Part shown: piece by piece, positions 1-64,000 of the stretch
Layout of the letters: the number at the start of each line of letters is the position of its first letter
Position numbering within the stretch: position 1 is the first letter of the stretch
Assembly: GCA_018668595.1 (NCBI GenBank)
Contig: JABJCP010000009.1
Coordinates: forward strand, 62,735 to 126,734
DNA: 64,000 nucleotides
DNA from: Candidatus Woesearchaeota archaeon
Lineage (GTDB): Archaea > Nanobdellota > Nanobdellia > Woesearchaeales > UBA11576
Reading direction: 5' to 3'
Made by a program: the position numbers and the translations under genes
The notes under the pieces: generated by a model
What the model was told of the DNA's origin: nothing
Databases searched by the model: none
What the model saw: the letters and a program-made list of their open reading frames with translations, nothing else

Positions 1-399
1 TAAAGCATAATTAACAATTTGGTTTAGTTTTTTAAAATCAGATCTTTCAGATCCTATATCTTCACTAAAAACATTTCTACTCATTACAATATTTGTTCCA
101 TTGGGTCTGTAAGGATACGTGCCATATTCAAAAATACCATCATTATTTTCATCAACCATTGAATGTCTTCTAAATGGTTTGCTTGGATCATCTAACAATT
201 CTGCTTCTATATTTACTACAAATTCTGGCGTTTTTTCTGGATTGTAATATGTCTTTAGTTCTACTTCGCCACATCCTTGTATTGTTCCAACATAGGTTTC
301 TTTTTTTGTTGGTGTTTCTGTTAGTGGATTGCATGCTGATAAGTATGCTGCAGCCAGGCCAATTATTATTTTTCTTGTTAAATAGTTCATATATTTCAT
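1..399 (-). CDS. Lipoprotein, 3'-truncated by the window edge. The N-terminus MKYMNYLTRKIIIGLAAAYLSAC carries a signal peptide with lipobox L-S-A-C. This gene is not in the supplied ORF track.
   Basis: Manual translation of the minus strand from ATG (complement of 397-399) finds no stop down to position 1. A GGTGA SD sits 6 nt upstream. The hydrophobic h-region is followed by a lipobox cysteine. Confidence 0.6.
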   Translation of the reverse strand, partial: MKYMNYLTRKIIIGLAAAYLSACNPLTETPTKKETYVGTIQGCGEVELKTYYNPEKTPEFVVNIEAELLDDPSKPFRRHSMVDENNDGIFEYGTYPYRPNGTNIVMSRNVFSEDIGSERSDFKKLNQIVNYAL

Positions 400-518
400 T
401 TAAATTCACCTCGAATAATCTTTGAAAAGAATAAATTAACACCATTATAATAAACTGATCATCTATTTTTAAGAAAAATACATAAAATTTATATACTATT
501 TTCTACATTATTCTTAAA

Positions 519-1544
519 ATGAACAAAAAAGACCTTCAAATAATGGAAATTTTAGCTCAGAACTGCCGTATAGCACAAACTACTCTAGCTCAAGCATTGA
601 ACATATCGAAAGATACAGTTTCATACAAAATAAAGAATTTAGAAAAATCTGAATTTCTAAAACAATATGTTTTGTTTATTGATGCCAGAAGACTGGGATT
701 TACTAGATATCATATTTTAATAAAATTTGAAGCAGGACTTAGAAATAAACTTGATTTATTTAATAAATTATCACAACACAAATTTGTAATGTGGATTAAT
801 ACCTTTATTGGACGATTTGATATTCAAATAATAGTTGATGCAAAAGATGGTTTTCATTTAAATAAAATTCGCGAAGAGTTATTTGATATTTGCAATAATA
901 AAATTAAAGAATATAATATTTTAACTCATTTGTGCGATCTCGAATTTACTCAATTAAATCCTGTATTAGATCTCAACACAAAGTTTCAGAAAAAATTAGA
1001 TCATTCTTTTAGTTCTATTTTAACCACTCGAAATTTTCCAGTATCTTTAGAATTTAACAAATATATTCATTCAAAAGTAGAGTTAGATATTCTAAAAATA
1101 CTTTCAGACAATCCTAAAGAACAATTAATAGAAATAAGTAGAAAATTAAATATAGATAGAGTCACAGTAAAGAAAAAAATAATTTCTTTAATAAAAAATA
1201 AAATCATTCTTAACTTTGGAGCAATTCCTAATCTTTCAAAACAAGGTTTTGTAACATATTATCTTTTAGTTAGAATAAATCAAAAAACACCTATTGAAAT
1301 TTTAAAAAAACCATTTGCTAAACTTCAGAATATTTTTTATGCAGGTAGAATGATTGGAGATTATGATATGATTATTTATTTGAATGCTAGAACTCCTGAC
1401 GAGCTTAATGAAAGTATTGAATTGTTTAAATCAGAAATTGAAGAACACATAATACATTACGATCTGCTTGTCCAGGACAAAGTAATTCATTGGCGACAAT
1501 TCACAAAAGGAATTTATGGCTATTTAGCAGATAATAAAAAATAA
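519..1544 (+). CDS. Tandem (duplicated) Lrp/AsnC-family transcriptional regulator made of two HTH + RAM-like units
   Basis: The N-terminus MNKKDLQIMEILAQNCRIAQTTLAQALNISKDTVSYKIKNLE is typical of the Lrp/AsnC HTH. A second HTH-like unit (LDILKILSDNPKEQLIEISRKLNIDRVTVKKKI) occurs around aa 190. Confidence 0.55.
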   Translation: MNKKDLQIMEILAQNCRIAQTTLAQALNISKDTVSYKIKNLEKSEFLKQYVLFIDARRLGFTRYHILIKFEAGLRNKLDLFNKLSQHKFVMWINTFIGRFDIQIIVDAKDGFHLNKIREELFDICNNKIKEYNILTHLCDLEFTQLNPVLDLNTKFQKKLDHSFSSILTTRNFPVSLEFNKYIHSKVELDILKILSDNPKEQLIEISRKLNIDRVTVKKKIISLIKNKIILNFGAIPNLSKQGFVTYYLLVRINQKTPIEILKKPFAKLQNIFYAGRMIGDYDMIIYLNARTPDELNESIELFKSEIEEHIIHYDLLVQDKVIHWRQFTKGIYGYLADNKK

Positions 1545-1586
1545 TTTTTTCTTTTTAATATTTATTCAATTTAATTTTCAATTTTT
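1545..1586. terminator. T-rich tract between convergent genes; putative bidirectional terminator
   Basis: An oligo-T/A-rich 42-nt spacer lies between the stop codons of a plus-strand and a minus-strand gene. Confidence 0.25.
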
Positions 1587-2762
1587 TCATCTTCTTCTTT
1601 TAATCAATGCACTCCCTCTATCTATGGAGTCATCTTCATCATCTTTTTTCTTTCCAAAACTTAAAAATCCTTTTATTCGTCTACCAAAACCAAGTCCAGA
1701 TTCAGATTTCGCTGCAATTTTTCTATGCAGTGTTGCAATTCTTTCACTTGCTTCTTTACAATTAGGATCTATTTTTCGCACAAGTTCCCATTTTTTTCTC
1801 GCTTCATCTTTTTCACCAATAAATTCATATGCATCTGCAAGTTGCATCATCACGGTTAGTTTTGCAATGTTGCGTCCATTGCGCACACTTTTATCGACAT
1901 AATGTCGTCGATGTATTTGTCCGAGTGATGCTTTGTATATTTTTATTGCAGTGTCCATTGCTTGTTCTCTTTTTTTTCGAAAGCTAGGTATGTCTTCATA
2001 TTTTTTATCTGCAACTTTTGCTTCTAGTGTGATTCCCCATCTGTACATGAAAATTATATTTCCAGGAACTTTATGATTTATACTTTTCAAGAGAATTTCT
2101 GCATCTTCAAAATTGTGATTCATAAAATGATTTGCTGCAATATCATTATTTTTTATCCAAGTAAGATCATCTATTCCTCCAGATTCACGATTAAAAAATC
2201 CATCACTCATTTCTTTCCAGGATTCTCCCGATTCAGGAATATTATAATACATTTCAAGCATATCTGATTCAGAACTTTCAAGAATAGAATTACGAACTCC
2301 GTAAACTTGAGGCTTTTCTTTTATTTTTTGACTAAGGCCACTACTTTCGCTCCCGCCTCCAATGAGTTTGCTAGAATTAGTTATAGCAACTCCGTCTTTG
2401 TAAGGAATATAAATTCTAACACCATATAATGATCCTAAACAGAATACTCTTCGCCCAATTAGTATTGGTTGTTGTAGTGCTTTTGCAAATTCTGCTTCTG
2501 CGTTTTCTCTTCGATCTTTTTTTATTAGAACTTCATAAGCACTTGCATGAAGTGCGGATTTTTGTTGTGCTTCTTTTTCGCTTGGTTTTCCATGATGTTT
2601 ATCTGGATGCCATTCTAGCATAAACCTGCGGTATACTTTTTTTATTTCAGATGGTTGAGCATCGCGTCCAACGCCTAGTACATTTCTAGCACTTGTCAGT
2701 TGTGGTGCTTCTTTATCAACTGCGCCAAACAAATCATATTTTTCTGAAGATATTGTTCTCAC
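1587..2762 (-). CDS. J-domain (DnaJ-like, HPD motif) protein with a C-terminal helical/TPR-like region
   Basis: KKVYRRFMLEWHPDKHHGKPSEKEAQQKSALHASAYEVL is a J-domain helix II-III with the HPD tripeptide. Confidence 0.55.
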   Translation of the reverse strand: MRTISSEKYDLFGAVDKEAPQLTSARNVLGVGRDAQPSEIKKVYRRFMLEWHPDKHHGKPSEKEAQQKSALHASAYEVLIKKDRRENAEAEFAKALQQPILIGRRVFCLGSLYGVRIYIPYKDGVAITNSSKLIGGGSESSGLSQKIKEKPQVYGVRNSILESSESDMLEMYYNIPESGESWKEMSDGFFNRESGGIDDLTWIKNNDIAANHFMNHNFEDAEILLKSINHKVPGNIIFMYRWGITLEAKVADKKYEDIPSFRKKREQAMDTAIKIYKASLGQIHRRHYVDKSVRNGRNIAKLTVMMQLADAYEFIGEKDEARKKWELVRKIDPNCKEASERIATLHRKIAAKSESGLGFGRRIKGFLSFGKKKDDEDDSIDRGSALIKRRR

Positions 2763-2822
2763 CCTGTTGTTTAAATATATGATTGTTAAAAATTACTAAT
2801 TGTATTACTAATTGTAAAAGAA

Positions 2823-3872
2823 TTAAATATTATGTGGATCTTCAATTAATGATAGTCCATTGTAAGGATAGCAACCATTTTTTCCTTTTTGTTTTACTTT
2901 ATAGAGTCCGCGATCTGCACCTTCAATCATGCAGTTAAGAATTGTTTCTATGTGTTCTTCGTTTTTCAAATCAAATTTTGAAAAAAGTTGATCATAGAAT
3001 TTTGCAGATAGTGTTGAAATTCCTGCACTAAATGTTACAACTTCAGAAGTTTCGCATCCATTTTTTTTTGGCTTGAAGGTTATTTCTCCAAAGTCCCATG
3101 CAATTCGGTCATATGCTTTTTTTGCACTGTCATGAGGAGTATCTTGCATTAGTATGCAAAATTCTTCTCCACCATATCTCGCAAAAATATCTGAACCTCT
3201 AAGTTTGCTTGAAAATATATTTGCAACTTTTTTAATTATGTAATCTCCTTCTAAGTGACCATATAAATCATTATATCTTTTGAAATTATCAATGTCAAAC
3301 ATTGCTAAGGATATATTTCGTTCTGTTCTGCTGTATCCTTTCAAATTAATTTTTATTTGTTCAATTAATGTTTTTTTATTTGCAGCTCCAGTCATTGAAT
3401 CAGTTATTGAACCGCATCTTATTTGAAAATCTATTAGTGCTTTTTCTATTCTTAATGTGAGATCTTCAGCAGATACTGGTTTTTCTAAATAATCAATAGC
3501 ACCTCTTCGCATAGCAGATATTAATGTTTTTTTATTATTTTCTGCACTCACGACCACAAAAGGAGTTAGACTTTGTTTTTCAACACTTATTTTTTCCATG
3601 AGTTCTAGTCCACTTATGTCTCCTATTTTTAAATTTAAATCCATGAGAATAATATCAGGAGTTGTTTTTTCTAGAATTTCAAATGTTTCTTGAGATGATT
3701 GTGCAGTGTATATTCTTTCATATCCGTCTGCTTGTAAAATTAGTTTGTGAGTTTTATTTAATAGTTCTTCGTCATCAACTAACAATATCGTATAATTTTC
3801 TTTATTTTCTAGTCCAGATATTACTGGAGCTACTTTTCCATTAACTGCTTTTATTTCTTGTGTTATAGTCAT
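2823..3872 (-). CDS. Response regulator with a receiver domain fused to a GGDEF diguanylate cyclase domain (PleD-like)
   Basis: The receiver reads ILLVDDEELL...IILMDLNLKIGDISGLEL. The GGDEF signature is RYGGEEFCILM. The track ORF starts at 3962; the internal Met (MTITQEIKAV) at 3872 is the more likely start. Confidence 0.7.
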   Translation of the reverse strand: MTITQEIKAVNGKVAPVISGLENKENYTILLVDDEELLNKTHKLILQADGYERIYTAQSSQETFEILEKTTPDIILMDLNLKIGDISGLELMEKISVEKQSLTPFVVVSAENNKKTLISAMRRGAIDYLEKPVSAEDLTLRIEKALIDFQIRCGSITDSMTGAANKKTLIEQIKINLKGYSRTERNISLAMFDIDNFKRYNDLYGHLEGDYIIKKVANIFSSKLRGSDIFARYGGEEFCILMQDTPHDSAKKAYDRIAWDFGEITFKPKKNGCETSEVVTFSAGISTLSAKFYDQLFSKFDLKNEEHIETILNCMIEGADRGLYKVKQKGKNGCYPYNGLSLIEDPHNI

Positions 3873-4010
3873 AACTCTATAGAAATGGTAATCTATTTTA
3901 TAAAACTTTTGAACAACTTTTTTAAAACAACAATATGTCCTGTTTATGTGACTAAAAAACAAGATTTTACCAAAAATAATATATACTAATTATACTTCTA
4001 AATAATAAAA

Positions 4011-4415
4011 ATGGTGAAAAAACACATTGCTCACATTGTTTTAGCGTTTTTACTTATTCTAATTGCTTTTGTGTATGGTACAAATGTTGGTCAACCAGAG
4101 GTTTCAGATGAAGAATTAGCTACATTGAATATTGAAGATGGACTTAAATCAGAGCAGGTAGTTGCAAAGAAAATAGGCCCTACATTTGCAGACAAAGGAA
4201 AGTTTGAAGGTAAACAAGAAATGTGGATTTTGGTTAATTTTGGAAAACCTGTAACAACAAAACTAACTACTGAATGTTACAATAATGAAACTCTTGTAGA
4301 AAACTTTGATACCGAAGATCACACATTTAAACAAGAAGAAATATTTACCTGGTATGCACTTTGCAAAAACGAATCAGTAACTAAGCGTAATGTTGTGATT
4401 GAATATTTGGAGTAA
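4011..4415 (+). CDS. Small secreted or membrane-anchored protein of unknown function
   Basis: The N-terminal hydrophobic segment is MVKKHIAHIVLAFLLILIAFVYG. Confidence 0.4.
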   Translation: MVKKHIAHIVLAFLLILIAFVYGTNVGQPEVSDEELATLNIEDGLKSEQVVAKKIGPTFADKGKFEGKQEMWILVNFGKPVTTKLTTECYNNETLVENFDTEDHTFKQEEIFTWYALCKNESVTKRNVVIEYLE

Positions 4416-4542
4416 GCATAATAAGTATAATTTTTTTTTAATTTTCTATTAATTTTATTGTTTGGTTGTTTTTCTTTTCATCTTATTTTTTTATAAAAAC
4501 TTTTATATATCACCAACTCATAACTAATTAGGGGGTAATTTA

Positions 4543-5112
4543 ATGGTTGATAAAATTTATACTAATGAACTAGAGGGTTCTAACCTTGATAAGTTTATAC
4601 TTATTGAATGCAATAGAACAGATCCTAATCGTAAATCTTTGGATGATCTTGCAAAAGAGCAAGGATTTGAAGAAACTGATTTGATTAATGATATTTTGGC
4701 AGATAAGCCTATTAAAAAATTAGTCACATTTCCTAAAAAAAATGTTTCAGTACCTAAACCTGTTAATACTTCTTTAAGTCATAATTCTATTGTTGAACAA
4801 GATTATTTAAAAAATATTTCCAAACAGTATTCAGTTCCAATAGTAGATCTTAGCCAGGTTGAATTTAAAAAAGACGCATTGAGTTTAGTTCCTTCTGAAA
4901 TGTGTTGTAGACATAAATATGTGCCTATATCTAAAAATTCAAATGGTGGTGCTGAGATTGTTGTTGCATTTAGCGATCCTTCCAATTTGGCTGCTATGGA
5001 CGACATAAAATTCTATTCAGGTTATAATGTTAAAGTGCTTGTTGCATCTGAACAACAAATAGTTGAAGCATTAAAAAAATATTATCCTAACGCATCTGAT
5101 TTTTTATATTAG
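4543..5112 (+). CDS. Stand-alone GspE/PilB N-terminal (T2SSE_N / MshEN-like) domain protein
   Basis: The C-terminal half (LVPSEMCCRHKYVPISKNSNGGAEIVVAFSDPSNLAAMDDIKFYSGYNVKVLVASEQQIVEALKKYY) matches the GspII_E N-terminal domain pattern (..A....vPl......l.va..dP.n....d.l.f.tg..v...va....i...l..yY). A GGGGG SD lies upstream. Confidence 0.5.
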   Translation: MVDKIYTNELEGSNLDKFILIECNRTDPNRKSLDDLAKEQGFEETDLINDILADKPIKKLVTFPKKNVSVPKPVNTSLSHNSIVEQDYLKNISKQYSVPIVDLSQVEFKKDALSLVPSEMCCRHKYVPISKNSNGGAEIVVAFSDPSNLAAMDDIKFYSGYNVKVLVASEQQIVEALKKYYPNASDFLY

Positions 5113-5128
5113 TAAATGAGGAATTGAA

Positions 5129-5803
5129 ATGAACAATAAAAATAAAGAAAATATTGATCAACCACAACCAATTTATTTTCCTGAGTCATTGGGAAAAATT
5201 GCTATGATTAGAGAATATTTTGAGATAAAAGAAGATTATCAACTTATTGAATTAATTGCTGCTATTGAGAAATATTTTAGTGCTCGTGGTGAAGAAGGAG
5301 AGGCAACTATTCGTTTTAATATTGATTCTTTTCCTCCTGAAAAAATGCCAATTGATTCAGATGGTTTTATATTAGAATATACAAACTCATTGAAATTTCG
5401 ATTTGATCCTTTAGATGAAAAAGCTGAAGCTGCAATTAATCCATTTAAGATACATGATAAAACAAATTATTATTTGATTGGAAAAGTTGCTGCAGATGGT
5501 GATCAAATTCTTCCGTTCCTTGCAGACGCAATTGATATTAATTCAGATTTTAAAATTTTGTCTATTGAGTCAATTCCTCAATCATTTGAAGATTGGAAAT
5601 ATCAATTTCCTAGTTTTCTTTTGAATGCAGTGCGTGGAGATACTGCTAGTTTAGAAATAATTTTATCTACGGGAAGCACACCAAAAAAATATAATGTAAA
5701 TCAAGCAAAAGCACTAAAGATTGTGAAAGAGTCATATGATAAATTTAAAGAAGCCTATGCGACAGCAAATAAAAAATATGCTGGATTTGGGGATGTTTAC
5801 TGA
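5129..5803 (+). CDS. Hypothetical protein
   Basis: The ORF has an SD (GAGGAA) and is probably co-operonic with the GspE_N protein. Confidence 0.4.
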   Translation: MNNKNKENIDQPQPIYFPESLGKIAMIREYFEIKEDYQLIELIAAIEKYFSARGEEGEATIRFNIDSFPPEKMPIDSDGFILEYTNSLKFRFDPLDEKAEAAINPFKIHDKTNYYLIGKVAADGDQILPFLADAIDINSDFKILSIESIPQSFEDWKYQFPSFLLNAVRGDTASLEIILSTGSTPKKYNVNQAKALKIVKESYDKFKEAYATANKKYAGFGDVY

Positions 5804-5833
5804 CTATTAATTTACTAACTACTTTTAATTATC

Positions 5834-6586
5834 TCAAAGCTTCTCACCAATCATCCACAGAACATCAAACAGCGCAGTAAACTGTTGAGCATGAACTTTA
5901 TTTTCTATAAAAATGCAGTTTGGTTCTTCAAAATTAAACAGCAAAACTTGATTTCCTGCTACCATAAAATTTGATACATCTTTTCCTTTCAGATATTTAT
6001 AAATTTTGTACTTATTTTTTTTATTTCGTCGCATTTCTCGTCCTTTTTTTGTTATTTGTGACATTATTATTTTATTCTTAAAATTTTTAGCTGCAATAAT
6101 CAAGTCATATTTTGGCCATCTTAAAATTACATCTCGTTTCACATCATCATTGGCTCCATATATTCTTATCGTGGAATTTTTAGAAAGTCGTTCAACAAAT
6201 TTAAACAGAGCAGTTCTTACTCCTTCAACTCCTTCAAAGACATTTACTCCGCAAACATCTTTTTCAAATTTGTATAATTTGTTTAATGCAGGTAAACTAT
6301 TCTTGACAAGTTCTTCTTGCTCATCTAATTCTATTTGTTTGGTTCTCAGATACTCATTAAGTTTTTCAGGATCTTCTGCAAAATAACTTTTTATTTTATT
6401 TTTAAGCACAAACGAAACAAGTCCTTTTCGAACTAATGAATCTAATACTTGGTATATTTTTCCTGACTTAAAATTTGCTTCTCGTATAATTTCACTTACT
6501 TTGCTTTCCCCCAATTTTAATAATGTTAAATACACAACAGCTTCATTTTTTGTTAAATCTAGTTTAATTAGTACTTCTGGTTTCAT
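5834..6586 (-). CDS. TrmB-family winged-HTH transcriptional regulator
   Basis: MKPEVLIKLDLTKNEAVVYLTLLKLGESKVSEIIREANFKSGKIYQVLDSLVRKGLV is a TrmB N-terminal HTH. It is followed by a coiled-coil. Confidence 0.55.
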   Translation of the reverse strand: MKPEVLIKLDLTKNEAVVYLTLLKLGESKVSEIIREANFKSGKIYQVLDSLVRKGLVSFVLKNKIKSYFAEDPEKLNEYLRTKQIELDEQEELVKNSLPALNKLYKFEKDVCGVNVFEGVEGVRTALFKFVERLSKNSTIRIYGANDDVKRDVILRWPKYDLIIAAKNFKNKIIMSQITKKGREMRRNKKNKYKIYKYLKGKDVSNFMVAGNQVLLFNFEEPNCIFIENKVHAQQFTALFDVLWMIGEKL

Positions 6587-6706
6587 AATGCTATCAAAAC
6601 AAGCATCATTTATATTTCTTTCGATTACACTCCCCTGGGGGTGTGGTATTATTGATAATAAATTAGTATTATTAGGGTATTATAACTTAGTTTGGAGGTA
6701 ATAACT

Positions 6707-7480
6707 ATGGGTTTACTAGATCCGCCTTTTAATTATTGGATAGAAGAAGTTCCTTCCGCGGCATTTGCGAGTATTGGAAACAAATTAAATAAATCTAAAT
6801 TTGAGAATTGCAATTCCGACCAGGAATATTCAGCTTCAGATTTTTTCCTGCAAAGAAGACTTGAATTTCAAAATGAACTTATTTATTGTATGGAACAAGT
6901 TCCTGAACTTAGACAAGAAACAACAATGGATGATTTTTTTAAACGTCTTTACATAAATGATTTTCCAAGTCTTTGTTTAGTTGTAAGAGCTGCTTATGCA
7001 GATTATGTTCCTGAACAAAAAAGTTACAAAACAGGACATATTGTTGGATTTATAACTGCGTATTGTCAAGAAAAATTTCATTCAAGAGATAAAACAGATC
7101 GTGATTTATATCTTTGGTTGGGAGGAGTTGATGGTGGTCATAGAACTAAGGGGTTAATGGGTGCTTTGTTTTCAACAGTAGAGTGGTGGGCTAACGAATC
7201 AGGATATTCCTCAGTATCTGCAAAAACATTTCCTAAATTTCAAAATATGATTGGTTTGCTGGATAAAAGAGACTTCAGACAAACACACAGTGTTCAACAA
7301 GAAGACGGTCTAGCATTGTTTTATCAAAAGATTCTTGATAATTCTAATCAGTCAAGTTTTAGAAATAGCGAACCATATGTCAAATACAGTTTTACAAAAA
7401 ATGGAGATTTTCACTTTAATGTACCTTGGAATACTTTAACAAGAGAACGTATGAGGCGCAGCGTTAATAGGTTATATTAA
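6707..7480 (+). CDS. Hypothetical protein, possibly GNAT-like acyltransferase
   Basis: The track start at 6692 lies inside the SD (GGAGGT), so ATG 6707 (MGLLDPPF) is likelier. A weak GNAT motif-A-like stretch is LWLGGVDGGHRTKGLMGALF. Confidence 0.35.
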   Translation: MGLLDPPFNYWIEEVPSAAFASIGNKLNKSKFENCNSDQEYSASDFFLQRRLEFQNELIYCMEQVPELRQETTMDDFFKRLYINDFPSLCLVVRAAYADYVPEQKSYKTGHIVGFITAYCQEKFHSRDKTDRDLYLWLGGVDGGHRTKGLMGALFSTVEWWANESGYSSVSAKTFPKFQNMIGLLDKRDFRQTHSVQQEDGLALFYQKILDNSNQSSFRNSEPYVKYSFTKNGDFHFNVPWNTLTRERMRRSVNRLY

Positions 7481-7534
7481 CTAGAATAATTGAAATAAAT
7501 TGCATAAATAAAATATATTATAGATAAAAGAATG

Positions 7535-7605
7535 TGCCCTGCTTACTCGCTCAGTATCACAGAATCCAATAAATTGGAAACTCAAAAGAGTTTAAGAGCA
7601 GGGCA
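7535..7605. other. Candidate small structured element (~71 nt) between convergent genes
   Basis: An outer 9-bp stem TGCCCTGCT...AGCAGGGCA encloses the inner hairpins CCAATaaATTGG and AAACTCaaaaGAGTTT. It is GC-enriched relative to the flanks. Confidence 0.3.
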
Positions 7606-7673
7606 AGTGATAAGAAATCTATTTTCTTTTTAATTGTTTTGGTAAAAATCATAAGATTTAAGAATTCTTTTTT

Positions 7674-7970
7674 TTATTCAAAAAATGCAGTATATTTTTG
7701 ATCGATTTCTTTGCAGGAATATTTTCCTTGTGGTGATTCTCTTATTTTTTCATATTCTTGTGGGTTTGTTTTGTCTATTTGTTGGCATTGATCATAAATT
7801 TTTTTAAGTTCAGTTTTTTCATTATAGCATCCTTTGATTGGCCAGTATATTATTGCACCAATTAAAACTATTATTGCACTTACCGCTCTTATTTTTTCAA
7901 AGGTTGTTACTTCGCGAGTGTTATTGTATTTAACAATCTCTTCTAATCTTTCTTTTCTTGTTTTTTTCAT
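7674..7970 (-). CDS. Small membrane protein
   Basis: It has one predicted TM helix (AVSAIIVLIGAIIYWPI). Confidence 0.4.
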   Translation of the reverse strand: MKKTRKERLEEIVKYNNTREVTTFEKIRAVSAIIVLIGAIIYWPIKGCYNEKTELKKIYDQCQQIDKTNPQEYEKIRESPQGKYSCKEIDQKYTAFFE

Positions 7971-8032
7971 TCTATTGTTTTATTTTATTTTTATTAATAA
8001 ATATTTCTAATTTAGAAAATATATTTCAATTA

Positions 8033-8938
8033 CTATTTTATCCTCTTCAAATAATACTCTGCGCTTTTACTTCTCTTAACCATATCTTTAAACATTCCTT
8101 CATATAATTGCACAACTTCTTTATTGTGTATTTCGAGTCCCGATCCTATTCCCATGTGTATGTGAAATAACATTATTTGATTGTGTATCACAAAAACTTG
8201 CATTGGTAAGTATTCTTCAATAATATATAATTTAATATCATATTGTTTGCATTTACGTCTAAAATCTGCAATCATTCTATCTAAGAAATCTTGTCCTAGA
8301 TTTTTTTTTATTAGATTTATGTGCCACAGAAAAGTATCTTTGTTGCATATTGCATAGAAATGTTTATTTTTTTTGAGTGCTTCGTGGTATGCATTAAATA
8401 CTCTTATTGATTTTGTTTGTGTTGTGTGAGCAATTGTTGTTCTTTTCGCATCAATTACTTCTCGCATTTGTATGAATTCTTGTTTTGTTGATGGATAAAA
8501 AATAAAGGGTAAACTTCCATATCTCGCAATTGTTTTCAAACCGGATTTGCAGGATGATAATAGTTTCAGTAATGAATATGTGAAATCTTCTGTTGAACGA
8601 AGTAAGTCAATTCGAGGTGGTGTTTTATCATCTAACATATCTATTATTTTATTTTCATCTTTAACAAAATTGTGAAATTTATTTTGTAAGAATTCTAATA
8701 TTCGTTCATTCGAATTTTCAAATACATACTTAGAGGGTTTTTTCCCTATTTTTTCAATTAGTTTATTTGAAATCAATTGATTTAATGGTTCATATATTCG
8801 CCCTAACGGAATTTTTGTTTTTTTAGAAAGTTGTTGTGCAGTGAGATTTTCAATTATCAATAAATCTAATATCAAAAACTGTTTTTCAGTAATGTGTCTT
8901 TTGTTTTTGAGTTCCTCAACTACAGGTTTTATGTTCAT
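8033..8938 (-). CDS. Winged-helix (TrmB-like) transcriptional regulator
   Basis: The N-terminal HTH is ITEKQFLILDLLIIENLTAQQLSKKTKIPLGRIYEPLNQLISNKLIEK. Confidence 0.45.
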   Translation of the reverse strand: MNIKPVVEELKNKRHITEKQFLILDLLIIENLTAQQLSKKTKIPLGRIYEPLNQLISNKLIEKIGKKPSKYVFENSNERILEFLQNKFHNFVKDENKIIDMLDDKTPPRIDLLRSTEDFTYSLLKLLSSCKSGLKTIARYGSLPFIFYPSTKQEFIQMREVIDAKRTTIAHTTQTKSIRVFNAYHEALKKNKHFYAICNKDTFLWHINLIKKNLGQDFLDRMIADFRRKCKQYDIKLYIIEEYLPMQVFVIHNQIMLFHIHMGIGSGLEIHNKEVVQLYEGMFKDMVKRSKSAEYYLKRIK

Positions 8939-9285
8939 AAATATTGGTAAGAATTACTTGTTTAAATATTTTGCCTCTTTTTTAACACAAAAAAACGTTT
9001 TTTTGTAGGTAAAGTTTTTATGTAACTTAGTCTACAGATTACTAGTGCTATCCTAATAATCACATTTGTTTCGTAGTATTTGTCAGTATTGGTCAAGCTA
9101 TTTTGTAAAGGGTAGTTTTAATTTCAAAAATTTGGTGATAATTGTAATTTAGCGTTAGCTCTAATCACGACCAAGATATGTTTGTAAATAGTGTTAGCTT
9201 CAATGTTTGGTTTAGATTTGTTTCAAAGTTGTTAGTTAGCGCAAGCTTTCAATTAACAAGAGCCATCAAGAGGTGTAAAAATAAA

Positions 9286-9744
9286 ATGATATCAAATAAA
9301 GATAAATTAATAATTGGACATTTGCGTTCAAACGCAAGAGTAAAAATTACTGATCTTAGTAAACTAGTTAATATTCCTGTAACTACATTATATAGCAAAT
9401 TAAAAAATTATGATCGAAAATTAATCAAAAAGCATACTTGTCTGCTGGATTATTCAAAACTGGGTTTTCATAAAAATGTTTTTTTTGTTCTTAAATCCAC
9501 TGGAGATCGCGATCAATTACAAGATTTTCTAAACACTGAATTTTGCGTTAATTCATTATTCAGAGTTAATTTTGGTTATGATTTTCTTGTGGATTGTATT
9601 TTTCGTGATGAAAAAGAGGTTAGCGATTTTATGGACGGATTAGTCCAGAATCATTCTGCAGAAATTCAAATGTTGAATATTATCGACGAAATAAAACGTG
9701 AAGAGTTTCTAAAACATACTGAAGAGGACTTAAAAAATGATTGA
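9286..9744 (+). CDS. Lrp/AsnC-family transcriptional regulator
   Basis: MISNKDKLIIGHLRSNARVKITDLSKLVNIPVTTLYSKLKNY is an Lrp HTH. The track ORF (9178) is extended upstream; ATG 9286 carries a GAGGTG SD. Confidence 0.55.
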   Translation: MISNKDKLIIGHLRSNARVKITDLSKLVNIPVTTLYSKLKNYDRKLIKKHTCLLDYSKLGFHKNVFFVLKSTGDRDQLQDFLNTEFCVNSLFRVNFGYDFLVDCIFRDEKEVSDFMDGLVQNHSAEIQMLNIIDEIKREEFLKHTEEDLKND

Positions 9745-10099
9745 TAGATCTATTTCAGATAAGCTTAATGAATATGTTGGAAAAGAAATTAGTGTCAAAT
9801 TAAAAGAATCGTCTGCTTATTTTCATGGTGCAGATTGTGTGTTAGATAAAATAATAGATAAGTATGATACTAAAAATTTATTTTTATCAGGAGTTACTGA
9901 TTCAAAATTATTTGGGATTCTTGAAGGCAAGGTAATTGAATTGCATTTTTTTGATCGCAGAGAAGAAGATCTTGCAGTTGAAGCAAAAGATTTGATTAAA
10001 AGATACAAGTGTGTTGAGAATTATATAATTTCTATTGAGTGTGATGGTGGTGTTATTTACAAAAATAAAAGAAATTATGAAACTGATGAGGTTGATTAA
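9737..10099 (+). CDS. Hypothetical protein with possible N-terminal Sm-like fold
   Basis: GKEISVKLKESSAYFHGADCVLDKIIDKYDTKNLFLSGV loosely fits the Sm1 pattern. Confidence 0.3.
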   Translation: MIDRSISDKLNEYVGKEISVKLKESSAYFHGADCVLDKIIDKYDTKNLFLSGVTDSKLFGILEGKVIELHFFDRREEDLAVEAKDLIKRYKCVENYIISIECDGGVIYKNKRNYETDEVD

Positions 10100-10100
10100 A

Positions 10101-10601
10101 ATGAATTCAAAACTAAGTTTAGAAGAAGTTATTGTTTATTCTAGAACTGTTAAAAAAGTTGAAACAGTAACTGTACAAAAACACATTCCCTCGTCGTGGG
10201 ATATAGCAGATAGAGAATATGGGTGGACTAGAGAAGATTATAGTGTTGCCTCGAGGCCTGAACAAAAAGTTGTGACTAGAACTATTTTTGAGTTGGTTGT
10301 TTTTAATCCTGAATCTAATAGATCTGTTCATATTTCCCAAGTAGATGGCAAAACTTATCACGAGCTGTCTGCGATTTTGAAATTAGAACTAAAAAGTCCT
10401 AGGTTGAGTATAACTCAAGCAAAATTATCTGCAAATAATAATCAATACGTAGTTAGAAATATTTTAGATCGTGCTGAAATTTTTGATGTAAAAAATAACA
10501 AACAAGTTTCAGTTATCAACGGCAAGATTTTGTACGCGGCAACTTATTCTAAACAAGAGTTGTCAAAGCATCTTCCTGCACATATTAATAATAAAATTTA
10601 A
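10101..10601 (+). CDS. Hypothetical protein
   Basis: The likely start MNSKLSLEE at 10101 follows the upstream stop, with a GAGGT SD. Confidence 0.35.
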   Translation: MNSKLSLEEVIVYSRTVKKVETVTVQKHIPSSWDIADREYGWTREDYSVASRPEQKVVTRTIFELVVFNPESNRSVHISQVDGKTYHELSAILKLELKSPRLSITQAKLSANNNQYVVRNILDRAEIFDVKNNKQVSVINGKILYAATYSKQELSKHLPAHINNKI

Positions 10602-10624
10602 AAATTTTAATGGAGGAAATTAAA

Positions 10625-12064
10625 ATGAATGGAAATAAACGAATTGTTCAAGTGGGAATTAATGGTTTTGGTGTTATGGGTAGACTTATTTATAGATTAT
10701 TAGATAAACATCCTTTAATCGATGTTGTAAAAATAAATGATTTAGCACCTAAATCAACATTAGATTATTTGTTAAAATATGATTCTGTGCACGGAAGATT
10801 TGACAAAGGTTTGGAAAATATAGAATATTCTTCGGAAAGTAATCCGAAAAATATTTTTTGGCAAGGTGTAGATATAGTTGTAGACTCAACTCCTGATTTG
10901 AAAACATATGAGCATCTTAGTAAACATTTAGAACAGGGTGCAGAATATGTCATTCGAACTTCTCCACTTGGAGGAAATCTAGAAAAAACTCAAACAATTA
11001 TTCAAGGAGTTAATGATAATTCTCTCGACCTTGATAATTATAGAATACTTAGTTTGGCTTCTTGCACAACTAATTGTTTGGCGCCTCTAGTAAAGCTTGT
11101 AAAAGAGTTTTGTCAAAAAACAAGAAATTCTGTTGAAGATTTAGATTTTGTAACTGTTCACGCATATACTAATGATCAAGCAATTAAGGATTCTGCCCAT
11201 AGTTCTGATCTTCGTCGAGGTAGAGATGTTAATAATATTATTGAAACAGGTACTGGTGCTAGTTCTCAGATTGAATTATTTTTCCCAGAACTCAAAGGAA
11301 AAATATTTGGGACTGCTTATCGTGTTCCTGTTTCTGATGGTTCTGTTCTTGAACTAAGAGTTAAAACCAGAAATGGTTTTTCATTAGAGCAATTTAATAA
11401 TTTTGTAAAGCTTGCATCTGAAAATGATCTGAAAAATATTTTGCGTTATGAAACTCTTCCGCTTGTTTCTAGTGATTGCATTGATGATGCGCATACTTGC
11501 ATTTATCTTGAGTCTGCTGCGCAACAATTAAGCAATAATAAAGTCAAACTTGGTGCTTTGTATGATAACGAATTTGGTTACAGTAGTAAGATTGTTGATT
11601 TGATAAAATTAATTGAACAGAAAAAATTTGATCCAATCAGAACAACTTTTGAAGGGTACCGAACAGAAATGACTGTTGAGGCTGAAGGTCCTTATGGTCC
11701 TGATTGTGATGATTGGGATGAATTAAATTATCAAGATGTTGTAAAGTGTTTAAAAAATTTAGAAACAAAAAATAATTGGAAGTTCGAAGAAAATAAAACT
11801 GGAAAGGCACAAGGTGATGGAACTCTTTATACAAATCGAGGAATGTATAAAATTAAGATTGGTTGGTCTGGTAAGTATGTTACTTTGCTTGATCAAAAAG
11901 GAGATACTATGGATTTGAGCGGGGACAGAAAAAACCATGATTTTGTTAGAGGCGAAATTGGAAATGAATTCCATAAAGAGCTTCAAAAACGTGAGATCGA
12001 GTATACTGATGAAGATCGTGAATGGGATGAAGCAATGGAGATGAGTCCTGATGATCATGAGTGA
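10625..12064 (+). CDS. gap: Type-I glyceraldehyde-3-phosphate dehydrogenase with an unusual ~150-aa acidic C-terminal extension
   Basis: The NAD-binding N-terminus is RIVQVGINGFGVMGRL. The catalytic motif ASCTTNCLAP is present. The start at 10625 follows a GGAGG SD, and the track ATG at 10610 lies inside that SD. Confidence 0.7.
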   Translation: MNGNKRIVQVGINGFGVMGRLIYRLLDKHPLIDVVKINDLAPKSTLDYLLKYDSVHGRFDKGLENIEYSSESNPKNIFWQGVDIVVDSTPDLKTYEHLSKHLEQGAEYVIRTSPLGGNLEKTQTIIQGVNDNSLDLDNYRILSLASCTTNCLAPLVKLVKEFCQKTRNSVEDLDFVTVHAYTNDQAIKDSAHSSDLRRGRDVNNIIETGTGASSQIELFFPELKGKIFGTAYRVPVSDGSVLELRVKTRNGFSLEQFNNFVKLASENDLKNILRYETLPLVSSDCIDDAHTCIYLESAAQQLSNNKVKLGALYDNEFGYSSKIVDLIKLIEQKKFDPIRTTFEGYRTEMTVEAEGPYGPDCDDWDELNYQDVVKCLKNLETKNNWKFEENKTGKAQGDGTLYTNRGMYKIKIGWSGKYVTLLDQKGDTMDLSGDRKNHDFVRGEIGNEFHKELQKREIEYTDEDREWDEAMEMSPDDHE

Positions 12065-12110
12065 CTTTTTCTTTTTTTCTTTTCTTTTCATTTCTTTTCG
12101 CATTTCTTCC
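12065..12110 (+). terminator. Pyrimidine/oligo-T-rich tract downstream of gap
   Basis: The tract reads ctttttctttttttcttttcttttcatttcttttcg. Confidence 0.2.
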
Positions 12111-12277
12111 GACGAGAAAAACAATTAAGATAATTACGTAATATTATTCATTTTTATTCATTTATATCTTATATGTTCATCCAATAAAAGATTTTAAAGC
12201 AAAAATTCAATTTGATACTATTTTAAAGTAGTAATAAAACAAAAAGTTTATATATCATTAATAAGAAATAATAACTT

Positions 12278-12493
12278 ATGAAACACATCATGAGTGTAAG
12301 CCTTGATGAAGATACAATCATCAAACTTCGCGAACTGTTGAGATCAAAAAACTTCAGAAATAAAAGTCATGCAGTAGAGCAAGCTATACTGGGCATGCAT
12401 GAAAATTCTATTAATAATAAATCCGAAGATGTCACTTCTGACAATCTTAATTCAGATAATATTGATCCTAATTCTAGAGGTGATGATGAATGA
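12278..12493 (+). CDS. Small ribbon-helix-helix (CopG/Arc-like) protein; its stop overlaps the start of the first kinase gene (ATGA)
   Basis: MSVSLDEDTIIKLRELLRSKNFRNKSHAVEQAI has a beta-strand/helix/helix pattern. Confidence 0.4.
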   Translation: MKHIMSVSLDEDTIIKLRELLRSKNFRNKSHAVEQAILGMHENSINNKSEDVTSDNLNSDNIDPNSRGDDE

Positions 12494-15183
12494 AAGATGT
12501 TGAGAGAAATTTGGAAATAATAGTGGGAGATAACTTATTTGGGCGTCCGCATCAGTCAGAACATTTCACTTTTGAGTTTGAGGGAAAAACTTATCTTATT
12601 GCTGAAAAAAATTTATCAGATCCGGACGCAGTTTATTCTAAAGATGGACTCGCAAATTTATTTGGAACAGAGCATTATCAGATAGATGGAGTTATCAAAA
12701 CAAAAGATAAAACTTTGCTTAAAGTTAAACTGAGCTCTAAAGGTCCTGAATCCTTAGTTTCTAGCGATGGAAAAATGGATTGGTTTGGTTGTCCTCATCA
12801 AAAGTTATTTGAGATTATTACTGTGAGTGGTAAGGAATTTCTTTTAGCTATTCCCTCGGGAGAAGATCTAGAACGATTTTATGATATTACTGGCGAACCT
12901 GTTGATTTATTTGGAGGGCCACATGAAAGTGTGTTAGATATGTTCAAAATGGGTGATGAACCTTTTATTGTTGCAACAAAAGATGATCGAGATGCAGTAT
13001 ATTCCTCTGATGGAAAAAATAATTGGTTTGGCGGACCTCATTATCATATTTTTACACAGTTAAAAGAGATTGATGGAAAAAAATTTATCAAGGCACAGAA
13101 GGAAAAAGACGGTCCTGTTGCGATATACTCTTCTGATGGACAACTTCATTGGTTTAATGGTCCTTTTGGTAGAATATCTGGAGGAATAGTTTTTGTAGAT
13201 GGTCAACCTCTTTTAAAAGCGAGTCAGAGTACTTCTGGAAATTGTTTACTTTATACTTTAGAAGGAAGACCTAGTGGTCTTTTTGGTGGTCTTGAAAAAT
13301 ATTTTAATTGGCAATTTTTAGATTTTAATAATCTTGATTTTATTGTTGCTAAATTTGAAAAAAATGGAAAAGAGTATTTGGTTTCAAAAGAGTGCAAAAT
13401 AAATTTGTTTGGCGGACCGCACGAAAAAATACTTGGTTTACGAGATGTAGATAATCAAAATTATTTAGAAGTAATTAGAACTGAAAACAAAGCAATAAAC
13501 TATTTGATAAGTTCCGATGGTTTAGGTTTTACAAGTAAAGAAGATATTCTATGTTCTAATTTGGCTTCTGAGAAAAATTATAGTGATACTTATAAGCGTA
13601 TTTTAAGTTGGTTTAGAGAATTTAGTTCAGATATAGGTTTTATATCTAAAGAAATTGCTGATCTAATCGAACAAACTAATTTGTTGGATCATTCAAGAAG
13701 ATTATTTAATTTAACAGGAGAAGAACTTTTGAATGAGTTGGCAAAATCACCTGAAGATTTTATACTTGACGAGTCTGACAATAAAGAGGGTTTCAAAAAA
13801 GTTGAAGGTTATGAAGATTTAATAATGTTTAATAGAGTCGACTTATTTAAAGATTGGTTAAATTTAGTTATTGAATATTCTGATAATAAAACTGAGTCTT
13901 TAAGTTTAAAAGAGTCTATTTTAGCAATTCAAAGAATTCATTCCCAAGAAAGTCATGAACGGTTTGATGATTGTTTAAGTTATAATTTGAAATTACTTAG
14001 GCGTAATAGAAATAGTCTTGCTGAGATAACTGAATGTTCCAAATTAAGTTTTAATAATTATAATATATTAAAAAAACTTGGTCAAGGTGCTTTTAAGAAA
14101 GTTTATCTTGCAGAAGCAAAAGTAAGTCCTGGTCATTTTGTTGCTTTAAAGCAAATTGATCCTACTGCTTATTGGACTGATAGGATTCTTGAGCATTATG
14201 ATTCTGTTGATGATTGGGTTGGTGCAGAGCTTTCCATTAATCATCTTGCTAAGTTAAATTCTGATTTTGTGGCAAAGCCAGAAACTCCCTTCAAAGGAGA
14301 AGATGGTATTTTTTATTATGTTGAGCAGGCTTTCAAGGAAACGTTGAAAGATAAAGTTTCTCGAGAAGGAAAATGTGATTTATCTGAAGGATTAAAGATC
14401 GCTTTACAAATCGTAACTGGTTTAAGCGATTGTCATAATTATAAAAAACCTATTATTCATAAAGATTTAAAGCCTGATAATATTGGTCTTGATGAAAATG
14501 GAACTGTTAAGTTAACAGACTTTGGTAGTTTAGATTCTTTAAGTCATGATTTGTCTGATAGAGATTTATCAAATATTAACTACTCACCTGAAAAGGTTTT
14601 GAGAGGAGAAAAGAATGATGAAAAGACTAATATTTACTCAGTAGGTTTAGTTATGTTTTATGTTTTTACTGGAGACAACTTCTTTGATCCAGATAAAAAA
14701 GAAGATCGAAGAGAATATGTAAAAGGATTGTTACAATTAATAACTGAATATTCTAATTTATCTTGTGATGAAAAAGAAGATTTAATTAAAAAAAGTTTAG
14801 AGCATTTAGGAAGTAATGAAAAAGAAAAAGTATTTTATGCTTCGATTGGTAAAGTTATTCTGGCTTGTTTAGAAAGCGAATCTAAAGACTCTTATTTTAA
14901 TATGGAAGATGTGAGCACAGATCTTTCCAAATTAACTAATTATTTAGAAGGAAAATCAGAGGATAGTTCTGTTTTATGGGATAAATTCAGAGAACTTGAA
15001 CCATTTGGTTCTGAAGATAGTAAAGATAAAGACATTTTTGATGCATTTCTTGACGGAGAAGTAGAGCGTCAAAGACCTCTTGATGCATTAAGAAAATATA
15101 AAGGAGTTTTAGATGATTCTGATTACAGAACTATTGAAATAGCATTAAGCTTGTGCGAACATAATCAGCAGACTAAAAAGTAA
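12490..15183 (+). CDS. Ser/Thr protein kinase (eukaryotic-type) with an N-terminal ~45-aa 'FGGPH ... AVYSSDG' repeat domain (7-8 copies; beta-propeller-like)
   Basis: The Gly loop is LGQGAFKKVYLAE, the beta3 lysine is in FVALKQI, the catalytic loop is HKDLKPDNIG, DFG is present (KLTDFGS) and the APE-like motif is YSPE. Repeats include WFGCPHQKLF, LFGGPHESVL, WFGGPHYHIF and LFGGPHEKIL. Confidence 0.75.
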   Translation: MKDVERNLEIIVGDNLFGRPHQSEHFTFEFEGKTYLIAEKNLSDPDAVYSKDGLANLFGTEHYQIDGVIKTKDKTLLKVKLSSKGPESLVSSDGKMDWFGCPHQKLFEIITVSGKEFLLAIPSGEDLERFYDITGEPVDLFGGPHESVLDMFKMGDEPFIVATKDDRDAVYSSDGKNNWFGGPHYHIFTQLKEIDGKKFIKAQKEKDGPVAIYSSDGQLHWFNGPFGRISGGIVFVDGQPLLKASQSTSGNCLLYTLEGRPSGLFGGLEKYFNWQFLDFNNLDFIVAKFEKNGKEYLVSKECKINLFGGPHEKILGLRDVDNQNYLEVIRTENKAINYLISSDGLGFTSKEDILCSNLASEKNYSDTYKRILSWFREFSSDIGFISKEIADLIEQTNLLDHSRRLFNLTGEELLNELAKSPEDFILDESDNKEGFKKVEGYEDLIMFNRVDLFKDWLNLVIEYSDNKTESLSLKESILAIQRIHSQESHERFDDCLSYNLKLLRRNRNSLAEITECSKLSFNNYNILKKLGQGAFKKVYLAEAKVSPGHFVALKQIDPTAYWTDRILEHYDSVDDWVGAELSINHLAKLNSDFVAKPETPFKGEDGIFYYVEQAFKETLKDKVSREGKCDLSEGLKIALQIVTGLSDCHNYKKPIIHKDLKPDNIGLDENGTVKLTDFGSLDSLSHDLSDRDLSNINYSPEKVLRGEKNDEKTNIYSVGLVMFYVFTGDNFFDPDKKEDRREYVKGLLQLITEYSNLSCDEKEDLIKKSLEHLGSNEKEKVFYASIGKVILACLESESKDSYFNMEDVSTDLSKLTNYLEGKSEDSSVLWDKFRELEPFGSEDSKDKDIFDAFLDGEVERQRPLDALRKYKGVLDDSDYRTIEIALSLCEHNQQTKK

Positions 15184-15211
15184 AATTTGAAAAATATTTG
15201 AAACTAATAAA

Positions 15212-18118
15212 ATGAACACTAAACAAAAACTTTCAAAAGAGCAAAAAGAAAAAATCTTGGCTAAAGTAGAGAAAGCTAGGCGGGCAAAATTAGTTGATCG
15301 TCTATATGTTGATGGTATTTTTCATTTAAGTTCAGATGTAAGATCTAAAACTGCGGAGAGTTTAGGTGTTTTAGCAAGCATTAATGTGCGCGATTATGTG
15401 GATTTTTTTGAATTTAGTATAAAAAGTTCTAATTCGAGTGTGCAGGACAACGCTTCAAAAACTCTTGCTGATTTAGTTCATGTTGATAAAAATAAATTTC
15501 TTAAATTTTATGAGCGATTTATGTTTAAAAGAGGCTCACAGAGTATGGCCAAAACATTGAGTGAATTAGCAAAAGTTGATCCTTACAAATATTTCGAGTT
15601 ATGTGAAGAGGGAATGAATCATTCAAGCGATATGGGAAGAAGTTTTGTTGCAGTTGCATTAGGTGATATGGCTAAATTATTTCCTGATAAGTATATTGAA
15701 ATCTTTGAAAAGAATTTTGGTCGTGATCATGTATCAGGACCTTTAGTTAGTACTCTTGGCAATTTAGCGATTAATGATGAAAAGAAATATATTGAGTTTT
15801 ATAAACTAGCGATGAAAAATAAAAGTAAGTTTGTGAGGTGTAGTGCAGCTGAGACATTAGGTTCTTTAGCAAGTGTTAATCCTGAAAAATATGTTATGTT
15901 ATATTCTCTAGCAATAAATGATAAATCTGACTTTGTATTTACTGACGCAGCAAAAACATTGGGCAGTTTAGCAAAAGCAGATCTTAATTTGTATATTAAA
16001 TTGTTCAAAGAATGCATTAATAATAAAAAAGATCGCGTTAGAAAAGGTGTTGCTTTATCTCTTCGTTCATTATGTCCTGTTAATTATAGCGCGTATGTTG
16101 AATTGTTTGAATTAGGTATTGATAAAGGATTTAGTGTGGCAAGTTCTGTTGCAAGTACAATTGATTGTTTAGCAAATGCACAGTCTGAAGATATTTATGT
16201 TGAATTTTTAGACAAATGTTTGGATCATTCTGAAGAGGAAGTTAAAAGTAGTGCTTTAAGAACAGTAGGTAAATTAATTAATTCAAATCCTCAAACATAT
16301 TTCAAGTTACTCGAATCTGGTAATTATGCTGACTTTTTTAATTCTGATGCATTAGGTGTTTTTTTAATTAAATTAAGAGAAAAAGATCCTGAAATTTATT
16401 CTAAGCTACGTTCTAATTTAAGACAGGGTGTTGATTGGGGAGATGTTTTAGCAAGTATTTCGCCCAAACTATTTTTAGAAATGTATGATTCTAAGTACAA
16501 AATACATTCTCTTAATTCAAAAGTTAAGTTGAGTTCTTTAGCATTAACATTAACTGAAGAAAATTTGACCCCTATTAGAGATGAAGCTTACAAATTGTTT
16601 GAATCATATCTTGAGTCTAATTTTATTTTGACAGAAGATAGAACTCTTAAATCAGAAGAAGCAATTACTAAAGAATTGAAAGGTTTACTTTCTATTGAAA
16701 AATTGAATTATTTGAGGTTGACTGAAGTATTTAGGTCGAGTGATGTGAATTCAATGAATTTATTTGAAATAGATGATTTTAGTTTTCCAAATGCTAGAGA
16801 TCTTGATGAAATGGTCGAATGCGCACAGCGGTTTATTCCTAACTATTCAATTTTGTCAAGAGAATCCCGAGGAAGTTCAAAAATAGTTTACAAAGCAATT
16901 TATCAAAAACCAGGTTTTGATCCTGTCGAAGTTGCTCTGAAAATAGTAGATAGAACTGGTCTTCCTGATTCGTCTAATGTTGATGCATTAGTTGATCGTT
17001 TTGGTTTAGAAGATTTAACTAGGAAAGAAGTTAGCAAGTTGTTTAAATTAAATAAAAAAGGAATTGCCAGATTGATTGACTTTGGTAAACTTGCAGATGG
17101 AAAACTGTTTATTACAGAAGAGTTTATTCGAGGTAAAACTTTTAGAGAATATTTGGAAAAACGGGAAGAATTTAAATCTCTTTGCGATTTGTTAGATCAA
17201 AAGCGTTCTTCATTTTTTAATAAGTTTGTTAATGCAGAAATTGAATCTTTTGTTAATAATAATTTGACAGATTTTATTATGGGTATGAAACAGCAATTGT
17301 GTTTATCAAAATCGGATCATCAATATTTAAACCAATCTATTTTCAAAGGAAATCTTGTATTTTCTGATTCTAAGGTAGATAATTTTAAACCTAAAGATAG
17401 AGTTTGTTTATTATATTTACAGCTTTTCAGAGATTTAATAAATAATATTGAATATATTCAAGATTTAGGATTTATACATTTAGATATTAAACCAGAAAAC
17501 GTAATTATTAATCAAGATGTTTATTTAACAGATCTTCAAACAGTTATTGAAAAATTAAGGGCGAATGATTCGGTTAAAGGAGTTCATGGTTCAAGAAATT
17601 ATGCTATGCCTCAACTTATAGAAGGAGGCATTCCTGATTTTTCTGCAGATATTTATTCTCTTACAGTTATGTTGTTTGAAGCAATTACTGGAGAACTTCC
17701 TTATGATAAATATTCTTCAGATAAACAAGATAGTTTTCATAAAGAACGAATTGAACAATGGTCTGAGAAATCAAAATTAATTCATGAAAGATTTTCTTCA
17801 TTTAAAAATATTTTTAATAGAATGTTTGGAGAAGGGTCTTTTGGAACTTATTATGAATCAATAAATGAGTTTAAACAGGATTTTCAGCAAGCATTCAGTT
17901 CTATTTTTTTAAGTAATAATTACTTAATTGGAAATACTACTATGTTAGAGCAAGACATGAGATCAATTAACTTGTTAAGAAAAAAGTATGGTGCTAGAGA
18001 ATTAAGAGAAGTGCTTTTCGAAACTCAAGACATTCCTCTTACTGATGATGGATATTTTGATGAAATGGCAGGTTGTGAAACTGTAGATAATACTTTTGAT
18101 GATGAAGAATTTGAATGA
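15212..18118 (+). CDS. HEAT/PBS-lyase-like repeat protein fused to a degenerate protein-kinase domain (HLDIKPEN present, but DFG replaced by DLQ and the Gly loop degenerate)
   Basis: Repeats include ETLGSLASVNPEKYV and AKTLGSLAKADLNLYI. The kinase core reads HLDIKPENVIINQDVYLTDLQ. It is a paralog of 24239..26455 (shared YKAIYQKPGFDPxxVALKIVxRTxLPDSSNVD). Confidence 0.65.
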   Translation: MNTKQKLSKEQKEKILAKVEKARRAKLVDRLYVDGIFHLSSDVRSKTAESLGVLASINVRDYVDFFEFSIKSSNSSVQDNASKTLADLVHVDKNKFLKFYERFMFKRGSQSMAKTLSELAKVDPYKYFELCEEGMNHSSDMGRSFVAVALGDMAKLFPDKYIEIFEKNFGRDHVSGPLVSTLGNLAINDEKKYIEFYKLAMKNKSKFVRCSAAETLGSLASVNPEKYVMLYSLAINDKSDFVFTDAAKTLGSLAKADLNLYIKLFKECINNKKDRVRKGVALSLRSLCPVNYSAYVELFELGIDKGFSVASSVASTIDCLANAQSEDIYVEFLDKCLDHSEEEVKSSALRTVGKLINSNPQTYFKLLESGNYADFFNSDALGVFLIKLREKDPEIYSKLRSNLRQGVDWGDVLASISPKLFLEMYDSKYKIHSLNSKVKLSSLALTLTEENLTPIRDEAYKLFESYLESNFILTEDRTLKSEEAITKELKGLLSIEKLNYLRLTEVFRSSDVNSMNLFEIDDFSFPNARDLDEMVECAQRFIPNYSILSRESRGSSKIVYKAIYQKPGFDPVEVALKIVDRTGLPDSSNVDALVDRFGLEDLTRKEVSKLFKLNKKGIARLIDFGKLADGKLFITEEFIRGKTFREYLEKREEFKSLCDLLDQKRSSFFNKFVNAEIESFVNNNLTDFIMGMKQQLCLSKSDHQYLNQSIFKGNLVFSDSKVDNFKPKDRVCLLYLQLFRDLINNIEYIQDLGFIHLDIKPENVIINQDVYLTDLQTVIEKLRANDSVKGVHGSRNYAMPQLIEGGIPDFSADIYSLTVMLFEAITGELPYDKYSSDKQDSFHKERIEQWSEKSKLIHERFSSFKNIFNRMFGEGSFGTYYESINEFKQDFQQAFSSIFLSNNYLIGNTTMLEQDMRSINLLRKKYGARELREVLFETQDIPLTDDGYFDEMAGCETVDNTFDDEEFE

Positions 18119-18132
18119 ACTAAAAACAAAAA

Positions 18133-21100
18133 ATGAACATTGAAAAGATTTTAAACCAAGTTGAAAGAGAACGTCGAAAAATCTTAATCGGAGATATGTT
18201 TAGTTCTGGTCTTAGGGTTAAAGATCGTCATGCTAAAGAATCATTTGCAAACAAACTTCATAAACTTGCAGATATTGACTTGCCAAAATTTGTTGAACTT
18301 TACCAAAGAGAAATTAAAAAATTACATAGGGGTGGTTTGAATGATGTTTGTTGGGAGTTTAGTGTCAGTTCTAAAATCGCAAAGCAGCTTGGAGCATTAG
18401 TTAAAAGTGATATTGATCTTTATGAACAACTTTTCGAAGAAACTGTGAATAGAACGTATAAATTTCCAGACTCTAATCGAAAGGTTGCGACGGGGTGTAT
18501 TAGTACCTTGGAAACTGTTGCAGAAATAAATCAAGATCGATTTTTAGATATTTATCATGCTTGTCTTCATCAAGGTAATAAAAAAGTTAAGCAGAGCGCT
18601 TCATACTCAATAAAGCCTTTAGCAAAATTAAATCCTGAATTGTTTGAAGAGTTATTGACAGATCAAATATTAAATTACGGTTCGCAAGTTTTAGATTGGT
18701 CAATAGGTTTTTTACCGCGTCTAGCAGATATTAATATTGATAAAACTAAATATCTTTTAGAGCATTGTTTGAATTCAGAAAGTAAAAAATTAAAAAAATT
18801 TGCAGTTCTCGAACTTAATTCTTTAGCAGTTAAATTTCCAGAGTCATTTTCTCAACATTTGCTTGATGTTTTCAAAAATAAGTATGGTAAAGAAGTTCAT
18901 GAATCTGCATCAGTGAGTTCATTAGTAGAAGTAGCAGTACATTCAAATATTGATCCTGTTGCTTTTGCAATTAGTTGTTCTGATTTTGATACTGGAGAAG
19001 ATCCTTTAGGTTATCAGGTTAGAATGGAATTTATTAGTTATTTGTTCAAGGAAGATCCTAGAAAAACCTATGATTTGATAAAATATAAGTATGATCTTGA
19101 TAAAAACCTGGCAGATTTAATAAGTCGGTCAGCAAAAGACGATGATTTTGGTGCTGTTTTTAAAGATGAATTAAGCAGAAGAGATATTGATATTCTGGAT
19201 CCTGGCACTTCAAAAATCATTTTTGAAAATTTAGAGGGCATAATAGAACAAGATTCTCAGTTAGGTGTTGAACTTTTTAATTTCCTTGAAGAGAATGGTT
19301 CTGAAGATGTTAAAAAGAACTTATTTAATTATGTGCATCTTTTAATCGCATTTGATTTGGATAAATTCGAATCAGTTTTTAATCATACCCTTAATCAATC
19401 TACAAAAGAAACAAGTAATAGCATTTACTCTCATTTGGGTAAAGTTGCTGTTGTTAATACAGAAAAATATGTTGAACTTTATAAAAAAGCAACTTGCAAA
19501 ACTGTTGATCATTCTATTAGAATAGATATTATAGAAACTCTTGGTTCTCTTGCAAAAGTAGATCCTGATAAATATATTGAACTCTTTGAAGAGAACTTAA
19601 CGCGAGACCAATTTATTAGGTCCTCAACTTTCGAAACTCTTCACAATCTTGCAGATTCTCGACCAGAAAAGTATGTTGAACTTTGTGATATTGGTATGAG
19701 TGATAACTCTAGTTATGTTTATCGAGATACAATAAGATCTTTAAAACCATTAGCAAAAATTGATCCTGATAAATTCAAAAAATATGTTGTTGAAGGTTTT
19801 AATAGTAGAAAAACTGAAGTTGCGCCTTTTGCAGCAGAACTCATTCCTTTACTTGCACCTATTGATCCAAAACTATGCACAGAACTTGCAAAAAAAGCTT
19901 TAAGAAAAAAAGATTGGCAGATCAAGATAAAATCAGCAGATGCACTTGAAGCACTTGCAGATAATTATTTAGAAAATAAGATCCAGCATTTTAAAGATGA
20001 TTGTAATAAATTCATAAAAAAATATCTCCAATCAAAATATGTTCAAACAAAAGAGGGAGAAGATAGATCAGAACAAGACGTAACAGATGAACTAATTGAA
20101 TTGATACAAAAAAAAGATCTTGATTACAAATCAATGCTTGAATCTTTAGGGTATGAAAAAGCAGAAAATCTAGATGAACTAGTCGAACTTTCTAAAATTA
20201 AATTTGGTTCATATAAATTAATAAAAAAACTAGGCCAAGGTGCTTTCAAATCTGTTTATTTGGCAGAATCTACTTTGAGTTCAGGATTGTTTTTCGCTCT
20301 TAAAAAAATTAATCCGTCGCAATTTGGAGATGAACTAATAAGTCAGCATTATGATTCTTTTGAGGATTGGCTTGATGCTGAACTTCATATTACTAGACTT
20401 GCAATGGTTGATTCAAAATATGTTTCAAGACCTCAGCTTCCAAGAAAAGATGATGCTGGATTCTTTTACTTAACTGAGCAACCATTCAAAGAAAATTTAA
20501 AAGAAAAATTGCAAAATCAAAAAATCAATTTAATTGAGTCATTCAATTTAATTATTCAAATAGTTGAAGGGCTAGAAGATTGTCATAATTTTTACCAAGG
20601 TCCAATTATTCATAAGGATCTTAAACCAAGTAACATTGGAATAGATGAACTTGGACATATTAAACTTACTGATTTCGGTAGTTTAGAAACAATGAGTCGC
20701 GATCTTAGCGACGGAGATCTTTCAAATATTCTTTATTCTGCTCCTGAGGTTTTACAAGGAGAAAAAACAACCATTAAAAGCAATATTTGGACTGTTTGTA
20801 ATTTAATGTATAATATTCTAACGGGCGATGATTTGTTTGCTCCTGAAAATAATTCAAAACCTAAATCTACAGATGAAAACAGAGAAACATATGCGAAAAT
20901 TTCTTTAGAAAAAATGATGAAAACTTCAGAACTTGGTGTTAAAGACAAAGTCGTTTTTTTAAGAGATAAACTTTGCGAAAACTATAATCAAGAGTCTGTT
21001 GAATATAGAACATTAACTATTCTTGCAGGAGTTATTGCAGGAGGACTTTTTGAAAATCCTGAAGAAAGAGTTTACAATTCTATGACTGAATTAAAAACTG

Positions 21101-21423
21101 ATTTACTTCACACTTTAACTTTTTATGAAACTAATCCTGAACAAGAACATTATCCTAAATTGCAAGTTGATCGTCATGAAGAATGGTTTGGTCTTTCAGA
21201 TGAAGAACTTTCGCGACTTAATGAAAATAAAAATCCTGCAACAGGAATAAATTATCATGATTCTGTAAAAGAACTAGTGAATCTAAGAGAGAAAAATCCG
21301 TTGTTTGTGATTGGTAAATACAAGCAGTCAATGTCTGATGAAGATTATAACTTGTTAGAAACAAGATTAAAGCGATTATTAAATTATGAAGCACCTTTTG
21401 GTGTTGTAGGTGAGGATGATTAA
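18133..21423 (+). CDS. HEAT-like repeat protein fused to a Ser/Thr protein kinase (appears active)
   Basis: LGQGAFKSVYLAE, FFALKKI, HKDLKPSNIGIDELGHIKLTDFGS and YSAPE are all present. It is a paralog of 12490..15183. Confidence 0.75.
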   Translation: MNIEKILNQVERERRKILIGDMFSSGLRVKDRHAKESFANKLHKLADIDLPKFVELYQREIKKLHRGGLNDVCWEFSVSSKIAKQLGALVKSDIDLYEQLFEETVNRTYKFPDSNRKVATGCISTLETVAEINQDRFLDIYHACLHQGNKKVKQSASYSIKPLAKLNPELFEELLTDQILNYGSQVLDWSIGFLPRLADINIDKTKYLLEHCLNSESKKLKKFAVLELNSLAVKFPESFSQHLLDVFKNKYGKEVHESASVSSLVEVAVHSNIDPVAFAISCSDFDTGEDPLGYQVRMEFISYLFKEDPRKTYDLIKYKYDLDKNLADLISRSAKDDDFGAVFKDELSRRDIDILDPGTSKIIFENLEGIIEQDSQLGVELFNFLEENGSEDVKKNLFNYVHLLIAFDLDKFESVFNHTLNQSTKETSNSIYSHLGKVAVVNTEKYVELYKKATCKTVDHSIRIDIIETLGSLAKVDPDKYIELFEENLTRDQFIRSSTFETLHNLADSRPEKYVELCDIGMSDNSSYVYRDTIRSLKPLAKIDPDKFKKYVVEGFNSRKTEVAPFAAELIPLLAPIDPKLCTELAKKALRKKDWQIKIKSADALEALADNYLENKIQHFKDDCNKFIKKYLQSKYVQTKEGEDRSEQDVTDELIELIQKKDLDYKSMLESLGYEKAENLDELVELSKIKFGSYKLIKKLGQGAFKSVYLAESTLSSGLFFALKKINPSQFGDELISQHYDSFEDWLDAELHITRLAMVDSKYVSRPQLPRKDDAGFFYLTEQPFKENLKEKLQNQKINLIESFNLIIQIVEGLEDCHNFYQGPIIHKDLKPSNIGIDELGHIKLTDFGSLETMSRDLSDGDLSNILYSAPEVLQGEKTTIKSNIWTVCNLMYNILTGDDLFAPENNSKPKSTDENRETYAKISLEKMMKTSELGVKDKVVFLRDKLCENYNQESVEYRTLTILAGVIAGGLFENPEERVYNSMTELKTDLLHTLTFYETNPEQEHYPKLQVDRHEEWFGLSDEELSRLNENKNPATGINYHDSVKELVNLREKNPLFVIGKYKQSMSDEDYNLLETRLKRLLNYEAPFGVVGEDD

Positions 21424-24189
21424 ATGACCAAAAAAACAAATTCAACAACCAATCAAGATTTAATGAATCTCCTCCTGCCTATTTTTGAAGAGTTTGATCT
21501 AATTAGAGAATCATCTGATTTTTATTTGACCACTAAAAAAAATTTAAATAAATATATTTCTGAACAGAAAGCAAGAGTAGCATTTACTTTTAATTTTCCT
21601 GAAATCGCAATTAATTGTTTGGATGATTATTTATCTACTTTAAATATTGATTCTATCGATTCATTTGATTTGCATAGTGTTGTGGATTATGCAGGTTATT
21701 GTATTGAACTAAATAAACTAAAAAAAGCAGAGCCTTATGTTGTTTTACTTGCAGATAAATTAAATTTGTTAACAAATAATGGGAACTTCAAAGTAGCATT
21801 ATCTTTTTTAAATAATTTAAATGAAGAAAAATTAAATATTTTATCTAATTTTAACTTTTCTGAGTTAATTTCAAATCAAATAGATTTAATGCCTTTGGGC
21901 ATCACAAAATCAGAATATTATTCATCCGAATCATTTTTTAATTTGCTTTATAATATGGATAAATTTGATAAATTATTATGTGAAACCAAATCGCTTGATG
22001 ATAAAATTTCTGATTTAGAGAAATCAGAAAATTTAAATTATTATTTTAGTTTAAGAATACTTCAAGCAAAACAGTATATGCGATTAAATTTAAATGATGA
22101 GTTCAAAGAAATTATCTCGGATTTAGAACTTAAATCAGCTGGTTTTTCAAATAAATTTTCAGATAGAAGTCATTTTGATTTTTTAAGTGTTATAAAATTA
22201 AAAAAAACTTTTGATGTTGATTATGATTGTAGAACTGATATTTTATCAGTTGTAGATTTAGTTAAAGATAATTATGAAGATGTTGATGATTATTGGCATA
22301 TTTCATCATTTTTTGAAGAAATTGTGAATTTAACCAGGAGTGAGTTTCCTGAGTTTGCAAAAAATGTTTTTAATAATTTTTTAAATTCTGGGCCTGAGAA
22401 ATATTTTGGACATATAAAAAAAGAACTAGATAAAGCTAAAGGATTAACTAATTTTTTATGGAAATGTCGTGATTATTTAGGCAAGGAGTATAGCTTAGAA
22501 AAAATTAATTTTATTAATTCTATTTTATTAAATAAAGATATTTTATTTAATCAATCTTATTTAAAATTTGCATGTAAAATTAGTCATGAATTGGGGTTAG
22601 AACATGATTTCAATAATCATTTAACCGAATTAAATAAATTGATGCGTTATCCTAAAGAAGAGTTTGATATGAGCAAAAAACTTGTTGCAGAAAATTTAAG
22701 ATATGAAACATTAAATGATCTGGCAGATATTTTTAAAGCAAGATCTGATTTTAATCAGGCATCTAATGCTTATCGAGAGTTAATTAATTTGTATAAATTA
22801 AAAATTGATTTTACAAAGAAAGACTTTAGTCGTAATTGGCACAAAGATGACAATCAAAGAAAATTTGATGAATTATCTATTAAATTGAAAAAATTAAAAA
22901 TGAATTATTCTAATAAATTTTCTAAACATCAACTTAGTAATTGGAACAAGGAAGTGAATAGAACACAAGACCAAATTAATAATTTGAAACAAATTAATGC
23001 ACATATTTCTATTAATTTAAAAGCATTTAATTCAATGGATTTAATTAGGTCTTTACATTTTACTTATTTGCGTAATGCAGAATGTTTGTTAGCTTCTAAT
23101 AATATTAATGCTGCTGTTGAATCATATTTGGAAATGAAAAATTTGTTTTACTCTTGGAGTGTTAAAGAAGAAACTGCTGCATTTTGGATTGGAACAAGAG
23201 CAGTATTACTTTCAAAAATATTTAAAACGACAGAAGATCTTCCATCATTAAACTTCATGCTGGACAACAACATAGTTCTCGAGGGTTACACAATTACAAA
23301 AAAACTCGGCAAAGGTGCTTTCTCTGATGTTTATTTAGGAAAAAATGTAGTCGATGAAATGGACGAAGCTGTCAAAATAATTCAAATTTCTGATTTTGGT
23401 AAACAACTTATTGAAGAATCAGGCATGACACAGGAACAATTTATAAGTAAAGAACTTCAAGTCAGAAAACTTAATTCTTTAAGAAGTCATAATATTGTTT
23501 TATATCATAATGTTGCAAAAGTAAAAGATAAGGTTGTTATTTTTATGGAACCTTTTGAGATGACATTAGAAACTGCACTGATTGAAAATAATCTTACTTA
23601 TTTTGAAAAGGTTAACTGTTTTGCAGACATTGCAGCTACATTAACTGAGTGTTATGATAAATTGGGAATTATTCATAAGGATTTGAAGCCGGTTAACGCA
23701 GGTTTGGATTCTAATAAAGAAATAAAGCTTACTGATTTTGGTAGTATTGATTCTTTTTCTGCAAAAAATTATTCTGATTTAAGTAATATTGAATATCGTG
23801 CTCCTGAAATTTGGGAGGGTGAAAAAGCAACTTTTTCGTCGAGTATTTGGGCGATGGGCGGTATTTTTTTCAGAATGCTTACAGACAAAAAACTGTTTGA
23901 GCCAGATAATTTAGATAAAAACAAAGATCGTAAAGAGTACGAAACTTATTTTAAGAATAGAGATTGGCAAAGCTTAGAAGAGCAAGATTCTAAATATATA
24001 GCAGATTCAATGATTCATCCTAATGTTAGATTTATTCCGGGCAGTGTTTATGCTGATATTACTTTTATGATTCAAACTTGTTTAACCTATGATCCTAAAA
24101 AAAGAGAAGATAGATTTAGAGCGTTTTTAGATTATTTCAATGAAACCTATGATATAAATGAGTTATTGAACTTAGAAAATACTAATTAA
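21424..24189 (+). CDS. Helical-repeat (TPR-like) protein fused to a Ser/Thr protein kinase
   Basis: LGKGAFSDVYLGK, HKDLKPVNAGLDSNKEIKLTDFGS and YRAPE are present. The start abuts the preceding stop (TAAATG). Confidence 0.7.
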   Translation: MTKKTNSTTNQDLMNLLLPIFEEFDLIRESSDFYLTTKKNLNKYISEQKARVAFTFNFPEIAINCLDDYLSTLNIDSIDSFDLHSVVDYAGYCIELNKLKKAEPYVVLLADKLNLLTNNGNFKVALSFLNNLNEEKLNILSNFNFSELISNQIDLMPLGITKSEYYSSESFFNLLYNMDKFDKLLCETKSLDDKISDLEKSENLNYYFSLRILQAKQYMRLNLNDEFKEIISDLELKSAGFSNKFSDRSHFDFLSVIKLKKTFDVDYDCRTDILSVVDLVKDNYEDVDDYWHISSFFEEIVNLTRSEFPEFAKNVFNNFLNSGPEKYFGHIKKELDKAKGLTNFLWKCRDYLGKEYSLEKINFINSILLNKDILFNQSYLKFACKISHELGLEHDFNNHLTELNKLMRYPKEEFDMSKKLVAENLRYETLNDLADIFKARSDFNQASNAYRELINLYKLKIDFTKKDFSRNWHKDDNQRKFDELSIKLKKLKMNYSNKFSKHQLSNWNKEVNRTQDQINNLKQINAHISINLKAFNSMDLIRSLHFTYLRNAECLLASNNINAAVESYLEMKNLFYSWSVKEETAAFWIGTRAVLLSKIFKTTEDLPSLNFMLDNNIVLEGYTITKKLGKGAFSDVYLGKNVVDEMDEAVKIIQISDFGKQLIEESGMTQEQFISKELQVRKLNSLRSHNIVLYHNVAKVKDKVVIFMEPFEMTLETALIENNLTYFEKVNCFADIAATLTECYDKLGIIHKDLKPVNAGLDSNKEIKLTDFGSIDSFSAKNYSDLSNIEYRAPEIWEGEKATFSSSIWAMGGIFFRMLTDKKLFEPDNLDKNKDRKEYETYFKNRDWQSLEEQDSKYIADSMIHPNVRFIPGSVYADITFMIQTCLTYDPKKREDRFRAFLDYFNETYDINELLNLENTN

Positions 24190-24238
24190 TGATTATTTAA
24201 TATTAAAAAATGATTAAAAAAAATTAAATAACTAAAAA

Positions 24239-26455
24239 ATGACAGAAGAAAATAAAAAAAATAACTCCAAAAAAGATTCAAGTAGAGATTTTAAACTTTC
24301 AAATCCTATTAAAAACATTCAAGATTTAAAAAATGAATCTAAAGAACTTAAATATTTAATAAAACATTTTGAAGAATTTAATCTTGATAAACCCGAATTA
24401 GAAGATTATGTTGTCAAAGTTTTAGATTCTAATGCGAGTATTTTAACTAAGAATATTTTAATAGAAGGAGATATTGATAAAAATTTAGTTGATGTAGTGA
24501 ATGATTCTAAGTTATTGTCTAATTTCTTAAAAAAGTTTGAACAATACTCTTTATTTTTTAGAGATAAGTTAGATCTACAATATGGGTTTAGAATTTCAAC
24601 AACTAAAGAATGGGGGGAATCATTAGAGCAGTTAGGTGTGGTTTTAACTGCAGATAATGAGATTAATTTTAAGAAGGAAGGATATGTGTCTAATGTTGCA
24701 CATAAACAATTTTTAGTTAATCTTAGAGATGATATTATTTCCAACCCAGAAACACTAGATTCTGATTATTATGGTTTGTTTAATGAGTTAATAAGAAAAT
24801 CTCATAATAAAGAGAGAATAGAGGACAGAGCATTACATTCTCTTTATTATTTAGGGGTAGACTTTGATTCAAAATACTCTTTGGAAAAAATTACTGATTT
24901 GTTACTTGGTTATAAAGATCATGAGATTTTAAAAAAATTTGGACAATCAGATGTCGCGTATAGTCCACCCGTGCTCGATCAAGTATTTAGGAAAATTATT
25001 AAATATATAAAACAAGGAGACTGTAATTCAATTAATGATTGTATTGAATGTGCTTCAATTAACATTTCCAACTACCAATTAATCTCAAAAATAGCAGAAG
25101 GTACTTCGAAGCGAGTCTACAAAGCTATTTACCAAAAACCAGGTTTCGATCCTATCACAGTTGCATTAAAGATCGTCAATAGAACTGATTTGCCTGATTC
25201 ATCTAATGTTGATAATCTTATTCAACGTTTTGGTTTGGAGGATATTACAAAAGGGGAAATTAATGCCATGTTGAAAACAAAAAATCCTTCTGTAGCTTCT
25301 ATTTATGATTTTGGAAAAACTAACAAAGGTAAACTGTACATTGCAGAAGAGTTTGTTGAAGGTGTTAGTTTAAGAGATGTAATAAATCAAAGACCTGTTC
25401 TTGAATCTGTTTTTAATAATTTATTTTCAATGAGTATTTCTGATGAAGAATTAGATTCAGGAAGGATAGATCTATCTGATCTTTTGCCAGATTCTTTTAA
25501 TTCGATTGAAGAAGAAAAATTAGTTGTGTCTGCGAAAGAAAAAAATTGCAGCAGATCTGAATTAAAAGATAAACTGCTTACTAAAAAACAAAATTTATAT
25601 TCTCAACGAGCATTATCCAATACTCGTTTTTCATCAAAATTTACATTTTCTAAAGAGAAATCAATTATGCGATATGTTGTCAAAGATGGAATTGTTTCTG
25701 AAGAAGACTATTTGACAAAAATTCCTGAGGATTTGGCAAGACTCAGTTTTTATTTTTCATTATTTGAAAAAATTTTAAAATCAGTCTATAAATTACATGA
25801 AGATAATTTAGTTCATTTAGATATTAAACCTGAAAATATAATTATAGGGGATGTTGTTAAATTGACTGATTTTCAAACTGCAGGTATTTTAGAAGATTTT
25901 TATGTTTCTGGTGCAAAAGGCGTGCATGGTTCAAAGCAGTATGCAGGTCCTGAATTGTTTTGGGATTCGAGTCCAGGAATACATTCAGATATTTATTCGT
26001 TAGGTATTATTTTTTATGAACTTCTTACGGGAGAACTTCCTTTTGGACCATATGATTCGAGAGAAAAAGCAAAAAAAGATCATGAATTAAATCATGAAGA
26101 TAATTTAGAAAAAGCTCTTGATAAATTAAACTTTTACAAGTCTGATGAAGTTAAATTTCTTTTTGAAAAAGTTTTGACTGATGATTCGACGAGTAGATAT
26201 GATTTAATGTCTACTTTTATTAGTCATTTTAATATGGTTCAGAATAGTTTATTTCAGGATTTTAGAGTGGATGTTGAAGGAATTCCTGTATTTGATGAAG
26301 ATTTGATAACATTATTTGAATTAAGACGTAAGTATGGTTTTGATGACCTTAATAAAATATTAAAATACACCAAGCATTTAGATATGACTGATCATGTACC
26401 TCTGCATGAGCCATCAGGAGGGGTTGATTATGGTGATTGGGATGATGAAGAATAA
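24239..26455 (+). CDS. Protein-kinase-like protein (HLDIKPEN present; DFG replaced by DFQ)
   Basis: The core reads HLDIKPENIIIGDVVKLTDFQTAG. It has an acidic C-terminus (DYGDWDDEE) and is a paralog of 15212..18118. Confidence 0.65.
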   Translation: MTEENKKNNSKKDSSRDFKLSNPIKNIQDLKNESKELKYLIKHFEEFNLDKPELEDYVVKVLDSNASILTKNILIEGDIDKNLVDVVNDSKLLSNFLKKFEQYSLFFRDKLDLQYGFRISTTKEWGESLEQLGVVLTADNEINFKKEGYVSNVAHKQFLVNLRDDIISNPETLDSDYYGLFNELIRKSHNKERIEDRALHSLYYLGVDFDSKYSLEKITDLLLGYKDHEILKKFGQSDVAYSPPVLDQVFRKIIKYIKQGDCNSINDCIECASINISNYQLISKIAEGTSKRVYKAIYQKPGFDPITVALKIVNRTDLPDSSNVDNLIQRFGLEDITKGEINAMLKTKNPSVASIYDFGKTNKGKLYIAEEFVEGVSLRDVINQRPVLESVFNNLFSMSISDEELDSGRIDLSDLLPDSFNSIEEEKLVVSAKEKNCSRSELKDKLLTKKQNLYSQRALSNTRFSSKFTFSKEKSIMRYVVKDGIVSEEDYLTKIPEDLARLSFYFSLFEKILKSVYKLHEDNLVHLDIKPENIIIGDVVKLTDFQTAGILEDFYVSGAKGVHGSKQYAGPELFWDSSPGIHSDIYSLGIIFYELLTGELPFGPYDSREKAKKDHELNHEDNLEKALDKLNFYKSDEVKFLFEKVLTDDSTSRYDLMSTFISHFNMVQNSLFQDFRVDVEGIPVFDEDLITLFELRRKYGFDDLNKILKYTKHLDMTDHVPLHEPSGGVDYGDWDDEE

Positions 26456-26584
26456 TTATTATTTTTAAAAATTCAGTGAGTTGTTTATCAAAAGAATTAA
26501 GCAGTATAATTAAGTTTTATCTATAACCTCTATACCTCAAACTTAAATAACAAAAATGAATACTTAAAATCAGAGTAAATAAAA

Positions 26585-27355
26585 ATGAATTACAAAAAAG
26601 AATTGGAAATTGCAAAAAAAGCAGTAAAGTCTGCAGGAGAATTAGTTCTTAGGTATTTTAATTCAGATTACGAAACAAAAATTAAGCAAGACGACACTTC
26701 TGTCACAACTGCAGATATTGAGTCTAATAAACTTCTAGAATCTATTTTATTAAAAGATTTTACTGATTATGGCATTATTAGTGAAGAAAAATCACCTATA
26801 AAACCAAATGCAAAATATAAATGGGTTATTGATCCTATCGACGGAACCAGAGGTTTCAAAGCAGGTATTGATGAGTTTTGTATAACTGTTACTTTAACCA
26901 AAAACAACAAACCTGTTGTTGCGGTAGTGTACAGACCAGTTACTGATGAGCTTTATCATGCTGTTGATAATCAAGGTGCTTTCAAAAACAGCGAGCCTAT
27001 TGAAGTTAGTCAGGTTGAGTGCATAAACCAATCTAGAATGCTTGTTAGTGATTCTGAATTTAAATTAGATTATATGAAAGAATTAATAAACGAAATTAAT
27101 CCTGAAGAAGTTTCTGATATGGGTAGCACTGCTTTAAAATTTTGCAAGGTTGCAGAGGGTGATGCTGATTTTTACATAACATTCGGAGGCAATGATCGAA
27201 ATATTGGAGCATGGGATTATCTTGGTCCGAGTTTAATTTTAAAAGAAGCAGGTGGCTTATTTTTTAAGCTAAATAATTCTAAACACTTGCCAGAAAATAG
27301 GGATTACATGTTTCTTGTTTCAACAGAATATTTAAATATTGATTTATTCATGTAA
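26585..27355 (+). CDS. Inositol monophosphatase family protein (IMPase/FBPase-like)
   Basis: The WVIDPIDGTRGF signature is present. The upstream metal-binding motif ISEE lies in GIISEEKSP. Confidence 0.65.
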   Translation: MNYKKELEIAKKAVKSAGELVLRYFNSDYETKIKQDDTSVTTADIESNKLLESILLKDFTDYGIISEEKSPIKPNAKYKWVIDPIDGTRGFKAGIDEFCITVTLTKNNKPVVAVVYRPVTDELYHAVDNQGAFKNSEPIEVSQVECINQSRMLVSDSEFKLDYMKELINEINPEEVSDMGSTALKFCKVAEGDADFYITFGGNDRNIGAWDYLGPSLILKEAGGLFFKLNNSKHLPENRDYMFLVSTEYLNIDLFM

Positions 27356-27369
27356 TTTAATATTTTGTT

Positions 27370-28284
27370 CTATAAATTTATTCCAAATATTGGACTTGCT
27401 GCTTCAAAGATTTTCACAGATAAATTATTCAGCACGTGTACAACTCTTATTTCTTTTTTTGGTACTTTCTCGAGCAGTGATAGGCCTTTTTTAATAAATG
27501 CTTTTTTCCCTTCAATTATATCTTTTGCAGTTTCTATATCGAAGTCATAATAAAGATTATACATTTTTTCAAATAATGTATTGATATTCTTATACAGTTT
27601 GAGTGTTTCTGGACTTAATTTAAATTTTGGATCTTTCAACTCGAGTAAATATCTGCATACATATTTGTAATCATCTGCAATATCTTCTAGTCTTTGAATT
27701 AATAAATACAGGAGTGTTGGTTTTTCAAACATTGATGTTCCTTTTACATTCACAACTCTGCAACAATACATATAGAATTTATTTTGTACATTTTCTAGTT
27801 CTGAAATTCCATCTAGTTCGTCATATTTTTGTGTAGCAATTGCATCATATGATTCTTCTGCAAGTGATTTAGTAATTAAAAACAACCTACGCATGCTTTG
27901 TTCAAATTGCGAGTCATCTATTCTCATTATGCTTTGTAGAATAACATAGTTTTTGCCTTGGTCTGATATTTCAAAACCCATCATTAAGGGCAGTCGTCTT
28001 TGAATATCTTTAATAACAGAACTATCATCATAATTTACTTTTATTTCTGTAACTCCTTTTCTATATAGATTAAATAATGTTCTTGATATTAATCTGTGTG
28101 GTTTTTTTACTGTTACTTCTGCTTTCATTTCAAGTGCTTTTGTATCAGAACTTATTGTAAGATATCCTTTTTCTTCTAAGATTTCAACTTCATCTCCTGC
28201 ATTTAGATTTTTTTGTTGTATCCATTTTGCAGGTAGACTTACAGTCATTACACTTCCGCCTTGTTTTACTAGTTTTCTTTTCAT
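27370..28284 (-). CDS. AbrB/SpoVT-type swapped-hairpin domain fused to a PhoU-like helical domain (putative regulator)
   Basis: The N-terminus is MKRKLVKQGGSVMTVSLPAKWIQQKNLNAGDEVEI. The remainder is helical. Confidence 0.4.
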   Translation of the reverse strand: MKRKLVKQGGSVMTVSLPAKWIQQKNLNAGDEVEILEEKGYLTISSDTKALEMKAEVTVKKPHRLISRTLFNLYRKGVTEIKVNYDDSSVIKDIQRRLPLMMGFEISDQGKNYVILQSIMRIDDSQFEQSMRRLFLITKSLAEESYDAIATQKYDELDGISELENVQNKFYMYCCRVVNVKGTSMFEKPTLLYLLIQRLEDIADDYKYVCRYLLELKDPKFKLSPETLKLYKNINTLFEKMYNLYYDFDIETAKDIIEGKKAFIKKGLSLLEKVPKKEIRVVHVLNNLSVKIFEAASPIFGINL

Positions 28285-28493
28285 TTTTTTTCTTCCCTTG
28301 TTTGGTTAATTGAATTAAATTATGTTGATTTTGTATTATATCCGTATTTAATCGTAAATCTTACATTATTATGCAGCACTACTATATAAATTTTTCTAAA
28401 TTATATAGGATTAACAAAACTATAGAGTTATAGAGTCATCTATAGAGTCTACACCAAAGATATATATCGATATTCCGTCATATGTAGAAGATA

Positions 28494-28551
28494 TTCCGAA
28501 AACATCTGAAAATAATTCAGAAAAGAGGGAGATAATCGTTGGTTTTCGGAA
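28494..28551. promoter_or_regulatory. 10-bp perfect inverted repeat (TTCCGAAAAC ... GTTTTCGGAA, 38-bp spacer) ending at the SD of the Lrp gene; three TATAGAGT direct repeats lie just upstream (about 28421-28455)
   Basis: Read directly from the sequence. Confidence 0.35.
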
Positions 28552-28566
28552 ATGGAGGGGCATAAA

Positions 28567-29049
28567 ATGAATATGGACAATAATCAAAAATTAAATCAAA
28601 AAGACTTGAAAATTATTGCACACCTAAGAAATGATGCGAGAATGCCATTAACAAAGATGAGCAAGAAAGTTCAAATTCCAGTATCCACTATATTTGACAG
28701 ATTAAAAGCAAATGAAAATAAGCTAATAATAAAACACACAAGTCTATTGGATTTTTCAAGGTTGGGATATCATACTAGAGCAAATATTGCAGTAAAAGTA
28801 AATAAAGAACATAAAGAAGAATTGAAAAATTATTTAGTAACACACCAGAATACAAATTCAGTATATAAGATCAATAACGGTTTTGACTTTATGATTGAAG
28901 GAATATTCACGCACATTAAAGATATGGAAGAATTCATAGACGAGCTCGAAAATAAGTTTAATATTGAAGATAAAAAATTTTTCTTTATAATCGAGGACTT
29001 AAAAAAAGAAGCATTCATGAGCAATCCTGATATGTTGTGGGGAAATTAA
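28567..29049 (+). CDS. Lrp/AsnC-family transcriptional regulator
   Basis: QKDLKIIAHLRNDARMPLTKMSKKVQIPVSTIFDRLK is an Lrp HTH. The track ATG (28552) is inside the SD (GGAGGGG), so the start at 28567 is preferred. Confidence 0.55.
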   Translation: MNMDNNQKLNQKDLKIIAHLRNDARMPLTKMSKKVQIPVSTIFDRLKANENKLIIKHTSLLDFSRLGYHTRANIAVKVNKEHKEELKNYLVTHQNTNSVYKINNGFDFMIEGIFTHIKDMEEFIDELENKFNIEDKKFFFIIEDLKKEAFMSNPDMLWGN

Positions 29050-29137
29050 AATAAAATATTGGCTGTATAAAAAAATATAAGAACTTGATATCTGTAACTG
29101 CCAATTACAAGAACAACAGCACTACCTTGGCATACAT

Positions 29138-29264
29138 TTGAACACGTAGTGTTCAATTTTGTCGAGCGTAGCTCGATGTTGTCAGTAACTTGTTACTGAT
29201 GTAATGCAGAAAAATGCCTGATTCATACAAGGTATTTTTCGATAAATCAAATTCATAGAATTTG
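29138..29264. promoter_or_regulatory. Cluster of four perfect palindromes/hairpins in a 350-bp intergenic region (candidate structured ncRNA or regulator-binding array)
   Basis: The four palindromes are TTGAACACgtaGTGTTCAA (29138-29156), TCGAGCgtaGCTCGA (29162-29176), CAGTAACttGTTACTG (29183-29198) and ATCAAATTCataGAATTTGAT (29246-29266). Local GC is higher than in the flanks. Confidence 0.35.
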
Positions 29265-29397
29265 ATAAATTGCCGTAGTGCTGAAAAAAGAAAAAATAAA
29301 CTGAGTTTCTATAATTATTATTCGATTTTTATATCTCCGAAAAAATAACAATCCAACCACACAAATCTTTATAAAATAAACTACGAATTCTAAAAAC

Positions 29398-30117
29398 ATG
29401 GTAATTCAAAAAAGACTAATAGGTCATGCAACTGGTAATTTTCATTTATTCGATCTAACTCTGGACGAAAAAATACAACAAATAAAAGAGCTAGGCTGTA
29501 ACTGTACTGAGTTTACTTTTGCAACAAAAGAAGATCTTGATCAAGCATTACTTAGTTTGGATAGTTCTGAGTTCATTAAAACACTAGATTATGTTTCTGT
29601 TCATGCACCATTTAGATTTGAATATGGAAAAAATGATGAGACTTATACTTTACTAAATAAGTTGTTTTATTTTTCAGAATTAGTTCAAGCATCACATATA
29701 ACAATTCATCATAACTTAATCCAGGATGATTGGGTTGTAGATAAATTATTAAATTCAGGGATCAAAACCAGTTTTGAAAATTTAAAAAAAGGAAATCCTT
29801 ATACTATGAGTGATTACTTTCAAATTCTAAAACAAAATCCAGGAGTAGGTTTGGTTTTTGACGCAGGTCATGCACTTACTTATTCAGAAAATTATCTTAA
29901 AGAGTTTTTAACCAAACTAAAACCAACAAATAAATTAGATCAATTCCATATTAGTGATTGCTATGGTGGAAAACCTCATCGGCCAATAAAGAATCCTAAT
30001 TTTTTAAATCATCTAAAAGAATTTGATGTTCCTTTTATTATTGAATCAAAATATTCTCCAGATGAAAAAGATGTATTAAAAAAAGATTTAGATATAGTGA
30101 GAATGTATTTGTCTTAA
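29398..30117 (+). CDS. Xylose-isomerase-like TIM-barrel (sugar phosphate isomerase/epimerase or AP endonuclease 2 family) protein
   Basis: Candidate metal-ligand stretches are VSVHAPF, ITIHHN and FDAGHA. Confidence 0.35.
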   Translation: MVIQKRLIGHATGNFHLFDLTLDEKIQQIKELGCNCTEFTFATKEDLDQALLSLDSSEFIKTLDYVSVHAPFRFEYGKNDETYTLLNKLFYFSELVQASHITIHHNLIQDDWVVDKLLNSGIKTSFENLKKGNPYTMSDYFQILKQNPGVGLVFDAGHALTYSENYLKEFLTKLKPTNKLDQFHISDCYGGKPHRPIKNPNFLNHLKEFDVPFIIESKYSPDEKDVLKKDLDIVRMYLS

Positions 30118-30151
30118 GAAAAAGATTTAAAAAAATTAAATGTTAAAATAT

Positions 30152-31399
30152 TCAAAGATCATATTCTTGTTTATTTTCTCCAATAACTTTGTCTGCTAGG
30201 TTTTTACTCATCCATTTCCAAGCAGGAATAACATTTATATCATTCAATTTGTCTTCTTGAGCGAATGTAATTATTAACCCATTTTCTATTTTGAATTTTC
30301 TCATAGTTTCATATAATCCATTTAGTTCTCTTTCTTTGTTTTCTTCGGTAAGTTCATAACAGACTTGTATTGCTTGAATGAGTTTTCCGTTTTCTTTAAT
30401 TATAAAATCACATTCATGTCGATTTCTATAGTAAAATATTTCTTTGTATTTTCGTCTTAATTCTATAAAAATTAAATTTTCTAATAATCTTCCTTTATCT
30501 GAGGAAAATGAAGCAGTATTGGCTCTTGCAAATCCTAAATCTATGCAAAATATTTTTTTAGGATTAATCATTTGTTTTTTTAGCGAATAATCAAATCGCG
30601 GTATTGTAAAAAATAAATAACTATCTTCAAAAAATGAAATATATGAACTAACTGTGTTTGTCGAACCTAGATTTAATATTTTGGCAAGATTATTGTACGA
30701 ATATTCCTTTCCTATATTTGTTATTAAATACGTAGCAAGTTCTTTGAGTTTTTTCGTATCTTTTATTTTATGTCTTACAATTATATCTCTTGTTAGAACA
30801 TCTTTGAACAGTTCTTGTAATAATTCTGTTTTTGGTTTTTCAAGAAACTCTGGAAACCCACCTAGTTCAAAATATTTTTCAAATGTTTTTAGTGATGGTT
30901 TTAGTTTCAAAAATTGTAGCATTTCTTTATACGAAAATGGGAATAGTTCGTGAGAGATTTGTCTTCCGGTTAATTTAGTTCCAAGTTCTCTGCTTAGCAA
31001 TGATGCATTAGATCCTGTTAAAAATATTTTCCCCCCCTGATCTAATTTTTGCCTTACAAATCGTTCCCAACCTTCAACATTTTGTATTTCATCAAAAAAG
31101 TAGAATTCGAGATCTTTATTTAGTTCATTAAGCACTTCATCTAATTTTTCAAAATCAGTCAGTTCAAATTTAAAAATTCTTGGATCTTCAAAATTAAAAT
31201 AAGCCTTGTTTTTTACTGTTTTCATTAACTGTCTTAATACAGTACTTTTTCCACACCTTCGTATTCCTGTAATTATATTGGCATGTTTTATGTCAAAATC
31301 TATTTTTTGATTTAAATCCCGTTTAATACCTGTTTCTAGCTGTTTTAACTCTTCCTTTTGTTTAACTACTGTTTTTTTTATTGTTTCTTTTAATATCAT
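30152..31399 (-). CDS. AAA-superfamily ATPase of the AAA_14/DUF4143 type
   Basis: Walker A is GIRRCGKST and Walker B is FYFFDEIQ. The family is common in archaea. Confidence 0.5.
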   Translation of the reverse strand: MILKETIKKTVVKQKEELKQLETGIKRDLNQKIDFDIKHANIITGIRRCGKSTVLRQLMKTVKNKAYFNFEDPRIFKFELTDFEKLDEVLNELNKDLEFYFFDEIQNVEGWERFVRQKLDQGGKIFLTGSNASLLSRELGTKLTGRQISHELFPFSYKEMLQFLKLKPSLKTFEKYFELGGFPEFLEKPKTELLQELFKDVLTRDIIVRHKIKDTKKLKELATYLITNIGKEYSYNNLAKILNLGSTNTVSSYISFFEDSYLFFTIPRFDYSLKKQMINPKKIFCIDLGFARANTASFSSDKGRLLENLIFIELRRKYKEIFYYRNRHECDFIIKENGKLIQAIQVCYELTEENKERELNGLYETMRKFKIENGLIITFAQEDKLNDINVIPAWKWMSKNLADKVIGENKQEYDL

Positions 31400-31436
31400 A
31401 TTAATAAATGATAGAATGATTAATATATAAAGGTTT

Positions 31437-31476
31437 GCATTATTGATGCACAGAAGTATGCATTATTGATGCACAG
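31437..31476. repeat. Tandem direct repeat of 17 bp (GCATTATTGATGCACAG, two copies, 6-bp spacer) in a divergent promoter region
   Basis: The copies are exactly identical, at 31437-31453 and 31460-31476. Confidence 0.5.
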
Positions 31477-31671
31477 TTCAGTATTTTAGTTGTATTGATT
31501 GGCTTGTTGTTTTGGTGTTATATATTAGTTTAGAAAAAATTCATTGATTATTATGAACCTTCCCCTTATAACTACTCTTCAGTGCTAATCAAACGAAACT
31601 TTTATAAATAACTATATCATAACTCTATATATATTATATTAAAGGGGATAATTTTTCAGAGGGCGAAATAT

Positions 31672-32178
31672 ATGAGACCAAAAGAATTACTAAAAGCAAT
31701 AGATCATGAAATTGATGTTAACATAAAGCGAGAAAAAAAATTTTCTGTAGATGAATTAGTTGAATCTTATGATATGCATGCTAAATACAGACCTGTAGTT
31801 AAACAGTATGTTTCTGATGTTAAAAAATTATTTGCTGAAACTGGTGAAAAACTTGCAAGCGAAGCAGATGGATTGGGTGAAAGTCTTGGATGTTTAGGTT
31901 ATATTGTTGCTGTGGCAATTGGTGCTGGTGCAGGATTTGGAATCGGACTTTTAACAGGCGACATGGGGACTGCAAAAGAGTTTGCAGGTTCAGGTGCAGG
32001 AATTGGTTTATTTGCTGAATTAATATTTAGTCCTGCTGCCACAGTTATGGCTCATAAATATATTAATAGTGAATTAAAAAGTTGCGAAGAACCAAGAGCA
32101 ATTTATAGAAATAAAACTTTAGCAAAACTTGATAATTTAGTTCCTGAACAAAGAGATAAAGATTTATTGAAGTCATAA
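31672..32178 (+). CDS. Gly-rich hypothetical membrane protein
   Basis: It contains LGCLGYIVAVAIGAGAGFGIGLLTG. Confidence 0.35.
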   Translation: MRPKELLKAIDHEIDVNIKREKKFSVDELVESYDMHAKYRPVVKQYVSDVKKLFAETGEKLASEADGLGESLGCLGYIVAVAIGAGAGFGIGLLTGDMGTAKEFAGSGAGIGLFAELIFSPAATVMAHKYINSELKSCEEPRAIYRNKTLAKLDNLVPEQRDKDLLKS

Positions 32179-32251
32179 TTTTTATTAATTAATTTGTTTA
32201 ATATGTATTAACAAAATAGGATGATTTAATTATATTTGGGGGGGATTTAAT

Positions 32252-32554
32252 ATGGGTAAAAAAATATTCAAAAAAACATTAATCAACACTTTGGCTTATG
32301 GAGTGGTATTTCATCCTATTTATTCTGCGCTTAGTTCTTTATCAGGAGATGATTCTTTTGTAGAAAAATTAACTAATCCATATACTTTTTGTTTTACAGC
32401 AGGTTCTATGGTTGGTTGGTTTGGATGTTCATATTTATTTGGCAAATTAGAAGATAAACGAAAAACTAAATTCGAAGAGCAAATAAAACGAGAGAAAAAA
32501 GAATATTCTACTAAAAAATATAATTCTAATTTAGAAGATAAGTTACATACTTAA
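32252..32554 (+). CDS. Small membrane protein
   Basis: It has two hydrophobic segments. A GGGGG SD lies upstream. Confidence 0.35.
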   Translation: MGKKIFKKTLINTLAYGVVFHPIYSALSSLSGDDSFVEKLTNPYTFCFTAGSMVGWFGCSYLFGKLEDKRKTKFEEQIKREKKEYSTKKYNSNLEDKLHT

Positions 32555-32659
32555 TTTTCATTTTTTCTATGTTGATGTTTTTTAATTTTTAATTTTTTTC
32601 TAATTATTTATATTTTATAATGGGAAGTTTTAAATATGGGTTATGCATTATAATGCATA

Positions 32660-33151
32660 ATGGTACGACCAAGAAAAATCAAACATGTAAATTTTGAGCC
32701 TGGAGTGACTTATTTTAAACCTCGAGCTATTCCCTTAAATCAGATTGAAGAGGTTGAGTTAACAGTTGACGAATTAGAAACTTTAAGATTAGTTAATATT
32801 GAAAAATTAAGTCAGGCAGACGCTGCTAAAAAAATGAAAATTCATCAATCTACTTTTCAAAGAACTTTAACTCGTGCAAGGGAAAAAATTACAGATGCAT
32901 TGGTCAATGGAAAAGCAATAAAAATTCAAGGAGGCGAATATAAAATGCCAGGAAGAGATGGAACTGGACCTGTTGGAAACAGAAGAGGCGAGGGTAGAGG
33001 TTTTAGAGGTAGAATGGGTGGACCAAGTGCAGCAGGTCCTAATGGAATTTGTAAATGTTCAAAATGTGGATTTGAACAAAAACATGAACAAGGAAAACCT
33101 TGCGTAAATATTAAATGTCCAAAGTGTGGGCAAGTTATGACGAGAAAATGA
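32660..33151 (+). CDS. DUF134/UPF0251-family putative DNA-binding protein with a C-terminal Gly/Arg-rich region and a Cys4 zinc ribbon
   Basis: MVRPRKIKHVNFEPGVTYFKP...ELTVDELETLRL...AKKMKIHQSTFQRTLTRAREK matches the UPF0251 signature. The zinc ribbon is CKCSKCG...CPKCG. Confidence 0.55.
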   Translation: MVRPRKIKHVNFEPGVTYFKPRAIPLNQIEEVELTVDELETLRLVNIEKLSQADAAKKMKIHQSTFQRTLTRAREKITDALVNGKAIKIQGGEYKMPGRDGTGPVGNRRGEGRGFRGRMGGPSAAGPNGICKCSKCGFEQKHEQGKPCVNIKCPKCGQVMTRK

Positions 33152-33175
33152 TATTTTGTTAGGGGGGAAATTAAA

Positions 33176-33508
33176 ATGAATTATAGAATAATACCTGTCT
33201 ATAAGGAAGGATTTATTGTTAGAAAAAACTATAATCCTTGTTTAATTGGTGGATTTAATAAAGACTCTTATAACTATTTTCAAGAAAAATTAAGTTTATC
33301 AATAACACATTCAAGCGGACTAGATAAGATTTTATTGATGCCTAATAAAGATGGTCGCGGTCCAAAGGGTGATGGTAAACGTGATGGTAGTGGTGGCGGT
33401 CGTGGTGGAAATCAAGGCGGTAGAAGAGGAGGTAATAAAGGCAGATCTGGTGATGGAAAAAAACCAAGTGGTGGAAAAAAACAAGGCGGTGGAAAAGGTA
33501 ATTGTTAA
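33176..33508 (+). CDS. Small protein with an RGG/Gly-Lys-rich C-terminal tail
   Basis: The tail reads DGRGPKGDGKRDGSGGGRGGNQGGRRGGNKGRSG. A GGGGGG SD lies upstream. Confidence 0.4.
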   Translation: MNYRIIPVYKEGFIVRKNYNPCLIGGFNKDSYNYFQEKLSLSITHSSGLDKILLMPNKDGRGPKGDGKRDGSGGGRGGNQGGRRGGNKGRSGDGKKPSGGKKQGGGKGNC

Positions 33509-33530
33509 TTAAATTTCAGAGGTAATACAA

Positions 33531-34265
33531 ATGAAAATTGCTATTAGTACAGTGGGTGATAAATTAAGTTCTTTAATTGATCAGCGTTTTGGTAGGTGTG
33601 AATATTTTTTAATAGTTGATATAAAAAATAATGAAATTAATAAAGTGACTTCAGTAAAAAATGAGGGGGCGATTCAGGGTCATGGTGCAGGTATTCGCGC
33701 TGCGCAACAAGTAGGCGAATTAGGAGTTAATGTTGTAATTACTGGAAGCTTAGGTCCTAACGCAACAAATGTTTTAAGTCAAGTGGAAATTAAAGCGTAT
33801 CATGGTTCTGGTAATGCAGAAGATGTGATTGGTGAATTTATTGCTGGAAAATTAAACTTAATTTCTGAAGTTGCACAAGCTCATTCAGGCAGTGTTGCGG
33901 GGGATGTTAACTCCGAAGAAAGAATTTTTTTCCCACTTCTAGAAAATAACGGTTTTGATTCAGAAATATCTGATCATTTTGGCCACGCACCATTTTTTGG
34001 ATTGTACGACACTAAGACCGATAAATTAAAAATAACTAAAAATGAATTAAGTCACACAGATCCGGATAAATCTCCTGTTGATCAGATAATTGATGCAGTC
34101 AATCCAACAATTGTTTTTGCATTAGGAATTGGAGGGCGAGCAGTTCAATTATTTAATGAAAAAGGAGTCGTGCTTAAAACAGGAGATTATGGTACTGTAC
34201 AAGAAGTTATTGACAATTTAGATAAATTAGAAATTCAAAACAAAGATTGCGGACATAAACATTAA
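33531..34265 (+). CDS. Dinitrogenase iron-molybdenum cofactor-binding (NifX/NafY/NifB-C-like) domain protein
   Basis: MKIAISTVGDKLSSLIDQRFGRCEYFLIVD is the canonical start of this family. Confidence 0.6.
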   Translation: MKIAISTVGDKLSSLIDQRFGRCEYFLIVDIKNNEINKVTSVKNEGAIQGHGAGIRAAQQVGELGVNVVITGSLGPNATNVLSQVEIKAYHGSGNAEDVIGEFIAGKLNLISEVAQAHSGSVAGDVNSEERIFFPLLENNGFDSEISDHFGHAPFFGLYDTKTDKLKITKNELSHTDPDKSPVDQIIDAVNPTIVFALGIGGRAVQLFNEKGVVLKTGDYGTVQEVIDNLDKLEIQNKDCGHKH

Positions 34266-34293
34266 GTTAAACATTAAGTTAAGGTTTTTTTAA

Positions 34294-35133
34294 ATGGCTA
34301 AAATTATTGGTATCACTGGAGGAAAAGGAGGAACTGGGAAGTCAACAATTGCTACTGCATTAGCATACAGTTTGGCAAAGAATCACAAAGTGCTTTTGGT
34401 TGATGCTGATGTTGATTGTCCTAATGATCATTTATTGTTAAATTTAGAACGAGAATTTTTAAAAGTTGTTGAGCAAAGAATTCCTGCTTGGAACTTAAAT
34501 AAATGTACTAAGTGCGGGTTATGTGGTGTTGTTTGTAAGACAAATGCAATAGTTTCAATAAAAAATAAATTTCCTATTTTTATGCAATCTCAATGTAATG
34601 GTTGCGGTGCTTGTGTTATTAAATGTCCTGCTAAAGCAATTATTTGGAACAAAAAAGAGATTGGAAAAATATTTACAGGAAACAAATATGATATTGATTT
34701 TTTGTCGGGTGAACTTAAAGCAAATGAACCTGTTTCTGAATTTGTAGTTAATTCTTTGAATAAAATCATTGAAACAAAAAAAACAAAATATGAGTTTATA
34801 ATTATTGATACTGCTGCAGGAACTCATTGTCCAGTTATTGCTGCATTGGAAATGTGTGATAAAGTATTTTCTGTTTCTGAACCAACACCTTTAGGAAAAC
34901 ATGATTTAGAAATAATATTGCAATTATTAAAAAAACTAAAAATAAACTCCAAAATTATTTTAAATAGGTCAGATATAGGAAATAAAAGATTTATATCTGT
35001 TGTTGCAGAACAATATGGTTTAGACATTCTTTGCGAAATTCCTTTTTCTAAAAAAATTGTTAATAATTATGCTAAAGGAATCCCTATTGAAAGCAAACAC
35101 ATTTCAAAGATTGTAGATGATATACTTAACTAA
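34294..35133 (+). CDS. MinD/Mrp-superfamily P-loop ATPase with two 4Fe-4S ferredoxin motifs
   Basis: The P-loop is GGKGGTGKST. The cluster motifs are CTKCGLCGVVC and CNGCGACVIKCP. Confidence 0.65.
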   Translation: MAKIIGITGGKGGTGKSTIATALAYSLAKNHKVLLVDADVDCPNDHLLLNLEREFLKVVEQRIPAWNLNKCTKCGLCGVVCKTNAIVSIKNKFPIFMQSQCNGCGACVIKCPAKAIIWNKKEIGKIFTGNKYDIDFLSGELKANEPVSEFVVNSLNKIIETKKTKYEFIIIDTAAGTHCPVIAALEMCDKVFSVSEPTPLGKHDLEIILQLLKKLKINSKIILNRSDIGNKRFISVVAEQYGLDILCEIPFSKKIVNNYAKGIPIESKHISKIVDDILN

Positions 35134-35239
35134 ACATAAATAAAATTTACTAAATGAATTTATGGTGCTGTGTGCAAAAATATAATTAAATAAAATAAAT
35201 TATAACAAAATATCATAAAAAAAACAAAAATAAAGCAAA

Positions 35240-36118
35240 ATGAAAACAATAACTATTTTATCTGGAAAAGGAGGAGTGGGGAAAAGCAGCATTAGTGCGT
35301 CTTTGGCATTATCTTTTTCTAAAAACAAAAAAATTATTTGTGCTGATTGTGATGTTGATGCTTCAAATTTAGCTTTAGTTTTTGGAGCAAAAAAACAAGA
35401 AGAATGGATTGATTTATCCACTAATGAAGCCGCAGTTTTTAATTTAAACAAATGTGGTTCGTGCAAAAAATGTTTTAATGTTTGTTATTTTGGTGCTATT
35501 GATTGGAAAGATAACAAACCACATTTAAAAAAATTTAGTTGTGAGGGTTGTGGTGTTTGTAAACTTGTTTGTCCTCAAAATGCAATATTAATGAAAAAGG
35601 TTAGTAATGCAAAGATTGGTTTTGCAAACACAAAATATGGTTTTAAAGTTGTTTCTGCGCAATTAAATCCTGGCGAATCAGGTTCTGGAAAAGTTGTTTC
35701 TGAAGTTAAAAATAAAGCAAAAAATATGGGGTCTGGTGCTGATTTAATGATTGTTGATTCTGCTGCGGGAGTTGGTTGTCCAGTTATTGCTTCAATTACT
35801 GGATCAGATTATGCAATTATTGTTACCGAACCTACTCCTTCAGGTTTTTCTGACATGAAAAAGGCAATTGAAATTATAAATTTTTTTAATATTCCAAAAA
35901 GCATAATAATTAATAAATTTGATCTTAACAAATCAGGTACAAAACAAATTGAAGAGTATGCAGAAAAGAATAATTTAGTTGTTTTGTCAAAAATTCCATT
36001 TGACAAAAAATTTGCACTAGCTTTAACTAACTTAGTTCCGATAATTAAGTATGCGCCAAGTTATGAATTATTGTTTAATGATATGAAAAATAAACTACTT
36101 AATTTGATGAATTTGTGA
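35240..36118 (+). CDS. Second MinD/Mrp-type P-loop ATPase with two 4Fe-4S ferredoxin motifs
   Basis: The P-loop is SGKGGVGKSS. The cluster motifs are CGSCKKCFNVC and CEGCGVCKLVCP. Confidence 0.65.
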   Translation: MKTITILSGKGGVGKSSISASLALSFSKNKKIICADCDVDASNLALVFGAKKQEEWIDLSTNEAAVFNLNKCGSCKKCFNVCYFGAIDWKDNKPHLKKFSCEGCGVCKLVCPQNAILMKKVSNAKIGFANTKYGFKVVSAQLNPGESGSGKVVSEVKNKAKNMGSGADLMIVDSAAGVGCPVIASITGSDYAIIVTEPTPSGFSDMKKAIEIINFFNIPKSIIINKFDLNKSGTKQIEEYAEKNNLVVLSKIPFDKKFALALTNLVPIIKYAPSYELLFNDMKNKLLNLMNL

Positions 36119-36130
36119 GGTAAGTAAATA

Positions 36131-36622
36131 ATGGAATTAATGAGAAAAAGCAAATTTTTCCAATTATGGCTTATTATTGGAATGGTTGCGGGTTTTGCAG
36201 CAGTTATATTTTTTTCAATAACTTATCTTAATGAAACTGTACTTTGTAGTGTTGATTGTAGATTAAGAAATGAAGTATCAATTATTCTTGTGTTGTTATC
36301 TCTTGTCGGAATGTTCATAGGTAGTTTGACTTATTATTTTATTTCTGAAAAATATGAAAAAAAGATTACAAAAATACATAAGGATGTTAGTCTTACTCTT
36401 CGTTTTTTAGATGGCGAAGAAAGAGTAATTGTCAGCGCGATAATTAAAAGCAGTGGTGAACTAACTCAGTCAGATATAGCAAGGAATACGGGATTATCTA
36501 GAGTAAAGATTTCTAGATCTTTACACAAGTTAGAGCAAAAAAATATAATAACTAAAACTTCTTGCGGTATGACTAATATGATAAAAATCAAAAAAGAAAT
36601 AGGGGAAGTTTTAATAGAATAA
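36131..36622 (+). CDS. Membrane-anchored winged-helix (MarR-like) transcriptional regulator
   Basis: It has two N-terminal TM helices. A C-terminal HTH reads LTQSDIARNTGLSRVKISRSLHKLEQKNII. Confidence 0.4.
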   Translation: MELMRKSKFFQLWLIIGMVAGFAAVIFFSITYLNETVLCSVDCRLRNEVSIILVLLSLVGMFIGSLTYYFISEKYEKKITKIHKDVSLTLRFLDGEERVIVSAIIKSSGELTQSDIARNTGLSRVKISRSLHKLEQKNIITKTSCGMTNMIKIKKEIGEVLIE

Positions 36623-36741
36623 TAGAATAAAAATCATTTCACTTTTTGATACAAATCTTTATGGGTTATTTCATTTTTTGTAATATAATAAGATTACTCC
36701 AAGATGAGCTAATTATTAAGATTAAACAAAGAGGATAACTG

Positions 36742-37188
36742 ATGTTCAAAAAATTAATAGTGCTATTTAATATTTGGTTGATAATTATATTGATGACAGG
36801 ATGCACTAATCAAATCAAAGACCAACAAGAATCCCTTGAAGAAATTAGAGGAGATAATGATTTGTTTATGATTTCATCAAATGGAAATTTTAGTATTTCT
36901 GACTGTGCGGATAAAGGTCTGAATAATGAATTTATTATGTTAGAATCCAAATATTGTGGTCACTGTAAATCTACATTGCCTGATTTTAAAGAAGCATGTG
37001 TTGAAAAAGGAATTAATCCTATAATTTTAGACATAAGCAATGAATCTCAAAGATCTCAGATGGAATCCTATGGGATAAATATTCAATTCACTCCAACATT
37101 TATTTTCGATTGTAATTATTATGTTGGTGCTAAATCCTCAGAAGAATATTTGCAATTATTAGATAAATTAAATGTAAAGGGAGATTAA
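36742..37188 (+). CDS. Thioredoxin-fold lipoprotein with a CGHC active site
   Basis: The signal peptide plus lipobox is LMTGC. The thioredoxin motif YCGHCK is present. Confidence 0.5.
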   Translation: MFKKLIVLFNIWLIIILMTGCTNQIKDQQESLEEIRGDNDLFMISSNGNFSISDCADKGLNNEFIMLESKYCGHCKSTLPDFKEACVEKGINPIILDISNESQRSQMESYGINIQFTPTFIFDCNYYVGAKSSEEYLQLLDKLNVKGD

Positions 37189-38018
37189 TGATGAAAAAGA
37201 AAATTAAAAAGTGCTTGATTGTTTTATCTATTGTATTATTGTTAGTTTTACTGTATGGGATTACAAAATTAATACCTCCTGATTTTTTATCTCTTCTTAG
37301 TATGCAACTGCCTTTGCCAATTTTTACTTTTTTAATTGCACTGGTTGATGGATTTAATCCTTGCAATCTTTTTGTTTTAACTTTGTTAATATCTTTGATG
37401 TTGTCTGAATCTCATTCTAGGGAAAAAATATTTGCAGTGGGATACAGTTTTATATTTGTAGTTTATATTTTTTATTTTCTTTTTATGGCTGCATGGCTGA
37501 ATATTTTTAAATATATTGGATTTATTGATCCTCTAAGAATCGCGATTGCTTCAATAGCAATAATTGCAGGTTTAATAAATTGTAAAGAATATTTTTTTTA
37601 TAGACGAGGAATTACTTTAATGGTTCAAGATAAACACGTCAAACCATTAATTAAAAGAATTCAATCTGTTGCAAAACTTCTTAAAAAAGGTTCGATGCCA
37701 ACCTTGATTGGCGCTTCGGTAGTATTAGCAATTTTTGCATCACTTGTTGAACTTCCTTGTACAGCAGGATTCCCAATAATTTACACAGGTGTATTAATAG
37801 GTATGTCGTTAAGAGGTATATCTTATTATCTTTATTTGGCATTATATAATTTAGTTTATGTGTTGCCTCTCGTTACAATAATTACTTTGTTAGGATATAC
37901 ATTTAATGGCAAGCAAATAGAAAAAACAACAATGGCATTAATTAAATTCATTGGTGGTGCGATAATGTTAATATTGGGTGCTATTTTAATTTTGAGTCCT
38001 GGATTAATAGGACTTTAA
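37188..38018 (+). CDS. DsbD/CcdA-family transmembrane thiol-disulfide electron transporter
   Basis: The protein is polytopic. Conserved Cys residues sit in TM1 (DGFNPCNLFVL) and in a later TM (LVELPCTAGFP). Confidence 0.5.
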   Translation: MMKKKIKKCLIVLSIVLLLVLLYGITKLIPPDFLSLLSMQLPLPIFTFLIALVDGFNPCNLFVLTLLISLMLSESHSREKIFAVGYSFIFVVYIFYFLFMAAWLNIFKYIGFIDPLRIAIASIAIIAGLINCKEYFFYRRGITLMVQDKHVKPLIKRIQSVAKLLKKGSMPTLIGASVVLAIFASLVELPCTAGFPIIYTGVLIGMSLRGISYYLYLALYNLVYVLPLVTIITLLGYTFNGKQIEKTTMALIKFIGGAIMLILGAILILSPGLIGL

Positions 38019-38110
38019 AACAAATTATTGATGTATGGGTTGTTTTGTTTAGATAAATCTGTTTATGATATGGGAATTCTAATTTAGACGGTAAGTTGCA
38101 TATTTGATTT

Positions 38111-38584
38111 TCATTCATCCATTTTATAAGTTGGTTCTTCTCCAACTTTGACATATTCTATTCCTAGAATTTCTATTCTATTTTTTGGAACTCTCCATTG
38201 TGGTCGTCCCATTATCATATCTGGTTGTGGAGTTGTAAGTCTTGCTTTTATGATTGCATATTCCAAACTTTCTTCATCTTTTGCTTTTTCTCGTCCAGCA
38301 AGTTCAGAATTTTGTTTAACTTGTTCATCCCAAAACCAAACACCTACAGTTCCATCGATAGATACATAATTTTCAAATCCTTCTGCTTCAATTTTTCTTG
38401 CACGCGCACCAGATGTTCCGTGATAACCTATTGCAATTCCTCCTTGATCTCTTAAACGTTGGAGATTATCTTGAGTTTTTCGCAAAGCTTCTTCACTTTC
38501 AGGACCTCGATGAGGAGTAATGTTTTTACTTTTAGAACTGGGAGTACATTCATTATGCTGGTTATAATTAACGTTGTAGTTCAT
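38111..38584 (-). CDS. Hypothetical protein; possible C-terminal fragment of an interrupted gene
   Basis: It begins MNYNVNYN, repeating the last residues (DMNYN) of the upstream ORF. Confidence 0.35.
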   Translation of the reverse strand: MNYNVNYNQHNECTPSSKSKNITPHRGPESEEALRKTQDNLQRLRDQGGIAIGYHGTSGARARKIEAEGFENYVSIDGTVGVWFWDEQVKQNSELAGREKAKDEESLEYAIIKARLTTPQPDMIMGRPQWRVPKNRIEILGIEYVKVGEEPTYKMDE

Positions 38585-38648
38585 TTTTCTTTTTTTTGTT
38601 TTAATTATAAAATAAAAAATTTAATTTAATTTAAAATTTAAATAAAAA

Positions 38649-40004
38649 TTAGTTATAGTTCATATCATTTTTTGCAGTTAGATGATCTACACTTTTTGGG
38701 AAATATTTTGGTCCCATCTTCTCTGCAAATCTTGCTCGAAATCCTTTTTTTCTTGCGAGAATTATTTGTTGTAATCTTAGATCTTTTGTTTTTGTTGCAA
38801 AATCATATGTTGCATTAGGGAATCTTTCAACCATTGCAGTTTCTGCTTTCATTTTTAATATTCCTGCACCAACAATTCCTGCATATCTATCTGCTTTTTC
38901 GTCGCAGTATGCTTCGAATGGATTTTGAGCAATGTATTCTTTGATTGCTGAATTGATTAATTCTCTTGAATTATTTTTATGTCCTAGAAATATTGCGTTT
39001 CGAGGATCTTCTTTTAAAACTTTTTGACCAATTAGGTCTGTTAGTTCAAGTTGTCCTGCTTTACGTGTAGCACTATATGTTTTTTCAGCATCCATTTCTA
39101 AAATATATTTTTTTGCTTTTTGCATGATTTCTTCCACGCCTTGTTTTTTTGCTTGGGTATATACTTCTATTTGATCAAGTCTTTTTGTTAATTTTGCATA
39201 TAATTCATCGCAATTTATTTGTTTTGCAAATGAAATTACTGTTTTTACTGAACTAGAAACTGCAATTTCAATTTCTTTGACTGTATTTGCGTCTTCTAAC
39301 TTTTTAGAGTTTTTATACATTAGTTCTATCGATTCAATATCTATTTCTGCTAGTTGTGTTAATGCATTTCTTGCCAAGTACTGATCGTCTTCTTCTTTGA
39401 AAAAAGTATATGCAGCTAATGGGTGAGATTCAATAAATTCTATTGAAGCAAACCTTGCTAATAATTTTTTATGTTCTGTATCTTGTTTTTCTTGTTGAAT
39501 TTGCTCATGAACTTTTTTGTACTCTTCAGGATCGTTTTGGATTTTTTTTAGTGTATTTATCAATTCAATTGTTGGTTGATCATTAGATTCTAATGCGAGT
39601 TGTTCTATTGTAGAATATCTGGCTTTATTTAAAAGAGTTCCTAGTGCGGTGTTTCTAAGTCGTGTATCTCCAAATTTGTATGCAGTTTTTAATGCGTCTT
39701 TAGGTTTTCTTACGGCATAGCTTACTGCTATAAGTTCAAACATTTCAGGGGTTAAGTCAGATATCATTAATTTTGCTTGTTCATATGCGTATTCTGGTTG
39801 GTATTCTATTTCTTCTAGGAGTTCTTCACCTTTTCTTTGTGCAACTCTTTTTTTATATGCTGCAACGGGTAATAATAGTCTTTTTCTATTTTCAGAATCA
39901 ACTTGTAAACTTGGCTTTATTTCAGTTAACAATGATTTTTCTTGCACTATTGTTGTTAATCGTTCTTTATTTGTTGGTTTTTCATTTTGTAATCCCTTAC
40001 TCAC
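38649..40004 (-). CDS. Hypothetical helical protein
   Basis: A long ORF of 451 aa. Confidence 0.4.
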   Translation of the reverse strand: MSKGLQNEKPTNKERLTTIVQEKSLLTEIKPSLQVDSENRKRLLLPVAAYKKRVAQRKGEELLEEIEYQPEYAYEQAKLMISDLTPEMFELIAVSYAVRKPKDALKTAYKFGDTRLRNTALGTLLNKARYSTIEQLALESNDQPTIELINTLKKIQNDPEEYKKVHEQIQQEKQDTEHKKLLARFASIEFIESHPLAAYTFFKEEDDQYLARNALTQLAEIDIESIELMYKNSKKLEDANTVKEIEIAVSSSVKTVISFAKQINCDELYAKLTKRLDQIEVYTQAKKQGVEEIMQKAKKYILEMDAEKTYSATRKAGQLELTDLIGQKVLKEDPRNAIFLGHKNNSRELINSAIKEYIAQNPFEAYCDEKADRYAGIVGAGILKMKAETAMVERFPNATYDFATKTKDLRLQQIILARKKGFRARFAEKMGPKYFPKSVDHLTAKNDMNYN

Positions 40005-40359
40005 TTTTTATCACCTTTTTCATTTTTTAAATATGTTAAAATAATAAACTGATGTCGGTAATGATTTCGAACTAATATATAAATTTTTCGCTTTTTTAAC
40101 CACTTATAAGTGACAAAAACAAACAAAAATTAAGGTTTCTACTAACTGACATATGAGGCAATTTCCCTAATACTGCACTAAATAAGCCAAAAGATCAACA
40201 TCTACTAACTAAAAAGTATATACAAAACGTTTTCACCATAAAATACAGTGTTAAACAATATATATTTGGTACAACTAATATATACTGAGAGATAGAATAC
40301 AATCTACTCTCAATTCAACTGCAAATTTTTTCAAAGTAAATATTGAGGGGTAATAAATT

Positions 40360-41472
40360 ATGGTAGATCCATCTTTGTTAGATGAAATTTTATTAATTCA
40401 TAACGCACTTGTTAAAGCTAGATTTCCTGAAAATGTGTTTGGAGAATTGAAAGCTTCAGAAAAAACAGATCAAGAAAGAGAACTAAAAACTACGTATAGA
40501 ACAATTCTAAAAAAAATTCATCCTGATAAATATGCACAAATTGAGCAGGCAAGTTATTTAGCACAAGAAGCAACATCGCTTGTCAACAATTTATACGAAA
40601 AAGCAAAAGCAAAAATAAATTCAAATTCTTATGGAGAAATTTTAAATGACAAATCAAGTTTTGGTGATGCAACTTCAATCGAAACAACTTTTGACTTAAA
40701 TGATTATTGTTATGAATTACTAAAAGATCCTGTGCAGGGAGATTTTTGTGATGTTTTTTTTGGAGTGCGAGAAAATGATTCAGGTCTTGAACATATTTGT
40801 TTCAAAGTTGTAGAAGATAAAAGCAATAATAGTTTACTTGAACGAGAAAAAGAAATTCTAACGTCAATTACCCATAAATCAATTCCAATTTTTCTTGATT
40901 CAGCCATACTTGAAGATGATAGACAAGCAAATATTCTCAGACGTGTAGAAGGAAGTTATGATTTGTATGAAGTTAAAGACCAATTTCCTGACGGAGTACC
41001 TCAAGAGCATGCAGTTTGGATTTTAGACAGATTACTTAGTGTTCTTGGTTACTTACACACAAATAAAATTATTCATGGAAGTATTGAACCGGGAAATATC
41101 TTAATTACTCCTCATAACCATAATGGATTTCTTATAGATTACACTTTAGGAATTAAAGAAGCAACAAAAACCAATTCAAAATATTTCGGAACAAATGATT
41201 ATAGTGCACCTGAAATTGAAAAAGGAGAATCACCTCATCCCTCATCTGACTTGTATTCTTTAGGAAAATCAATCATTTTTCTAATGGGTGGAAATAACAC
41301 AACGCCACTCGCGAACATTGATCCAAAATTAAATTCATACTTAGCAAATTTTGTAACAGAAGATCCATCGAGGAGAACTAATGATGCTTGGAAAGCATGG
41401 CATGAGCTAAAACAATTAAGAAAAGAGGTATTTGGAGCAGAGAATCAATTTTTAGAGCTTTGCTTAGATTAA
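40360..41472 (+). CDS. J-domain fused to a degenerate protein-kinase-like domain (pseudokinase)
   Basis: The J domain is YRTILKKIHPDKYA. The kinase-like core reads HGSIEPGNILI...LIDYTLG with an APE-like SAPE. Confidence 0.55.
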   Translation: MVDPSLLDEILLIHNALVKARFPENVFGELKASEKTDQERELKTTYRTILKKIHPDKYAQIEQASYLAQEATSLVNNLYEKAKAKINSNSYGEILNDKSSFGDATSIETTFDLNDYCYELLKDPVQGDFCDVFFGVRENDSGLEHICFKVVEDKSNNSLLEREKEILTSITHKSIPIFLDSAILEDDRQANILRRVEGSYDLYEVKDQFPDGVPQEHAVWILDRLLSVLGYLHTNKIIHGSIEPGNILITPHNHNGFLIDYTLGIKEATKTNSKYFGTNDYSAPEIEKGESPHPSSDLYSLGKSIIFLMGGNNTTPLANIDPKLNSYLANFVTEDPSRRTNDAWKAWHELKQLRKEVFGAENQFLELCLD

Positions 41473-41558
41473 AAAAATACAAAATAACCAAACAATAAAA
41501 CAATAAAACAACAAAATAAAAAAATAAAAAAACAAATCAAAACATGGAGGGATAAAAT

Positions 41559-42545
41559 ATGGGAGGAGGAAGTTATTCAAGAGATGTTGGGCGCTCGTCG
41601 TCTTCAGGAAGTTTTAGTTCAGGAGGAACATCAAGTTCTAGGGCTAAAAGCGATTTGTCTCAGTATGGGCTGCACAACGATTTAAAACCAAACAGGGTAA
41701 TAACATCACTCAAAGAAAGTCCGATTGTTATTGCACTTGACGTAACAGGATCGAACAGAGAGTTCTCAAGAATTGTGTACGACAAAGCACCTATGCTTCA
41801 TGGACAAATAGAACAACAAGGATATCTAAAAGATTTTGATATTTGTTTTACAGCAGTTGGTGATGCATATTGTGATCGTGCACCTTTACAAGTCTGCGAC
41901 TTTGATTACGGAATAAATCTTGACAAACACCTCAAAAAACTTTTCTTAGAAGGTGGTGGTGGTGGTCAAACCATGGAAACTTATGAACTTGCAGCGCATT
42001 ACTTTAACACAAAGTGTGAAATGCCAAATGCAAAGATGCCTTTCTTTTTTTACATTGGAGATGAAGCACCGTATCCTGTTGTTGAGAGTAGAATCATTGA
42101 AAACGTAATGGGCGAAACTGGAGCAAACACATTAGAATCAAAGCTTGTTTTTTCAAAACTTTACAAAAAGTTTGAGGGAAATGTGTTCTATCTTCAAAAT
42201 CCTTATTGTGGGCGTGATAGAGATACTGCTGAGCGTATAAGAAGTGCATGGATTCAACAAATTGGTGTTGAGAACACAGAAAAAATAATTCCAGTTCATG
42301 AGGAGAAATCAGTAATTGATTTGATTCTTGGAGTTATTGCAATGACGTCGCATGCTAGAACTTTGGATTCTTATAGAACAGACATGGTACAGAGAGGTCA
42401 AACATCAACAAGAGTTGCAAATGTTGACAAATCTCTTGGGCAGTTTGAAACTAGAGTTGCAAAAAAACCAAAACAAAACGCAGTTAGTGTTCCAAGAAAA
42501 AGATCATCCAGATCTAGAAAACGAAGTGGAGCTAAAATAATTTAA
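41559..42545 (+). CDS. von Willebrand factor A (VWA)-like domain protein with a Gly/Ser-rich N-terminus
   Basis: A MIDAS-like motif is IALDVTGSN. A GGGGG loop is also present. Confidence 0.45.
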   Translation: MGGGSYSRDVGRSSSSGSFSSGGTSSSRAKSDLSQYGLHNDLKPNRVITSLKESPIVIALDVTGSNREFSRIVYDKAPMLHGQIEQQGYLKDFDICFTAVGDAYCDRAPLQVCDFDYGINLDKHLKKLFLEGGGGGQTMETYELAAHYFNTKCEMPNAKMPFFFYIGDEAPYPVVESRIIENVMGETGANTLESKLVFSKLYKKFEGNVFYLQNPYCGRDRDTAERIRSAWIQQIGVENTEKIIPVHEEKSVIDLILGVIAMTSHARTLDSYRTDMVQRGQTSTRVANVDKSLGQFETRVAKKPKQNAVSVPRKRSSRSRKRSGAKII

Positions 42546-42611
42546 TAAAACAAAGTAAAGAATCAAACCAAAATTAACCCAATATAAACAAAACAAAACC
42601 TGGAGGTTAAA

Positions 42612-43526
42612 ATGCTAATATCAACATTACCATCTGCAAATAAATTAAAACAAATCGAAGAAATGTTTTCCAACCCCTCAATAGTTGGTGCTAGATATAA
42701 TGTTGGTATTAGATCCTCCTATGGTCCGCACATGACTTTGATGATGGTAAGTAAAGTAGCAAAAGCAACTAATAAAGATTTATGGGTTGATCTTAAAGGA
42801 AGACAATTAAGAATTCAAACGTGGGCAGATCCAACTTATGGAGATATAGAACTTAATCATGCAATTGAAGTTGATTTGCCTGCAAAAGTTTATTTCAGAG
42901 GAGATCAGTCTTCAACATTAGTGCAATATAGTGGTAATAAAATTGTTGTTGATCCAGATCCTCCGAATGCTCTTGGTGCAGGCCAAGCAATTAACATAAT
43001 TGGAAATAATTTAAAAATTAAAGGAGATTATTTAACAAACACAGATAAAGAATATTTAGAAGCTGCACAAAAACTAGGGGTTAAAAATTTTATGCTTTCT
43101 TTTGTTGAACAGGAAAGTGATTTGCAAGAAGTGAGAAATTATATTCCTGATGCAAATTTAATTTTAAAGATTGAAAGCATTGGTGGTTTAAGGTATGTGG
43201 CAAATGATTATCATAAAACCAGTAAGTGCAATCTTATGGCTGCGCGTGATGACTTAATGATTAACATAGGGGATAATAAAGCAAATATGATTCCTGCACT
43301 CGAACTTATTGTTGCAAAAGATCCTGATGCAGTTTTAGCTTCTCATTTATTTAGATCTTTAGAACACTCAGGAGGTTTAGCAATGGGAGACATTTCTGAC
43401 ATTGTTTTAATGAAAGATATGGGTTATAAAAATTTTATGCTTAGCGACGGTGTTGCACATCATCATTTTGAAGAAGCTGTTAAATATTGGAATGATATTA
43501 ATAAGTGGTACAAAGATCACAACTAA
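42612..43526 (+). CDS. Pyruvate-kinase-like / HpcH-HpaI-like TIM-barrel protein
   Basis: LILKIESIGGL...MAARDDLMINIG resembles the pyruvate kinase barrel K.E..eG...MvARGDLg motif. Confidence 0.3.
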   Translation: MLISTLPSANKLKQIEEMFSNPSIVGARYNVGIRSSYGPHMTLMMVSKVAKATNKDLWVDLKGRQLRIQTWADPTYGDIELNHAIEVDLPAKVYFRGDQSSTLVQYSGNKIVVDPDPPNALGAGQAINIIGNNLKIKGDYLTNTDKEYLEAAQKLGVKNFMLSFVEQESDLQEVRNYIPDANLILKIESIGGLRYVANDYHKTSKCNLMAARDDLMINIGDNKANMIPALELIVAKDPDAVLASHLFRSLEHSGGLAMGDISDIVLMKDMGYKNFMLSDGVAHHHFEEAVKYWNDINKWYKDHN

Positions 43527-43560
43527 AATCAAAAATAAGTATTAATGCAGTTGATAAAAA

Positions 43561-44958
43561 ATGAAATCAATATACCTCATTGCAGGACTTGGCTTTGGAG
43601 ACGAAGGTAAGGGGACGATTGTAGATTTCTTAACAGAATACAAAAACGCAAATTCAATAGTAAGATATAATGGTGGACCTCAAGCAGCACATAATGTTGT
43701 AAAAAATAATATAGAACATTGTTTTGCTCAGTTTGGTTCAGGTTCTCTTTGTCAAACAAAACCAAAAACTTATCTTTCAAAAAATATGTTTGTAGATCCA
43801 CTATCGCTTCTAGTTGAAAAAGAAAGTTTAGAAAAAAAATTAAATCACAATCCTTTAGAACATTTAATAATAGATAACGAATCTTATATCATAACACCCC
43901 TGCATAAACTTGTTGGTCAAATGAGAGAAATTTCCAAAAGAACTGGTAGTTGTGGTATGGGTGTTGGTGAAGCAGTTAGAGATTCTAATGTTTGGAAAAA
44001 TAGATCGATCAAAGCAGAAGATCTAAAAGACAAAGACAATCTAAAAAACAAATTAAATTTTATGTGGAGGATTAAATTAGATCAAGCAGAGCAATTATTA
44101 GATTCTGACCCTGCCAATAAAGAATTGCAAAATAGATACAATAAAATCAGTCAACCTGATTTTGTAGATTCAATTGTTTCTGAATATACAAACTTCACAA
44201 ACCAAGTAAACATCATGCCTGATTGTCATAAAGAAGCATTAAAAAACCAAACCATTATTTTTGAAGGTGCTCAAGGAATTTTACTCGACGTAAATTATGG
44301 GTTTTGGCCTCATGTCACAAAAACAGATATCACTTACAAGAATGCAGAGGACTTGATAGCCAAAACTAATCCAAACACAACAAAAAACAAAATAGGAATT
44401 CTTAGAGCATATTTAACAAGGCATGGTGCAGGACCTTTTGTAACTGAAAACACAGATCTAACAAATACAATTCCTGATGTTCACAATCAAACTAATACTT
44501 GGCAAGATAATTTAAGGGTTGGTTATTTTGATCTTGTAGCAGCAAAGTATTCTTTAGAAGTGATTGGAAACCTAAACAGCATTGCACTTACAAATATAGA
44601 TAGATTAACAAATAAAAATAATGTTAAAGTTTGCACAAATTATGAATATGCAGGAAATGAAAACATAGATGATTATTTCAATTATCAAATAATAGATGAT
44701 AAAAAAATAATCAATAAAATTAAAGTAACTAAGCAATCAGACCGATATCATCAATCAAAACTAGCAGATCTACTAAATCAGTGCACTCCTGTTTACAAAT
44801 CATTCGAGCCTTGGACCAACAACACACCAGAAGATCAAAACTTAAAAACCTACTTAGATTATTTAGAATCAGAAAAAGCTCTCAACACAAAAATAAGTAT
44901 TCTTTCATTCGGGCCTGAAAGTAAGGATAAGGTTGTTTATCGTCAAGAATTAGTTTAA
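43561..44958 (+). CDS. purA: Adenylosuccinate synthetase (divergent, long form)
   Basis: The P-loop is GLGFGDEGKGTIVDFL. The motif RAYLTRHGAGPF corresponds to the conserved TRVG-GPF. Confidence 0.6.
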   Translation: MKSIYLIAGLGFGDEGKGTIVDFLTEYKNANSIVRYNGGPQAAHNVVKNNIEHCFAQFGSGSLCQTKPKTYLSKNMFVDPLSLLVEKESLEKKLNHNPLEHLIIDNESYIITPLHKLVGQMREISKRTGSCGMGVGEAVRDSNVWKNRSIKAEDLKDKDNLKNKLNFMWRIKLDQAEQLLDSDPANKELQNRYNKISQPDFVDSIVSEYTNFTNQVNIMPDCHKEALKNQTIIFEGAQGILLDVNYGFWPHVTKTDITYKNAEDLIAKTNPNTTKNKIGILRAYLTRHGAGPFVTENTDLTNTIPDVHNQTNTWQDNLRVGYFDLVAAKYSLEVIGNLNSIALTNIDRLTNKNNVKVCTNYEYAGNENIDDYFNYQIIDDKKIINKIKVTKQSDRYHQSKLADLLNQCTPVYKSFEPWTNNTPEDQNLKTYLDYLESEKALNTKISILSFGPESKDKVVYRQELV

Positions 44959-45077
44959 ATCTAATTAAAATATTATCTAAATTAGTTATAATCCTGGCTA
45001 TGATTGTCTCTCTCACCGGAATATCTACAAATTTCTTTCAATAAACTATTTAAATCTTCTAAGTTCTTTAATGTTGT

Positions 45078-45506
45078 ATGTTAAGGGATAAAGAGGCAGT
45101 GTTGCTTAGACATTTGAGACAGGATTCAAGGAAAAGTTTGGCTAAGATTAGCAAAGAAACTAATATTCCTCTTTCTACTTTGTGTGATAATCTGAAAAAA
45201 TTAGAATCAGGAGTTATTCAAAAGCATGCTTCATTGCTTGACTTTTCAAAGTTGGGTTTTAATTTTAAAGCAACATTTGTAATAAGTACTAATAAAAAAA
45301 AAGAGTTAAGAGATTTTTTGACTCTTCACCCTCAAGTTAATTCTTTATCAACTTTAATTAATAATTATGATTTTTATGCAGAGTGTGTTTTTCGCGATCT
45401 AAAAGATATGGAATCTTTCAAAGATAAATTGGATTGTTTTGAAATTAAAGAACTGGAAGAAAATTTAATAATTGAAGAATTCAAAAAAGAAGGATTTTTC
45501 ATTTAA
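45078..45506 (+). CDS. Lrp/AsnC-family transcriptional regulator
   Basis: The HTH reads LRHLRQDSRKSLAKISKETNIPLSTLCDNLKKLE. Confidence 0.5.
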   Translation: MLRDKEAVLLRHLRQDSRKSLAKISKETNIPLSTLCDNLKKLESGVIQKHASLLDFSKLGFNFKATFVISTNKKKELRDFLTLHPQVNSLSTLINNYDFYAECVFRDLKDMESFKDKLDCFEIKELEENLIIEEFKKEGFFI

Positions 45507-45540
45507 TTTTTATTTGTATTCTTATTTTATTTTTTCTATT

Positions 45541-46398
45541 TTATTTTTTCCCTTTTTTTGAACTATTTTCACTTTTATTGCTTTTACTTTTTTTACTTTT
45601 TTCACTTTTAGATTTAGTTTTACTATGTTTACTTGTTTTCTTTTTTTTGTTCTTTTTATTTTTCTTATTAACATAGTCTCTTCTTCTTTGTAGTGCTTCT
45701 TTACCTTCTTTATATTTTGAGCGAACTTTTTCAGTTGCAGATCCTGCGCATTCCAAGTCATTATATGTTTTATCCATAATTTCTTCTGCGCGATCTAGAG
45801 CACTTACTGCTTTTTCTAAATTATTTTCATCATATCCTCCAGATTCACAAAGTCTATTTAATCCAGAGTATCCGAGTCTAGTCATTTTATCTGCAACATA
45901 TAATATTTTTTCTTCATTACTGGCTAGACTTCCAACATCTTGATTATGTGCTATAATTATTTTTTTTATTTTTTTTATTCTAGCATTATCCAAGCCTAAT
46001 TTTTTTAGAAATTGTTCACAGGCTTTTGCACTGTAGAAATTATGGTTATTTGCAATTTCATCATCTGATTTTTTTTCTACTGAAGATTTATTCAATCTCT
46101 TAATCAAATACCCTAAATCATGACACATTGCAGCAGCTATAACTTCATCATCAACAGAATTTCCTTGTTGTTTATATAATTCCTTGATATTTTTAAGAAC
46201 ATCTATTGTGTGCCCGGTTCCATTTGTTTCTAAAACACTTGATTCATATTGGCCATTAGGCGTCAAATTATTGTAAAATCCACTAACATCGCGCCATAAA
46301 TCAACAGTATAACTATGTTTAGGTTTATTAGAATTCACACTATTTGCTAAATTTGTTTCATTTAAAACCATTTTAACCCCTATATTACAGATCATCAT
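45541..46398 (-). CDS. HD-domain phosphohydrolase with a long Lys-rich C-terminal tail
   Basis: The HD motif is AAMCHDLGYL with a downstream D in LYVADKM. The tail is ...KKNKKNKKKKTSKHSKTKSKSEKSKKSK. Confidence 0.5.
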   Translation of the reverse strand: MMICNIGVKMVLNETNLANSVNSNKPKHSYTVDLWRDVSGFYNNLTPNGQYESSVLETNGTGHTIDVLKNIKELYKQQGNSVDDEVIAAAMCHDLGYLIKRLNKSSVEKKSDDEIANNHNFYSAKACEQFLKKLGLDNARIKKIKKIIIAHNQDVGSLASNEEKILYVADKMTRLGYSGLNRLCESGGYDENNLEKAVSALDRAEEIMDKTYNDLECAGSATEKVRSKYKEGKEALQRRRDYVNKKNKKNKKKKTSKHSKTKSKSEKSKKSKSNKSENSSKKGKK

Positions 46399-46525
46399 CA
46401 GTTTATATATGTTATTATAAGTTTTTTATAAAATTGATATAATTCTCTTTTTTCTTTTTAAACAAATTGTTTTTTTCGGAAACTTTCCAGTATTTCATCA
46501 ATAAGCTTTTTTAAAAAAAACATAC

Positions 46526-47221
46526 TTGTATTCTATGATGTCTAACAAAATACTTAACAAACTAAAAACTGAACCAATCATTCAAAGAGCGGCAGATCCT
46601 ATTTTATCTAATTCAGTTCAAGTTATTAGAAAGTCTAACTCTCCTATTTTATTTGAAAACAAGAAACAAGATATTGTAGATATAGTGGATGAATTTTACA
46701 ATTCATTAAGTGTTTGTATGAGTCAAGATTCTGCTATCGAAACAAAAGTAATTCTTGAGAAAAAACATAATATTGCATTAAGATTAGACTTTGATTCTAA
46801 GGGGATATATACTGGTAAAGTATCTGTTGTTGAATCTGCAAGTCTTCATCAAGGTCATATAAAATACTTAATGAGTGATAAACAGTATGATCATTTTCTT
46901 ATCACAACTGATTGTTCAAGATACGGACCTCATTTAGAGGCTAGTGTAAATATGGTTTGTGAATTATTTAATCTTAATGTTAAAAAAGATCAATTTCCAT
47001 TAGTATTAAAAGATAATAGAAACAACAATGCTGCAGCAGTTCTTGGATCATATTTGGTTTTTCCTACTGATACTGGTTCTTTTAATATTTCAAATCCTAA
47101 ACGAGAAGTTTTTGGAACAGTTAAGTTAAATAAAAATTATGTCAATAAAGGAGTTTCTTTGAAAAAACCTTTGTTGTATTCTATTGTTAAAGAAATTTAT
47201 CAAGCTAATACGGGGGTATAA
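46526..47221 (+). CDS. Hypothetical protein; first member of the N-terminal-motif family (MMSNKILNKLKTEP)
   Basis: It shares the N-terminal motif with the six downstream genes. Confidence 0.4.
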   Translation: MYSMMSNKILNKLKTEPIIQRAADPILSNSVQVIRKSNSPILFENKKQDIVDIVDEFYNSLSVCMSQDSAIETKVILEKKHNIALRLDFDSKGIYTGKVSVVESASLHQGHIKYLMSDKQYDHFLITTDCSRYGPHLEASVNMVCELFNLNVKKDQFPLVLKDNRNNNAAAVLGSYLVFPTDTGSFNISNPKREVFGTVKLNKNYVNKGVSLKKPLLYSIVKEIYQANTGV

Positions 47222-47224
47222 ATA

Positions 47225-47854
47225 ATGGATCCAATTTTAAAAAGTTTAAAAAAAGGCGAAAGTTTTACAGGAGGTTATACTTCAACTACTCAACAATATA
47301 ATCCTATAGGTTCTGATTCTGAGAGTGGTTGGAAAAATTATTTGAAAAAAGGAGCTATCGCATTAGGTATTGTTGGTGTTCTAAGTATGGGTGGTTTTGG
47401 TATTTACAAAGGAGTTTCTTGGTTAACTGAAAAAAAAGATGCAGTTGAAACTATTGAAGAAATTATTGTAGCAAACCCTGATCAATTACAAAATTTAGAC
47501 GAGAAACAAGTGTTAACTGTTGTTCGTTCAGGACTAGAATTAAAACCTGAATATTCTGATATGTTTATTCAAGAAAGTATCAAAGCAGCAGAAATTTCAG
47601 GGCATAATTATAATTCAGATACTTATCTGGTAATGTTTGATGTTATAAAGCGTGAAGCAGAATTAAAACCCGAGATAATGGATCATTTTGGACCTAAAGC
47701 AAAAGATCGTCTTAATCATGGTAAAGCAAAAAAGTTTGTGAGAACTTTAGAGGATGAAGCAGATTCTGCTGCAAAAGTTGCTAAAAAGAAAATGGAAGAT
47801 ACGTGGGGATTTTTTAAGGACGGTTATGTTTTACTGCAAGAAAGATTTGAATAA
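47225..47854 (+). CDS. Hypothetical protein with N-terminal motif MDPILKSLKK and a TM segment
   Basis: It carries the N-terminal motif. A hydrophobic helix is AIALGIVGVLSMGGFGIY. Confidence 0.4.
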   Translation: MDPILKSLKKGESFTGGYTSTTQQYNPIGSDSESGWKNYLKKGAIALGIVGVLSMGGFGIYKGVSWLTEKKDAVETIEEIIVANPDQLQNLDEKQVLTVVRSGLELKPEYSDMFIQESIKAAEISGHNYNSDTYLVMFDVIKREAELKPEIMDHFGPKAKDRLNHGKAKKFVRTLEDEADSAAKVAKKKMEDTWGFFKDGYVLLQERFE

Positions 47855-47909
47855 AAAAGTTAAACAAATTAAATTAAACAAATTAAATAATTGTGGATGG
47901 TGGTTTATT

Positions 47910-48170
47910 ATGGGAATTATTAGAAAAACTTTATTTTATGTTTCAATTATTAGCATGGCATCAGGTTTTGGTTATTGTGTTGGTAAAGGTGTTGGAGATA
48001 AACAGTGTCGAGAAGAAATTCATGAAGGGTATTTCACACATCCAGACTCAGGTCAGAAATATGAACTAAATGTTGAAGAAGGAACTTTAGAAAAATTAAG
48101 TGGAGAATATGAAAAACCTAAAGATTATATTGGTGAAAAAGGCCTAAAAGAAATTTTTGAAAGTAGGTAA
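47910..48170 (+). CDS. Small membrane protein
   Basis: The internal start MGIIRKTLFYVSIISMASGF follows a GGTGG SD. The track start (47754) overlaps the upstream gene. Confidence 0.35.
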   Translation: MGIIRKTLFYVSIISMASGFGYCVGKGVGDKQCREEIHEGYFTHPDSGQKYELNVEEGTLEKLSGEYEKPKDYIGEKGLKEIFESR

Positions 48171-48242
48171 TTGAGTTGTTAAGCACAGGGATAATTAAGT
48201 AATTAATTATTGGATTTTTTATTAAAATTATTAGGTGGTATT

Positions 48243-49520
48243 ATGGCAGATGTTATTAAAAATAAATTAAAGGAAAGAACAACTTTAGATGAAGAGCTTT
48301 CAGATAATCCTTCAGGTTCTGACACTCCATCACAAAGAAAATTAAAAGACAAAGATATTTTAAATAATTTAAAAGATACGGGAGTTAATCAAGATCCTGC
48401 CATCACTCAACAATTTGTTAGAGAGAAAAGGGATTTGATAAGAAATGGTCGTAATAAAAGTGCTGCAATAAAGTCTCAGTTAAAACAACCAAGAGGAGAA
48501 AATCAACAAACAGGACAAATAGGGAATACTGCAATTCAACCTTATCAACCAACTCAATCAGTTCAACCTATTCAATCAGTTAATCCTGTTCAAGTTCAAC
48601 CTTATCAACCAACTACTGTAACCTCTCAAGATGCTCTTTTAGCAATGGGTATTGGAGAAAGTACGTCGGGAGATTTAACAAGATTAAATCAAACATTGGT
48701 TTTATTTAATAAAGGTCAAAAAGAATTAAAAGTTATTAAAAAAATTGATGATTCTCAAGTATATAGAGTCTGGCATTATGTTAAAACATTAGGTGGTACA
48801 AAAAAAGCAAAAGCAAGAATTACTCAAGTATTTAGATCTCAAAATGATAATGTTCGTCAGATGAATATGATTCTTGCAAGTATGATTGCTAGATTTGGAA
48901 AAGATGCTGCAGATATTAGCGGAACATTAGATGGTCTTATTTACAATGGTGCACAAACAATTAAAGCAAGAGATGCATATAGATCTAAATTAGCACCTAC
49001 GCTTGAATCGTATAATCAGGCAACGTCACTTCTTTCAAATTTAGATCGAGATAAAGAACCGGATAAATATTATTCTCATCTAAAAACAGTTATTGATCTT
49101 AAGAGAAACTTAAGAAAATTAGGCTATGTTGTGAGAGATTCTGAAGCTACTGACAAACACAATCAAAGAGATCTTCAAAATTTATATTTACAGGAAGATT
49201 TGTTTAGTACTTTACTTTATGGTGCTATGGAAATGGCTAAAACTACTGAGCGTTATCAACAAACTCTCGACAATAATCTTAAAGTTTGGGAAGCCACAAT
49301 TCCTTTAGCCGATGCAGTCAGAGCAGTTAGTCAAGGTCTTACGGGTTTAGTCGGATTAAATAATGATTTGAATGGTCATTATGTTAGAGCAATTACAGGC
49401 ATGCAAAATATCTTTGCATCAAACCCTGGGGCTAACGCATTAGACAGTACTAATGTTCAGCTTCAGCAACTTGTCGAGGGAATTAACACTCAAAGATATC
49501 TTGCTAGTGGTCAGGATTAA
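48243..49520 (+). CDS. Hypothetical protein with N-terminal motif MADVIKNKLK and a Q/P-rich linker (QPYQPTQSVQPIQSVNPVQVQPYQP)
   Basis: It carries the N-terminal motif. A GGTGG SD precedes ATG 48243. Confidence 0.4.
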   Translation: MADVIKNKLKERTTLDEELSDNPSGSDTPSQRKLKDKDILNNLKDTGVNQDPAITQQFVREKRDLIRNGRNKSAAIKSQLKQPRGENQQTGQIGNTAIQPYQPTQSVQPIQSVNPVQVQPYQPTTVTSQDALLAMGIGESTSGDLTRLNQTLVLFNKGQKELKVIKKIDDSQVYRVWHYVKTLGGTKKAKARITQVFRSQNDNVRQMNMILASMIARFGKDAADISGTLDGLIYNGAQTIKARDAYRSKLAPTLESYNQATSLLSNLDRDKEPDKYYSHLKTVIDLKRNLRKLGYVVRDSEATDKHNQRDLQNLYLQEDLFSTLLYGAMEMAKTTERYQQTLDNNLKVWEATIPLADAVRAVSQGLTGLVGLNNDLNGHYVRAITGMQNIFASNPGANALDSTNVQLQQLVEGINTQRYLASGQD

Positions 49521-49563
49521 CTCACTAAGAATTTGATTTTTTTCATTTTGAGGATTGACTAGA

Positions 49564-50253
49564 ATGGATAAGATAAAAAACAAATTGAAACAGGATCTTG
49601 ATAAAAAAAATAGGAGACATAATAGAAAAGCAAAACGTATGTCGACCAATATTTTATCAAAATTAAAAACAACAATACCTCCTCATAGAGAAATAACTAA
49701 TAAAAGTTCAAGAAGAATTATTGATGCGCTTAAAGAACAGTATAAACAGTATAATCAAGCAATTCTTGATGTTGGAGAAATTAGGGACGAGTATCAATTG
49801 CTTGTTAATGATGAGAGTGTTAGAAATCCATTTATTGTAAGTTCTGGTCTTGTAGATATAATAAGAAATGAAACTAAAAATTTAAATTCAAATGAAAAAA
49901 AAGCAAGACGCATTTATGATTGGATTGAAAAAAACATAGAGTATGGTAAAGGATTAAAAAAATATAGTAATTCTGAAGAAGTAATTAATCAGCGTCGGGG
50001 TGTTTGTGGTGAAATGGCTTTTGTATACGTCACAATGGCAAGATGCATTGGTTTAAAGTCTAGTTATGTTAGTGTAAGAAGAGATTATAGTGGAAAAAAA
50101 GTTCATCATGCTTGTGCTGTTGTGAGAACAGAAAGAGGTAATATTTTTGTTGATCCTGCATATCACACATATGATGTGAAACACAAGGATTACGAAGTAC
50201 TTAATGATGTTGAAGTTTTAGAAAGATTTAATCAATGGAGGGGAAGAGAATAA
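49564..50253 (+). CDS. Transglutaminase-like cysteine protease domain protein with N-terminal motif MDKIKNKLKQ
   Basis: The catalytic Cys motif is RRGVCGEMAFVYVTMARCIGL. The His/Asp part is HHACAVVRTERGNIFVDPAYH. Confidence 0.55.
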   Translation: MDKIKNKLKQDLDKKNRRHNRKAKRMSTNILSKLKTTIPPHREITNKSSRRIIDALKEQYKQYNQAILDVGEIRDEYQLLVNDESVRNPFIVSSGLVDIIRNETKNLNSNEKKARRIYDWIEKNIEYGKGLKKYSNSEEVINQRRGVCGEMAFVYVTMARCIGLKSSYVSVRRDYSGKKVHHACAVVRTERGNIFVDPAYHTYDVKHKDYEVLNDVEVLERFNQWRGRE

Positions 50254-50254
50254 A

Positions 50255-50737
50255 ATGAATGATAAAATTAAAGAGCATCTAAAATATGTCAATTTCCAAA
50301 AAAATAAAGAAACATTGTCATCCTCTCTAGATAATAAAGTCGAAGTTGAAGATATTGTTGTTAAAAAAAGATCGTTAAAACCAGGATTATTATATATTCA
50401 AATTGGTCAGTATGGAACTTTTCATAGTAAAGGCAAATACGAAGCGGATAATAATTCTCATAACGGTCTCGAAGTACATGTTTCAGATGGGGTGCATGAT
50501 TATTATTTAGTTACGGGCGTTTGTGAAGAAAGTGCAAAAGAAAAAAACCAGGGTTGTCCAGGAGTTTGTAAAATTAACCTGCCTGGCGGACATTATGCGG
50601 TAGAGACATCTTATAACGGACCTTATAAAAAAAAGATAACTGTGGATGGAGATACAAAATTATATATTCACATTAAGAGCAAGCTTAGAAAAAAATCTGT
50701 AAAGAGAGTTGAGACAGGAGATAAGAAAAATGACTGA
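50255..50737 (+). CDS. Hypothetical protein with N-terminal motif MNDKIKEHLK
   Basis: A member of the N-motif family. Confidence 0.4.
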   Translation: MNDKIKEHLKYVNFQKNKETLSSSLDNKVEVEDIVVKKRSLKPGLLYIQIGQYGTFHSKGKYEADNNSHNGLEVHVSDGVHDYYLVTGVCEESAKEKNQGCPGVCKINLPGGHYAVETSYNGPYKKKITVDGDTKLYIHIKSKLRKKSVKRVETGDKKND

Positions 50738-51194
50738 TAAAATAAAAGAAAAATTAAAAAGTGAAAAACCACCAGAACCAATACCTACTTATCAAAAAAA
50801 AGATATTCAATATATCTCGACACCAATAGATAAAAAAACAGATTTAGGAAAACTTGAAGTTATGGTTTGCAAAGATTTTATGGATTGGACAGGAGATATA
50901 AAATCAAGTAAAACTGTTAGAGATTTTATGAAAAACTTTGCAAGTGTAAAACCTGGAATTGTCGTCGAGGCAAAAAGTACTCACAACGAAAAAGATGTTT
51001 ATTATTTAAACACTAGGTGGGATGGTCGTTCTAAAGTAAAAATCCCTACAGGCAATTATACAATTACTGCAATACTTGATGATAAATCTTATAGTAATCC
51101 TTCTAAGCACGCCACTGTTTACAAAGGAAAAAAAACAGAAGTAACTTTCACCATAAAAAAAGAAGACTTTCAAATCGAAAAAAAATATACCTAG
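50730..51194 (+). CDS. Hypothetical protein with N-terminal motif MTDKIKEKLK
   Basis: ATG 50730 follows a CAGGAGA SD. The track used an upstream TTG. Confidence 0.4.
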   Translation: MTDKIKEKLKSEKPPEPIPTYQKKDIQYISTPIDKKTDLGKLEVMVCKDFMDWTGDIKSSKTVRDFMKNFASVKPGIVVEAKSTHNEKDVYYLNTRWDGRSKVKIPTGNYTITAILDDKSYSNPSKHATVYKGKKTEVTFTIKKEDFQIEKKYT

Positions 51195-51197
51195 AAA

Positions 51198-51608
51198 ATG
51201 ACAGATCCAATTTTAGAAAAACTAAAAGGAAATATTATTCCTAGTGAAGAACCAGTATTAAAAGATCCTTACAAACCAAATCCTGCTAATGTAGCTGTTG
51301 AAGTAAATACTATTGAAACTAAAGTTGGAGAATTATTTAGTTTTGAAAATACAACGCCTGTACATTGCAAACAAACTTTAATTTATGAAAAAGGACTTTT
51401 CGAACTTGTTAATATTGATAAATCTCCTGTTTTAATTAATGGAGAACTTGTTTGTGGTCCTGGTCCCATCCACAAATACAATTTCAAAGCTAAACAACTT
51501 GGGAACTATTGTATAACTTGTGCTGATATCGACGGGACAAATGGTATGATATATAATTTAAATGTTTATGAAATTAATATTGCTAAAATAGATAAAAAGA
51601 GGGGTTAA
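51198..51608 (+). CDS. Hypothetical protein with N-terminal motif MTDPILEKLK
   Basis: A member of the N-motif family. Confidence 0.4.
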   Translation: MTDPILEKLKGNIIPSEEPVLKDPYKPNPANVAVEVNTIETKVGELFSFENTTPVHCKQTLIYEKGLFELVNIDKSPVLINGELVCGPGPIHKYNFKAKQLGNYCITCADIDGTNGMIYNLNVYEINIAKIDKKRG

Positions 51609-51720
51609 AATATTTTCTTTTCTCCGTCGTAAATTTAAAAAATCTGAGTTAAAGATTTCTAAAAAAGTTCTAAAAGATTTAGATTCAGAACTCAAAGAAT
51701 TAGATTCTGAATATGGCGAT

Positions 51721-52770
51721 ATGGATGCATATTGTAAATATAATGGAGTTTTAAAAAAAACAATAGGCATTATTGATAATTATTATGAAAATAATAAACA
51801 ACTAGAGTCTCGAGTTAAAGAGTTAGAAAAAAAATTAGACAGAAATAATGTTGCGTTAACATCGGATCAAGATCATGCAAATCCTACTAAGGTTCATTTA
51901 TCTACTAAATTATTTTTGATTTCTGCAGTAGTAGTAGTTTTATCCGCTGGAGGGTATGTAGCACATTCTGCATATAATGAGTTTTTAGAGTCGCAAGCAT
52001 CTGAGAAAACTTTAACAGAAGAATCAATTAATTTTAATTCAACAGAATATTCAACTTGGTTTTCGCAAATAAAAAATATTTTAGAACCAACTAATCTCCA
52101 AGACGAATCTTCTTCTAAAAATAAAACTAAGATTACTCCAACCTATACTTCTGATCGACCACTGCCGGTTCTTGTTAAACCCCCTGCAAAACCACTTGCT
52201 GTTCTTGAACAAGAAAACAATACAAAACCACTTAATGTTTCTGAAAAAGAAAACCATTCTCATAAAAATAAATCAACTAATAATTATCCAAAAAAGTTTG
52301 ATAAATCAGTTATCAAACAAAAACAATCCAAGACTAAAAAAATAGTGACTTATTCTTCTAACGAAAAACACATAGAATCTCTTATTGGTAGATTCTTTAA
52401 AGATGTTGAAAACAGGAATTTCAAAGCAACTAGTGATTATTTTTCTTGTGTGAGAAAGAGAGGTGCGGATTATAATTTTCCTGAACGGTTAGTTAAACGA
52501 TTTGATAATGAAGATGAACTTTATTTTTACAAAAGAGCAATTGTGCGCAATGTCGATGAAGAACATAATAGAAATCCTTATGTTAGTGGCAAAATTTACA
52601 ATGCTAAATTAAAAGTACAATTAACATCGTCAAATGATTCTTATTATCATGAATCTCTTGGTTGGATTTTTGCAAATTGTAAAAATCAACAAGAAAAACC
52701 AAAAGAAGGAGATTGTAAATTATTGGTTTACAAAAGTTACTTGACTAATTGTCCTGAGTTTACTTTTTAA
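51721..52770 (+). CDS. Hypothetical membrane-anchored protein
   Basis: It has one TM segment (LFLISAVVVVLSAGGYVAH). Confidence 0.35.
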   Translation: MDAYCKYNGVLKKTIGIIDNYYENNKQLESRVKELEKKLDRNNVALTSDQDHANPTKVHLSTKLFLISAVVVVLSAGGYVAHSAYNEFLESQASEKTLTEESINFNSTEYSTWFSQIKNILEPTNLQDESSSKNKTKITPTYTSDRPLPVLVKPPAKPLAVLEQENNTKPLNVSEKENHSHKNKSTNNYPKKFDKSVIKQKQSKTKKIVTYSSNEKHIESLIGRFFKDVENRNFKATSDYFSCVRKRGADYNFPERLVKRFDNEDELYFYKRAIVRNVDEEHNRNPYVSGKIYNAKLKVQLTSSNDSYYHESLGWIFANCKNQQEKPKEGDCKLLVYKSYLTNCPEFTF

Positions 52771-52790
52771 AAATTTAAGGAGATAAAAAA

Positions 52791-54095
52791 ATGAATATTC
52801 CAAAAACAATTTTAGAGGATTTTAAACTTTGTGGAGAACCTTTTATTATTCGCTCTAATAGAATTTATACTTTAGAGTCTGCTCAAGGAGTATTTGACAA
52901 CAATGATTTTATTCAGTTTCTCGACAAAAAATATCCTTTGGAGAAATCTTTGTTAATTTCCAATTTAGAAAATCGTTATTTTTCTTTAAATGAAAAATAC
53001 ATTAATAGTTATTTGCAACACATCATTAAAAGAGATTATGTGAGTAAAGTAGAATCATCTCACGCAGCGTTGATTTCGCAGCACAATATTTATGAGCAAA
53101 ATAAATTATCTTCTGTTGAACATTTTATCAGATCGCAGGTTGTTCCACAATACGCAGAACTTGCTAAAGATTTTTTCCAGGTTAATTCAGATGTTCCTTC
53201 AAAGCCTAAAAAAATAAAAACTGTTAGTTCTGAAACATTTGATCCTGATATGTTTCGTTTTCCAGATATTTCTGATCTCTATTCAGAAAAAAGCATTCTT
53301 GAATCTGTGATGGGTTCATTTGTTAATTCAGATTTTATTTTTACTCTTGGTGGAAGATGCTATGTTTCGTCTACTTATGATAATTCTCCTTCAGAATTAG
53401 TAAAAATAAACAATAAAGTTCATTCATTAAAATATTTAAGTTCACTTAGTAATCTTGATAAGAATTATAAAACTGCAATAATCAGAAAGTTAAATTCTGT
53501 TGCAAAAAATCATGGAGAACAACTTATTCCTAAGATTCAAAAAAATTTAGATCAAATAAAAAATCTTGAATCTGCATTTGAGGTTCAAGATAAAACTGAT
53601 TTTGGTTCAATTGGTTACCAAAAAGTTAATAATGATAAATATAGAATTTACATTAATATAGTCCCTTTTATTGCTAAAATGAGGGGTAAATTTTTTCATT
53701 TTATAAAAACTAAAGTTGGAACTGATTTTTTAATTAAAAATAATTCTTTAGAAATTTTATCTGCACCTGTAGTTATTGAAAAAGAGCGCTATTATCATCC
53801 TTTTGTTAGTTCTAGTAATAGTATGTGTTATGGAGGTAATAAACGTTGGAAATTTACAGGTGTTGAGTTTTGTAAAAAGTATCATTTAGACTCAAAAGAA
53901 AATAGGCAAATTGCAGGTTATAAAGTCGCAGCAGTTTTGGCTGAAGGGTGGAAAGTTATTCATAGAGGGTATTTGAAATCAAATTCTCCAGATACTTATC
54001 ATCCCATATCTCATTTTCAAAATCGTGAAGTTTCAAAGCAAGCGGCAGATAATTTAGTAAACAGTGGTTTGAAACTTTATGTTCAGGATGAGTGA
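52791..54095 (+). CDS. E2/UBC-like protein, paralog 1, with a long N-terminal domain
   Basis: The C-terminal motif YYHPFVSSSNSMCYGG has the same H-P-x-[VI]-x5-[IM]-C spacing as the UBC active site HPNI-x5-IC. It is paralogous to 58413..59702. Confidence 0.45.
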   Translation: MNIPKTILEDFKLCGEPFIIRSNRIYTLESAQGVFDNNDFIQFLDKKYPLEKSLLISNLENRYFSLNEKYINSYLQHIIKRDYVSKVESSHAALISQHNIYEQNKLSSVEHFIRSQVVPQYAELAKDFFQVNSDVPSKPKKIKTVSSETFDPDMFRFPDISDLYSEKSILESVMGSFVNSDFIFTLGGRCYVSSTYDNSPSELVKINNKVHSLKYLSSLSNLDKNYKTAIIRKLNSVAKNHGEQLIPKIQKNLDQIKNLESAFEVQDKTDFGSIGYQKVNNDKYRIYINIVPFIAKMRGKFFHFIKTKVGTDFLIKNNSLEILSAPVVIEKERYYHPFVSSSNSMCYGGNKRWKFTGVEFCKKYHLDSKENRQIAGYKVAAVLAEGWKVIHRGYLKSNSPDTYHPISHFQNREVSKQAADNLVNSGLKLYVQDE

Positions 54096-54206
54096 GACAG
54101 TCTTATTAATCTTAATCACATCGTCGGAACTCTTTCGGTTTTTTCTACAAAACTCTTATTAAATAAATCTTCATAAAATCATTTAATAAAACAGGGGGCT
54201 AACAAA

Positions 54207-54626
54207 ATGAGCTTACTATATTTAAGATTAGACGCATCTTTTGCAGAGACTACAACTCTTGTGAAAAGAATTCCAGAATCAAAGCTTGACGAAACAATAG
54301 AGTCTCTTATTTTGTACATGTGTGATACTTCTCCAGATGTTCTTAATCCAGAACTAATAGATCATGCGAATAGTTGTTATTCTTTTAAAGAAGTTAGGTT
54401 GGCACAAAATATAGAAGATAGTATTGAAACAATTCAAGAAGACAACCCCGCATTTGTTTCGCCTTTAAAATTATATTCTCTTGTTGGGGATATTCCTGTT
54501 ATTATGGCATCTCACAAAACATTAGCAAATAAGTCTCTTGCAGAATATAAAAATAAAATCATAACAACAAAAAAATTAGATAATGAATCTTACAAAATAA
54601 TTGATTTGATATTAAAAACTGTTTAA
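54207..54626 (+). CDS. Ubl-like small protein, divergent copy with no C-terminal GG
   Basis: MSLLYLRLDASF...YMCDTSPDVLNPEL...SCYSFKEV aligns with the other small paralogs. Confidence 0.4.
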   Translation: MSLLYLRLDASFAETTTLVKRIPESKLDETIESLILYMCDTSPDVLNPELIDHANSCYSFKEVRLAQNIEDSIETIQEDNPAFVSPLKLYSLVGDIPVIMASHKTLANKSLAEYKNKIITTKKLDNESYKIIDLILKTV

Positions 54627-54638
54627 GGTGGTTGGAAA

Positions 54639-55709
54639 ATGAATGAAATTAAAAAACTTGAAACTGTAATTGGCACAGAAGATGTTAAACTTAATGAAGA
54701 ATCTGTAATTGAAGATTTATTCGAACAGACAGGTAATTTTTTTAATGATGTGTTTATTAAAAGTAGGGTTGGGCCAAATACTAAATTAAATCATAAAAAA
54801 ATATCATCAAATAAATATTCTATTTCGATAGATTTAGAAGATTATATTCTTAAGAAGAATGATAGATATTTTAAGTTTGATAAAGTGACAATTGGCTTAG
54901 ATATTTTATTTGATAAAGAGTCAATTCAATTTTTAAGAGCTACTAAAATTAAATTAGGAAAAAAATATGATCATCCTTTTGTATTTAATGATAATTCTAT
55001 TTGTTATGGGGGTGGCTTAAGGTGGAGACTTGTTGGTGTTGATTTTGGAAAAAAATATTCTATTAAAACAGATGAAGAAAAAAATAATGCTGCTTGGAAA
55101 ACCTGTCTTGTTTTAACAGAAGGTGCTAAGGTGCTACACGAAGTACATGGTGATCAAGTCATACCTGTTAATAATTTAATGAATAGATTTTCTGATAGAG
55201 AAATATGTAAAAACAAAGCAGAATTATCTGGTTTAATTATTTATGGTGCTGAATCATCAACTAAAAAAACTCAGGAGTTACCTAACTCTAGTAATTTATA
55301 TATTAGATTGGACGGAGCTTTTGCAAACAAAGTTATTCTTGCAAAACGAGTTCCTGAAACAATTTTATCAGAGCCGTTGGATGAGGTTATTAGGTATATG
55401 TGTAATCCGACTTCGGATGAATTGAATGAAGAGCTCGAGGATAATCCTAGTAGTTGTTATACTGAACAAGAAGTTAGCACTGCGAAATTATTTCAAGAAG
55501 CATTTGATGAAGGAATTAATTCTCCGAATAAATCATTCGAGGTTCAGGCAATTAGTGTCGACGGAAATTCGCTGATTTATCTTGGCAGAGATGCTGATTT
55601 GAAAACTGTAACTCTCGATTCTAAACGTAGTGAAATTCTTATGGAAGAACATATCGATGAAGGAAATTATAATTTGATTGATCTTAAAGGAACTTATGTT
55701 AGTTGTTAA
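54639..55709 (+). CDS. Fusion protein with an E2/UBC-like core followed by a C-terminal Ubl-like domain
   Basis: The N-terminal part carries KYDHPFVFNDNSICYGGGLRWRLVGVDFGKKY. The C-terminal part (NLYIRLDGAFANKVILAKRVPET...) is about 80% identical to the free Ubl paralogs and ends ...DLKGTYVSC. Confidence 0.45.
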   Translation: MNEIKKLETVIGTEDVKLNEESVIEDLFEQTGNFFNDVFIKSRVGPNTKLNHKKISSNKYSISIDLEDYILKKNDRYFKFDKVTIGLDILFDKESIQFLRATKIKLGKKYDHPFVFNDNSICYGGGLRWRLVGVDFGKKYSIKTDEEKNNAAWKTCLVLTEGAKVLHEVHGDQVIPVNNLMNRFSDREICKNKAELSGLIIYGAESSTKKTQELPNSSNLYIRLDGAFANKVILAKRVPETILSEPLDEVIRYMCNPTSDELNEELEDNPSSCYTEQEVSTAKLFQEAFDEGINSPNKSFEVQAISVDGNSLIYLGRDADLKTVTLDSKRSEILMEEHIDEGNYNLIDLKGTYVSC

Positions 55710-55713
55710 TAAA

Positions 55714-56643
55714 ATGACTCGCGCTGCTATTTTAATCGGATCGTTGGAAAGTTTTCAAAAAGAGGAGTTTGCAGATCCTATGAAAGAATCTTTTGCAAAG
55801 ATTGGACTCGATTCAATTATTGTACCCTTAAATAAAATAGAAGAGTTAAATAAAGTAGATATTGTTTATACTCTGCCTCATAGTATTCAGGTTGATCTTT
55901 CGTTCTTAGATGAAAAAAATATTCCTATTATTAATTCGCATAGGTCTCATTCGCTTTCTAAAAATAAAATGGAAAGTAGTGATGTATTTATCAAAAATAA
56001 TATTCCAACTCCGGATACTATAACAACAGATTCTCAAGATGAATTAATTAATTTCATAAATAAACACAATAAAATTATTTTGAAGCAACCTGATATTTGT
56101 GCAGGCTATGGGCACATGATTGTTGAAAAAATCAATAACAATTATTTTGCATGGAATAATGATTCAAAAGGCGAGTTTGATTTTTCAAATCCTAATTTTG
56201 TTAAAGCAAATAAACGAGTTTTTGCACAGCCGTATTATGCACAAGATTTTATTTCTGATTTTAATCCTGATAATATTGTGTCTGTTTATAGAGCATATGT
56301 TATCGGAAATAATGTTCCTATGGCAACTGCAAGAGTTGGTAAAGATCAGCCCATTGTTAATGTTGCAAGGGGTGCACATTATGAATTTGTTACTCCTGAT
56401 AAAAAAATGAAAGAAATTGCATTAAAGACTGCAGATAGTATTGGTTTTGAAGTTGGAGTTGTTGATTTATTAAAAGATAAAAATCAAAATTATTTTGTTA
56501 TTGAATGCGATTGCGATGGTCTTACATTAGTTGTTTGTAGAAAGTTTAGAAAATTGAAAGAGTTTGAAGATAAATATGATTTTGATCAGCACATTGGCAG
56601 AAGATTAATTGAAATTGTAAATGGAGAATCTTATAGAACTTGA
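55714..56643 (+). CDS. ATP-grasp ligase (RimK-like)
   Basis: ILKQPDICAGYGHMIV fits vvKP..GS.G.GV. YRAYVIGNNVPMATARVGKDQPIVNVARGA fits the RimK D.Rv.vvG...a..R......tN...Gg pattern. EVGVVDLL...YFVIECD is also present. Confidence 0.55.
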   Translation: MTRAAILIGSLESFQKEEFADPMKESFAKIGLDSIIVPLNKIEELNKVDIVYTLPHSIQVDLSFLDEKNIPIINSHRSHSLSKNKMESSDVFIKNNIPTPDTITTDSQDELINFINKHNKIILKQPDICAGYGHMIVEKINNNYFAWNNDSKGEFDFSNPNFVKANKRVFAQPYYAQDFISDFNPDNIVSVYRAYVIGNNVPMATARVGKDQPIVNVARGAHYEFVTPDKKMKEIALKTADSIGFEVGVVDLLKDKNQNYFVIECDCDGLTLVVCRKFRKLKEFEDKYDFDQHIGRRLIEIVNGESYRT

Positions 56644-56650
56644 TTATTTC

Positions 56651-56779
56651 CTCGTCGGAACTCTTCCGCTTTTTAACATACAACCCTTATTAAATTCAAT
56701 ATTGCGTTTATATTTGTTTAGTGGGAGAACTTAAATTAAAAAGTAAAAATACATCTAAACTAGATTGAGATATACAAAA
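56651..56779 (+). promoter_or_regulatory. Conserved ~130-bp promoter/5'-leader module (copy 1) upstream of a Ubl gene, with three palindromes
   Basis: It contains CGGAActcTTCCG and TTTAGtgggagaaCtTAAA (imperfect in this copy), then CATCTAaacTAGATt immediately 5' of the start codon. Confidence 0.45.
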
Positions 56780-57205
56780 ATGAAAAATTTATACATTAGA
56801 TTAGACGGAGCTTTTGCAGATAAAGGCGTTCTTGCAAAAAAAGTTAGTGAGAATTTACTTTTAGAAACATTAGATACTGTTATTATGTGTATGTGTGACT
56901 CTACTCCTGATGAGTTTAATCATGAATTAGCTGAGAATCCTGGTAGTTGTTATACTGCGCAGGAAGTTAGAAAAGCCGAACTTATTGAAGAAGCACTAGA
57001 CGATGGACTTAATTATTGTATTACTGTTAAGGTTGATGCGCTTAGTGTAGGCGGAAATTCTTTAGTAGAACTTGGAAGAAATGGTGAACTAAGAACTGCT
57101 ACAATTGCCGATAAGAAAAATGAAATTCTTAGAAAACTTGATCTTGATGGTAAACAATATTATATTGTAGATCTTAAGATGTCTTATTTATGCCCTGGGG
57201 GTTAG
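56780..57205 (+). CDS. Ubl-like small protein ending in a free Gly-Gly (…YLCPGG*)
   Basis: It begins MKNLYIRLDGAFADKGVLAKKV and ends at stop TAG directly after GG. The start at 56780 was chosen by alignment with the paralogs; the track used an upstream TTG. Confidence 0.5.
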   Translation: MKNLYIRLDGAFADKGVLAKKVSENLLLETLDTVIMCMCDSTPDEFNHELAENPGSCYTAQEVRKAELIEEALDDGLNYCITVKVDALSVGGNSLVELGRNGELRTATIADKKNEILRKLDLDGKQYYIVDLKMSYLCPGG

Positions 57206-57216
57206 ATTCAAGTATC

Positions 57217-57350
57217 TCCTCGGAATCCTTCCGAATTTTAACACGTAATCATTATTAAATTCAATATTGATTTTATACTTATTTAGGGGGAAAACCTAAA
57301 TTATATGTAAAAAATAAAAATACATCTAAACTAGATGGATGCATATGAAA
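57217..57350 (+). promoter_or_regulatory. Promoter/5'-leader module, copy 2
   Basis: It contains CGGAAtccTTCCG, TTTAGGgggaaaaCCTAAA and CATCTAaacTAGATG (57323..57337). Confidence 0.45.
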
Positions 57351-57803
57351 ATGGAAAATTTATACATTAGATTAGACGGAACATTTGCAGATAAAGTTGT
57401 TTTTGCAAAACGAGTTTCTGAAACAATTTTATCAGAGCCGTTGGATGAGGTTATTAGGTATATGTGTGATTCTTCTCCTGATGATTTAAATAAAGAAATT
57501 GAAATAGATTATTGTTTTGATATGAATCAAGATTACATCAAAGACAGTGGTTATACAGCGCAGGAAGTTAATAATGCAAATATTATTGAACATTTTTTGA
57601 ATCAAGATATTAGATCGGACAATATTTGTGCAGAAATTCATGCTATTAGTAAGGATAAAAATTCGCTTGTTTATTTAGGTAAAACAAACAAGCTTAAAAA
57701 TGTTAATCTTGCTTCAAAAAAAAAATATTTGTTACAAAAAGAAAAAATAGGTGGCGAAAATTATTTCATTATTGACCTTAAGTTTAATTTGCTTTGCATG
57801 TAG
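57351..57803 (+). CDS. Ubl-like small protein with a divergent C-terminus (…LLCM*)
   Basis: It begins MENLYIRLDGTFADKVVFAKRVSETILSEPLDEVIRYMCD. The start was aligned to the paralog starts. Confidence 0.45.
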   Translation: MENLYIRLDGTFADKVVFAKRVSETILSEPLDEVIRYMCDSSPDDLNKEIEIDYCFDMNQDYIKDSGYTAQEVNNANIIEHFLNQDIRSDNICAEIHAISKDKNSLVYLGKTNKLKNVNLASKKKYLLQKEKIGGENYFIIDLKFNLLCM

Positions 57804-57842
57804 ATTGCAAGGTTTAGTATACTGCAGTTTTATTACTCTCTC

Positions 57843-57976
57843 CTCGGAACTCTTCCGCTTTTTAACACACAATCCTTATTAAATTCAATATAACATTTAT
57901 ACTTATTTAGGGGGAGAACCTAAATTATATGTAAAATAAGTAAAAATACATCTAGATTAGATGGAGGTATATAAAA
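57843..57976 (+). promoter_or_regulatory. Promoter/5'-leader module, copy 3
   Basis: It contains CGGAActcTTCCG, TTTAGGgggagaaCCTAAA and CATCTAgatTAGATG (57949..57963), followed by a GGAGG SD. Confidence 0.45.
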
Positions 57977-58411
57977 ATGGGAAATCTATACGTTAGATTG
58001 GATGGAGCTTTTGCAAACAAAGTTGTTCTTGCAAAAAAAGTTCCTGATACAAAGTTATCAGAACCGCTCGAAGATGTTATTAGGTATATGTGTGATCCAA
58101 CTCCGGACGCATTAAATGAAGCGCTTGCAGATAATCCTGGTAGTTGTTATACTGCGCAAGAAGTTAGCAATGCATCTTTGATTGAAGAAGCTTTAGAAGA
58201 TGGGCTTAATAGTGAGAATTCTTCGTTTGAAGTTCAAGCAGTTAGTCTTGACGGTAATTCAATGGTTTATCTTGGCAAGGATAATGAATTAAGAAGTGCA
58301 AATATAGCATCTAAGCAAAACGATATTCTTAGAGACGAAAATTTTGATGGAGAGGTTTACAAGCTTGTAGATCTTAAAGGAGTTTATGTTGGAGTTGGTG
58401 GTAAACTTTAA
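57977..58411 (+). CDS. Ubl-like small protein ending GG-KL (…VGVGGKL*), a precursor-like C-terminus
   Basis: It begins MGNLYVRLDGAFANKVVLAKKVPDTKLSEPLEDVIRYMCDPTPD. A GGAGG SD lies upstream. Confidence 0.5.
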   Translation: MGNLYVRLDGAFANKVVLAKKVPDTKLSEPLEDVIRYMCDPTPDALNEALADNPGSCYTAQEVSNASLIEEALEDGLNSENSSFEVQAVSLDGNSMVYLGKDNELRSANIASKQNDILRDENFDGEVYKLVDLKGVYVGVGGKL

Positions 58412-58412
58412 A

Positions 58413-59702
58413 ATGCAAAATTTAAATACTTTTTTAAATAGTTTTAAGCTCGCTGGAGAACCTTTTTTTATTAGAGGTGACAGGCTCTATACTTTAGAGC
58501 TTTCAAATGGTTTTTGTAACAGCGAGCAGTTTTTATCTTTAATGGAGCGAAAATATCCTCTAGAAAGATCAGTTGATATTAGCAATCTGGAGTATACCTC
58601 TTTTCTCAAACAAAAAAATTCAATTTTAAATTTTATGGAAAAACACATTAGAAATAATTTTATCAGTAAACTTGAAAGTTCAGAAAAAAAGGTAATTCGT
58701 GCAAGTGGTTTGTATGAACAAAATAGACTTTCTTCTATTGAACGATTTATTCGTGAAAAAATAATTCCTGAATATGCTGAAGTTGCAAAGCGTTTTTTAG
58801 ATGATAAATCAATAAAAACACCTAACCTTATAAAAAAAGTTTCAAAGGTTAAAGCAGAATCTTTTGATGTTAATAGTTTTGTTTGGCCAGGTATTGAAGA
58901 CTTAAAATCAGATATTAGTAGGTTGGATAAAATAATTGAAAAAGAAGGCGTTTTAATTGTTGGTGGTCGCTGTTATTCTGCATCTCGTTCAAAATCAAAA
59001 TCTTTATCTGATTATGTTAAAGCTGGAAGTTCTTTTTATAGTTTAGATTATATGTGTTGTGTTGATGAATTGGATAAAATTTACAAACAAGAATTAGTTA
59101 AGTTTTTTCAAGATACTTCAAATAAGCAGGGTAATATTTTAGTTCCTTTAATTAAGCAAAATAACCAAAAATTATCTAACTTAACAGATGCTGTTAATAA
59201 ATCTGTTGATCAAAAATTTGGAAATATTGGTTATAAGTGTGTTAGTGAACATAAGTATCAAATTTTTCTTAAGTTTAATCCGTTTATTATAAAAAAAGAT
59301 GATCAATACTATAAATTTCCTGAATTAAAATTAGGAACTGATTTAATTATCAAGAACAATATGCTTGAAATTGTAGCAGCACCTCAAGTTTTGGGTTCTA
59401 AACCATATCTTCATCCTTTTGTTTGGTCTGATAAACGCATTTGTTATTCTGGTGATACTAAACGTTGGCATTTTATAGGTATCGATTTTGGAAAAAAATA
59501 TCCTATAAATTCTGAACAAAATCAAAATGATGTTGCTTGGAAAGTCGCATTAGCTCTTTCAGAGGGTTTTAAGGTTATTCATAAAGGATATATTGGAAAT
59601 AAAATTATTCCTGTTAATAACTTACATTCTAGTTGTAAGTCTCGCAAAATTTCTTATTCAGAAATATCGCCCTCAAAATTAAAGGTGTATAACAATGATT
59701 AA
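58413..59702 (+). CDS. E2/UBC-like protein, paralog 2
   Basis: It carries YLHPFVWSDKRICYSGDTKRWHFIGIDFGKKY. The N-terminus MQNLNTFLNSFKLAGEPFFIRGDRLYTLE aligns with 52791 (MNIPKTILEDFKLCGEPFIIRSNRIYTLE). Confidence 0.45.
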   Translation: MQNLNTFLNSFKLAGEPFFIRGDRLYTLELSNGFCNSEQFLSLMERKYPLERSVDISNLEYTSFLKQKNSILNFMEKHIRNNFISKLESSEKKVIRASGLYEQNRLSSIERFIREKIIPEYAEVAKRFLDDKSIKTPNLIKKVSKVKAESFDVNSFVWPGIEDLKSDISRLDKIIEKEGVLIVGGRCYSASRSKSKSLSDYVKAGSSFYSLDYMCCVDELDKIYKQELVKFFQDTSNKQGNILVPLIKQNNQKLSNLTDAVNKSVDQKFGNIGYKCVSEHKYQIFLKFNPFIIKKDDQYYKFPELKLGTDLIIKNNMLEIVAAPQVLGSKPYLHPFVWSDKRICYSGDTKRWHFIGIDFGKKYPINSEQNQNDVAWKVALALSEGFKVIHKGYIGNKIIPVNNLHSSCKSRKISYSEISPSKLKVYNND

Positions 59703-60969
59703 TAAAAACAATAACAAATATGGTTCATCAAACAATAGTATAGATGAAGAAATTCAAAAACTTATAGGACCTATTAGAATTACTCGTGAAGCATTAGAAA
59801 AAGGTAAATTAATTGCAAAGCGTACTTGTGATATTGCAAAAAAATTTAATCTTGGAACTTTAGAAATTTATTTGTATAATCTTAATCCTATTGATAAACA
59901 AGAAAAAGGCGATTATGCTATTAGAGATTTGTACATTGCACATGAGCAAACTGTTTCTGCTATTAATTGCGAGGTTGGTGCTCAAGGTCAAATAATGTCC
60001 CGAGATATAGCTTATCAAGAGCATAATATGTATACTATTGGTTGGTCTCATTCTCATGGAGATCTAGGGGTTTTTGTTTCAGGAACTGATGATAATAATA
60101 CTAAAAATGTTGTCAAATTTTTAGGAATAGCGTCAGGGATTGATTTATTGGAAGAGTGTGGTTCAATTAATTATGAGAATATGGAAAACAAAATTACTTT
60201 TTTAGATGGATCGCAGTATTTTATTAGTGCAGAAACATCAAAAGATAAAGAGCTTGTTGAAGGTTTATTTGAAACTATTTTAAAATCAAATCCGTTAACA
60301 ATTCATACAAAGAAAAAAAAGTTTTTTAATTGGACTCCTAGTTTTGTTTTTAATTCTAAAGGAGATTTTCATCCTTTTATGGCATATTATTTAGATAGAA
60401 ATATGATGTTGGTTGATGGTTGTTCTTATGAAATTTTGGAGGAGAATAATGGCATATGTCTTGATCCGCAAGTTATTGATGAGGAAATAATTACTCGAGT
60501 TAGAGAACTCAACTTCATTAAAAATAAAAAAACGCCAGAAACTAAAAAAACTCAATCAAAATTGTACAATTTATTTTTTAAAAAAGCTGAAGAATTTGAC
60601 AAGAATCATGATAAACTCAAAGAGTATATTAAAAATAAACAGAATTCTAACCGTACTTCTAAACGAGAGTGGAAAAAAGAATCTGGTTTATCTAAAAACA
60701 TTCAAGAATCTGTTGTTGAAATGGGTGATCTTTTAGATCATTGTGAAAATGAGTTAGGGACAAATATTAGTGATGATGAACTTGCTAAAATAAAACAAGT
60801 TTATCTTGCAAGGCAGCAGCAGATTAAAGAAGCTCAACCATTAATAGAACAAAGAATTGATTCACTTTGTAATGAAGCTAACTCTCGTAATTATGTTAAG
60901 AACCACGGGTTGATTGATATGTATGAATCTATTTTAAAAAATTCTTTAGGAGGAGATATTGATGCCTAA
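59695..60969 (+). CDS. JAMM/JAB (MPN+) metallopeptidase
   Basis: The full JAMM motif E…HSHGDLGVFVSGTD (HxHx7Sx2D) is present. Confidence 0.6.
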   Translation: MINKNNNKYGSSNNSIDEEIQKLIGPIRITREALEKGKLIAKRTCDIAKKFNLGTLEIYLYNLNPIDKQEKGDYAIRDLYIAHEQTVSAINCEVGAQGQIMSRDIAYQEHNMYTIGWSHSHGDLGVFVSGTDDNNTKNVVKFLGIASGIDLLEECGSINYENMENKITFLDGSQYFISAETSKDKELVEGLFETILKSNPLTIHTKKKKFFNWTPSFVFNSKGDFHPFMAYYLDRNMMLVDGCSYEILEENNGICLDPQVIDEEIITRVRELNFIKNKKTPETKKTQSKLYNLFFKKAEEFDKNHDKLKEYIKNKQNSNRTSKREWKKESGLSKNIQESVVEMGDLLDHCENELGTNISDDELAKIKQVYLARQQQIKEAQPLIEQRIDSLCNEANSRNYVKNHGLIDMYESILKNSLGGDIDA

Positions 60970-62509
60970 TGAAGTTATTGCAGATATTAATAATCGTAAT
61001 CATTTAGCATGGAGTATTGATAAATCTATTAATATGGATTATTCAAAAAAATTAGCTGATTTAGAAAAAAATAAAACTGGTTTAAGTCAAGGGGTTTACG
61101 ATCAAAAGAAATTAGGTTTATTAGAAGAAAAAAAAGCAGAGTTAAGCAAGCTAGGAGAAGAAAGAATAAATTTATTAAATAATTTAAAAATAATGGTTCT
61201 TGGTTCAGGACCTCTTGCGCAATTTGTTAGCGGAGGGTTAATGGGTTTAGGTATTGGAACTATTTATGTCGTCGGTAATGAGATTGTTTCACGAAATGAT
61301 AGTTATGATTTTTTAGTAACTAAAGAATCAAATCTTGGAAAATCAAAAGTAGACGAAATTGTGGCTAGGATGAACGAAATTAATGATTATAATAATTTTG
61401 TTCCTGTTTTTTCAAGATTTAGTTCTGCTTTAACTAATTCATTTTATCCTTCGGATATGATTATTGATGCGACAAACTCGTCTGTTTCAAAAAATAAAGT
61501 TTTGAGATATTGTATTGATAACAAGATTCCTTTAATTTCTGCATCATCTAGTTTTAGAAATTCAAGAGTTTCTTCTTACAAACCAAACTCTGCACCTATT
61601 AGACTTAAAGATTCAGTTAATTTGGAAGCAGTTATTCACCAAGAACTTGATGGTCTTTCTCAAGACATTGTGAGTTCTGGAATTATTGCAGGAATTATTT
61701 TAGAGGAAGTTAGAAAGCAAAAGTTTTCTATGTCAAAAACAGATTTTCCTCTTAAAAATTTTCAAGTTGTAAATTATAATCCTTATTCTAAAACAAGAAA
61801 TAATAAGTTGAGAGATCTACCCAAATGTGCTAAAACTTATGCAAATAAACGTGTTTTAGTCGCAGGAGCAGGAGCGCTAGGTAATTTTGTTGCAATGGAA
61901 CTTGCTTTGTTAGGGGTTGGACAATTGGATATTTTAGATATGGATTCTGTTGAGGTTTCAAATCTTAATCGTCAAATTAATTTTGATAAGTCAAATATTG
62001 GTAAGGAATACAAAAAAGCAACAGTTCTTTTTGATCGTTTAAAAAAATTAAATCCATCTATTAATGGAACTGGAATAGTTGCAAAACTTGAAATGACTTC
62101 GGATAATTTGATTAAAGAAGGCAACTATGATGTTTTACTTGGTTGTTTTGATAATAAGATTGCAAGACAAACTTTAGATCATTTTGCGGAAAAATATAAT
62201 ATTCCTTATGTTGACGGAGGTTGTTCGACAAACGCAGGCCAGGTTGTTTCATTTATTCCTGGTTATAACCAGAAGGTCACTGAACAGGTTAATTTTCCAG
62301 ATCCTTCTAATAGTGGTAATCAGGTAGGTTGTGCTATTGTAGCTCAAGCTAATCCTAGTATTATTACTTCAAATGCAATTATTGGCAGTGCAACTGTTGC
62401 AGAGGCTTTAAAGATTTTATCAGGGCAAAATTATGGGGATGTTGGAGGTTCTTTTAACTATCGTAGTAATTCTCCTGACCGTATTTGGTTGGATCCTTAT
62501 GTTCCTTAA
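60959..62509 (+). CDS. E1-like (ThiF/MoeB/UBA) activating enzyme with tandem Rossmann domains (N-terminal degenerate, C-terminal active)
   Basis: The N-terminal domain reads IMVLGSGPLAQFV with no SNLNRQ. The C-terminal domain reads RVLVAGAGALGNFVAMELALLGVGQLDILDMDSVEVSNLNRQ. GGCSTNAGQV lies downstream. Confidence 0.65.
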   Translation: MMPNEVIADINNRNHLAWSIDKSINMDYSKKLADLEKNKTGLSQGVYDQKKLGLLEEKKAELSKLGEERINLLNNLKIMVLGSGPLAQFVSGGLMGLGIGTIYVVGNEIVSRNDSYDFLVTKESNLGKSKVDEIVARMNEINDYNNFVPVFSRFSSALTNSFYPSDMIIDATNSSVSKNKVLRYCIDNKIPLISASSSFRNSRVSSYKPNSAPIRLKDSVNLEAVIHQELDGLSQDIVSSGIIAGIILEEVRKQKFSMSKTDFPLKNFQVVNYNPYSKTRNNKLRDLPKCAKTYANKRVLVAGAGALGNFVAMELALLGVGQLDILDMDSVEVSNLNRQINFDKSNIGKEYKKATVLFDRLKKLNPSINGTGIVAKLEMTSDNLIKEGNYDVLLGCFDNKIARQTLDHFAEKYNIPYVDGGCSTNAGQVVSFIPGYNQKVTEQVNFPDPSNSGNQVGCAIVAQANPSIITSNAIIGSATVAEALKILSGQNYGDVGGSFNYRSNSPDRIWLDPYVP

Positions 62510-62522
62510 GTAGGTGTGTTTT

Positions 62523-64000
62523 ATGGCGAAGAAAAAAAAAAATAATCTAAAACAGGGAAAAAAAGTAGGAAAAAATAGAACGGAATTGTCTAAAAAAAAA
62601 AGAAAGCCATTTGAAAATAAATTAGATAAACTCAATAAACCTTTTTCAGAAGACAGTTCTTCGCAAGAACTTTCGTTACACAAAGATTATTCTAAACTAG
62701 ATTGGTTTTCTTTAAATGAGAAATTTGAATATGAACTTAATAAACTAGATATAAACCCTATTAATATGGAATTATTTAATTATGTTAGATCTGATTTATA
62801 TTGTGTTAAATCTGAATTAATAAATAGGAATTTAAGCAGTAGAGTAATTCTTGATAGAAATTATGATTTGGAATTGTTAATTAAAAAAGAGATTAAGCCA
62901 AAAGTTACTATTGATATTACTGATGATTCAATTGAAAAAAGCAAATTAATTGCAAAAAAACTCGTCGATCTTGGTAAAGCAGCAGGTTTAGGAAAGAATG
63001 AGATATATTTGGCAGGAGTTTGTGATAAATCCAACTATGATAAAGATGATTTTATTGTTGAGGATATTTATATTGTTCCTGATCAGGTTTGCTCTAATGA
63101 GCGATGCGAATTTCCAAGTACGGGCAAGTTTAAAATGCTTGATGAGTTGGATAAATTAAAAAAAGTTCCGATTATGTGGATTCATTCTCATTGTGATGAT
63201 ACTTATTTTTCTCCTGACGATAAAGATAATTTATTTAATCTGGTCAGATTTGATGGTTTTCTAAAAGAGTTGTCTTATGAATTATTGGATGAAAAATCGA
63301 GTTTAATTTTCAAATGTTATCCTGCAATTGTTGTTTCAGGAATAAATGATGCTGAAACTTTTGGAGTGCAGTTATTAAGAAAACCAAAAATTTATGACAA
63401 AGATTCTAAAAAAATATCTGAGATTAAAGAAAAATCCACAGTATTATTGACTGGGGCAGATATTTCAGTAAACATTCATAAGTTGGATGTTAAAATTAGT
63501 TTAGATGAAATTTTAATTCAAAAAGAATTGGTAAATAAAGTTACAATTAAAAGATATAATTCTATTCATAAATTATCTGATTATTATGATTGCAATCTAA
63601 AATTAATAAATTCTGCTGAACCAAAATATGTCGAAGAGCCGTCTACAAAAATTAAGGATAGTTTGGCTAATAGAGATGGGCAAAGAGCTCAACAAAAAGC
63701 ACAAGAAGAAAAAGTAAAAACATCAGGCATTCTTGGTAGATTAAAATCTGAACCTGTTGATGAAATTTCTGATTCAAGTTCATATGAACATACTGTTGCA
63801 ATTATTAAAAAAGACTTGCCAATATGTAGTGCTAATTCAGATTTAGTTAATGAAATTAAAAAACCTCGGGATGAATATTATGTTGGAGATTCATTTAAAA
63901 TTACGCATATTGATGTGAATAGGGGTTCTTTTGTTTTTAATAATAAAGAGTATTTCCTAAAATTCGATAATGAAAATATTAAACCATTTTTAGATTTATT
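62523..64000 (+). CDS. Second JAB/JAMM-like protein, 3'-truncated by the window edge and absent from the ORF track; paralogous to 59695 in its N-terminal region
   Basis: Manual translation gives MAKKKKNNLKQG... with EIYLAGVCDKSNYDKDDFIVEDIYIVPDQ and WIHSHCDDTYFSPDD (HxH-x6-S-x2-D). It shares IT.e..EK.KLIAK...LG..EIYL with the first JAB. An AGGTG SD lies upstream. Confidence 0.5.
   Translation, partial: MAKKKKNNLKQGKKVGKNRTELSKKKRKPFENKLDKLNKPFSEDSSSQELSLHKDYSKLDWFSLNEKFEYELNKLDINPINMELFNYVRSDLYCVKSELINRNLSSRVILDRNYDLELLIKKEIKPKVTIDITDDSIEKSKLIAKKLVDLGKAAGLGKNEIYLAGVCDKSNYDKDDFIVEDIYIVPDQVCSNERCEFPSTGKFKMLDELDKLKKVPIMWIHSHCDDTYFSPDDKDNLFNLVRFDGFLKELSYELLDEKSSLIFKCYPAIVVSGINDAETFGVQLLRKPKIYDKDSKKISEIKEKSTVLLTGADISVNIHKLDVKISLDEILIQKELVNKVTIKRYNSIHKLSDYYDCNLKLINSAEPKYVEEPSTKIKDSLANRDGQRAQQKAQEEKVKTSGILGRLKSEPVDEISDSSSYEHTVAIIKKDLPICSANSDLVNEIKKPRDEYYVGDSFKITHIDVNRGSFVFNNKEYFLKFDNENIKPFLDL

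What the first reader, a model, noticed from the sequence alone, without database searches (positions are those of the whole stretch)
52791..64000. Composite ubiquitin-like conjugation locus: 3 E2-like, 5 Ubl-like (two ending in GG), E2-Ubl fusion, ATP-grasp ligase, tandem-domain E1 and two JAB peptidases
Eleven co-directional genes together encode a full Ubl toolkit. (1) The E1-like protein carries the ThiF/E1 signature GAGALGNFV...DMDSVEVSNLNRQ. (2) Two proteins carry JAMM motifs (HSHGDLGVFVSGTD and HSHCDDTYFSPDD). (3) Three proteins have the C-terminal motif HP[F]V-x5-[IM]-C, which reproduces the spacing and flavour of the UBC catalytic motif HPNI-x5-IC. (4) Five ~140-aa paralogs start with a beta-strand (NLYIRLDGAF) and end with a beta-strand plus, in two copies, Gly-Gly (…LCPGG* and …VGVGGKL*), mirroring ubiquitin/ISG15 termini and precursor processing. 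The combination resembles eukaryotic Ub cascades and the recently described bacterial Bil/Bub-type antiviral Ubl systems. The domain architecture here (a paralog expansion of Ubl genes, an E2-Ubl fusion, an ATP-grasp ligase) does not match any operon I can name from memory.
Basis: partly seen in the sequence, partly recalled or inferred. Interest (0 to 1): 0.9.

Follow-up and report, generated by a model that had tools for sequence, protein, structure and literature searches.

The report
Archaeal ubiquitin-like tagging gene cluster
A tiny DPANN archaeon carries a duplicated gene cluster for attaching a ubiquitin-like protein to other proteins, built around a ubiquitin-carrier (E2) family that no database recognises but that looks most like the eukaryotic enzyme.

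Summary
Eleven co-directional genes at 52791-64000 of a Candidatus Woesearchaeota (DPANN) genome encode:
- a tandem-domain ThiF/E1;
- two JAMM peptidases with complete motifs;
- a RimK-like ATP-grasp;
- three paralogs of an unannotated HPFV-x5-[IM]-C domain;
- five paralogs of a ~140-aa protein, two of them with C-terminal Gly-Gly.

A confident model of the small protein (pLDDT 86.5) matches only ubiquitin-type beta-grasp folds.

The HPFV...C domain defines a family of about 172 clusters with no Pfam, NCBIfam or PADLOC hit. Its profile finds almost only UBC E2 enzymes in the PDB, with its invariant Cys aligned on their catalytic Cys (hhalign probability 79%, shuffled controls below 1%). The structure model of this domain was poor, so the fold itself is unconfirmed.

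The ancestral core is Ubl-E2like-JAB-E1-JAB (57977 to about 64046). The same cassette recurs in Woesearchaeota, Nanoarchaeota and other archaeal MAGs, and the Ubl there nearly always ends in GG plus a short tail.

The locus also extends upstream, to a conserved helical protein and a transglutaminase-like protein that share a Lys-rich N-terminal tag.

Verdict: a new archaeal variant of E1-E2-Ubl-DUB conjugation systems, Bil-like in gene order but not a Bil or Bub member.

The parts
57977..58411 (+). G: Ubl precursor (144 aa). Single beta-grasp with a helical insert; ends ...VGVGG-KL. First gene of the ancestral core cassette.
58413..59702 (+). H: E2-like protein (429 aa; the ORF opens at 58386). 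Family-specific N-terminal domain of about 215 aa plus a C-terminal E2-like core with HPFVWSDKRIC (H334, C344).
   Evidence: Family of 172 representatives. Motif conservation. Profile versus PDB hits mostly UBC E2s. hhalign probability 73-79% with shuffled controls below 1%. The model is poor, so fold evidence is inconclusive.
59695..60969 (+). I: JAB/JAMM metallopeptidase 1 (424 aa); E57, H119-S-H121, S129, D132.
   Evidence: Prok-JAB 2.4e-4, below the Pfam cutoff. Motif residues invariant in 9 homologs. Family profile hits the Caldiarchaeum Rpn11-like protein at 1.3e-7.
60962..62509 (+). J: E1 (515 aa). N-terminal degenerate (inactive-type) adenylation domain plus a C-terminal active ThiF domain (GAGALGN, NLNRQ). 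The crossover loop is short (about 27 aa) and holds the conserved Cys457. There is no CYS domain and no Zn-site cysteines.
   Evidence: ThiF 2.6e-59 in two stretches. Best PDB sequence matches are UBA2, ThiF, UBA1 and MoeB. Alignment of 18 homologs. Cys conserved in 18 of 18.
62523..64000 (+). K: JAB/JAMM metallopeptidase 2 (507 aa in full; ends about 46 nt beyond the window). HSHCDDTYFSPDD, with a one-residue-shorter HxH-to-S spacing.
   Evidence: Translation. Full length from L001. Aligned with I and 7 homologs, with E, HxH, S and D invariant.
52791..54095 (+). A: second full-length E2-like paralog (434 aa, 39% identical to H); H336, C346.
54207..54626 (+). B: divergent Ubl paralog (139 aa) without GG. 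Its TAA stop is followed in frame by GGT GGT.
54639..55709 (+). C: fusion of an E2-like core (aa 1 to about 205; H112, C122; no N-terminal domain) with a Ubl paralog (aa about 216-356, ends ...YVSC, no GG).
   Evidence: It is the only E2-like-Ubl fusion among the family members retrieved.
55696..56643 (+). D: RimK-family ATP-grasp ligase (315 aa). Its start overlaps the end of C.
   Evidence: PF08443 1.9e-12. NCBIfam MptN, RimK and LysX hits, all below equivalog cutoffs. A 35%-identical homolog lies directly upstream of the Ubl in Nanoarchaeia locus L022.
56780..57205 (+). E: Ubl paralog (141 aa) ending exactly in ...CPGG, that is, already in mature form.
57345..57803 (+). F: Ubl paralog (152 aa) with an extra insert; ends ...LLCM, no GG.
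56651..56786 (+). Repeated intergenic unit. A CGGAACTCTTCCG hairpin plus T-run is followed by A/T-rich TATA-like boxes and a GGAGG-like ribosome-binding site. Copies also lie at 54121-54164, 57216-57351 and 57840-57975, one upstream of each free-standing Ubl gene.
   Evidence: Direct-repeat families D3 and D6. Terminator-like hits at 56656 and 57845. Alignment.
48243..49520 (+). X: conserved helical protein (425 aa) with the N-terminal tag MADVIKNKLK. It accompanies the cassette in at least 6 other lineages.
   Evidence: tblastn hits next to the cassette in L004/5, L012, L017, L018, L019 and L022. No Pfam, NCBIfam or PDB match.
49564..50253 (+). Transglutaminase-like (papain-fold Cys-His-Asp) protein with the N-terminal tag MDKIKNKLK.
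   Evidence: PF01841 3.1e-14. Homologs at 40-53% identity next to the cassette in L004/5, L018, L020 and L022.
46535..51608 (+). Run of six genes that all begin with the tag M-x-[DN]-x-I-[KL]-x-[KH]-L-K. Starts are at 46535, 48243, 49564, 50255, 50730 and 51198.
   Evidence: A regex scan found the tag only at ORF N-termini of these genes. It also found it on neighbours of the cassette in L003, L004/5, L012 and L019.

Best explanation
This is a ubiquitin-like protein conjugation system of DPANN archaea, amplified in this genome.

Proposed mechanism, with each step marked as shown or inferred:
1. Ubl precursors with GG plus a tail (G: GG-KL) are trimmed by a JAB peptidase (I or K) to expose Gly-Gly. 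E is encoded already mature. (Inferred from the conserved GG-plus-tail and the two JAMM genes.)
2. The single-chain pseudo-dimeric E1 (J) adenylates the Ubl C-terminus in its C-terminal active domain. (The domains and motifs are shown; the activity is inferred.)
3. The Ubl is probably passed to the invariant Cys457 in the short crossover loop. (Inferred.)
4. The Ubl moves to the invariant Cys of the E2-like domain (H C344, A C346, C C122). This domain is a divergent UBC relative with HPF in place of HPN. (Homology is supported at profile level; the thioester is inferred.)
5. No E3 is encoded. The family-specific N-terminal domain of about 215 aa on A and H is the candidate for docking targets or the E1, as proposed for Bil E2s. 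(Inferred.)
6. The JABs also reverse conjugation. (Inferred.)

The ancestral cassette is G-H-I-J-K. Genes A-F are lineage-specific duplications that give three E2-like and five Ubl modules.

Conserved neighbours are candidate partners or substrates:
- helical protein X;
- the transglutaminase-like protein;
- the ATP-grasp;
- the small proteins that share a Lys-rich N-terminal tag.
For: - E1: ThiF 2.6e-59 in two stretches. Best solved relatives are UBA2, ThiF and UBA1. A crossover-loop Cys is conserved in 18 of 18 homologs.
- JABs: full JAMM motif invariant. Profile hit to the Caldiarchaeum Rpn11-like protein at 1.3e-7, then other DUB-type JAMMs.
- E2-like: 172 representatives with a near-invariant HPF...C.
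- E2-like versus PDB: 20 of 25 and 14 of 17 profile hits are UBC E2s, aligned at PxV..HPxV..G.IC..RW.
- E2-like versus canonical E2s: hhalign probability 73-79%, E about 1e-5. The 40 column-shuffled controls reach at most 0.8%.
- Synteny: Ubl directly upstream of the E2-like gene in 11 of 14 verified genome loci, E1 present in 9, JAB in 7. The same holds in L003-L009.
- The full order X, transglutaminase-like, ATP-grasp, Ubl, E2-like, JAB, E1, JAB occurs in L022.
Against: - The individual PDB E-values for E2s are marginal (0.18-2), and only about 57 columns align.
- The HPN asparagine is absent.
- No Pfam UQ_con or Prok-E2 hit in 46 members.
- No E3 was identified.
- Three of five Ubl paralogs lack GG.
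- The window's E1 lacks the Zn-site cysteines found in most homologs.
- No biochemical data exist.
Confidence: 0.72

Rival explanations
1. This is an E1-only (SAMP/Urm1-type) tagging or sulfur-carrier system. The E1 activates the GG-ended beta-grasp protein and the JABs process or remove it. The HPF...C proteins are not E2s; they are adaptors, targets or an unrelated Cys enzyme.
For: - The E2 fold is not confirmed structurally.
- Asn of HPN is missing.
- E1 sequence similarity to ThiF, MoeB and UbaA is substantial.
- Archaeal SAMP systems work without an E2 (established knowledge; PMC2948915, listed but not read here).
Against: - The Cys is invariant and aligns with the E2 catalytic Cys. The profile similarity is specific to UBC enzymes and far above shuffled controls.
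- The protein always sits between the Ubl and the JAB/E1, as BilB does.
- The tandem inactive-plus-active E1 is a hallmark of E2-using systems (10.1101/2023.09.26.559546).
- The NCBIfam UbaA, ThiF and MoeB equivalog cutoffs are not reached.
Confidence: 0.15
2. The biological role is antiviral defence, as for bacterial Bil, Bub and CBASS-Cap2. The Ubl would be conjugated to virus proteins, and the paralog expansion would reflect an arms race. This rivals a housekeeping or regulatory role.
For: - All characterised prokaryotic E1-E2-Ubl-JAB operons outside Caldiarchaeum and Asgard act in phage defence (PMC11601603 and PMC11601596).
- Gene order is Bil-like.
- Paralog amplification and a population variant at the motif His (H112N in C) hint at diversification.
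- Distribution is patchy: 14 hits among 185,579 species genomes for one motif pattern.
Against: - There are no PADLOC hits other than the generic E1 domain.
- Neighbours are housekeeping genes: GAPDH, adenylosuccinate synthetase, inositol monophosphatase, tRNA synthetases, chaperones.
- No mobile-element genes or compositional anomaly.
- Conserved co-encoded partners (X, transglutaminase-like; AAA+ unfoldases in a sister branch) suggest endogenous targets.
Confidence: 0.25
3. Much of the cluster is decaying duplication. Only G-H-I-J-K (plus E) is functional. B, F, the Ubl part of C, and perhaps A and C themselves are non-functional relics.
For: - B, F and C lack GG.
- B is the most divergent (34-37% identity).
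- B's stop lies just before in-frame GG codons.
- C lacks the N-terminal domain.
- A strain variant of C changes the motif His.
Against: - All ORFs are intact, with conserved core residues (25 invariant columns among the five Ubls).
- Each free Ubl gene keeps its own conserved promoter and terminator-like unit.
- A and C keep HPFV...C and other family-conserved positions.
- Identical gene sets occur in two further assemblies.
- Ubl domains without GG are common as non-conjugated adaptors (established knowledge).
Confidence: 0.2

Closest known systems
Type II BilABCD (bacterial ISG15-like) operons
   Same: - Same four activities in the same gene order: Ubl, E2, JAB, E1.
- The Ubl is made as a precursor that the JAB trims.
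[quoted passage not shown]
- No E3 is encoded.
- Some Bil Ubls are likewise a single beta-grasp with N-terminal or other additions.
(10.1101/2023.09.26.559546; PMC11601603.)
   Different: - The host is archaeal (DPANN).
- The E1 has no ~80-aa CYS domain, only a ~27-aa crossover loop with one conserved Cys.
- The E2-like protein belongs to a different, unannotated family, with an extra ~215-aa N-terminal domain and an HPF...C motif.
- Its profile hits eukaryotic-type UBCs, not BilB.
- BilD is not among the 60 best of 70 PDB sequence hits of the E1.
- This locus adds a second JAB, multiple Ubl and E2 paralogs, an ATP-grasp, a transglutaminase-like protein and protein X.
Caldiarchaeum subterraneum / Asgard eukaryote-like Ub operon (Ub, E1, E2, RING E3, Rpn11-like)
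   Same: - It is archaeal.
- The JAB family's best solved match is the Caldiarchaeum Rpn11-like protein (6fjv, 1.3e-7).
- The E2-like motif resembles canonical UBC (HPxV-x5-IC...RW).
- The E1 is closest to UBA2 and UBA1 adenylation domains.
   Different: - No Pfam ubiquitin, UQ_con or RING hits.
- The Ubl is 140 aa with a helical insert.
- The E2-like protein is three times the size of a UBC.
- No E3 gene.
Bub (6E/DUF6527) operons
   Same: - Ubl/E2 fusions exist in both (BubAB is Ubl-E2; here C is E2-Ubl).
- A JAB processes a precursor.
- Ubl architectures are diverse.
   Different: - Bub uses Ser (E2) and Tyr (E1) oxyesters and always has the DUF6527 serine protease BubE. Here Cys is invariant in both the E1 loop and the E2-like domain, and no DUF6527 is present.
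- The fusion order is reversed, so the Ubl C-terminus is free but lacks GG.
Archaeal SAMP / UbaA / HvJAMM1 sampylation
   Same: An archaeal beta-grasp modifier with GG, a ThiF-type E1 and a JAMM deconjugase.
   Different: - SAMP systems have no E2 and a single-domain homodimeric E1.
- UbaA NCBIfam score is 93 against a cutoff of 450.
- The genes here form a dedicated cassette that includes an E2-like protein.
RimK / LysX / MptN ATP-grasp ligases (for gene D)
   Same: ATP-grasp domain above the Pfam RimK threshold. These enzymes add amino acids to, or ligate, a C-terminal or side-chain carboxylate.
   Different: - All equivalog scores are far below cutoff.
- The context next to Ubl genes is conserved in L022.
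- The substrate is unknown.

Membership tests
E1-E2-Ubl conjugation systems (generic kind) | Modifier with a ubiquitin-type beta-grasp fold and a C-terminal Gly-Gly (mature or after processing) | tested here: met
E1-E2-Ubl conjugation systems (generic kind) | E1 with a ThiF-type adenylation domain (GxGxxG, NLNRQ Arg, Asp) | tested here: met
   PF00899 2.6e-59 against a cutoff of 28.1 bits. Motif residues invariant in 18 homologs.
E1-E2-Ubl conjugation systems (generic kind) | E1 catalytic cysteine | tested here: inconclusive
   A Cys 5-8 residues before the PS motif of the crossover loop is present in 18 of 18 homologs. Its catalytic role is not testable here.
UBC-fold E2 enzymes | UBC alpha/beta fold: helix, four-strand meander, active-site loop, crossover helix | tested here: inconclusive
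UBC-fold E2 enzymes | Catalytic Cys about 8 residues after the HPN motif, with detectable sequence relationship | tested here: met
   The invariant Cys aligns to the catalytic Cys of Rad6, UBE2D2 and UBC9. UBCs make up 20 of 25 and 14 of 17 PDB profile hits. hhalign probability 79%, E 1.5e-5, against at most 0.8% for 40 shuffles.
UBC-fold E2 enzymes | HPN triad with Asn | tested here: not met
   The motif is HPF (rarely HPL, HPI or HPV) throughout the family.
UBC-fold E2 enzymes | Match to Pfam UQ_con or Prok-E2_A-E models | tested here: not met
   No such family at E <= 1 in 46 members, nor in A, C or H.
Bil (BilABCD) | Operon of Ubl, E2, JAB and E1 | tested here: met
   The order G-H-I-J here matches the order in L004, L006-L008, L012 and L022.
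Bil (BilABCD) | E1 with inactive domain, active domain and a mobile ~80-aa CYS domain | tested here: not met
   The inactive and active domains are present (two ThiF stretches). The crossover loop is only about 27 aa, with no inserted domain.
Bil (BilABCD) | Sequence membership of the E2, Ubl and E1 in the Bil families | tested here: not met
   No BilA or BilB among the PDB profile hits. BilD is not among the 60 best PDB hits of the E1. PADLOC gives only the Cap2-type E1 domain.
Bil (BilABCD) | Anti-phage function through conjugation to virion proteins | not testable with these tools
   No experimental data. The context is housekeeping.
Bub (6E/DUF6527) | DUF6527 (BubE) serine protease in the operon | tested here: not met
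   No PF20137 hit in any protein of the locus.
Bub (6E/DUF6527) | E2 with catalytic Ser and E1 with Tyr, neither with Cys | tested here: not met
   Cys is invariant in the E2-like domain and in the E1 loop.
CBASS type II Cap2/Cap3 | E2-E1 fusion next to a CD-NTase and an effector | tested here: not met
   PADLOC E1-E2 models match only residues about 215-420 of J, the E1 part. No CD-NTase is present in the locus.
SAMP/UbaA sampylation | UbaA-type E1 equivalog, and no E2 | tested here: not met
   NF047750 scores 93 bits against a cutoff of 450. An E2-like gene is present.
JAMM/MPN+ deubiquitinase-type peptidases | E...HxHx7Sx2D zinc site | tested here: met
   E57, H119, H121, S129 and D132 are invariant in 9 sequences. 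K has x6 spacing. Profile hits Rpn11-like, BRCC36, CSN5 and AMSH. The Pfam Prok-JAB score for I (21.4) is below the cutoff of 25, while homologs in L006-L008 have the precomputed hit.
RimK-family ATP-grasp | ATP-grasp domain above the family threshold | tested here: met
   PF08443 47.7 bits against a cutoff of 21. Membership in any NCBIfam equivalog (MptN, LysX, RimK) is not met.

The most novel reading that the evidence does not exclude
DPANN archaea (Woesearchaeota and Nanoarchaeota) carry a previously unrecognised, self-contained ubiquitin-like system. Three of its components are new sequence families:
- a ~140-aa Ubl;
- a ~430-aa E2 with HPF...C;
- a Rpn11-like JAB.
The E2 is closer in its active-site signature to eukaryotic/archaeal UBC enzymes than to any bacterial E2.

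In this genome the system has diversified into several Ubl/E2 pairs, a small-scale parallel to the eukaryotic Ub, SUMO and NEDD8 radiation. It may act on a dedicated set of co-encoded proteins marked by a Lys-rich N-terminal tag (M-x-D-K-I-K-x-K-L-K). In sister lineages it is coupled to AAA+ unfoldases.
Probability: 0.35. Interest if true: 0.8.

Novelty: new variant of a known kind. Interest (0 to 1): 0.66.

Why it matters
Complete E1-E2-Ubl-DUB cascades in archaea have so far been tied to Caldiarchaeum and Asgard lineages, and in bacteria to phage defence.

Here is a conserved cassette in genome-reduced DPANN archaea with an unannotated E2 family that carries a UBC-like active-site signature. 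That widens the known distribution of E2-dependent tagging. It also gives a new outgroup for tracing how UBC enzymes and single-chain E1s arose.

The system is compact and could be reconstituted from five genes.

Two features offer concrete, testable leads on substrates and on how specificity evolves without an E3:
- the paralog expansion;
- the co-encoded proteins carrying the N-terminal tag.

Tried and rejected
- Word-indexed homolog searches with H and G returned only the query itself.
The 3-sequence alignment then gave a poor E2-like model.
- The search for related loci failed on three alignments for lack of a conserved stretch. With A7 it found no relatives in genome contigs. A hand-made degenerate DNA pattern worked instead.
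- The afdb50 fold library was unavailable.
- Sequence profiles of the Ubl, of X and of the first 7-sequence E2-like alignment gave no meaningful PDB matches.
- Cluster look-ups gave no organism names.
- Rfam found nothing in 46000-64000.
- The sigma-70 promoter scan was uninformative: the host is an archaeon and the counts were below the shuffled mean.
- I considered stop-codon read-through or an ancestral Ubl-GG-E2 fusion for B and C, because TAA is followed in frame by GGT GGT TGG AAA ATG. I rate it unlikely. TAA is a strong stop, GGTGGT sits where a Shine-Dalgarno site for C is expected, and neighbouring genes have GGAGG- or GGGGG-like sites at the same distance.
- I considered a phage or mobile-element origin. 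It is rejected on the housekeeping neighbours and the flat composition.
- Literature searches found no paper on a DPANN E2-type system in the held library. This does not prove that none exists.

Full report
**Source and setting.** The E1 of the window is 100% identical to a protein that NCBI annotates as a hypothetical protein of Candidatus Woesearchaeota archaeon. It is found on contigs of up to 677 kb. The window has 28-32% G+C throughout and no tRNA genes. Its other genes are cellular: GAPDH, adenylosuccinate synthetase, inositol monophosphatase, Fe-S ATPases and a block of Ser/Thr kinases. The finding therefore lies in the chromosome of a DPANN archaeon, not in a virus or an obvious island.

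**Checking the observation.** The ORF list, translation of the last 1.6 kb and gene calls on two other assemblies of the same organism confirm eleven co-directional genes, A-K.
- Pfam assigns J to ThiF (2.6e-59, two stretches) and D to the RimK ATP-grasp (1.9e-12). It gives I a sub-threshold Prok-JAB hit.
- A, C and H share a C-terminal domain of about 210 aa with invariant Y..HPFV..x5..[IM]C.
- B, E, F, G and the C-terminal 140 aa of C are paralogs with 25 invariant columns.
- E ends in GG and G in GGKL. B, F and C stop just before that position.
- K is cut by the window end and is 507 aa in full.

**The HPFV...C proteins.** An exhaustive HMMER search with the three window paralogs found 172 cluster representatives at E <= 1e-3, 92 of them at E <= 1e-10. 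Most are 410-445 aa, and the motif HPF[VI]-x5-7-[ILV]C is almost always present. None of 46 members hits any Pfam family convincingly, and A, C and H hit nothing in PADLOC or NCBIfam.

The profile evidence points to E2 enzymes:
- A 46-sequence profile searched against all PDB sequences returned 25 hits at E <= 10, and 20 were UBC E2 enzymes (Rad6/UBE2A/B, UBE2D2, UBC9, UBE2W). All aligned over 'PxV..HPxV..dGsIC....RW', with the family's invariant Cys on the catalytic Cys.
- An independent 42-sequence full-length profile gave 14 E2s among 17 hits.
- With a 104-sequence alignment it gave probability 79%, E 1.5e-5, score 36.9 over 57 columns spanning strands 2-4, the HPN position and the Cys. Forty column-shuffled controls reached at most score 16.4 and 0.8%, and the reversed profile 0.3%.

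I conclude that this is a divergent UBC-related domain with a probable catalytic Cys. Two differences stand out. Phe replaces the HPN Asn, and most members carry a conserved N-terminal domain of about 215 aa of unknown fold. Stand-alone cores of about 180 aa also exist.

**E1 and JABs.**
- J's C-terminal half is a standard active adenylation domain, and its best solved relatives are UBA2, ThiF, UBA1 and MoeB. Its N-terminal half is a second, degenerate Rossmann domain lacking NLNRQ. This is the inactive-plus-active arrangement described for BilD and eukaryotic E1s (10.1101/2023.09.26.559546).
- J has no inserted CYS domain. A crossover loop of about 27 residues carries one Cys, conserved in all 18 homologs. 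The window's E1 has lost the CxxC and CxC zinc ligands that most homologs keep.
- I and K, aligned with seven homologs, share invariant E, HxH, S and D. The family profile matches the Caldiarchaeum Rpn11-like protein (1.3e-7), then BRCC36, Rpn11, JAMM1, CSN5 and AMSH.

**Conserved context.** Contigs carrying E1 homologs show the same cassette.
- L004/L005 carry X, a transglutaminase-like gene, a 254-aa gene, Ubl, E2-like, JAB, E1, JAB and a second Ubl-like gene.
- L006, L007 and L008 carry an AAA+ ATPase, Ubl, E2-like (one to three copies), JAB and E1.
- L003 carries JAB, E1, JAB and homologs of the two genes that follow K.

A degenerate DNA pattern for Y-x-HPFV-x3-G-x-IC, scanned over one genome per GTDB species, gave 19 hits. 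Fourteen of these encode true family members at E <= 1e-30. They are Woesearchaeota (2), Nanoarchaeota/Nanoarchaeia (4), archaeon GW2011_AR15, and records titled 'uncultured Methanosarcinales' (6). Four of those six are only 29-35% G+C and one is 20%, so their labelling needs checking. In these 14 loci the Ubl lies directly upstream of the E2-like gene in 11, an E1 is present in 9 and a JAB in 7, within windows of 8 kb or less.

tblastn with the window's flanking proteins showed:
- homologs of X next to the cassette in L004/5, L012, L017, L018, L019 and L022;
- the transglutaminase-like protein in L004/5, L018, L020 and L022;
- an ATP-grasp 35% identical to D directly upstream of the Ubl in L022, whose order is X, transglutaminase-like, ATP-grasp, Ubl, E2-like, JAB, E1, JAB.

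G-H-I-J-K is therefore the ancestral core here. The ATP-grasp, X and the transglutaminase-like protein are recurrent accessories. A, B, C, E and F are local duplications. Each free Ubl gene carries a copy of a ~136-nt upstream unit with a hairpin-plus-T-run and A/T-rich boxes.

**Mechanism.** See Best explanation: JAB trimming, adenylation by the active E1 domain, probable thioesters on the E1 loop Cys and then the E2-like Cys, and transfer to targets without an E3.

The domain identities, motifs, beta-grasp fold, GG tails and synteny are shown. All chemical steps are inferred.

The biological role is open.
- Housekeeping neighbours and conserved co-encoded partners favour an endogenous regulatory or proteostatic role. 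In the L006-L008 branch an adjacent PAN-like or ClpX-like AAA+ ATPase suggests that tagging feeds an unfoldase.
- Precedent from Bil, Bub and CBASS keeps antiviral defence alive as a rival.

**Comparison with known systems.** The system works like Type II Bil in gene order, precursor processing, E1 architecture and lack of an E3. It fails Bil membership because it has no CYS domain and its E2, Ubl and E1 belong to different families. It is not Bub, because it has no DUF6527 and keeps Cys rather than Ser and Tyr (PMC11601596). It is not Cap2/Cap3, and it is not SAMP/UbaA. Its E2-like signature and its JAB are closest to eukaryote/archaeal-type machinery. I found no description of it in the searchable literature, and no curated model recognises the E2-like, Ubl, X or JAB2 proteins.

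**Verdict.** This is a real, coherent locus. It is a new archaeal variant of a known kind of system, and of clear interest to people working on the evolution of ubiquitin signalling.

Noticed in passing
window 46535, 48243, 49564, 50255, 50730, 51198 (gene starts); L001:10305; L003:3793; L004:4262, 5322; L012:2992(-); L019:7477(-): Six consecutive genes upstream of the cassette, and the 324-aa gene downstream of K, begin with the same Lys-rich peptide, M-x(0-2)-[DN]-x-I-[KL]-x-[KH]-L-K (for example MTDKIKEKLK). The transglutaminase-like protein has a second copy about 26 aa in. The tag recurs on cassette neighbours in four other lineages. In roughly 400 kb scanned it was found only at ORF N-termini. 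It may be a recognition or acceptor tag or a targeting peptide.
   Followed up: partly
window 54121-54164, 56651-56786, 57216-57351, 57840-57975: A conserved intergenic unit of about 136 nt precedes each free-standing Ubl gene (B, E, F, G). It consists of a CGGAACTCTTCCG hairpin plus T-run, then TTATTAAAT and TTTATA-like boxes, then a GGAGG-like site. This implies that each Ubl copy has its own terminator and promoter. There is no Rfam match.
   Followed up: partly
window 54618-54641: B's TAA stop is followed in the same frame by GGT GGT TGG AAA and then the ATG of C (…LKTV*GGWKM…). This could be a remnant of a Ubl-GG-E2 precursor, or simply the ribosome-binding site of C. I judged the second more likely.
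   Followed up: partly
window 54972-54974 (codon 112 of C) versus P0066: A database variant of the E2-Ubl fusion C differs from the window copy at a single residue out of 356, and that residue is the His of the HPF motif (H112N).
   Followed up: partly
L012:5778-6308: In a Woesearchaeota genome a second, short E2-like gene right after the full-length one has Asp in place of the invariant Cys (HPFVYDNGSIDYDGG). This is a UEV-like, presumably inactive partner.
   Followed up: no
L006:3549-5057, L008:139-1647, L007:6365-7513: In a more distant branch of the cassette an AAA+ ATPase lies immediately upstream of the Ubl gene. It is PAN/proteasomal-ATPase-like in L006 and L008 and ClpX-like in L007. 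This hints at coupling of tagging to unfolding or degradation.
   Followed up: partly
L001:10305-11279 and 11339-13978 (just beyond the window end); L003:3793-6604: Two further co-directional genes follow K and are conserved in L003. One is a 324-aa protein with the N-terminal tag. The other is an 879-aa, largely helical protein ending in a Gly/Ala-rich hydrophobic C-terminal anchor. Neither has a family match.
   Followed up: partly
L004:6100-6864; L007:12524-13480: Proteins adjacent to the cassette have a DxSxG-type motif and, in L004, a weak vWA hit (PF25106, E 0.024). They may be vWA-like partners.
   Followed up: no
window 12490-26455 and 40360-41472: Five tandem large genes (738-1096 aa) each carry a C-terminal eukaryote-type Ser/Thr kinase domain; one of them also has HEAT repeats. 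A sixth, smaller kinase with a weak DnaJ hit lies further on. This is an unusual kinase expansion for a small DPANN genome.
   Followed up: no
L014, L017, L018, L020, L021, L026: Six verified cassette loci come from records titled 'uncultured Methanosarcinales archaeon'. Four are only 29-35% G+C, one is 20% and one is 56%. This could reflect mis-binning or mislabelling, an extrachromosomal element, or genuine spread beyond DPANN.
   Followed up: no

Follow-up and report, generated by a model that had tools for sequence, protein, structure and literature searches.

The DNA analyzed here (the window) is a 64,000-nucleotide stretch from a Candidatus Woesearchaeota (DPANN) archaeon, and its region 54207-58411, which holds five paralogous ubiquitin-like (Ubl-like) sequences of about 140 aa, is probably the modifier part of a ubiquitin-like conjugation locus of about 11 kb. 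The genes surrounding the Ubl-like copies encode three paralogous E2-like proteins, two JAMM peptidases, a two-domain E1, and a RimK-family ATP-grasp ligase. The features of the locus are these:

52791..54095 (+): E2-like paralog a, 434 aa, one of the sequences aligned for the E2-like profiles that match the UBC region
54207..54626 (+): Ubl-like copy 1, 139 aa, end ...LILKTV
54639..55709 (+): E2-like::Ubl fusion protein, 356 aa, whose Ubl part is copy 2
55696..56643 (+): RimK-family ATP-grasp ligase, 315 aa according to gene callers; the ORF from a TTG starts at 55678
56644..56779 (+): first of three repeated intergenic cassettes, about 140 nt
56780..57205 (+): Ubl-like copy 3, 141 aa, end ...SYLCPGG, then stop
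57206-57344 and 57804-57976 (+): the other two intergenic cassettes
57345..57803 (+): Ubl-like copy 4, 152 aa, end ...NLLCM, then stop
57977..58411 (+): Ubl-like copy 5, 144 aa, end ...VGVGG-KL, first gene of the core operon
58386..59702 (+): E2-like paralog c, 438 aa, or 429 aa from 58413, motif YLHPFVWSDKRICYSG
59695..60969 (+): JAMM/MPN+ peptidase 1, 424 aa, motif HSHGDLGVFVSGTD (HxHx7SxxD)
60962..62509 (+): E1-like activating enzyme, 515 aa, two ThiF-type domains
62523..64000 (+): JAMM-like peptidase 2, motif WIHSHCDDTYFSPDD, 507 aa in full contigs, the gene being cut by the window end

The core operon runs in the order Ubl copy 5, E2-like c, JAMM peptidase, two-domain E1, second JAMM. Copies 3-5 have one conserved terminator/promoter/SD cassette each (mean column identity 81%, n = 3), composed of the hairpin CGGAACTCTTCCG with a T-run, a TTTATA box, and GGAGGT/TGAGAT ahead of the ATG. 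Terminator-like sites lie at 56656-56668 and 57845-57857, the latter being the hairpin 3' of copy 4; copy 3, with its own promoter/5'UTR cassette, also has a hairpin with a T-run downstream. The first-pass annotation counted five genes; the five paralogous sequences are present at the coordinates it gave, but they make up four genes plus one fused domain (copy 2).

The Ubl-like copies and their C-terminal ends

In an alignment of the five copies, with 25 invariant columns, copy 1 is 34-37% identical to the others and copies 2-5 are 48-62% identical to one another; copy 4 carries a 10-aa insertion. A five-copy profile searched against 1.84 billion representative proteins matches only 9 proteins (E 1e-30 to 1e-66 for the window's own copies, about 1e-5 for distant relatives), so the family is real and very rare. 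It has zero sequence-level matches to Pfam, NCBIfam, and PADLOC models or to ubiquitin. A structure model of copy 1 (moderate confidence) matches almost only beta-grasp (ubiquitin-like) folds, a call that depends on a model from a shallow alignment. The Cys pair YMCD...GSCYT, earlier ascribed to all copies, is not universal: copy 4 reads DSGYT, with Gly at the second Cys position, and neither Cys is present in the distant relatives P0007-P0010.

The C-termini of copies 1 to 5 are, as first described, KTV, VSC, (C)PGG, LCM, and GGKL. Six residues separate a conserved DLK from the GG of copies 3 and 5; in copies 2 and 4 the same number of residues leads up to a stop, placed at the GG position (in copy 2, ...GTYVSC followed by TAA TAA). 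Copy 1 ends KTV TAA GGT GGT TGG AAA ATG, with Gly-Gly codons in frame right after the stop and the ATG serving as start of the next ORF, the fusion gene. The non-GG ends are therefore not arbitrary, being cut at, or one codon before, the GG position, and strain variants of copy 4 (P0020-P0022) retain the LLCM end. Assembly error is excluded as the origin of the termini, because seven contigs from separate assemblies (among them L002, L003, L004, L014, and L015) show 100% identity across 1.9-17 kb.

Copy 3 has a ready-made GG terminus and copy 5 the form of a precursor. Relatives usually end in GG plus a short extension (GGGR, GGNY, GGNVNGY, GGCGKF), which fits the suggestion that GG-KL marks a JAB-processed precursor, by analogy with BilA/BilC, where JAB processing of a GG-extended Ubl has been demonstrated (PMC10557695). 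In the organism of SRR22387952, a separate duplication produced P0004 (..AGGGR) and P0006 (..ITGNY, which stops short of the Gly run), so that a non-Gly paralog arose independently in a related organism.

Among copies 2-5, dN/dS is 0.35-0.46, which makes decay unlikely; copy 1 gives 0.65-0.78, with some of its pairs at 1 or above in the middle and 3' segments, and analysis by gene third gives about 0.3-0.5 for most pairs, all values being rough because dS is close to saturation. The 5' third of the copies is homogenized, probably by gene conversion, which can make a dead copy look healthy in that part. With dN/dS below 1 for all copies, truncations falling precisely at the GG position, and a counterpart in a related organism, the initial view that the set is not simple redundancy holds up, and copies 1, 2, and 4 are, to judge from their codons, kept under purifying selection. 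Loss of GG normally abolishes Ubl activation. Since copies 1, 2, and 4 lack Gly-Gly, canonical activation is impossible for them, and they are probably built-in non-attachable variants.

E1, JAMM, and E2-like proteins

The E1 matches Pfam ThiF in two stretches (2.6e-59); its N-terminal ThiF domain lacks the NLNRQ motif and its C-terminal one has SNLNRQ. Its best PDB matches are the SUMO E1 UBA2 (5.6e-17), ThiF, Uba1, and MoeB, the nearest solved structures being eukaryotic SUMO and ubiquitin E1s. JAMM 1 has the full motif listed above, a sub-threshold match to Pfam Prok-JAB (2.4e-4, 21.4 bits, cut-off 25), and as best PDB match the Caldiarchaeum Rpn11-like 6fjv (E 0.0019). JAMM 2, whose gene is called in L002, is 34% identical to JAMM 1 over 147 aa (E 1e-16).

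E2-like a, without a match in Pfam and 40% identical to E2-like c, consists of an uncharacterized N-terminal domain of about 230 aa and a C-terminal UBC-like core with YYHPFVSSSNSMCYGG. The fusion protein has an E2-like core at about nt 54777-55253 with motif YDHPFVFNDNSICYGG, paralogous to the C-terminal domain of the flanking 434/438-aa proteins, then a 16-aa linker and copy 2 (residues ~217-356 of 356, about nt 55287-55706); its model has an overall pLDDT of 48. The pieces of evidence for an E2 fold are weak taken one by one. The HPF..C motif has the same spacing as eukaryotic HPN..C. UBC enzymes are 14 of the 18 weak matches of the E2-like profile to the PDB, all aligned on the HPN..Cys segment, and hhalign of the family against five UBCs gives Prob 75.6% and P 2.4e-5 over 32 ungapped columns, with agreement at P-x-V, YHP, I-C, and W. 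The top Foldseek match of an E2-like model is Cap2 (prob 0.77), with nothing below E 0.001, and a UQ_con match (E 0.18) occurs in only one of eight members.

The cassette of Ubl-like, E2-like, E1, and JAB genes is found again in the distant relatives L010 and L011, and in L001, L005, L008, L009, and L012 every Ubl-like gene has an E2-like or JAB gene as its downstream neighbor. The coupling of copy 5 (whose GGTGGT lies about 10 nt ahead of the E2-like c start) to E2-like c is mirrored in relatives. The expansion of Ubl-like and E2-like genes is lineage-specific.

Likeness to known systems

Type II BilABCD systems (CEHH/6C; bacterial; Chambers et al.) have the order Ubl-E2-DUB-E1 and a Ubl whose conserved Gly is followed by up to 9 extra residues, removed by BilC (PMC10557695). 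The core operon here shares that order, with a JAB/JAMM enzyme as the DUB, and shares a single beta-grasp Ubl with a conserved Gly and a short, putatively JAB-removed extension; neither has an E3 gene. It differs in that its Ubl and E2 lack detectable sequence similarity to theirs, its E2 motif is HPF/HPN-x7-C rather than CEHH, its E1 lacks an inserted Cys domain (about 27 residues at the site of UBA2's insertion of about 225), and its host is archaeal. Its E2 is present as three paralogs, one of them fused to a Ubl, and of its five Ubl units three lack the Gly; a RimK-type ligase and an extra JAB are also present. Regulators of the defence type, CapH/CapP included, are not seen at the locus.

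The operons of Caldiarchaeum subterraneum and Asgard archaea (Ub, E1, E2, small RING E3, Rpn11; PMC3082918, PMC5654768, PMC6043591) are likewise archaeal, with an HPN-type E2 motif, a Ubl precursor with a C-terminal extension, and the Rpn11-like JAMM that is JAMM 1's best solved match. The Ubl here, however, has no sequence similarity to ubiquitin (hhalign P 0.44) and a ~45-residue insertion, the E2-like proteins have their large N-terminal domain, Ubl and E2 genes are multiplied, and no E3, RING or other, is found in the locus. Type I Bub systems (6E/DUF6527; Ye et al., PMC11601596) likewise have a Ubl joined to an E2 within a single polypeptide and an operon-encoded JAB peptidase, and the one-frame series copy 1-stop-GG-WK-E2-like ORF resembles a broken Ubl-GG-E2 fusion. 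Unlike in Bub, our fusion places the E2 ahead of a Ubl that offers no Gly for cleavage, the E2 keeps its Cys (Bub uses Ser/Tyr oxyesters), and the DUF6527 protease is absent. A ubiquitin fold without C-terminal Gly-Gly is also known from Hub1/UBL5, integral UBL domains, and laboratory delta-GG ubiquitin, but the non-GG forms here are recent paralogs of forms that can be conjugated and that are encoded in the same operon cluster, and they are cut exactly at the GG position. Non-conjugatable Ubls of the Hub1/UBL5 type act, where known, by non-covalent binding.

Alternatives and proposed mechanism

It is unlikely that the non-GG copies are tandem-duplication by-products being lost, non-functional or neutral, with only copies 3 and 5 mattering. 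The expected failure of activation agrees with such decay, as do the stop directly before remnant Gly-Gly codons in copy 1 (most divergent of the five; dN/dS 0.65-0.78), the lineage-specific expansion, and a 5'-third conversion that could hide it. All ORFs are intact, however, with zero frameshifts or internal stops; dN/dS among copies 2-5 stays at 0.29-0.47 when only the unconverted 3' part is taken (one pair not computable), and all 25 family-invariant residues are kept by all five copies. The truncations sit at the exact GG boundary rather than at random and are seen again in P0006, copy 4 retains its own promoter/terminator cassette, and copy 2 is part of a longer protein with an intact E2-like motif.

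There is likewise a small chance that the non-GG copies are conjugatable by an E1-independent route, in which the RimK-family ligase would activate the C-terminal carboxylate as an acyl-phosphate, and the tail would then be extended with amino acids (RimK-like) or ligated to an amine (LysX-like). Carboxylates are the ligation site for RimK, LysX, MptN, and CofF alike, and the first two work on protein C-termini: RimK adds amino acids to the ribosomal protein S6 tail, and LysX ligates LysW to an amine. The 315-aa protein belongs to this ATP-grasp family (Pfam RimK 1.9e-12, 47.7 bits, cut-off 21), its nearest named relatives are these four, and its gene lies directly downstream of, and overlaps, the E2-like::Ubl(VSC) fusion gene, a hint of other C-terminal chemistry. 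A 49.5%-identical homolog in L001 is flanked by an E2-like gene on one side and a Ubl-like gene on the other, in the same sample as the non-Gly P0006, and L010 and L011, with no visible non-Gly/Gly pairs, have no RimK within 14-20 kb. Yet known RimK and LysX substrates end in Glu, and the tails here end in Cys, Met, or Val, with no Glu-ended Ubl substrate evident; the co-occurrence is seen in a pair of sister lineages and may reflect one evolutionary event; and the NCBIfam matches (rimK_fam 1.1e-21, MptN, LysX, CofF) are all under curated cut-offs, with no phmmer match in the PDB. The ligase could act instead on the acidic E2-like C-termini (..YVQDE, ..YNND) or on a metabolite. We know of no described link of RimK-family ligases to an E1/E2/JAB locus, and full-text literature searches surfaced none at search-result level. 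It is very improbable that the family is no protein modifier at all but a sulfur carrier, or a precursor or scaffold for a ThiF/ATP-grasp/JAB small-molecule or peptide pathway, the HPF..C protein then not being an E2. Sulfur transfer, too, is served by E1s of the ThiF/MoeB type whose beta-grasp partners end in GG, with JAMM trimming (QbsE, ending GG-CF, is an example), Cys recurs near the tails (LCPGG, VSC, LCM, MCC, GGCGKF), and the E2 fold evidence is modest. Against this, the HPF..C segment aligns gap-free to the UBC active-site segment, relatives invariably encode its protein next to the Ubl-like gene, the E1 joins an inactive to an active unit as conjugating E1s do, and sulfurtransferase, rhodanese, and cofactor-biosynthesis genes are absent from the locus.

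On balance we favor a Ubl conjugation system, rare and unannotated, in which two tags can be conjugated and the other three are retained variants that cannot. Its core operon would work as a Bil-type or eukaryote-type cascade: a JAMM peptidase would trim KL off copy 5 to expose Gly-Gly, copy 3 being made already mature; the E1 would adenylate the Gly-Gly end; and the Ubl would move to the conserved Cys of an E2-like protein (HPF-x7-C) and then to target amines, a modification that the JAMM enzymes may be able to reverse. Lineage-specific duplication would have given the three E2-like proteins and five Ubl units. Copies 1, 2, and 4 would act without conjugation through their own C-terminus, as non-covalent partners or competitors for E1, E2, or JAMM surfaces (natural delta-GG forms), or alternatively as acceptors for the conjugatable copies.

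Gene order and surroundings of the locus

Every gene between 52791 and 64000 lies on the plus strand.

Genes of the ubiquitin-like (Ubl-like) locus, by window coordinates
52791-54095, +, E2-like protein a, 434 aa
54207-54626, +, Ubl-like copy 1, 139 aa
54639-55709, +, E2-like::Ubl fusion ORF, 356 aa, with Ubl-like copy 2 as residues ~217-356
55696-56643, +, ATP-grasp (RimK-family) protein
56780-57205, +, Ubl-like copy 3
57345-57803, +, Ubl-like copy 4
57977-58411, +, Ubl-like copy 5
58386-59702, +, E2-like protein c, 438 aa
59695-60969, +, JAMM peptidase JAB1, 424 aa
60962-62509 (start given as 60959 or 60962), +, E1, 515 aa
62523 onward, +, ORF of the JAMM peptidase JAB2, cut by the window end

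From copy 5 (57977) through E2-like c (58386), JAB1 (59695) and E1, neighbouring genes overlap or abut, and copy 5 heads this predicted core operon. Three upstream cassettes of ~140 nt, about 81% identical, each contain a hairpin with a T-run, a TTTATA box and a Shine-Dalgarno-like GGAGGT or variant, so that copies 3, 4 and 5 look like separately started transcription units. In NCBI the products of the locus (locus tags HOK51_02095-02130) are hypothetical proteins assigned to Candidatus Woesearchaeota archaeon; the longest contig is 677 kb. The other genes of the window are chromosomal ones (GAPDH, PurA, a pyruvate-kinase-like gene, TrmB/Lrp regulators), and its GC is flat at 28-32%. This flat GC, together with the lack of any megablast phage match, PHROG match or viral-contig relative, led us to reject a phage or mobile origin for the locus. 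Defence-system models matched none of its proteins, apart from generic E1 (Cap2) matches of the ThiF domain.

Other genes of the window are also unusual. Five tandem paralogous giant proteins of 738-1096 aa (12490-26455, plus strand) each end in a eukaryote-type Ser/Thr kinase domain, one having HEAT repeats in its N-terminal part, and a sixth kinase (40360-41472) has a DnaJ-like N-terminus; such a set is a heavy commitment for a small DPANN genome. A response-regulator-GGDEF diguanylate cyclase (2823-3962, minus strand) and an MshEN-domain protein of the c-di-GMP-binding type (4543-5112, plus strand) are unusual for an archaeon. Five genes upstream of the Ubl locus, a transglutaminase-like protein of Cys-protease fold (49555-50253, plus strand) sits among nine consecutive genes (46526-52770), the others of which gave no Pfam match where scanned.

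C-terminal variation among the Ubl-like copies

The first-pass annotation described five paralogous Ubl-like genes. There are indeed five paralogous units, but the one ending in VSC (copy 2) is not a gene of its own: it is part of the 356-aa ORF, in which the N-terminal ~205 residues are paralogous to the C-terminal domain of E2-like a and c. All five copies can be aligned over their whole length, with 25 invariant columns, and identity is 48-62% among copies 2-5 and 34-37% between copy 1 and the others. The Cys pair first ascribed to all copies is found in copies 1, 2, 3 and 5, but copy 4 has Gly in place of the second Cys. Four distant relatives (P0007-P0010) have neither Cys.

The heterogeneity of the C-termini, also proposed at first pass, is real. 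Seven contigs from separate assemblies, among them the NCBI MAG GCA_018671815.1 and several from ENA, match the window at 100% identity over stretches of 1.9-17 kb, which excludes assembly error as the source of the termini. Gene calls on a 636-kb JGI contig show these genes as well, and the source samples include JGI 3300072015, ENA ERZ27246003 and ERZ27250245. An alternative genetic code or mis-called stops can likewise be rejected, as long ORFs are intact under table 11 and three stops are all in use (TAA 41, TGA 13, TAG 6), the copies using TAA or TAG. The register of the ends is exact. A conserved DLK and six further residues lead to GG in copies 3 and 5, and the same DLK plus six residues lead straight to a stop (TAA TAA or TAG) in copies 2 and 4. 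The sequence at the end of copy 1 runs AAA ACT GTT TAA GGT GGT TGG AAA ATG; in its last part (54624-54641) the TAA stop precedes, without change of frame, codons for Gly-Gly-Trp-Lys and the start of the fusion ORF. The junction resembles either the remains of a broken Ubl-GG-E2 fusion or a ribosome-binding site that has been kept. The GGTGGT of copy 5 lies ~10 nt ahead of the E2-like c start and may double as the ribosome-binding site of that gene; such a role could explain why Gly codons persist after the copy 1 stop. Over the wider family, a C-terminal Gly(-Gly), bare or with a short extension, is found in copy 3 (PGG-stop), copy 5 (GG-KL), P0004, P0005, P0009 and P0010, and is lacking in copies 1, 2 and 4, P0006 and P0007.

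By the Nei-Gojobori method, dN/dS among copies 2-5 comes to 0.35-0.46, while comparisons of copy 1 with the others give 0.65-0.78; dS is 0.6-1.1. The ratio for the 3' third is 0.29-0.47 among copies 2-5, except for the pair 4/5, which is not computable because pS is saturated. Most pairs among copies 2-5 are 80-89% identical in nucleotide sequence over the first ~45 codons and 51-64% identical over the 3' half. The 5' parts of copies 2 and 4 (55293-55432 and 57357-57496) are 87% identical over 140 nt, the whole genes only ~65%, and the 5' third shows a reduced dS between copies 2, 4 and 5. The 5' identity and lower 5' dS, along with the identity of the upstream cassettes, suggest that gene conversion, and not only selection, has acted on the 5' region. 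Strain-level dN/dS is impossible, since there are no strain-level nucleotide differences, and amino-acid variants amount to only a handful in 90% clusters.

Within 44207-64000, the contigs L002, L003, L004, L014 and L015 show zero nucleotide differences from the window; it looks as if the population is strikingly clonal or the assemblies draw on common reads. Among the variants, a fusion protein on a 1429-bp ENA contig (P0002, equivalent to 54639-55709) has Asn for His in the HPF motif (KKYDNPFV), P0014 has Ser changed to Thr beside the second Cys, and two variants of copy 4 (P0021, P0022) differ by one or two residues and keep the LLCM end.

Fold of the small proteins and their partner enzymes

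Public models do not recognise the Ubl-like family. Searches of 12 members with Pfam, NCBIfam and PADLOC gave no relevant match and PHROG gave none; curated Ubl families (ubiquitin, ThiS, MoaD, Urm1 and others) gave no sequence match. An hhalign comparison of the family profile with Ub/NEDD8/SUMO1 gave P 0.44 and no alignment to ubiquitin, and a PDB profile search with the family alignment returned only chance-level matches. Structure prediction does place a beta-grasp fold in the small proteins, in models of low to moderate confidence, limited by the five-row alignment from which they were built. In the predicted order, two strands come first, followed by a helix, then by ~45 inserted residues that are poorly modelled, and finally by the other strands together with a short helix. 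The first Cys (YMC) falls at the end of helix 1 and the second inside the insertion, immediately ahead of which stand the invariant D44 and N47; Y58 is invariant too. With moderate confidence, the small proteins would each be one beta-grasp domain with an insertion.

The E2-like proteins are also remote from known families: Pfam UQ_con found one of eight members, below threshold (E 0.18), and Prok-E2 none of the eight. E2-like a, E2-like c and the N-terminal part of the fusion share Y-x-HPF-V-x6-C-Y-x3-4-RW, with Cys353 as the candidate catalytic Cys of E2-like c, and Y-x-HPF(V/T)-x6-C recurs in seven of the eight family members, the exception, on contig L008, having HPN and Gly for Cys. A profile of the eight sequences run against the PDB gave 18 weak matches; 14 of these are UBC enzymes, aligned in every case over the HPN..Cys segment. 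An hhalign comparison with five UBCs ran through the active-site segment for 32 columns free of gaps (Prob 75.6%, P 2.4e-5), and P-x-V, Y-H-P, I-C and W agree in it. The spacing of 10 from His to Cys is that of UbcH5, and the elements of the UBC motif (HPN, Cys ~10 residues on, PxV...YHPN...C...W) can be traced. The best Foldseek match is Cap2, with none reaching E 0.001; matches of the N-terminal region to interferon-gamma were treated as compositional noise. These lines are each weak when taken singly; combined with the gene context, they lead us to accept an E2-like function as likely.

The E2-like proteins also have an N-terminal domain of ~230 residues (52791-53480 and 58386-59080; FKLxGEPFxIRxxRxYTLE...), which is conserved in contigs L001, L005, L008, L009 and L010, resembles no known family, and is a candidate module for recognising substrates. 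The Gly-for-Cys protein (L008:3-971) has a canonical HPN, lies directly upstream of the Gly-less P0006, and would be a UEV-like variant.

The E1 (515 aa) has two ThiF-type domains (Pfam 2.6e-59), with SNLNRQ only in the second, and among solved structures it is closest to the SUMO E1 subunit UBA2, ThiF, Uba1 and MoeB. Only ~27 residues separate the segments aligned to UBA2 110-156 and 383-409, at the site where UBA2 has its Cys domain of ~225 residues, which would make this a compact IAD-AAD E1. The Cys of its VGCAIV may lie where UBA2 has PGC173TIR. The JAMM metal site, E...HxHx7SxxD, is present: JAB1 has HSHGDLGVFVSGTD with AHEQ upstream, and its paralogue JAB2 has HSHCDDTYFSPDD, one residue shorter. 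JAB1 scores just below the cut-off for Pfam Prok-JAB (21.4 bits against 25), and its best PDB match is a Caldiarchaeum Rpn11-like protein (E 0.0019). The ATP-grasp protein scores 47.7 bits to Pfam RimK, for which the gathering cut-off is 21 (E 1.9e-12), falls below the NCBIfam cut-offs for RimK (81/350), LysX (77.5/143), MptN (67/276) and CofF (40/300), and has no PDB match at E 0.001.

Relatives, known systems and interpretation

The family is very rare. A search of 1.84 billion representative proteins with the Ubl-like profile found only nine, seven of them from outside the Woesearchaeota organism of the window, ending in AGGGR, DVGGNVNGY, ITGNY, HSMCC, SSSGLS, EIGGCGKF and DVGGNY. Word-indexed protein searches gave almost exclusively self matches, species-representative genomes yielded no relatives by E2-like alignment or PurA, and a metagenome scan recovered a single contig, the already known L005. 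Partner genes accompany the relatives. Two contigs (L010, L011) have the order Ubl-like, E2-like, E1, JAB; in L001, L005, L008 and L009 a Ubl-like gene is followed by an E2-like gene, and in L012 by a JAB gene. L001 also has a 49.5%-identical RimK homologue between its E2-like and Ubl-like genes. In L008, from the same sample, the Gly-for-Cys E2-like gene is followed by P0006, which stops just ahead of the position where its sister P0004 has GGG. A neighbour-joining tree, indicative only because the sequences are short, puts window copies 2-5 in one clade and P0004 with P0006 in another, so that Gly-less paralogues would have arisen at least twice. P0006 is in frame with the next E2-like gene of L008, with no Gly codons between.

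Outside eukaryotes, E1-E2-DUB cascades of ubiquitin type occur in a few archaea (Caldiarchaeum, Asgard), and bacteria have them in defence operons (CBASS type II, Bil, Bub). The order copy 5, E2-like c, JAB1, E1 is the Ubl-E2-DUB-E1 order of type II BilABCD, in which the conserved Gly of BilA is followed by as many as nine residues, which BilC trims off (PMC10557695); the distant relatives L010 and L011 have Ubl-E2-E1-JAB instead. The IAD-AAD architecture is common to the type II Bil E1 and the locus E1, but the mobile Cys-domain insertion is apparently missing here. Unlike the type II Bil system, the locus lacks CEHH (Cys, Glu, His, His): no conserved Glu/His follows the E2-like Cys, around which HPF upstream and RW downstream are conserved. 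Bub (6E/DUF6527) systems differ in that their E1 and E2 are without catalytic Cys, whereas the E2-like Cys is conserved here, and no locus protein matches the DUF6527 serine protease (PMC11601596). Operons of Caldiarchaeum/Asgard type differ as well, there being no similarity to ubiquitin here and no RING/zinc-finger Pfam match in the locus. It would appear that the locus works like Bil, Bub and Caldiarchaeum-type systems and is a member of none.

The best-supported reading, then, is a putative Bil-like or eukaryote-like Ubl cascade that underwent a lineage-specific expansion, in which copy 3 would be born mature and copy 5 would need trimming. Canonical adenylation would be impossible for copies 1, 2 and 4, which are intact, constrained and cut exactly at the GG boundary, and we infer that these copies may act non-covalently or as acceptors. 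Comparable non-conjugated Ubl forms are Hub1, integral UBL domains and the laboratory delta-GG ubiquitin. Copy 1, the most divergent of the five, may be a pseudogene. That the family serves as a sulfur carrier or precursor protein and not as a modifier is unlikely, because the E2-like partner is conserved.

The main alternative, for which the case is circumstantial, makes the RimK-type ligase a second activation route for copies 1, 2 and 4. One Ubl family would then have two activation chemistries, the GG copies going through E1/E2 and the exactly GG-less copies through the ligase, which would rebuild or extend the GG-less C-terminus post-translationally or join these copies directly to targets. 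We consider this improbable; if true, it would put an E1-independent, Pup/LysW-like tagging route on a ubiquitin fold. In a milder version, the GG-less copies could be evolved regulators of the cascade, the E2-Ubl fusion among them serving as a constant mimic of charged E2~Ubl.

What the putative cascade adds to the known systems is its genome-reduced DPANN host, the rarity of the family, Ubl and E2 families unrecognised by public models, the eukaryote-like HPx..C spacing of the E2 active-site segment and the single-chain two-domain E1. The E2-Ubl fusion, the exact delta-GG paralogue set and the RimK-type ligase also stand out. In our literature searches no paper was found that combined RimK, ATP-grasp, ubiquitin-like and JAB, and no title or abstract linked a ubiquitin-like system to Woesearchaeota. 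Recent paralogues whose main difference is the presence or absence of Gly-Gly amount to a natural experiment on a non-conjugatable ubiquitin fold, and the co-encoded RimK-type ligase gives a testable link between two otherwise separate modes of tagging protein C-termini. If the non-GG copies are inert, the locus still adds to the prokaryotic repertoire of ubiquitination-like systems; if they prove to be regulators or alternatively activated tags, they would represent a new design principle for Ubl systems.

Follow-up and report, generated by a model that had tools for sequence, protein, structure and literature searches.

Bacterial operons of the Bil type (BilABCD, or '6d') encode a ubiquitin-like protein (Ubl), an E2, a JAB peptidase and an E1 with tandem adenylation domains (PMC11601596, PMC10557695, PMC1779556). 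The Type I Bub operons (6E.1 / DUF6527) of bacteria contain BubAB, a fusion of a Ubl to an E2 (PMC11601596), and an E2-like domain joined to a polyUbl had been noted earlier (PMC1779556). The classical E2s are represented by the Pfam model UQ_con, and eukaryote-like ubiquitin systems have been described in Caldiarchaeum and the Asgard archaea (PMC5654768, PMC3082918). Our search of the literature returned nothing specific on a ubiquitin-like system of DPANN archaea or Woesearchaeota. Built-in ubiquitin-like domains are a feature of proteins such as Rad23, Dsk2, parkin and USP14, in which they adopt the β-grasp fold and usually stand at the N-terminus; we know of no integral ubiquitin-like domain placed behind an E2 core. 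Here we describe a protein in which an E2-like core is followed by a modifier-like domain lacking the C-terminal Gly-Gly (GG), a domain order that is previously undescribed. It is encoded by an as yet uncultured Candidatus Woesearchaeota archaeon (GCA_018668595.1), within positions 62,735-126,734 of the forward strand of contig JABJCP010000009.1; this whole stretch of 64,000 nt is termed the window, and all coordinates refer to it. The gene and its parts are arranged thus:

54639..55709, + strand: fusion gene, 356 codons and a stop, with the same DNA in 5 independent assemblies
54696..55253, + strand: UBC (E2) fold domain, residues ~20-205, from predicted structure and profile alignment
54972..55004, + strand: active-site motif, H112-P-F-V-F-N-D-N-S-I-C122, counterpart of the classical HPN...Cys with Phe for Asn
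55254..55289, + strand: linker, residues 206-217, SSTKKTQELPNS, bounded by alignment, pLDDT below 50 at 207-215
55290..55706, + strand: modifier-like domain (residues 218-356), paralogous to the four free small proteins and ending YVSC
55696..55709, + strand: decayed tail, with a 2-nt deletion relative to the paralog at 57977-58411 and with GTT AAT in place of its GGT GGT (DNA alignment)

The fusion is a real gene encoding two domains. Its frame remains open for 356 codons despite the stop-rich, 29% GC genome; its ATG lies 12 nt past the stop of the upstream small-protein gene and has GGTGG immediately 5' of it. The same protein sequence stands under 3 NCBI protein accessions, labelled 'hypothetical protein [Candidatus Woesearchaeota archaeon]', and the exact 356-aa product is called on 14 contigs. 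Five loci fetched from different assemblies (megahit, SPAdes and an NCBI MAG) are 100% identical to the window in DNA over 8.7-16.8 kb, and a sixth, on a JGI contig, has the exact fusion protein and the same gene order when compared at the protein level. On one short contig the invariant His is replaced by Asn (His112Asn). Because the same DNA recurs in 5 independent assemblies, the fusion cannot, at the assembly level, be put down to a frameshift or an assembly error that joined two genes, which an earlier note on this DNA had named as its own refuter; nothing was found in favour of such an artefact, and its remaining probability is negligible. The description in that note of one polypeptide combining an E2-like part with a C-terminal paralog of the small proteins stands, and the alignment of domain boundaries that it had proposed places the E2-like match at residues ~45-205 and the modifier-like part at 218-356, with the linker at 206-217.

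The genes surrounding the fusion are the following:

52791..54095, + strand: large E2-like protein, 434 aa, with a ~230-aa N-terminal extension and a UBC core
54207..54626, + strand: free modifier-like protein without GG, ending KTV, the most divergent paralog
55696..56643, + strand: RimK-type ATP-grasp ligase (Pfam RimK, 1.9e-12)
56780..57205, + strand: free modifier with an exact GG end (CPGG)
57345..57803, + strand: free modifier-like protein without GG, ending LLCM
57977..58411, + strand: free modifier ending GVGG+KL, nearest paralog of the fused domain (62%)
58386..59702, + strand: second large E2-like protein, likely starting at ATG 58413 to give 429 aa as in the NCBI record
59695..60969, + strand: JAB/JAMM metalloprotease, HSHx7SxxD intact (Pfam Prok-JAB, 2.4e-4)
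60959..62509, + strand: E1-like activating enzyme with tandem ThiF-type domains (Pfam ThiF, 2.6e-59, in 2 stretches)

The modifier family is present in five copies in the locus, three of which lack a conjugatable end. The second ThiF-type domain of the E1 has a complete GxGxxG...DxDxVxxSNLxRQ motif, and the best PDB match of this enzyme is the SUMO E1 UBA2 (5.6e-17), followed by ThiF and Uba1. The E1-E2 (Cap2-type) models of PADLOC match the E1 alone, a weak test in that the 2023 library may lack Bil models. DUF6527 had no match in the ten cluster proteins or the scanned neighbours, and Rfam had none over 52700-59800. A transglutaminase-like gene is also associated with the system.

In its four-part gene complement, its E1 with one inactive and one active ThiF-type domain, and its want of a recognisable E3, the locus resembles the Bil operons. 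Those operons are bacterial, whereas this locus is archaeal, and E2s of the 6d type have no classical His ahead of the Cys (PMC1779556), a residue that is present in the E2-like family of this locus. In further contrast to Bil, the E2s of this family mostly bear a ~230-aa N-terminal extension, ATP-grasp and transglutaminase-like genes accompany the system, and the modifiers are multi-copy, with one of them fused to an E2. With BubAB the fusion shares the union of a modifier-type and a UBC-fold domain in one polypeptide, the gene of which neighbours those of a JAB/JAMM peptidase and an E1-like enzyme. However, in BubAB the modifier precedes the E2, and the two are cut apart after a conserved glycine by the JAB peptidase, whereas here the E2 comes first and there is neither a glycine at the junction nor a GG end. 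BubB also has a catalytic Ser and no C-terminal helices, as against the Cys, the classical upstream His and the predicted C-terminal helices of the fusion; and the JAB and E1, fused in Bub, are separate genes in this locus.

The likeness to classical E2s extends over the N-terminal helix, the β-meander, an HPx motif ~10 residues before the Cys, a Trp after it, the crossover helix and the C-terminal helices. The contrasts are HPF in place of HPN, six predicted strands in place of four, and the lack of a UQ_con match; moreover, no gene for ubiquitin or a RING protein can be recognised. A link to the Caldiarchaeum system is provided by its Rpn11-like protein, the top PDB match (E 0.0019) and nearest solved relative of the JAMM protease. 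Finally, as in Rad23, Dsk2, parkin and USP14, a modifier-type domain without a conjugatable GG is built into a larger protein, and non-covalent binding would be expected of it.

The E2-like part was modelled alone, and joint MAFFT alignments of both domain families mixed E2 segments into modifier columns. The model has a helix at 20-42, an antiparallel β-meander at 50-98 with six strands where the canonical fold has four, an active-site loop, a crossover helix at 145-167 and short C-terminal helices; the Cys lies in the loop after the last strand, ~8-10 residues past the conserved His-Pro. In the profile alignment HPFV..IC falls over HPNV..IC of UBE2A/Rad6, with H112 and C122 opposite H78 and C88. 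Model and alignment together bear out the assignment of the N-terminal part as a UBC/E2-fold domain with a His...Cys active site, although neither the fusion nor the two large paralogs matched any Pfam family at E<=0.1, UQ_con and Prok-E2 included. Residues ~45-205 match the C-terminal ~190 aa of the products of 52791-54095 and 58386-59702 at 28-36% identity, and all three proteins share Y110, H112, P113, F114, V115, C122, Y123, G125, R128 and W129. The fusion has the motif as HPFVFNDNSICYGG, and the first and second large proteins have it as HPFVSSSNSMCYGG and HPFVWSDKRICYSG, respectively; hence the shared HPFV-x5-ICYGG of the earlier note holds as a common E2-like core, but the exact 'ICYGG' occurs in the fusion only.

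H112 and C122 do not vary among 43 full-length family members, and they are 99% and 91% conserved, respectively, in 89 homologs. Comparison with the latter shows that the fusion retains Y110, H112, P113, F114, V115, I121, C122, R128 and W129, and that five positions conserved elsewhere in the family are changed in it (P68D, P102T, G169V, Y170H and N204A). These substitutions and His112Asn are compatible with a relaxed or altered function. The Asn of HPN is absent across the entire family, which has HPF with the Phe 89% conserved, and the catalytic chemistry may therefore differ from that of HPN E2s. The fusion also lacks the ~230-residue N-terminal extension typical of most family members. Such a core-only E2 can plausibly be a working form, because complete stand-alone E2-like genes of 204-210 aa occur in other lineages.

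The modifier-like domain aligns end to end with all four free paralogs, at 62% identity with 57977-58411, 51-53% with 56780-57205 and 57351-57803, and 31-34% with 54207-54626. It is a clear paralog of these proteins, but 'near-copy', the term of the earlier note, is too strong for identities of 31-62%. The same note set its ending against GG, and the fused copy, closing in ...KGTYVSC, indeed has no C-terminal Gly-Gly; GG is, however, present in only two of the four free paralogs. The DNA alignment indicates that the loss of GG in the fused copy is genuine, and the altered tail overlaps the candidate ATG (55696) of the downstream ATP-grasp gene. A UFM1-like '...SC' ending was considered and dropped, since the SC codons stem from a change of frame with respect to the paralog and do not follow a Gly. 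The linker SSTKKTQELPNS contains no Gly, and hence no Gly-Gly, nor any other known JAMM site. When the 5' untranslated region and ribosome-binding site of a free modifier gene were considered as the source of the linker, the alignment was no better than expected of AT-rich DNA. The dN/dS of the fused domain against its closest paralog is 0.41, and a three-point estimate gives branch values of ~0.37 for the fused copy and ~0.46 for the GG-bearing paralog, all rough figures in that synonymous substitution approaches saturation at the 29% GC of this genome. These values suggest that the fused domain is still constrained.

We call the small proteins modifier-like on account of their conserved C-terminal GG and their conserved placement beside E2-like, JAB and E1 genes of other lineages; the intact E1 and JAMM motifs were also counted in favour of such a role. 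Searches of Pfam and of PDB profiles with the modifier-like part gave no match, and hhalign comparisons with ubiquitin, NEDD8, SUMO1, ThiS, MoaD and UFM1 gave probabilities below 1%. The sole structure model spanning residues 218-356 (AlphaFold, from a 3-sequence alignment) has a pLDDT of 39 and is unusable. A likeness to staphylococcal nuclease (E 0.0065, 13-sequence profile) was rejected: the hits are engineered delta+PHS variants, and wild-type nuclease scored 12.4 bits against the modifier family, equal to the best of 2000 shuffles, with an hhalign probability of 5%.

In six other loci a gene of the modifier family adjoins an E2-like gene, and in four of these it stands immediately upstream; most of its members elsewhere end in GG or in GG and a short tail. 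A modifier gene accompanies E1-like, E2-like and JAB genes in the window and in loci L009, L013, L016, L017 and L019; L015 shows just the small-protein gene, immediately before an E2-like one. The nearest relative, L009, has an unfused E2-like gene ending in LKIY and a stop, followed by ATP-grasp, modifier and E2-like genes, and in another lineage a short stand-alone E2-like gene precedes a gene of the modifier family, likewise unfused, beyond which lie the E1 and JAB genes. The search for similar fusions suggested earlier found no protein other than this one with both parts among 1.84 billion protein representatives. Word-indexed searches retrieved only the fusion itself when it served as the query, 2 proteins with the 43-sequence E2-like alignment, and 6 with the modifier alignment, all of them window paralogs or already found; a scan of species-representative genomes gave 260 pattern matches, none of which was confirmed. 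In all databases searched, the fusion is confined to one population. The term 'unusual', which the earlier note had applied to the fusion, is apt inasmuch as an E2 followed by a modifier without GG occurs in no other searched protein, but Ubl-E2 fusions as such are known in bacteria, with the domains in reverse order and a glycine at which they are cleaved. As the nearest relative is unfused and no second fusion was found among the 1.84 billion representatives, the gene originated within this lineage of Woesearchaeota, through duplication and fusion.

The reading that we favour, tentatively and with rather less than even confidence, is by analogy that of a minimal E2 which is active and contains, as an integral part, a modifier domain that cannot be conjugated and would serve docking or regulation. 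The E1 would charge Cys122 of the E2 core with the GG-bearing modifiers encoded at 56780-57205 and 57977-58411. Lacking C-terminal glycines that could reach the adenylation site of the E1, the fused domain itself would be neither activated nor conjugated, and would therefore probably act in cis as a non-covalent module. Its candidate partners, which would recognise the modifier fold, are the modifier-binding surface of the E1, the JAMM protease or the surface of the E2 itself. The domain might stand in for the missing N-terminal extension, recruiting or regulating the E2, and in function would be closer to a eukaryotic integral, non-conjugatable ubiquitin-like domain than to a modifier precursor.

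Of the roles suggested in the earlier note (charged-E2 mimic, adaptor or decoy), a purely inert decoy is disfavoured by the retained catalytic motif. It is unlikely, in our estimate, that the protein mimics a charged E2, occupying the E1, the JAMM protease or reader proteins without transfer and serving as a constitutive regulator or inhibitor. Loss of the tail, which makes activation of the modifier copy impossible, would suit such a role, as would the His112Asn variant and the changes at five family-conserved E2 positions, including the GY motif past the crossover helix. Yet the common allele keeps the whole His/Pro/Phe/Val/Cys/Arg/Trp core, needless for a pure mimic, and the geometry is different: a real E2~modifier is joined through the modifier C-terminus to the Cys, whereas here the N-terminus of the modifier is attached to the C-terminus of the E2. 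The kept active site would suit a built-in acceptor, the tethered lysines of which would lie near the active site for self-modification or for the building or priming of chains. The fused domain is rich in lysine and held on a short flexible tether, several GG-bearing donors are encoded adjacent to it, and the logic would be comparable to that of some E2s that hold an acceptor ubiquitin. We nevertheless consider this quite unlikely, as we found no conserved acceptor lysine and nothing in the system that points to chains, and the free tail-less proteins of 54207-54626 and 57345-57803 could do the same job unfused.

Decay of a recent by-product of local amplification, heading for loss and devoid of specific function, could explain why the fusion occurs in one population only, why its GG tail was lost through a frameshift, why conserved positions are substituted and His112Asn exists, and why two free paralogs likewise lack GG. 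Set against these points, the 356 uninterrupted codons in a stop-rich genome, a dN/dS of ~0.4 that is not above that of the GG-bearing paralog, the intact catalytic motif and the tight packing of the gene, which starts 12 nt past the upstream stop with a ribosome-binding site and overlaps the ATP-grasp start at its end, render such decay distinctly improbable. Lower still do we rate a polyprotein, in which a cut in the linker would separate the short E2 from a tail-less modifier-like protein, with the fusion ensuring merely co-expression. In its favour are BubAB, a Ubl-E2 pre-protein cut by its own JAB peptidase (PMC11601596), the JAMM protease gene of the locus and the unfused short E2 followed by a modifier-family gene in another lineage. 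However, the linker has no known JAMM site, and a cut within it would expose no conjugatable C-terminus, which is the purpose of BubAB processing.

Beyond the favoured reading of an E2 with a built-in docking or regulatory domain, there is a wider one that we put forward as doubtful: the locus as a whole would be an undescribed archaeal protein-conjugation system, and the fusion an E2 with its own modifier-fold domain recruiting in cis. It would comprise two new families: E2s with HPF...Cys, most of them extended at the N-terminus, and GG-ended modifiers of ~140 residues that are not recognisable from sequence as ubiquitin-like. A JAMM protease and a compact E1 with tandem domains would complete it, together with ATP-grasp and transglutaminase-like enzymes in accessory roles. 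The fused domain might then, for instance, replace the ubiquitin-fold domain absent from the short E1; alternatively, the fusion might feed tail-less modifier domains to the ATP-grasp ligase in an E1-independent route of ligation.

The Bil, Bub, Cap2, Caldiarchaeum and Asgard systems are now used to reconstruct the origin of eukaryotic ubiquitination. To these the present locus adds a DPANN-archaeal system with an E2 that is missed by all curated models despite its classical His...Cys geometry and C-terminal helices, modifiers expanded to five copies of which three lack a conjugatable end, and a natural E2-modifier fusion in the order opposite to that of BubAB. Were the fusion merely a decaying duplicate, the locus would still show how rapidly modifier genes can arise and disappear in an archaeon with a reduced genome. 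If, instead, the role of the fused domain is to recruit or regulate the E2, the integral ubiquitin-like domains would have in it a prokaryotic counterpart, and the fusion would provide a simple, expressible model for the effect of a cis-bound modifier fold on the charging and discharge of an E2.

The union of an E2-like core and a modifier-like domain in the 356-residue product of the gene at 54639-55709 (+), proposed in an earlier note, is confirmed. Fusion residues ~45-205 align to the C-terminal part of the two large E2-like proteins of the same locus with 28-36% identity, and the active-site motif Y-x-HPFV-x5-(I/M)C-Y-x-G-x2-RW is invariant among the three. Residues 218-356 align end to end with four free small proteins; the claimed paralogy hence stands, but at 31-62% identity the description 'near-copy' does not. 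The product terminates in YVSC and, as had been observed, lacks a C-terminal Gly-Gly (GG). The same note had allowed for an assembly frameshift joining two genes. However, gene calls on 14 contigs (JGI, ENA, Logan and NCBI assemblies) give exactly this protein, and the DNA of five loci, from different assemblies and assemblers, is 100% identical to the window over 8.7-16.8 kb, leaving an artefact with a negligible probability. The fusion's 90% cluster contains only two variants, both single-residue changes: Ser271Thr, on two contigs, and His112Asn, in the database cluster representative, a single 1429-nt ENA contig. The latter affects a family-invariant His (window 54972-54974) and could be a rare allele or a sequencing error.

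The fusion gene sits inside a cluster of ten genes, all on one strand:

52791-54095, +, large E2-like protein a
54207-54626, +, small protein ending KTV
54639-55709, +, the fusion
55696-56643, +, RimK-type ATP-grasp ligase (Pfam 1.9e-12)
56780-57205, +, small protein ending CPGG
57345-57803, +, small protein ending LLCM
57977-58411, +, small protein ending GVGGKL
58386-59702, +, large E2-like protein b
59695-60969, +, JAMM protease (Prok-JAB 2.4e-4; HSHx7SxxD intact)
60959-62509, +, E1 with two ThiF-type domains (2.6e-59)

The best solved relatives of the E1 are the SUMO E1 UBA2, ThiF and Uba1, and that of the protease is a Caldiarchaeum Rpn11-like protein. Copies of the cluster proteins are labeled 'hypothetical protein [Candidatus Woesearchaeota archaeon]' at NCBI, which identifies an uncultured DPANN archaeon as their source. 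GC content is ~29% across the whole window, which also holds ordinary cellular genes, including GAPDH, adenylosuccinate synthase and five tandem HEAT/Ser-Thr kinase genes. The kinase genes follow one another at 12490-26455, and all five products, of 738-1096 aa, have a Ser/Thr protein kinase domain; Pfam HEAT-repeat matches occur in one and weak RTP1_C1 matches in two. For a DPANN-type genome such a tandem expansion is striking.

The first domain of the fusion goes unrecognised by the Pfam and PADLOC models. Searched exhaustively with phmmer, 1.84 billion representatives yielded ~85 homologous clusters, mostly of 410-450 aa with the E2-like domain C-terminal, and some of ~200 aa. Among 43 full-length family members only the His and Cys are invariant, and five of the seven weak matches (E 0.5-2) of their profile to PDB sequences were Rad6/UBE2A-type E2s, aligned exactly at the active site against the family's HPFVysdgsICYggn.erW. 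An AlphaFold2 model of residues 1-215, built from a 90-sequence alignment (pLDDT 88, pTM 0.82), displays a long N-terminal helix, a β-meander, the HPF loop, Cys122, a crossover helix and short C-terminal helices. The predicted fold and the active-site alignment together support the E2 assignment of the earlier note. The domain is thus a divergent UBC-superfamily protein that keeps the classical geometry, a His upstream of the Cys, with Phe replacing the Asn of HPN. The fusion retains every core position of the family and departs from it at five otherwise conserved positions (P68D, P102T, G169V, Y170H and N204A).

The label 'Ubl' for the second domain fared less evenly: genomic context and GG ends are conserved in the small-protein family, but neither Pfam nor PDB profile searches gave a match that would establish the fold, and hhalign comparison with six known Ubls gave none either. 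A structure model covering the fused domain, from only three sequences, reached pLDDT 39, too low to be informative. An apparent likeness to staphylococcal nuclease was rejected as an artefact of engineered variants. Published bacterial modifiers carry diverse N-terminal domains ahead of the β-grasp (PMC11601603), which could explain the missing sequence signal. A family member adjoins an E2-like gene in six other loci, being directly upstream in four of the six and directly downstream in the short-E2 lineage; in the nearest relative an ATP-grasp gene intervenes and a second E2-like gene follows. The longer contigs also carry JAMM and E1 genes in the vicinity. Most of these proteins end in GG, or GG with a short removable tail (DIAGG, GPGGN, YGGG plus 18 residues, AGGGR, DVGGNVNGY, DVGGNY). 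Given this placement beside E1, E2 and JAMM and the GG end, the GG-terminated small protein is very likely the conjugated modifier of the system. Three of the five modifier-type units of the window (54207-54626, 57345-57803 and 55290-55706) lack the Gly-Gly, ending in KTV, LLCM and VSC; judging by their termini, only 56780-57205 (CPGG) and 57977-58411 (GVGGKL) could be conjugated, and the lineage seems to accumulate non-conjugatable copies.

Among 1.84 billion representatives no other protein matched both halves of the fusion, and orthologs at 50-90% identity were absent from a 5.8-billion-sequence collection. In the nearest relative (L009), protein a has an unfused E2-like ortholog ending LKIY, followed by orthologs of the ATP-grasp ligase, of the 57977-type modifier (a GG modifier) and of protein b, the last again E2-like. 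The fusion and four additional modifier-type units were thus gained by local duplication in the window's lineage. Other lineages possess complete, short stand-alone E2-like genes of 204-210 aa (L019 5001-6185; also L020 and L018), so in this system an E2 reduced to its UBC core, lacking the long extension, is viable. In L019 a modifier-family gene, not fused, lies ~100 nt downstream of such a gene, and E1, JAMM and another modifier-family gene come next; neither of the two modifier-family proteins ends in GG. The E2-then-modifier order thus has an unfused counterpart. Large E2-like gene a and the next small-protein gene (52791-54626) are in-frame, separated by 37 codons with two stops, whose loss would recreate a long E2-modifier fusion.

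Several further features of the locus deserve record. Each free small-protein gene is preceded by a conserved intergenic element (54121-54164, 56652-56786, 57217-57351 and 57841-57975), comprising a hairpin CGGAAcTCTTCCG, a T-run and then TTATTAAAT...TTTATA...TTTAGGGGGAgAAC; it has no Rfam match and resembles a terminator combined with an archaeal TATA-type promoter, one per gene. The fusion gene, packed against its neighbours, is without it. The ATP-grasp gene, which at its start overlaps the fusion's decayed tail, keeps its position in the nearest relative (L009 608-1534). RimK-type enzymes add residues to protein C-termini, so the substrates of the ligase may be the modifiers or the C-terminal tails (RIxxN / YDND) that are conserved in the E2-like proteins. 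The gene at 49555-50253, which precedes the E2-like and modifier genes by a few genes, encodes a transglutaminase-core protein of papain-like fold. Such a protein recurs upstream in at least two other lineages (L016 2603-3358, L019 3713-4393; Pfam matches in L016 and L019/L020), a partial upstream ORF (L018 2-295) resembles it by eye, and it may be an unrecognised protease or transamidase component of the system. Beyond the E1, another copy of the locus (L003 8757-11943; past window 62523) carries three more same-strand genes, of 507, 324 and at least 879 aa, that may belong to the same system; Pfam matched neither the 507-aa nor the 324-aa gene.

The fate of the fused domain was traced by aligning its DNA with that of its closest paralog, 57977-58411. 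A 2-nt deletion shifts the 3' end of the fusion into Ser-Cys-stop, and the former Gly-Gly codons GGT GGT have become GTT AAT, overlapping the candidate ATP-grasp start at 55696. The dN/dS against the paralog is 0.41, and a three-point estimate puts the fusion branch at ~0.37 and the GG-bearing branch at ~0.46, all rough because synonymous sites are near saturation. Outside its tail the fused domain thus appears constrained rather than decaying, and a decaying duplicate is in our estimate quite unlikely. Because the linker, SSTKKTQELPNS, lacks a glycine pair, BubAB-like processing by a JAMM protease would not be expected; a cleaved polyprotein is improbable.

We tentatively favour a reading in which the E1 would charge the E2 core on Cys122 with free GG modifiers, while the tail-less fused domain could not itself be activated and would work by non-covalent binding, recruiting or regulating the extension-less E2. 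Its candidate partners would be the modifier-binding surface of the E1, the protease or the E2's own surface. Motifs are intact in the E1 and JAMM genes, and GG-bearing donors are encoded next door. That the fusion is instead an inert mimic of a charged E2, or a decoy, seems rather unlikely, and we also doubt that the fused domain is a built-in acceptor for self-modification or chain priming. Eukaryotic proteins with integral, non-conjugatable ubiquitin-like domains offer a functional analogy for the favoured, non-covalent role.

The closest architectural precedent is BubAB of the Type I Bub operons, a modifier-E2 pre-protein cut after a glycine by a JAB peptidase (PMC11601596; see also PMC1779556). 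The fusion is not a member of BubAB, as domain order, junction, catalytic residue and E1 organisation all differ. In gene complement the cluster resembles the Bil operons (Ubl, E2, JAB and tandem-domain E1), whereas in its classical His and C-terminal helices the fusion's E2 is closer to eukaryotic and archaeal E2s. No published description of this archaeal system was found in the literature. The fusion, found in one population only, is thus a new, lineage-specific form of an already known arrangement that places E2 and modifier on a single chain, and its host conjugation system is experimentally tractable and appears to be undescribed.
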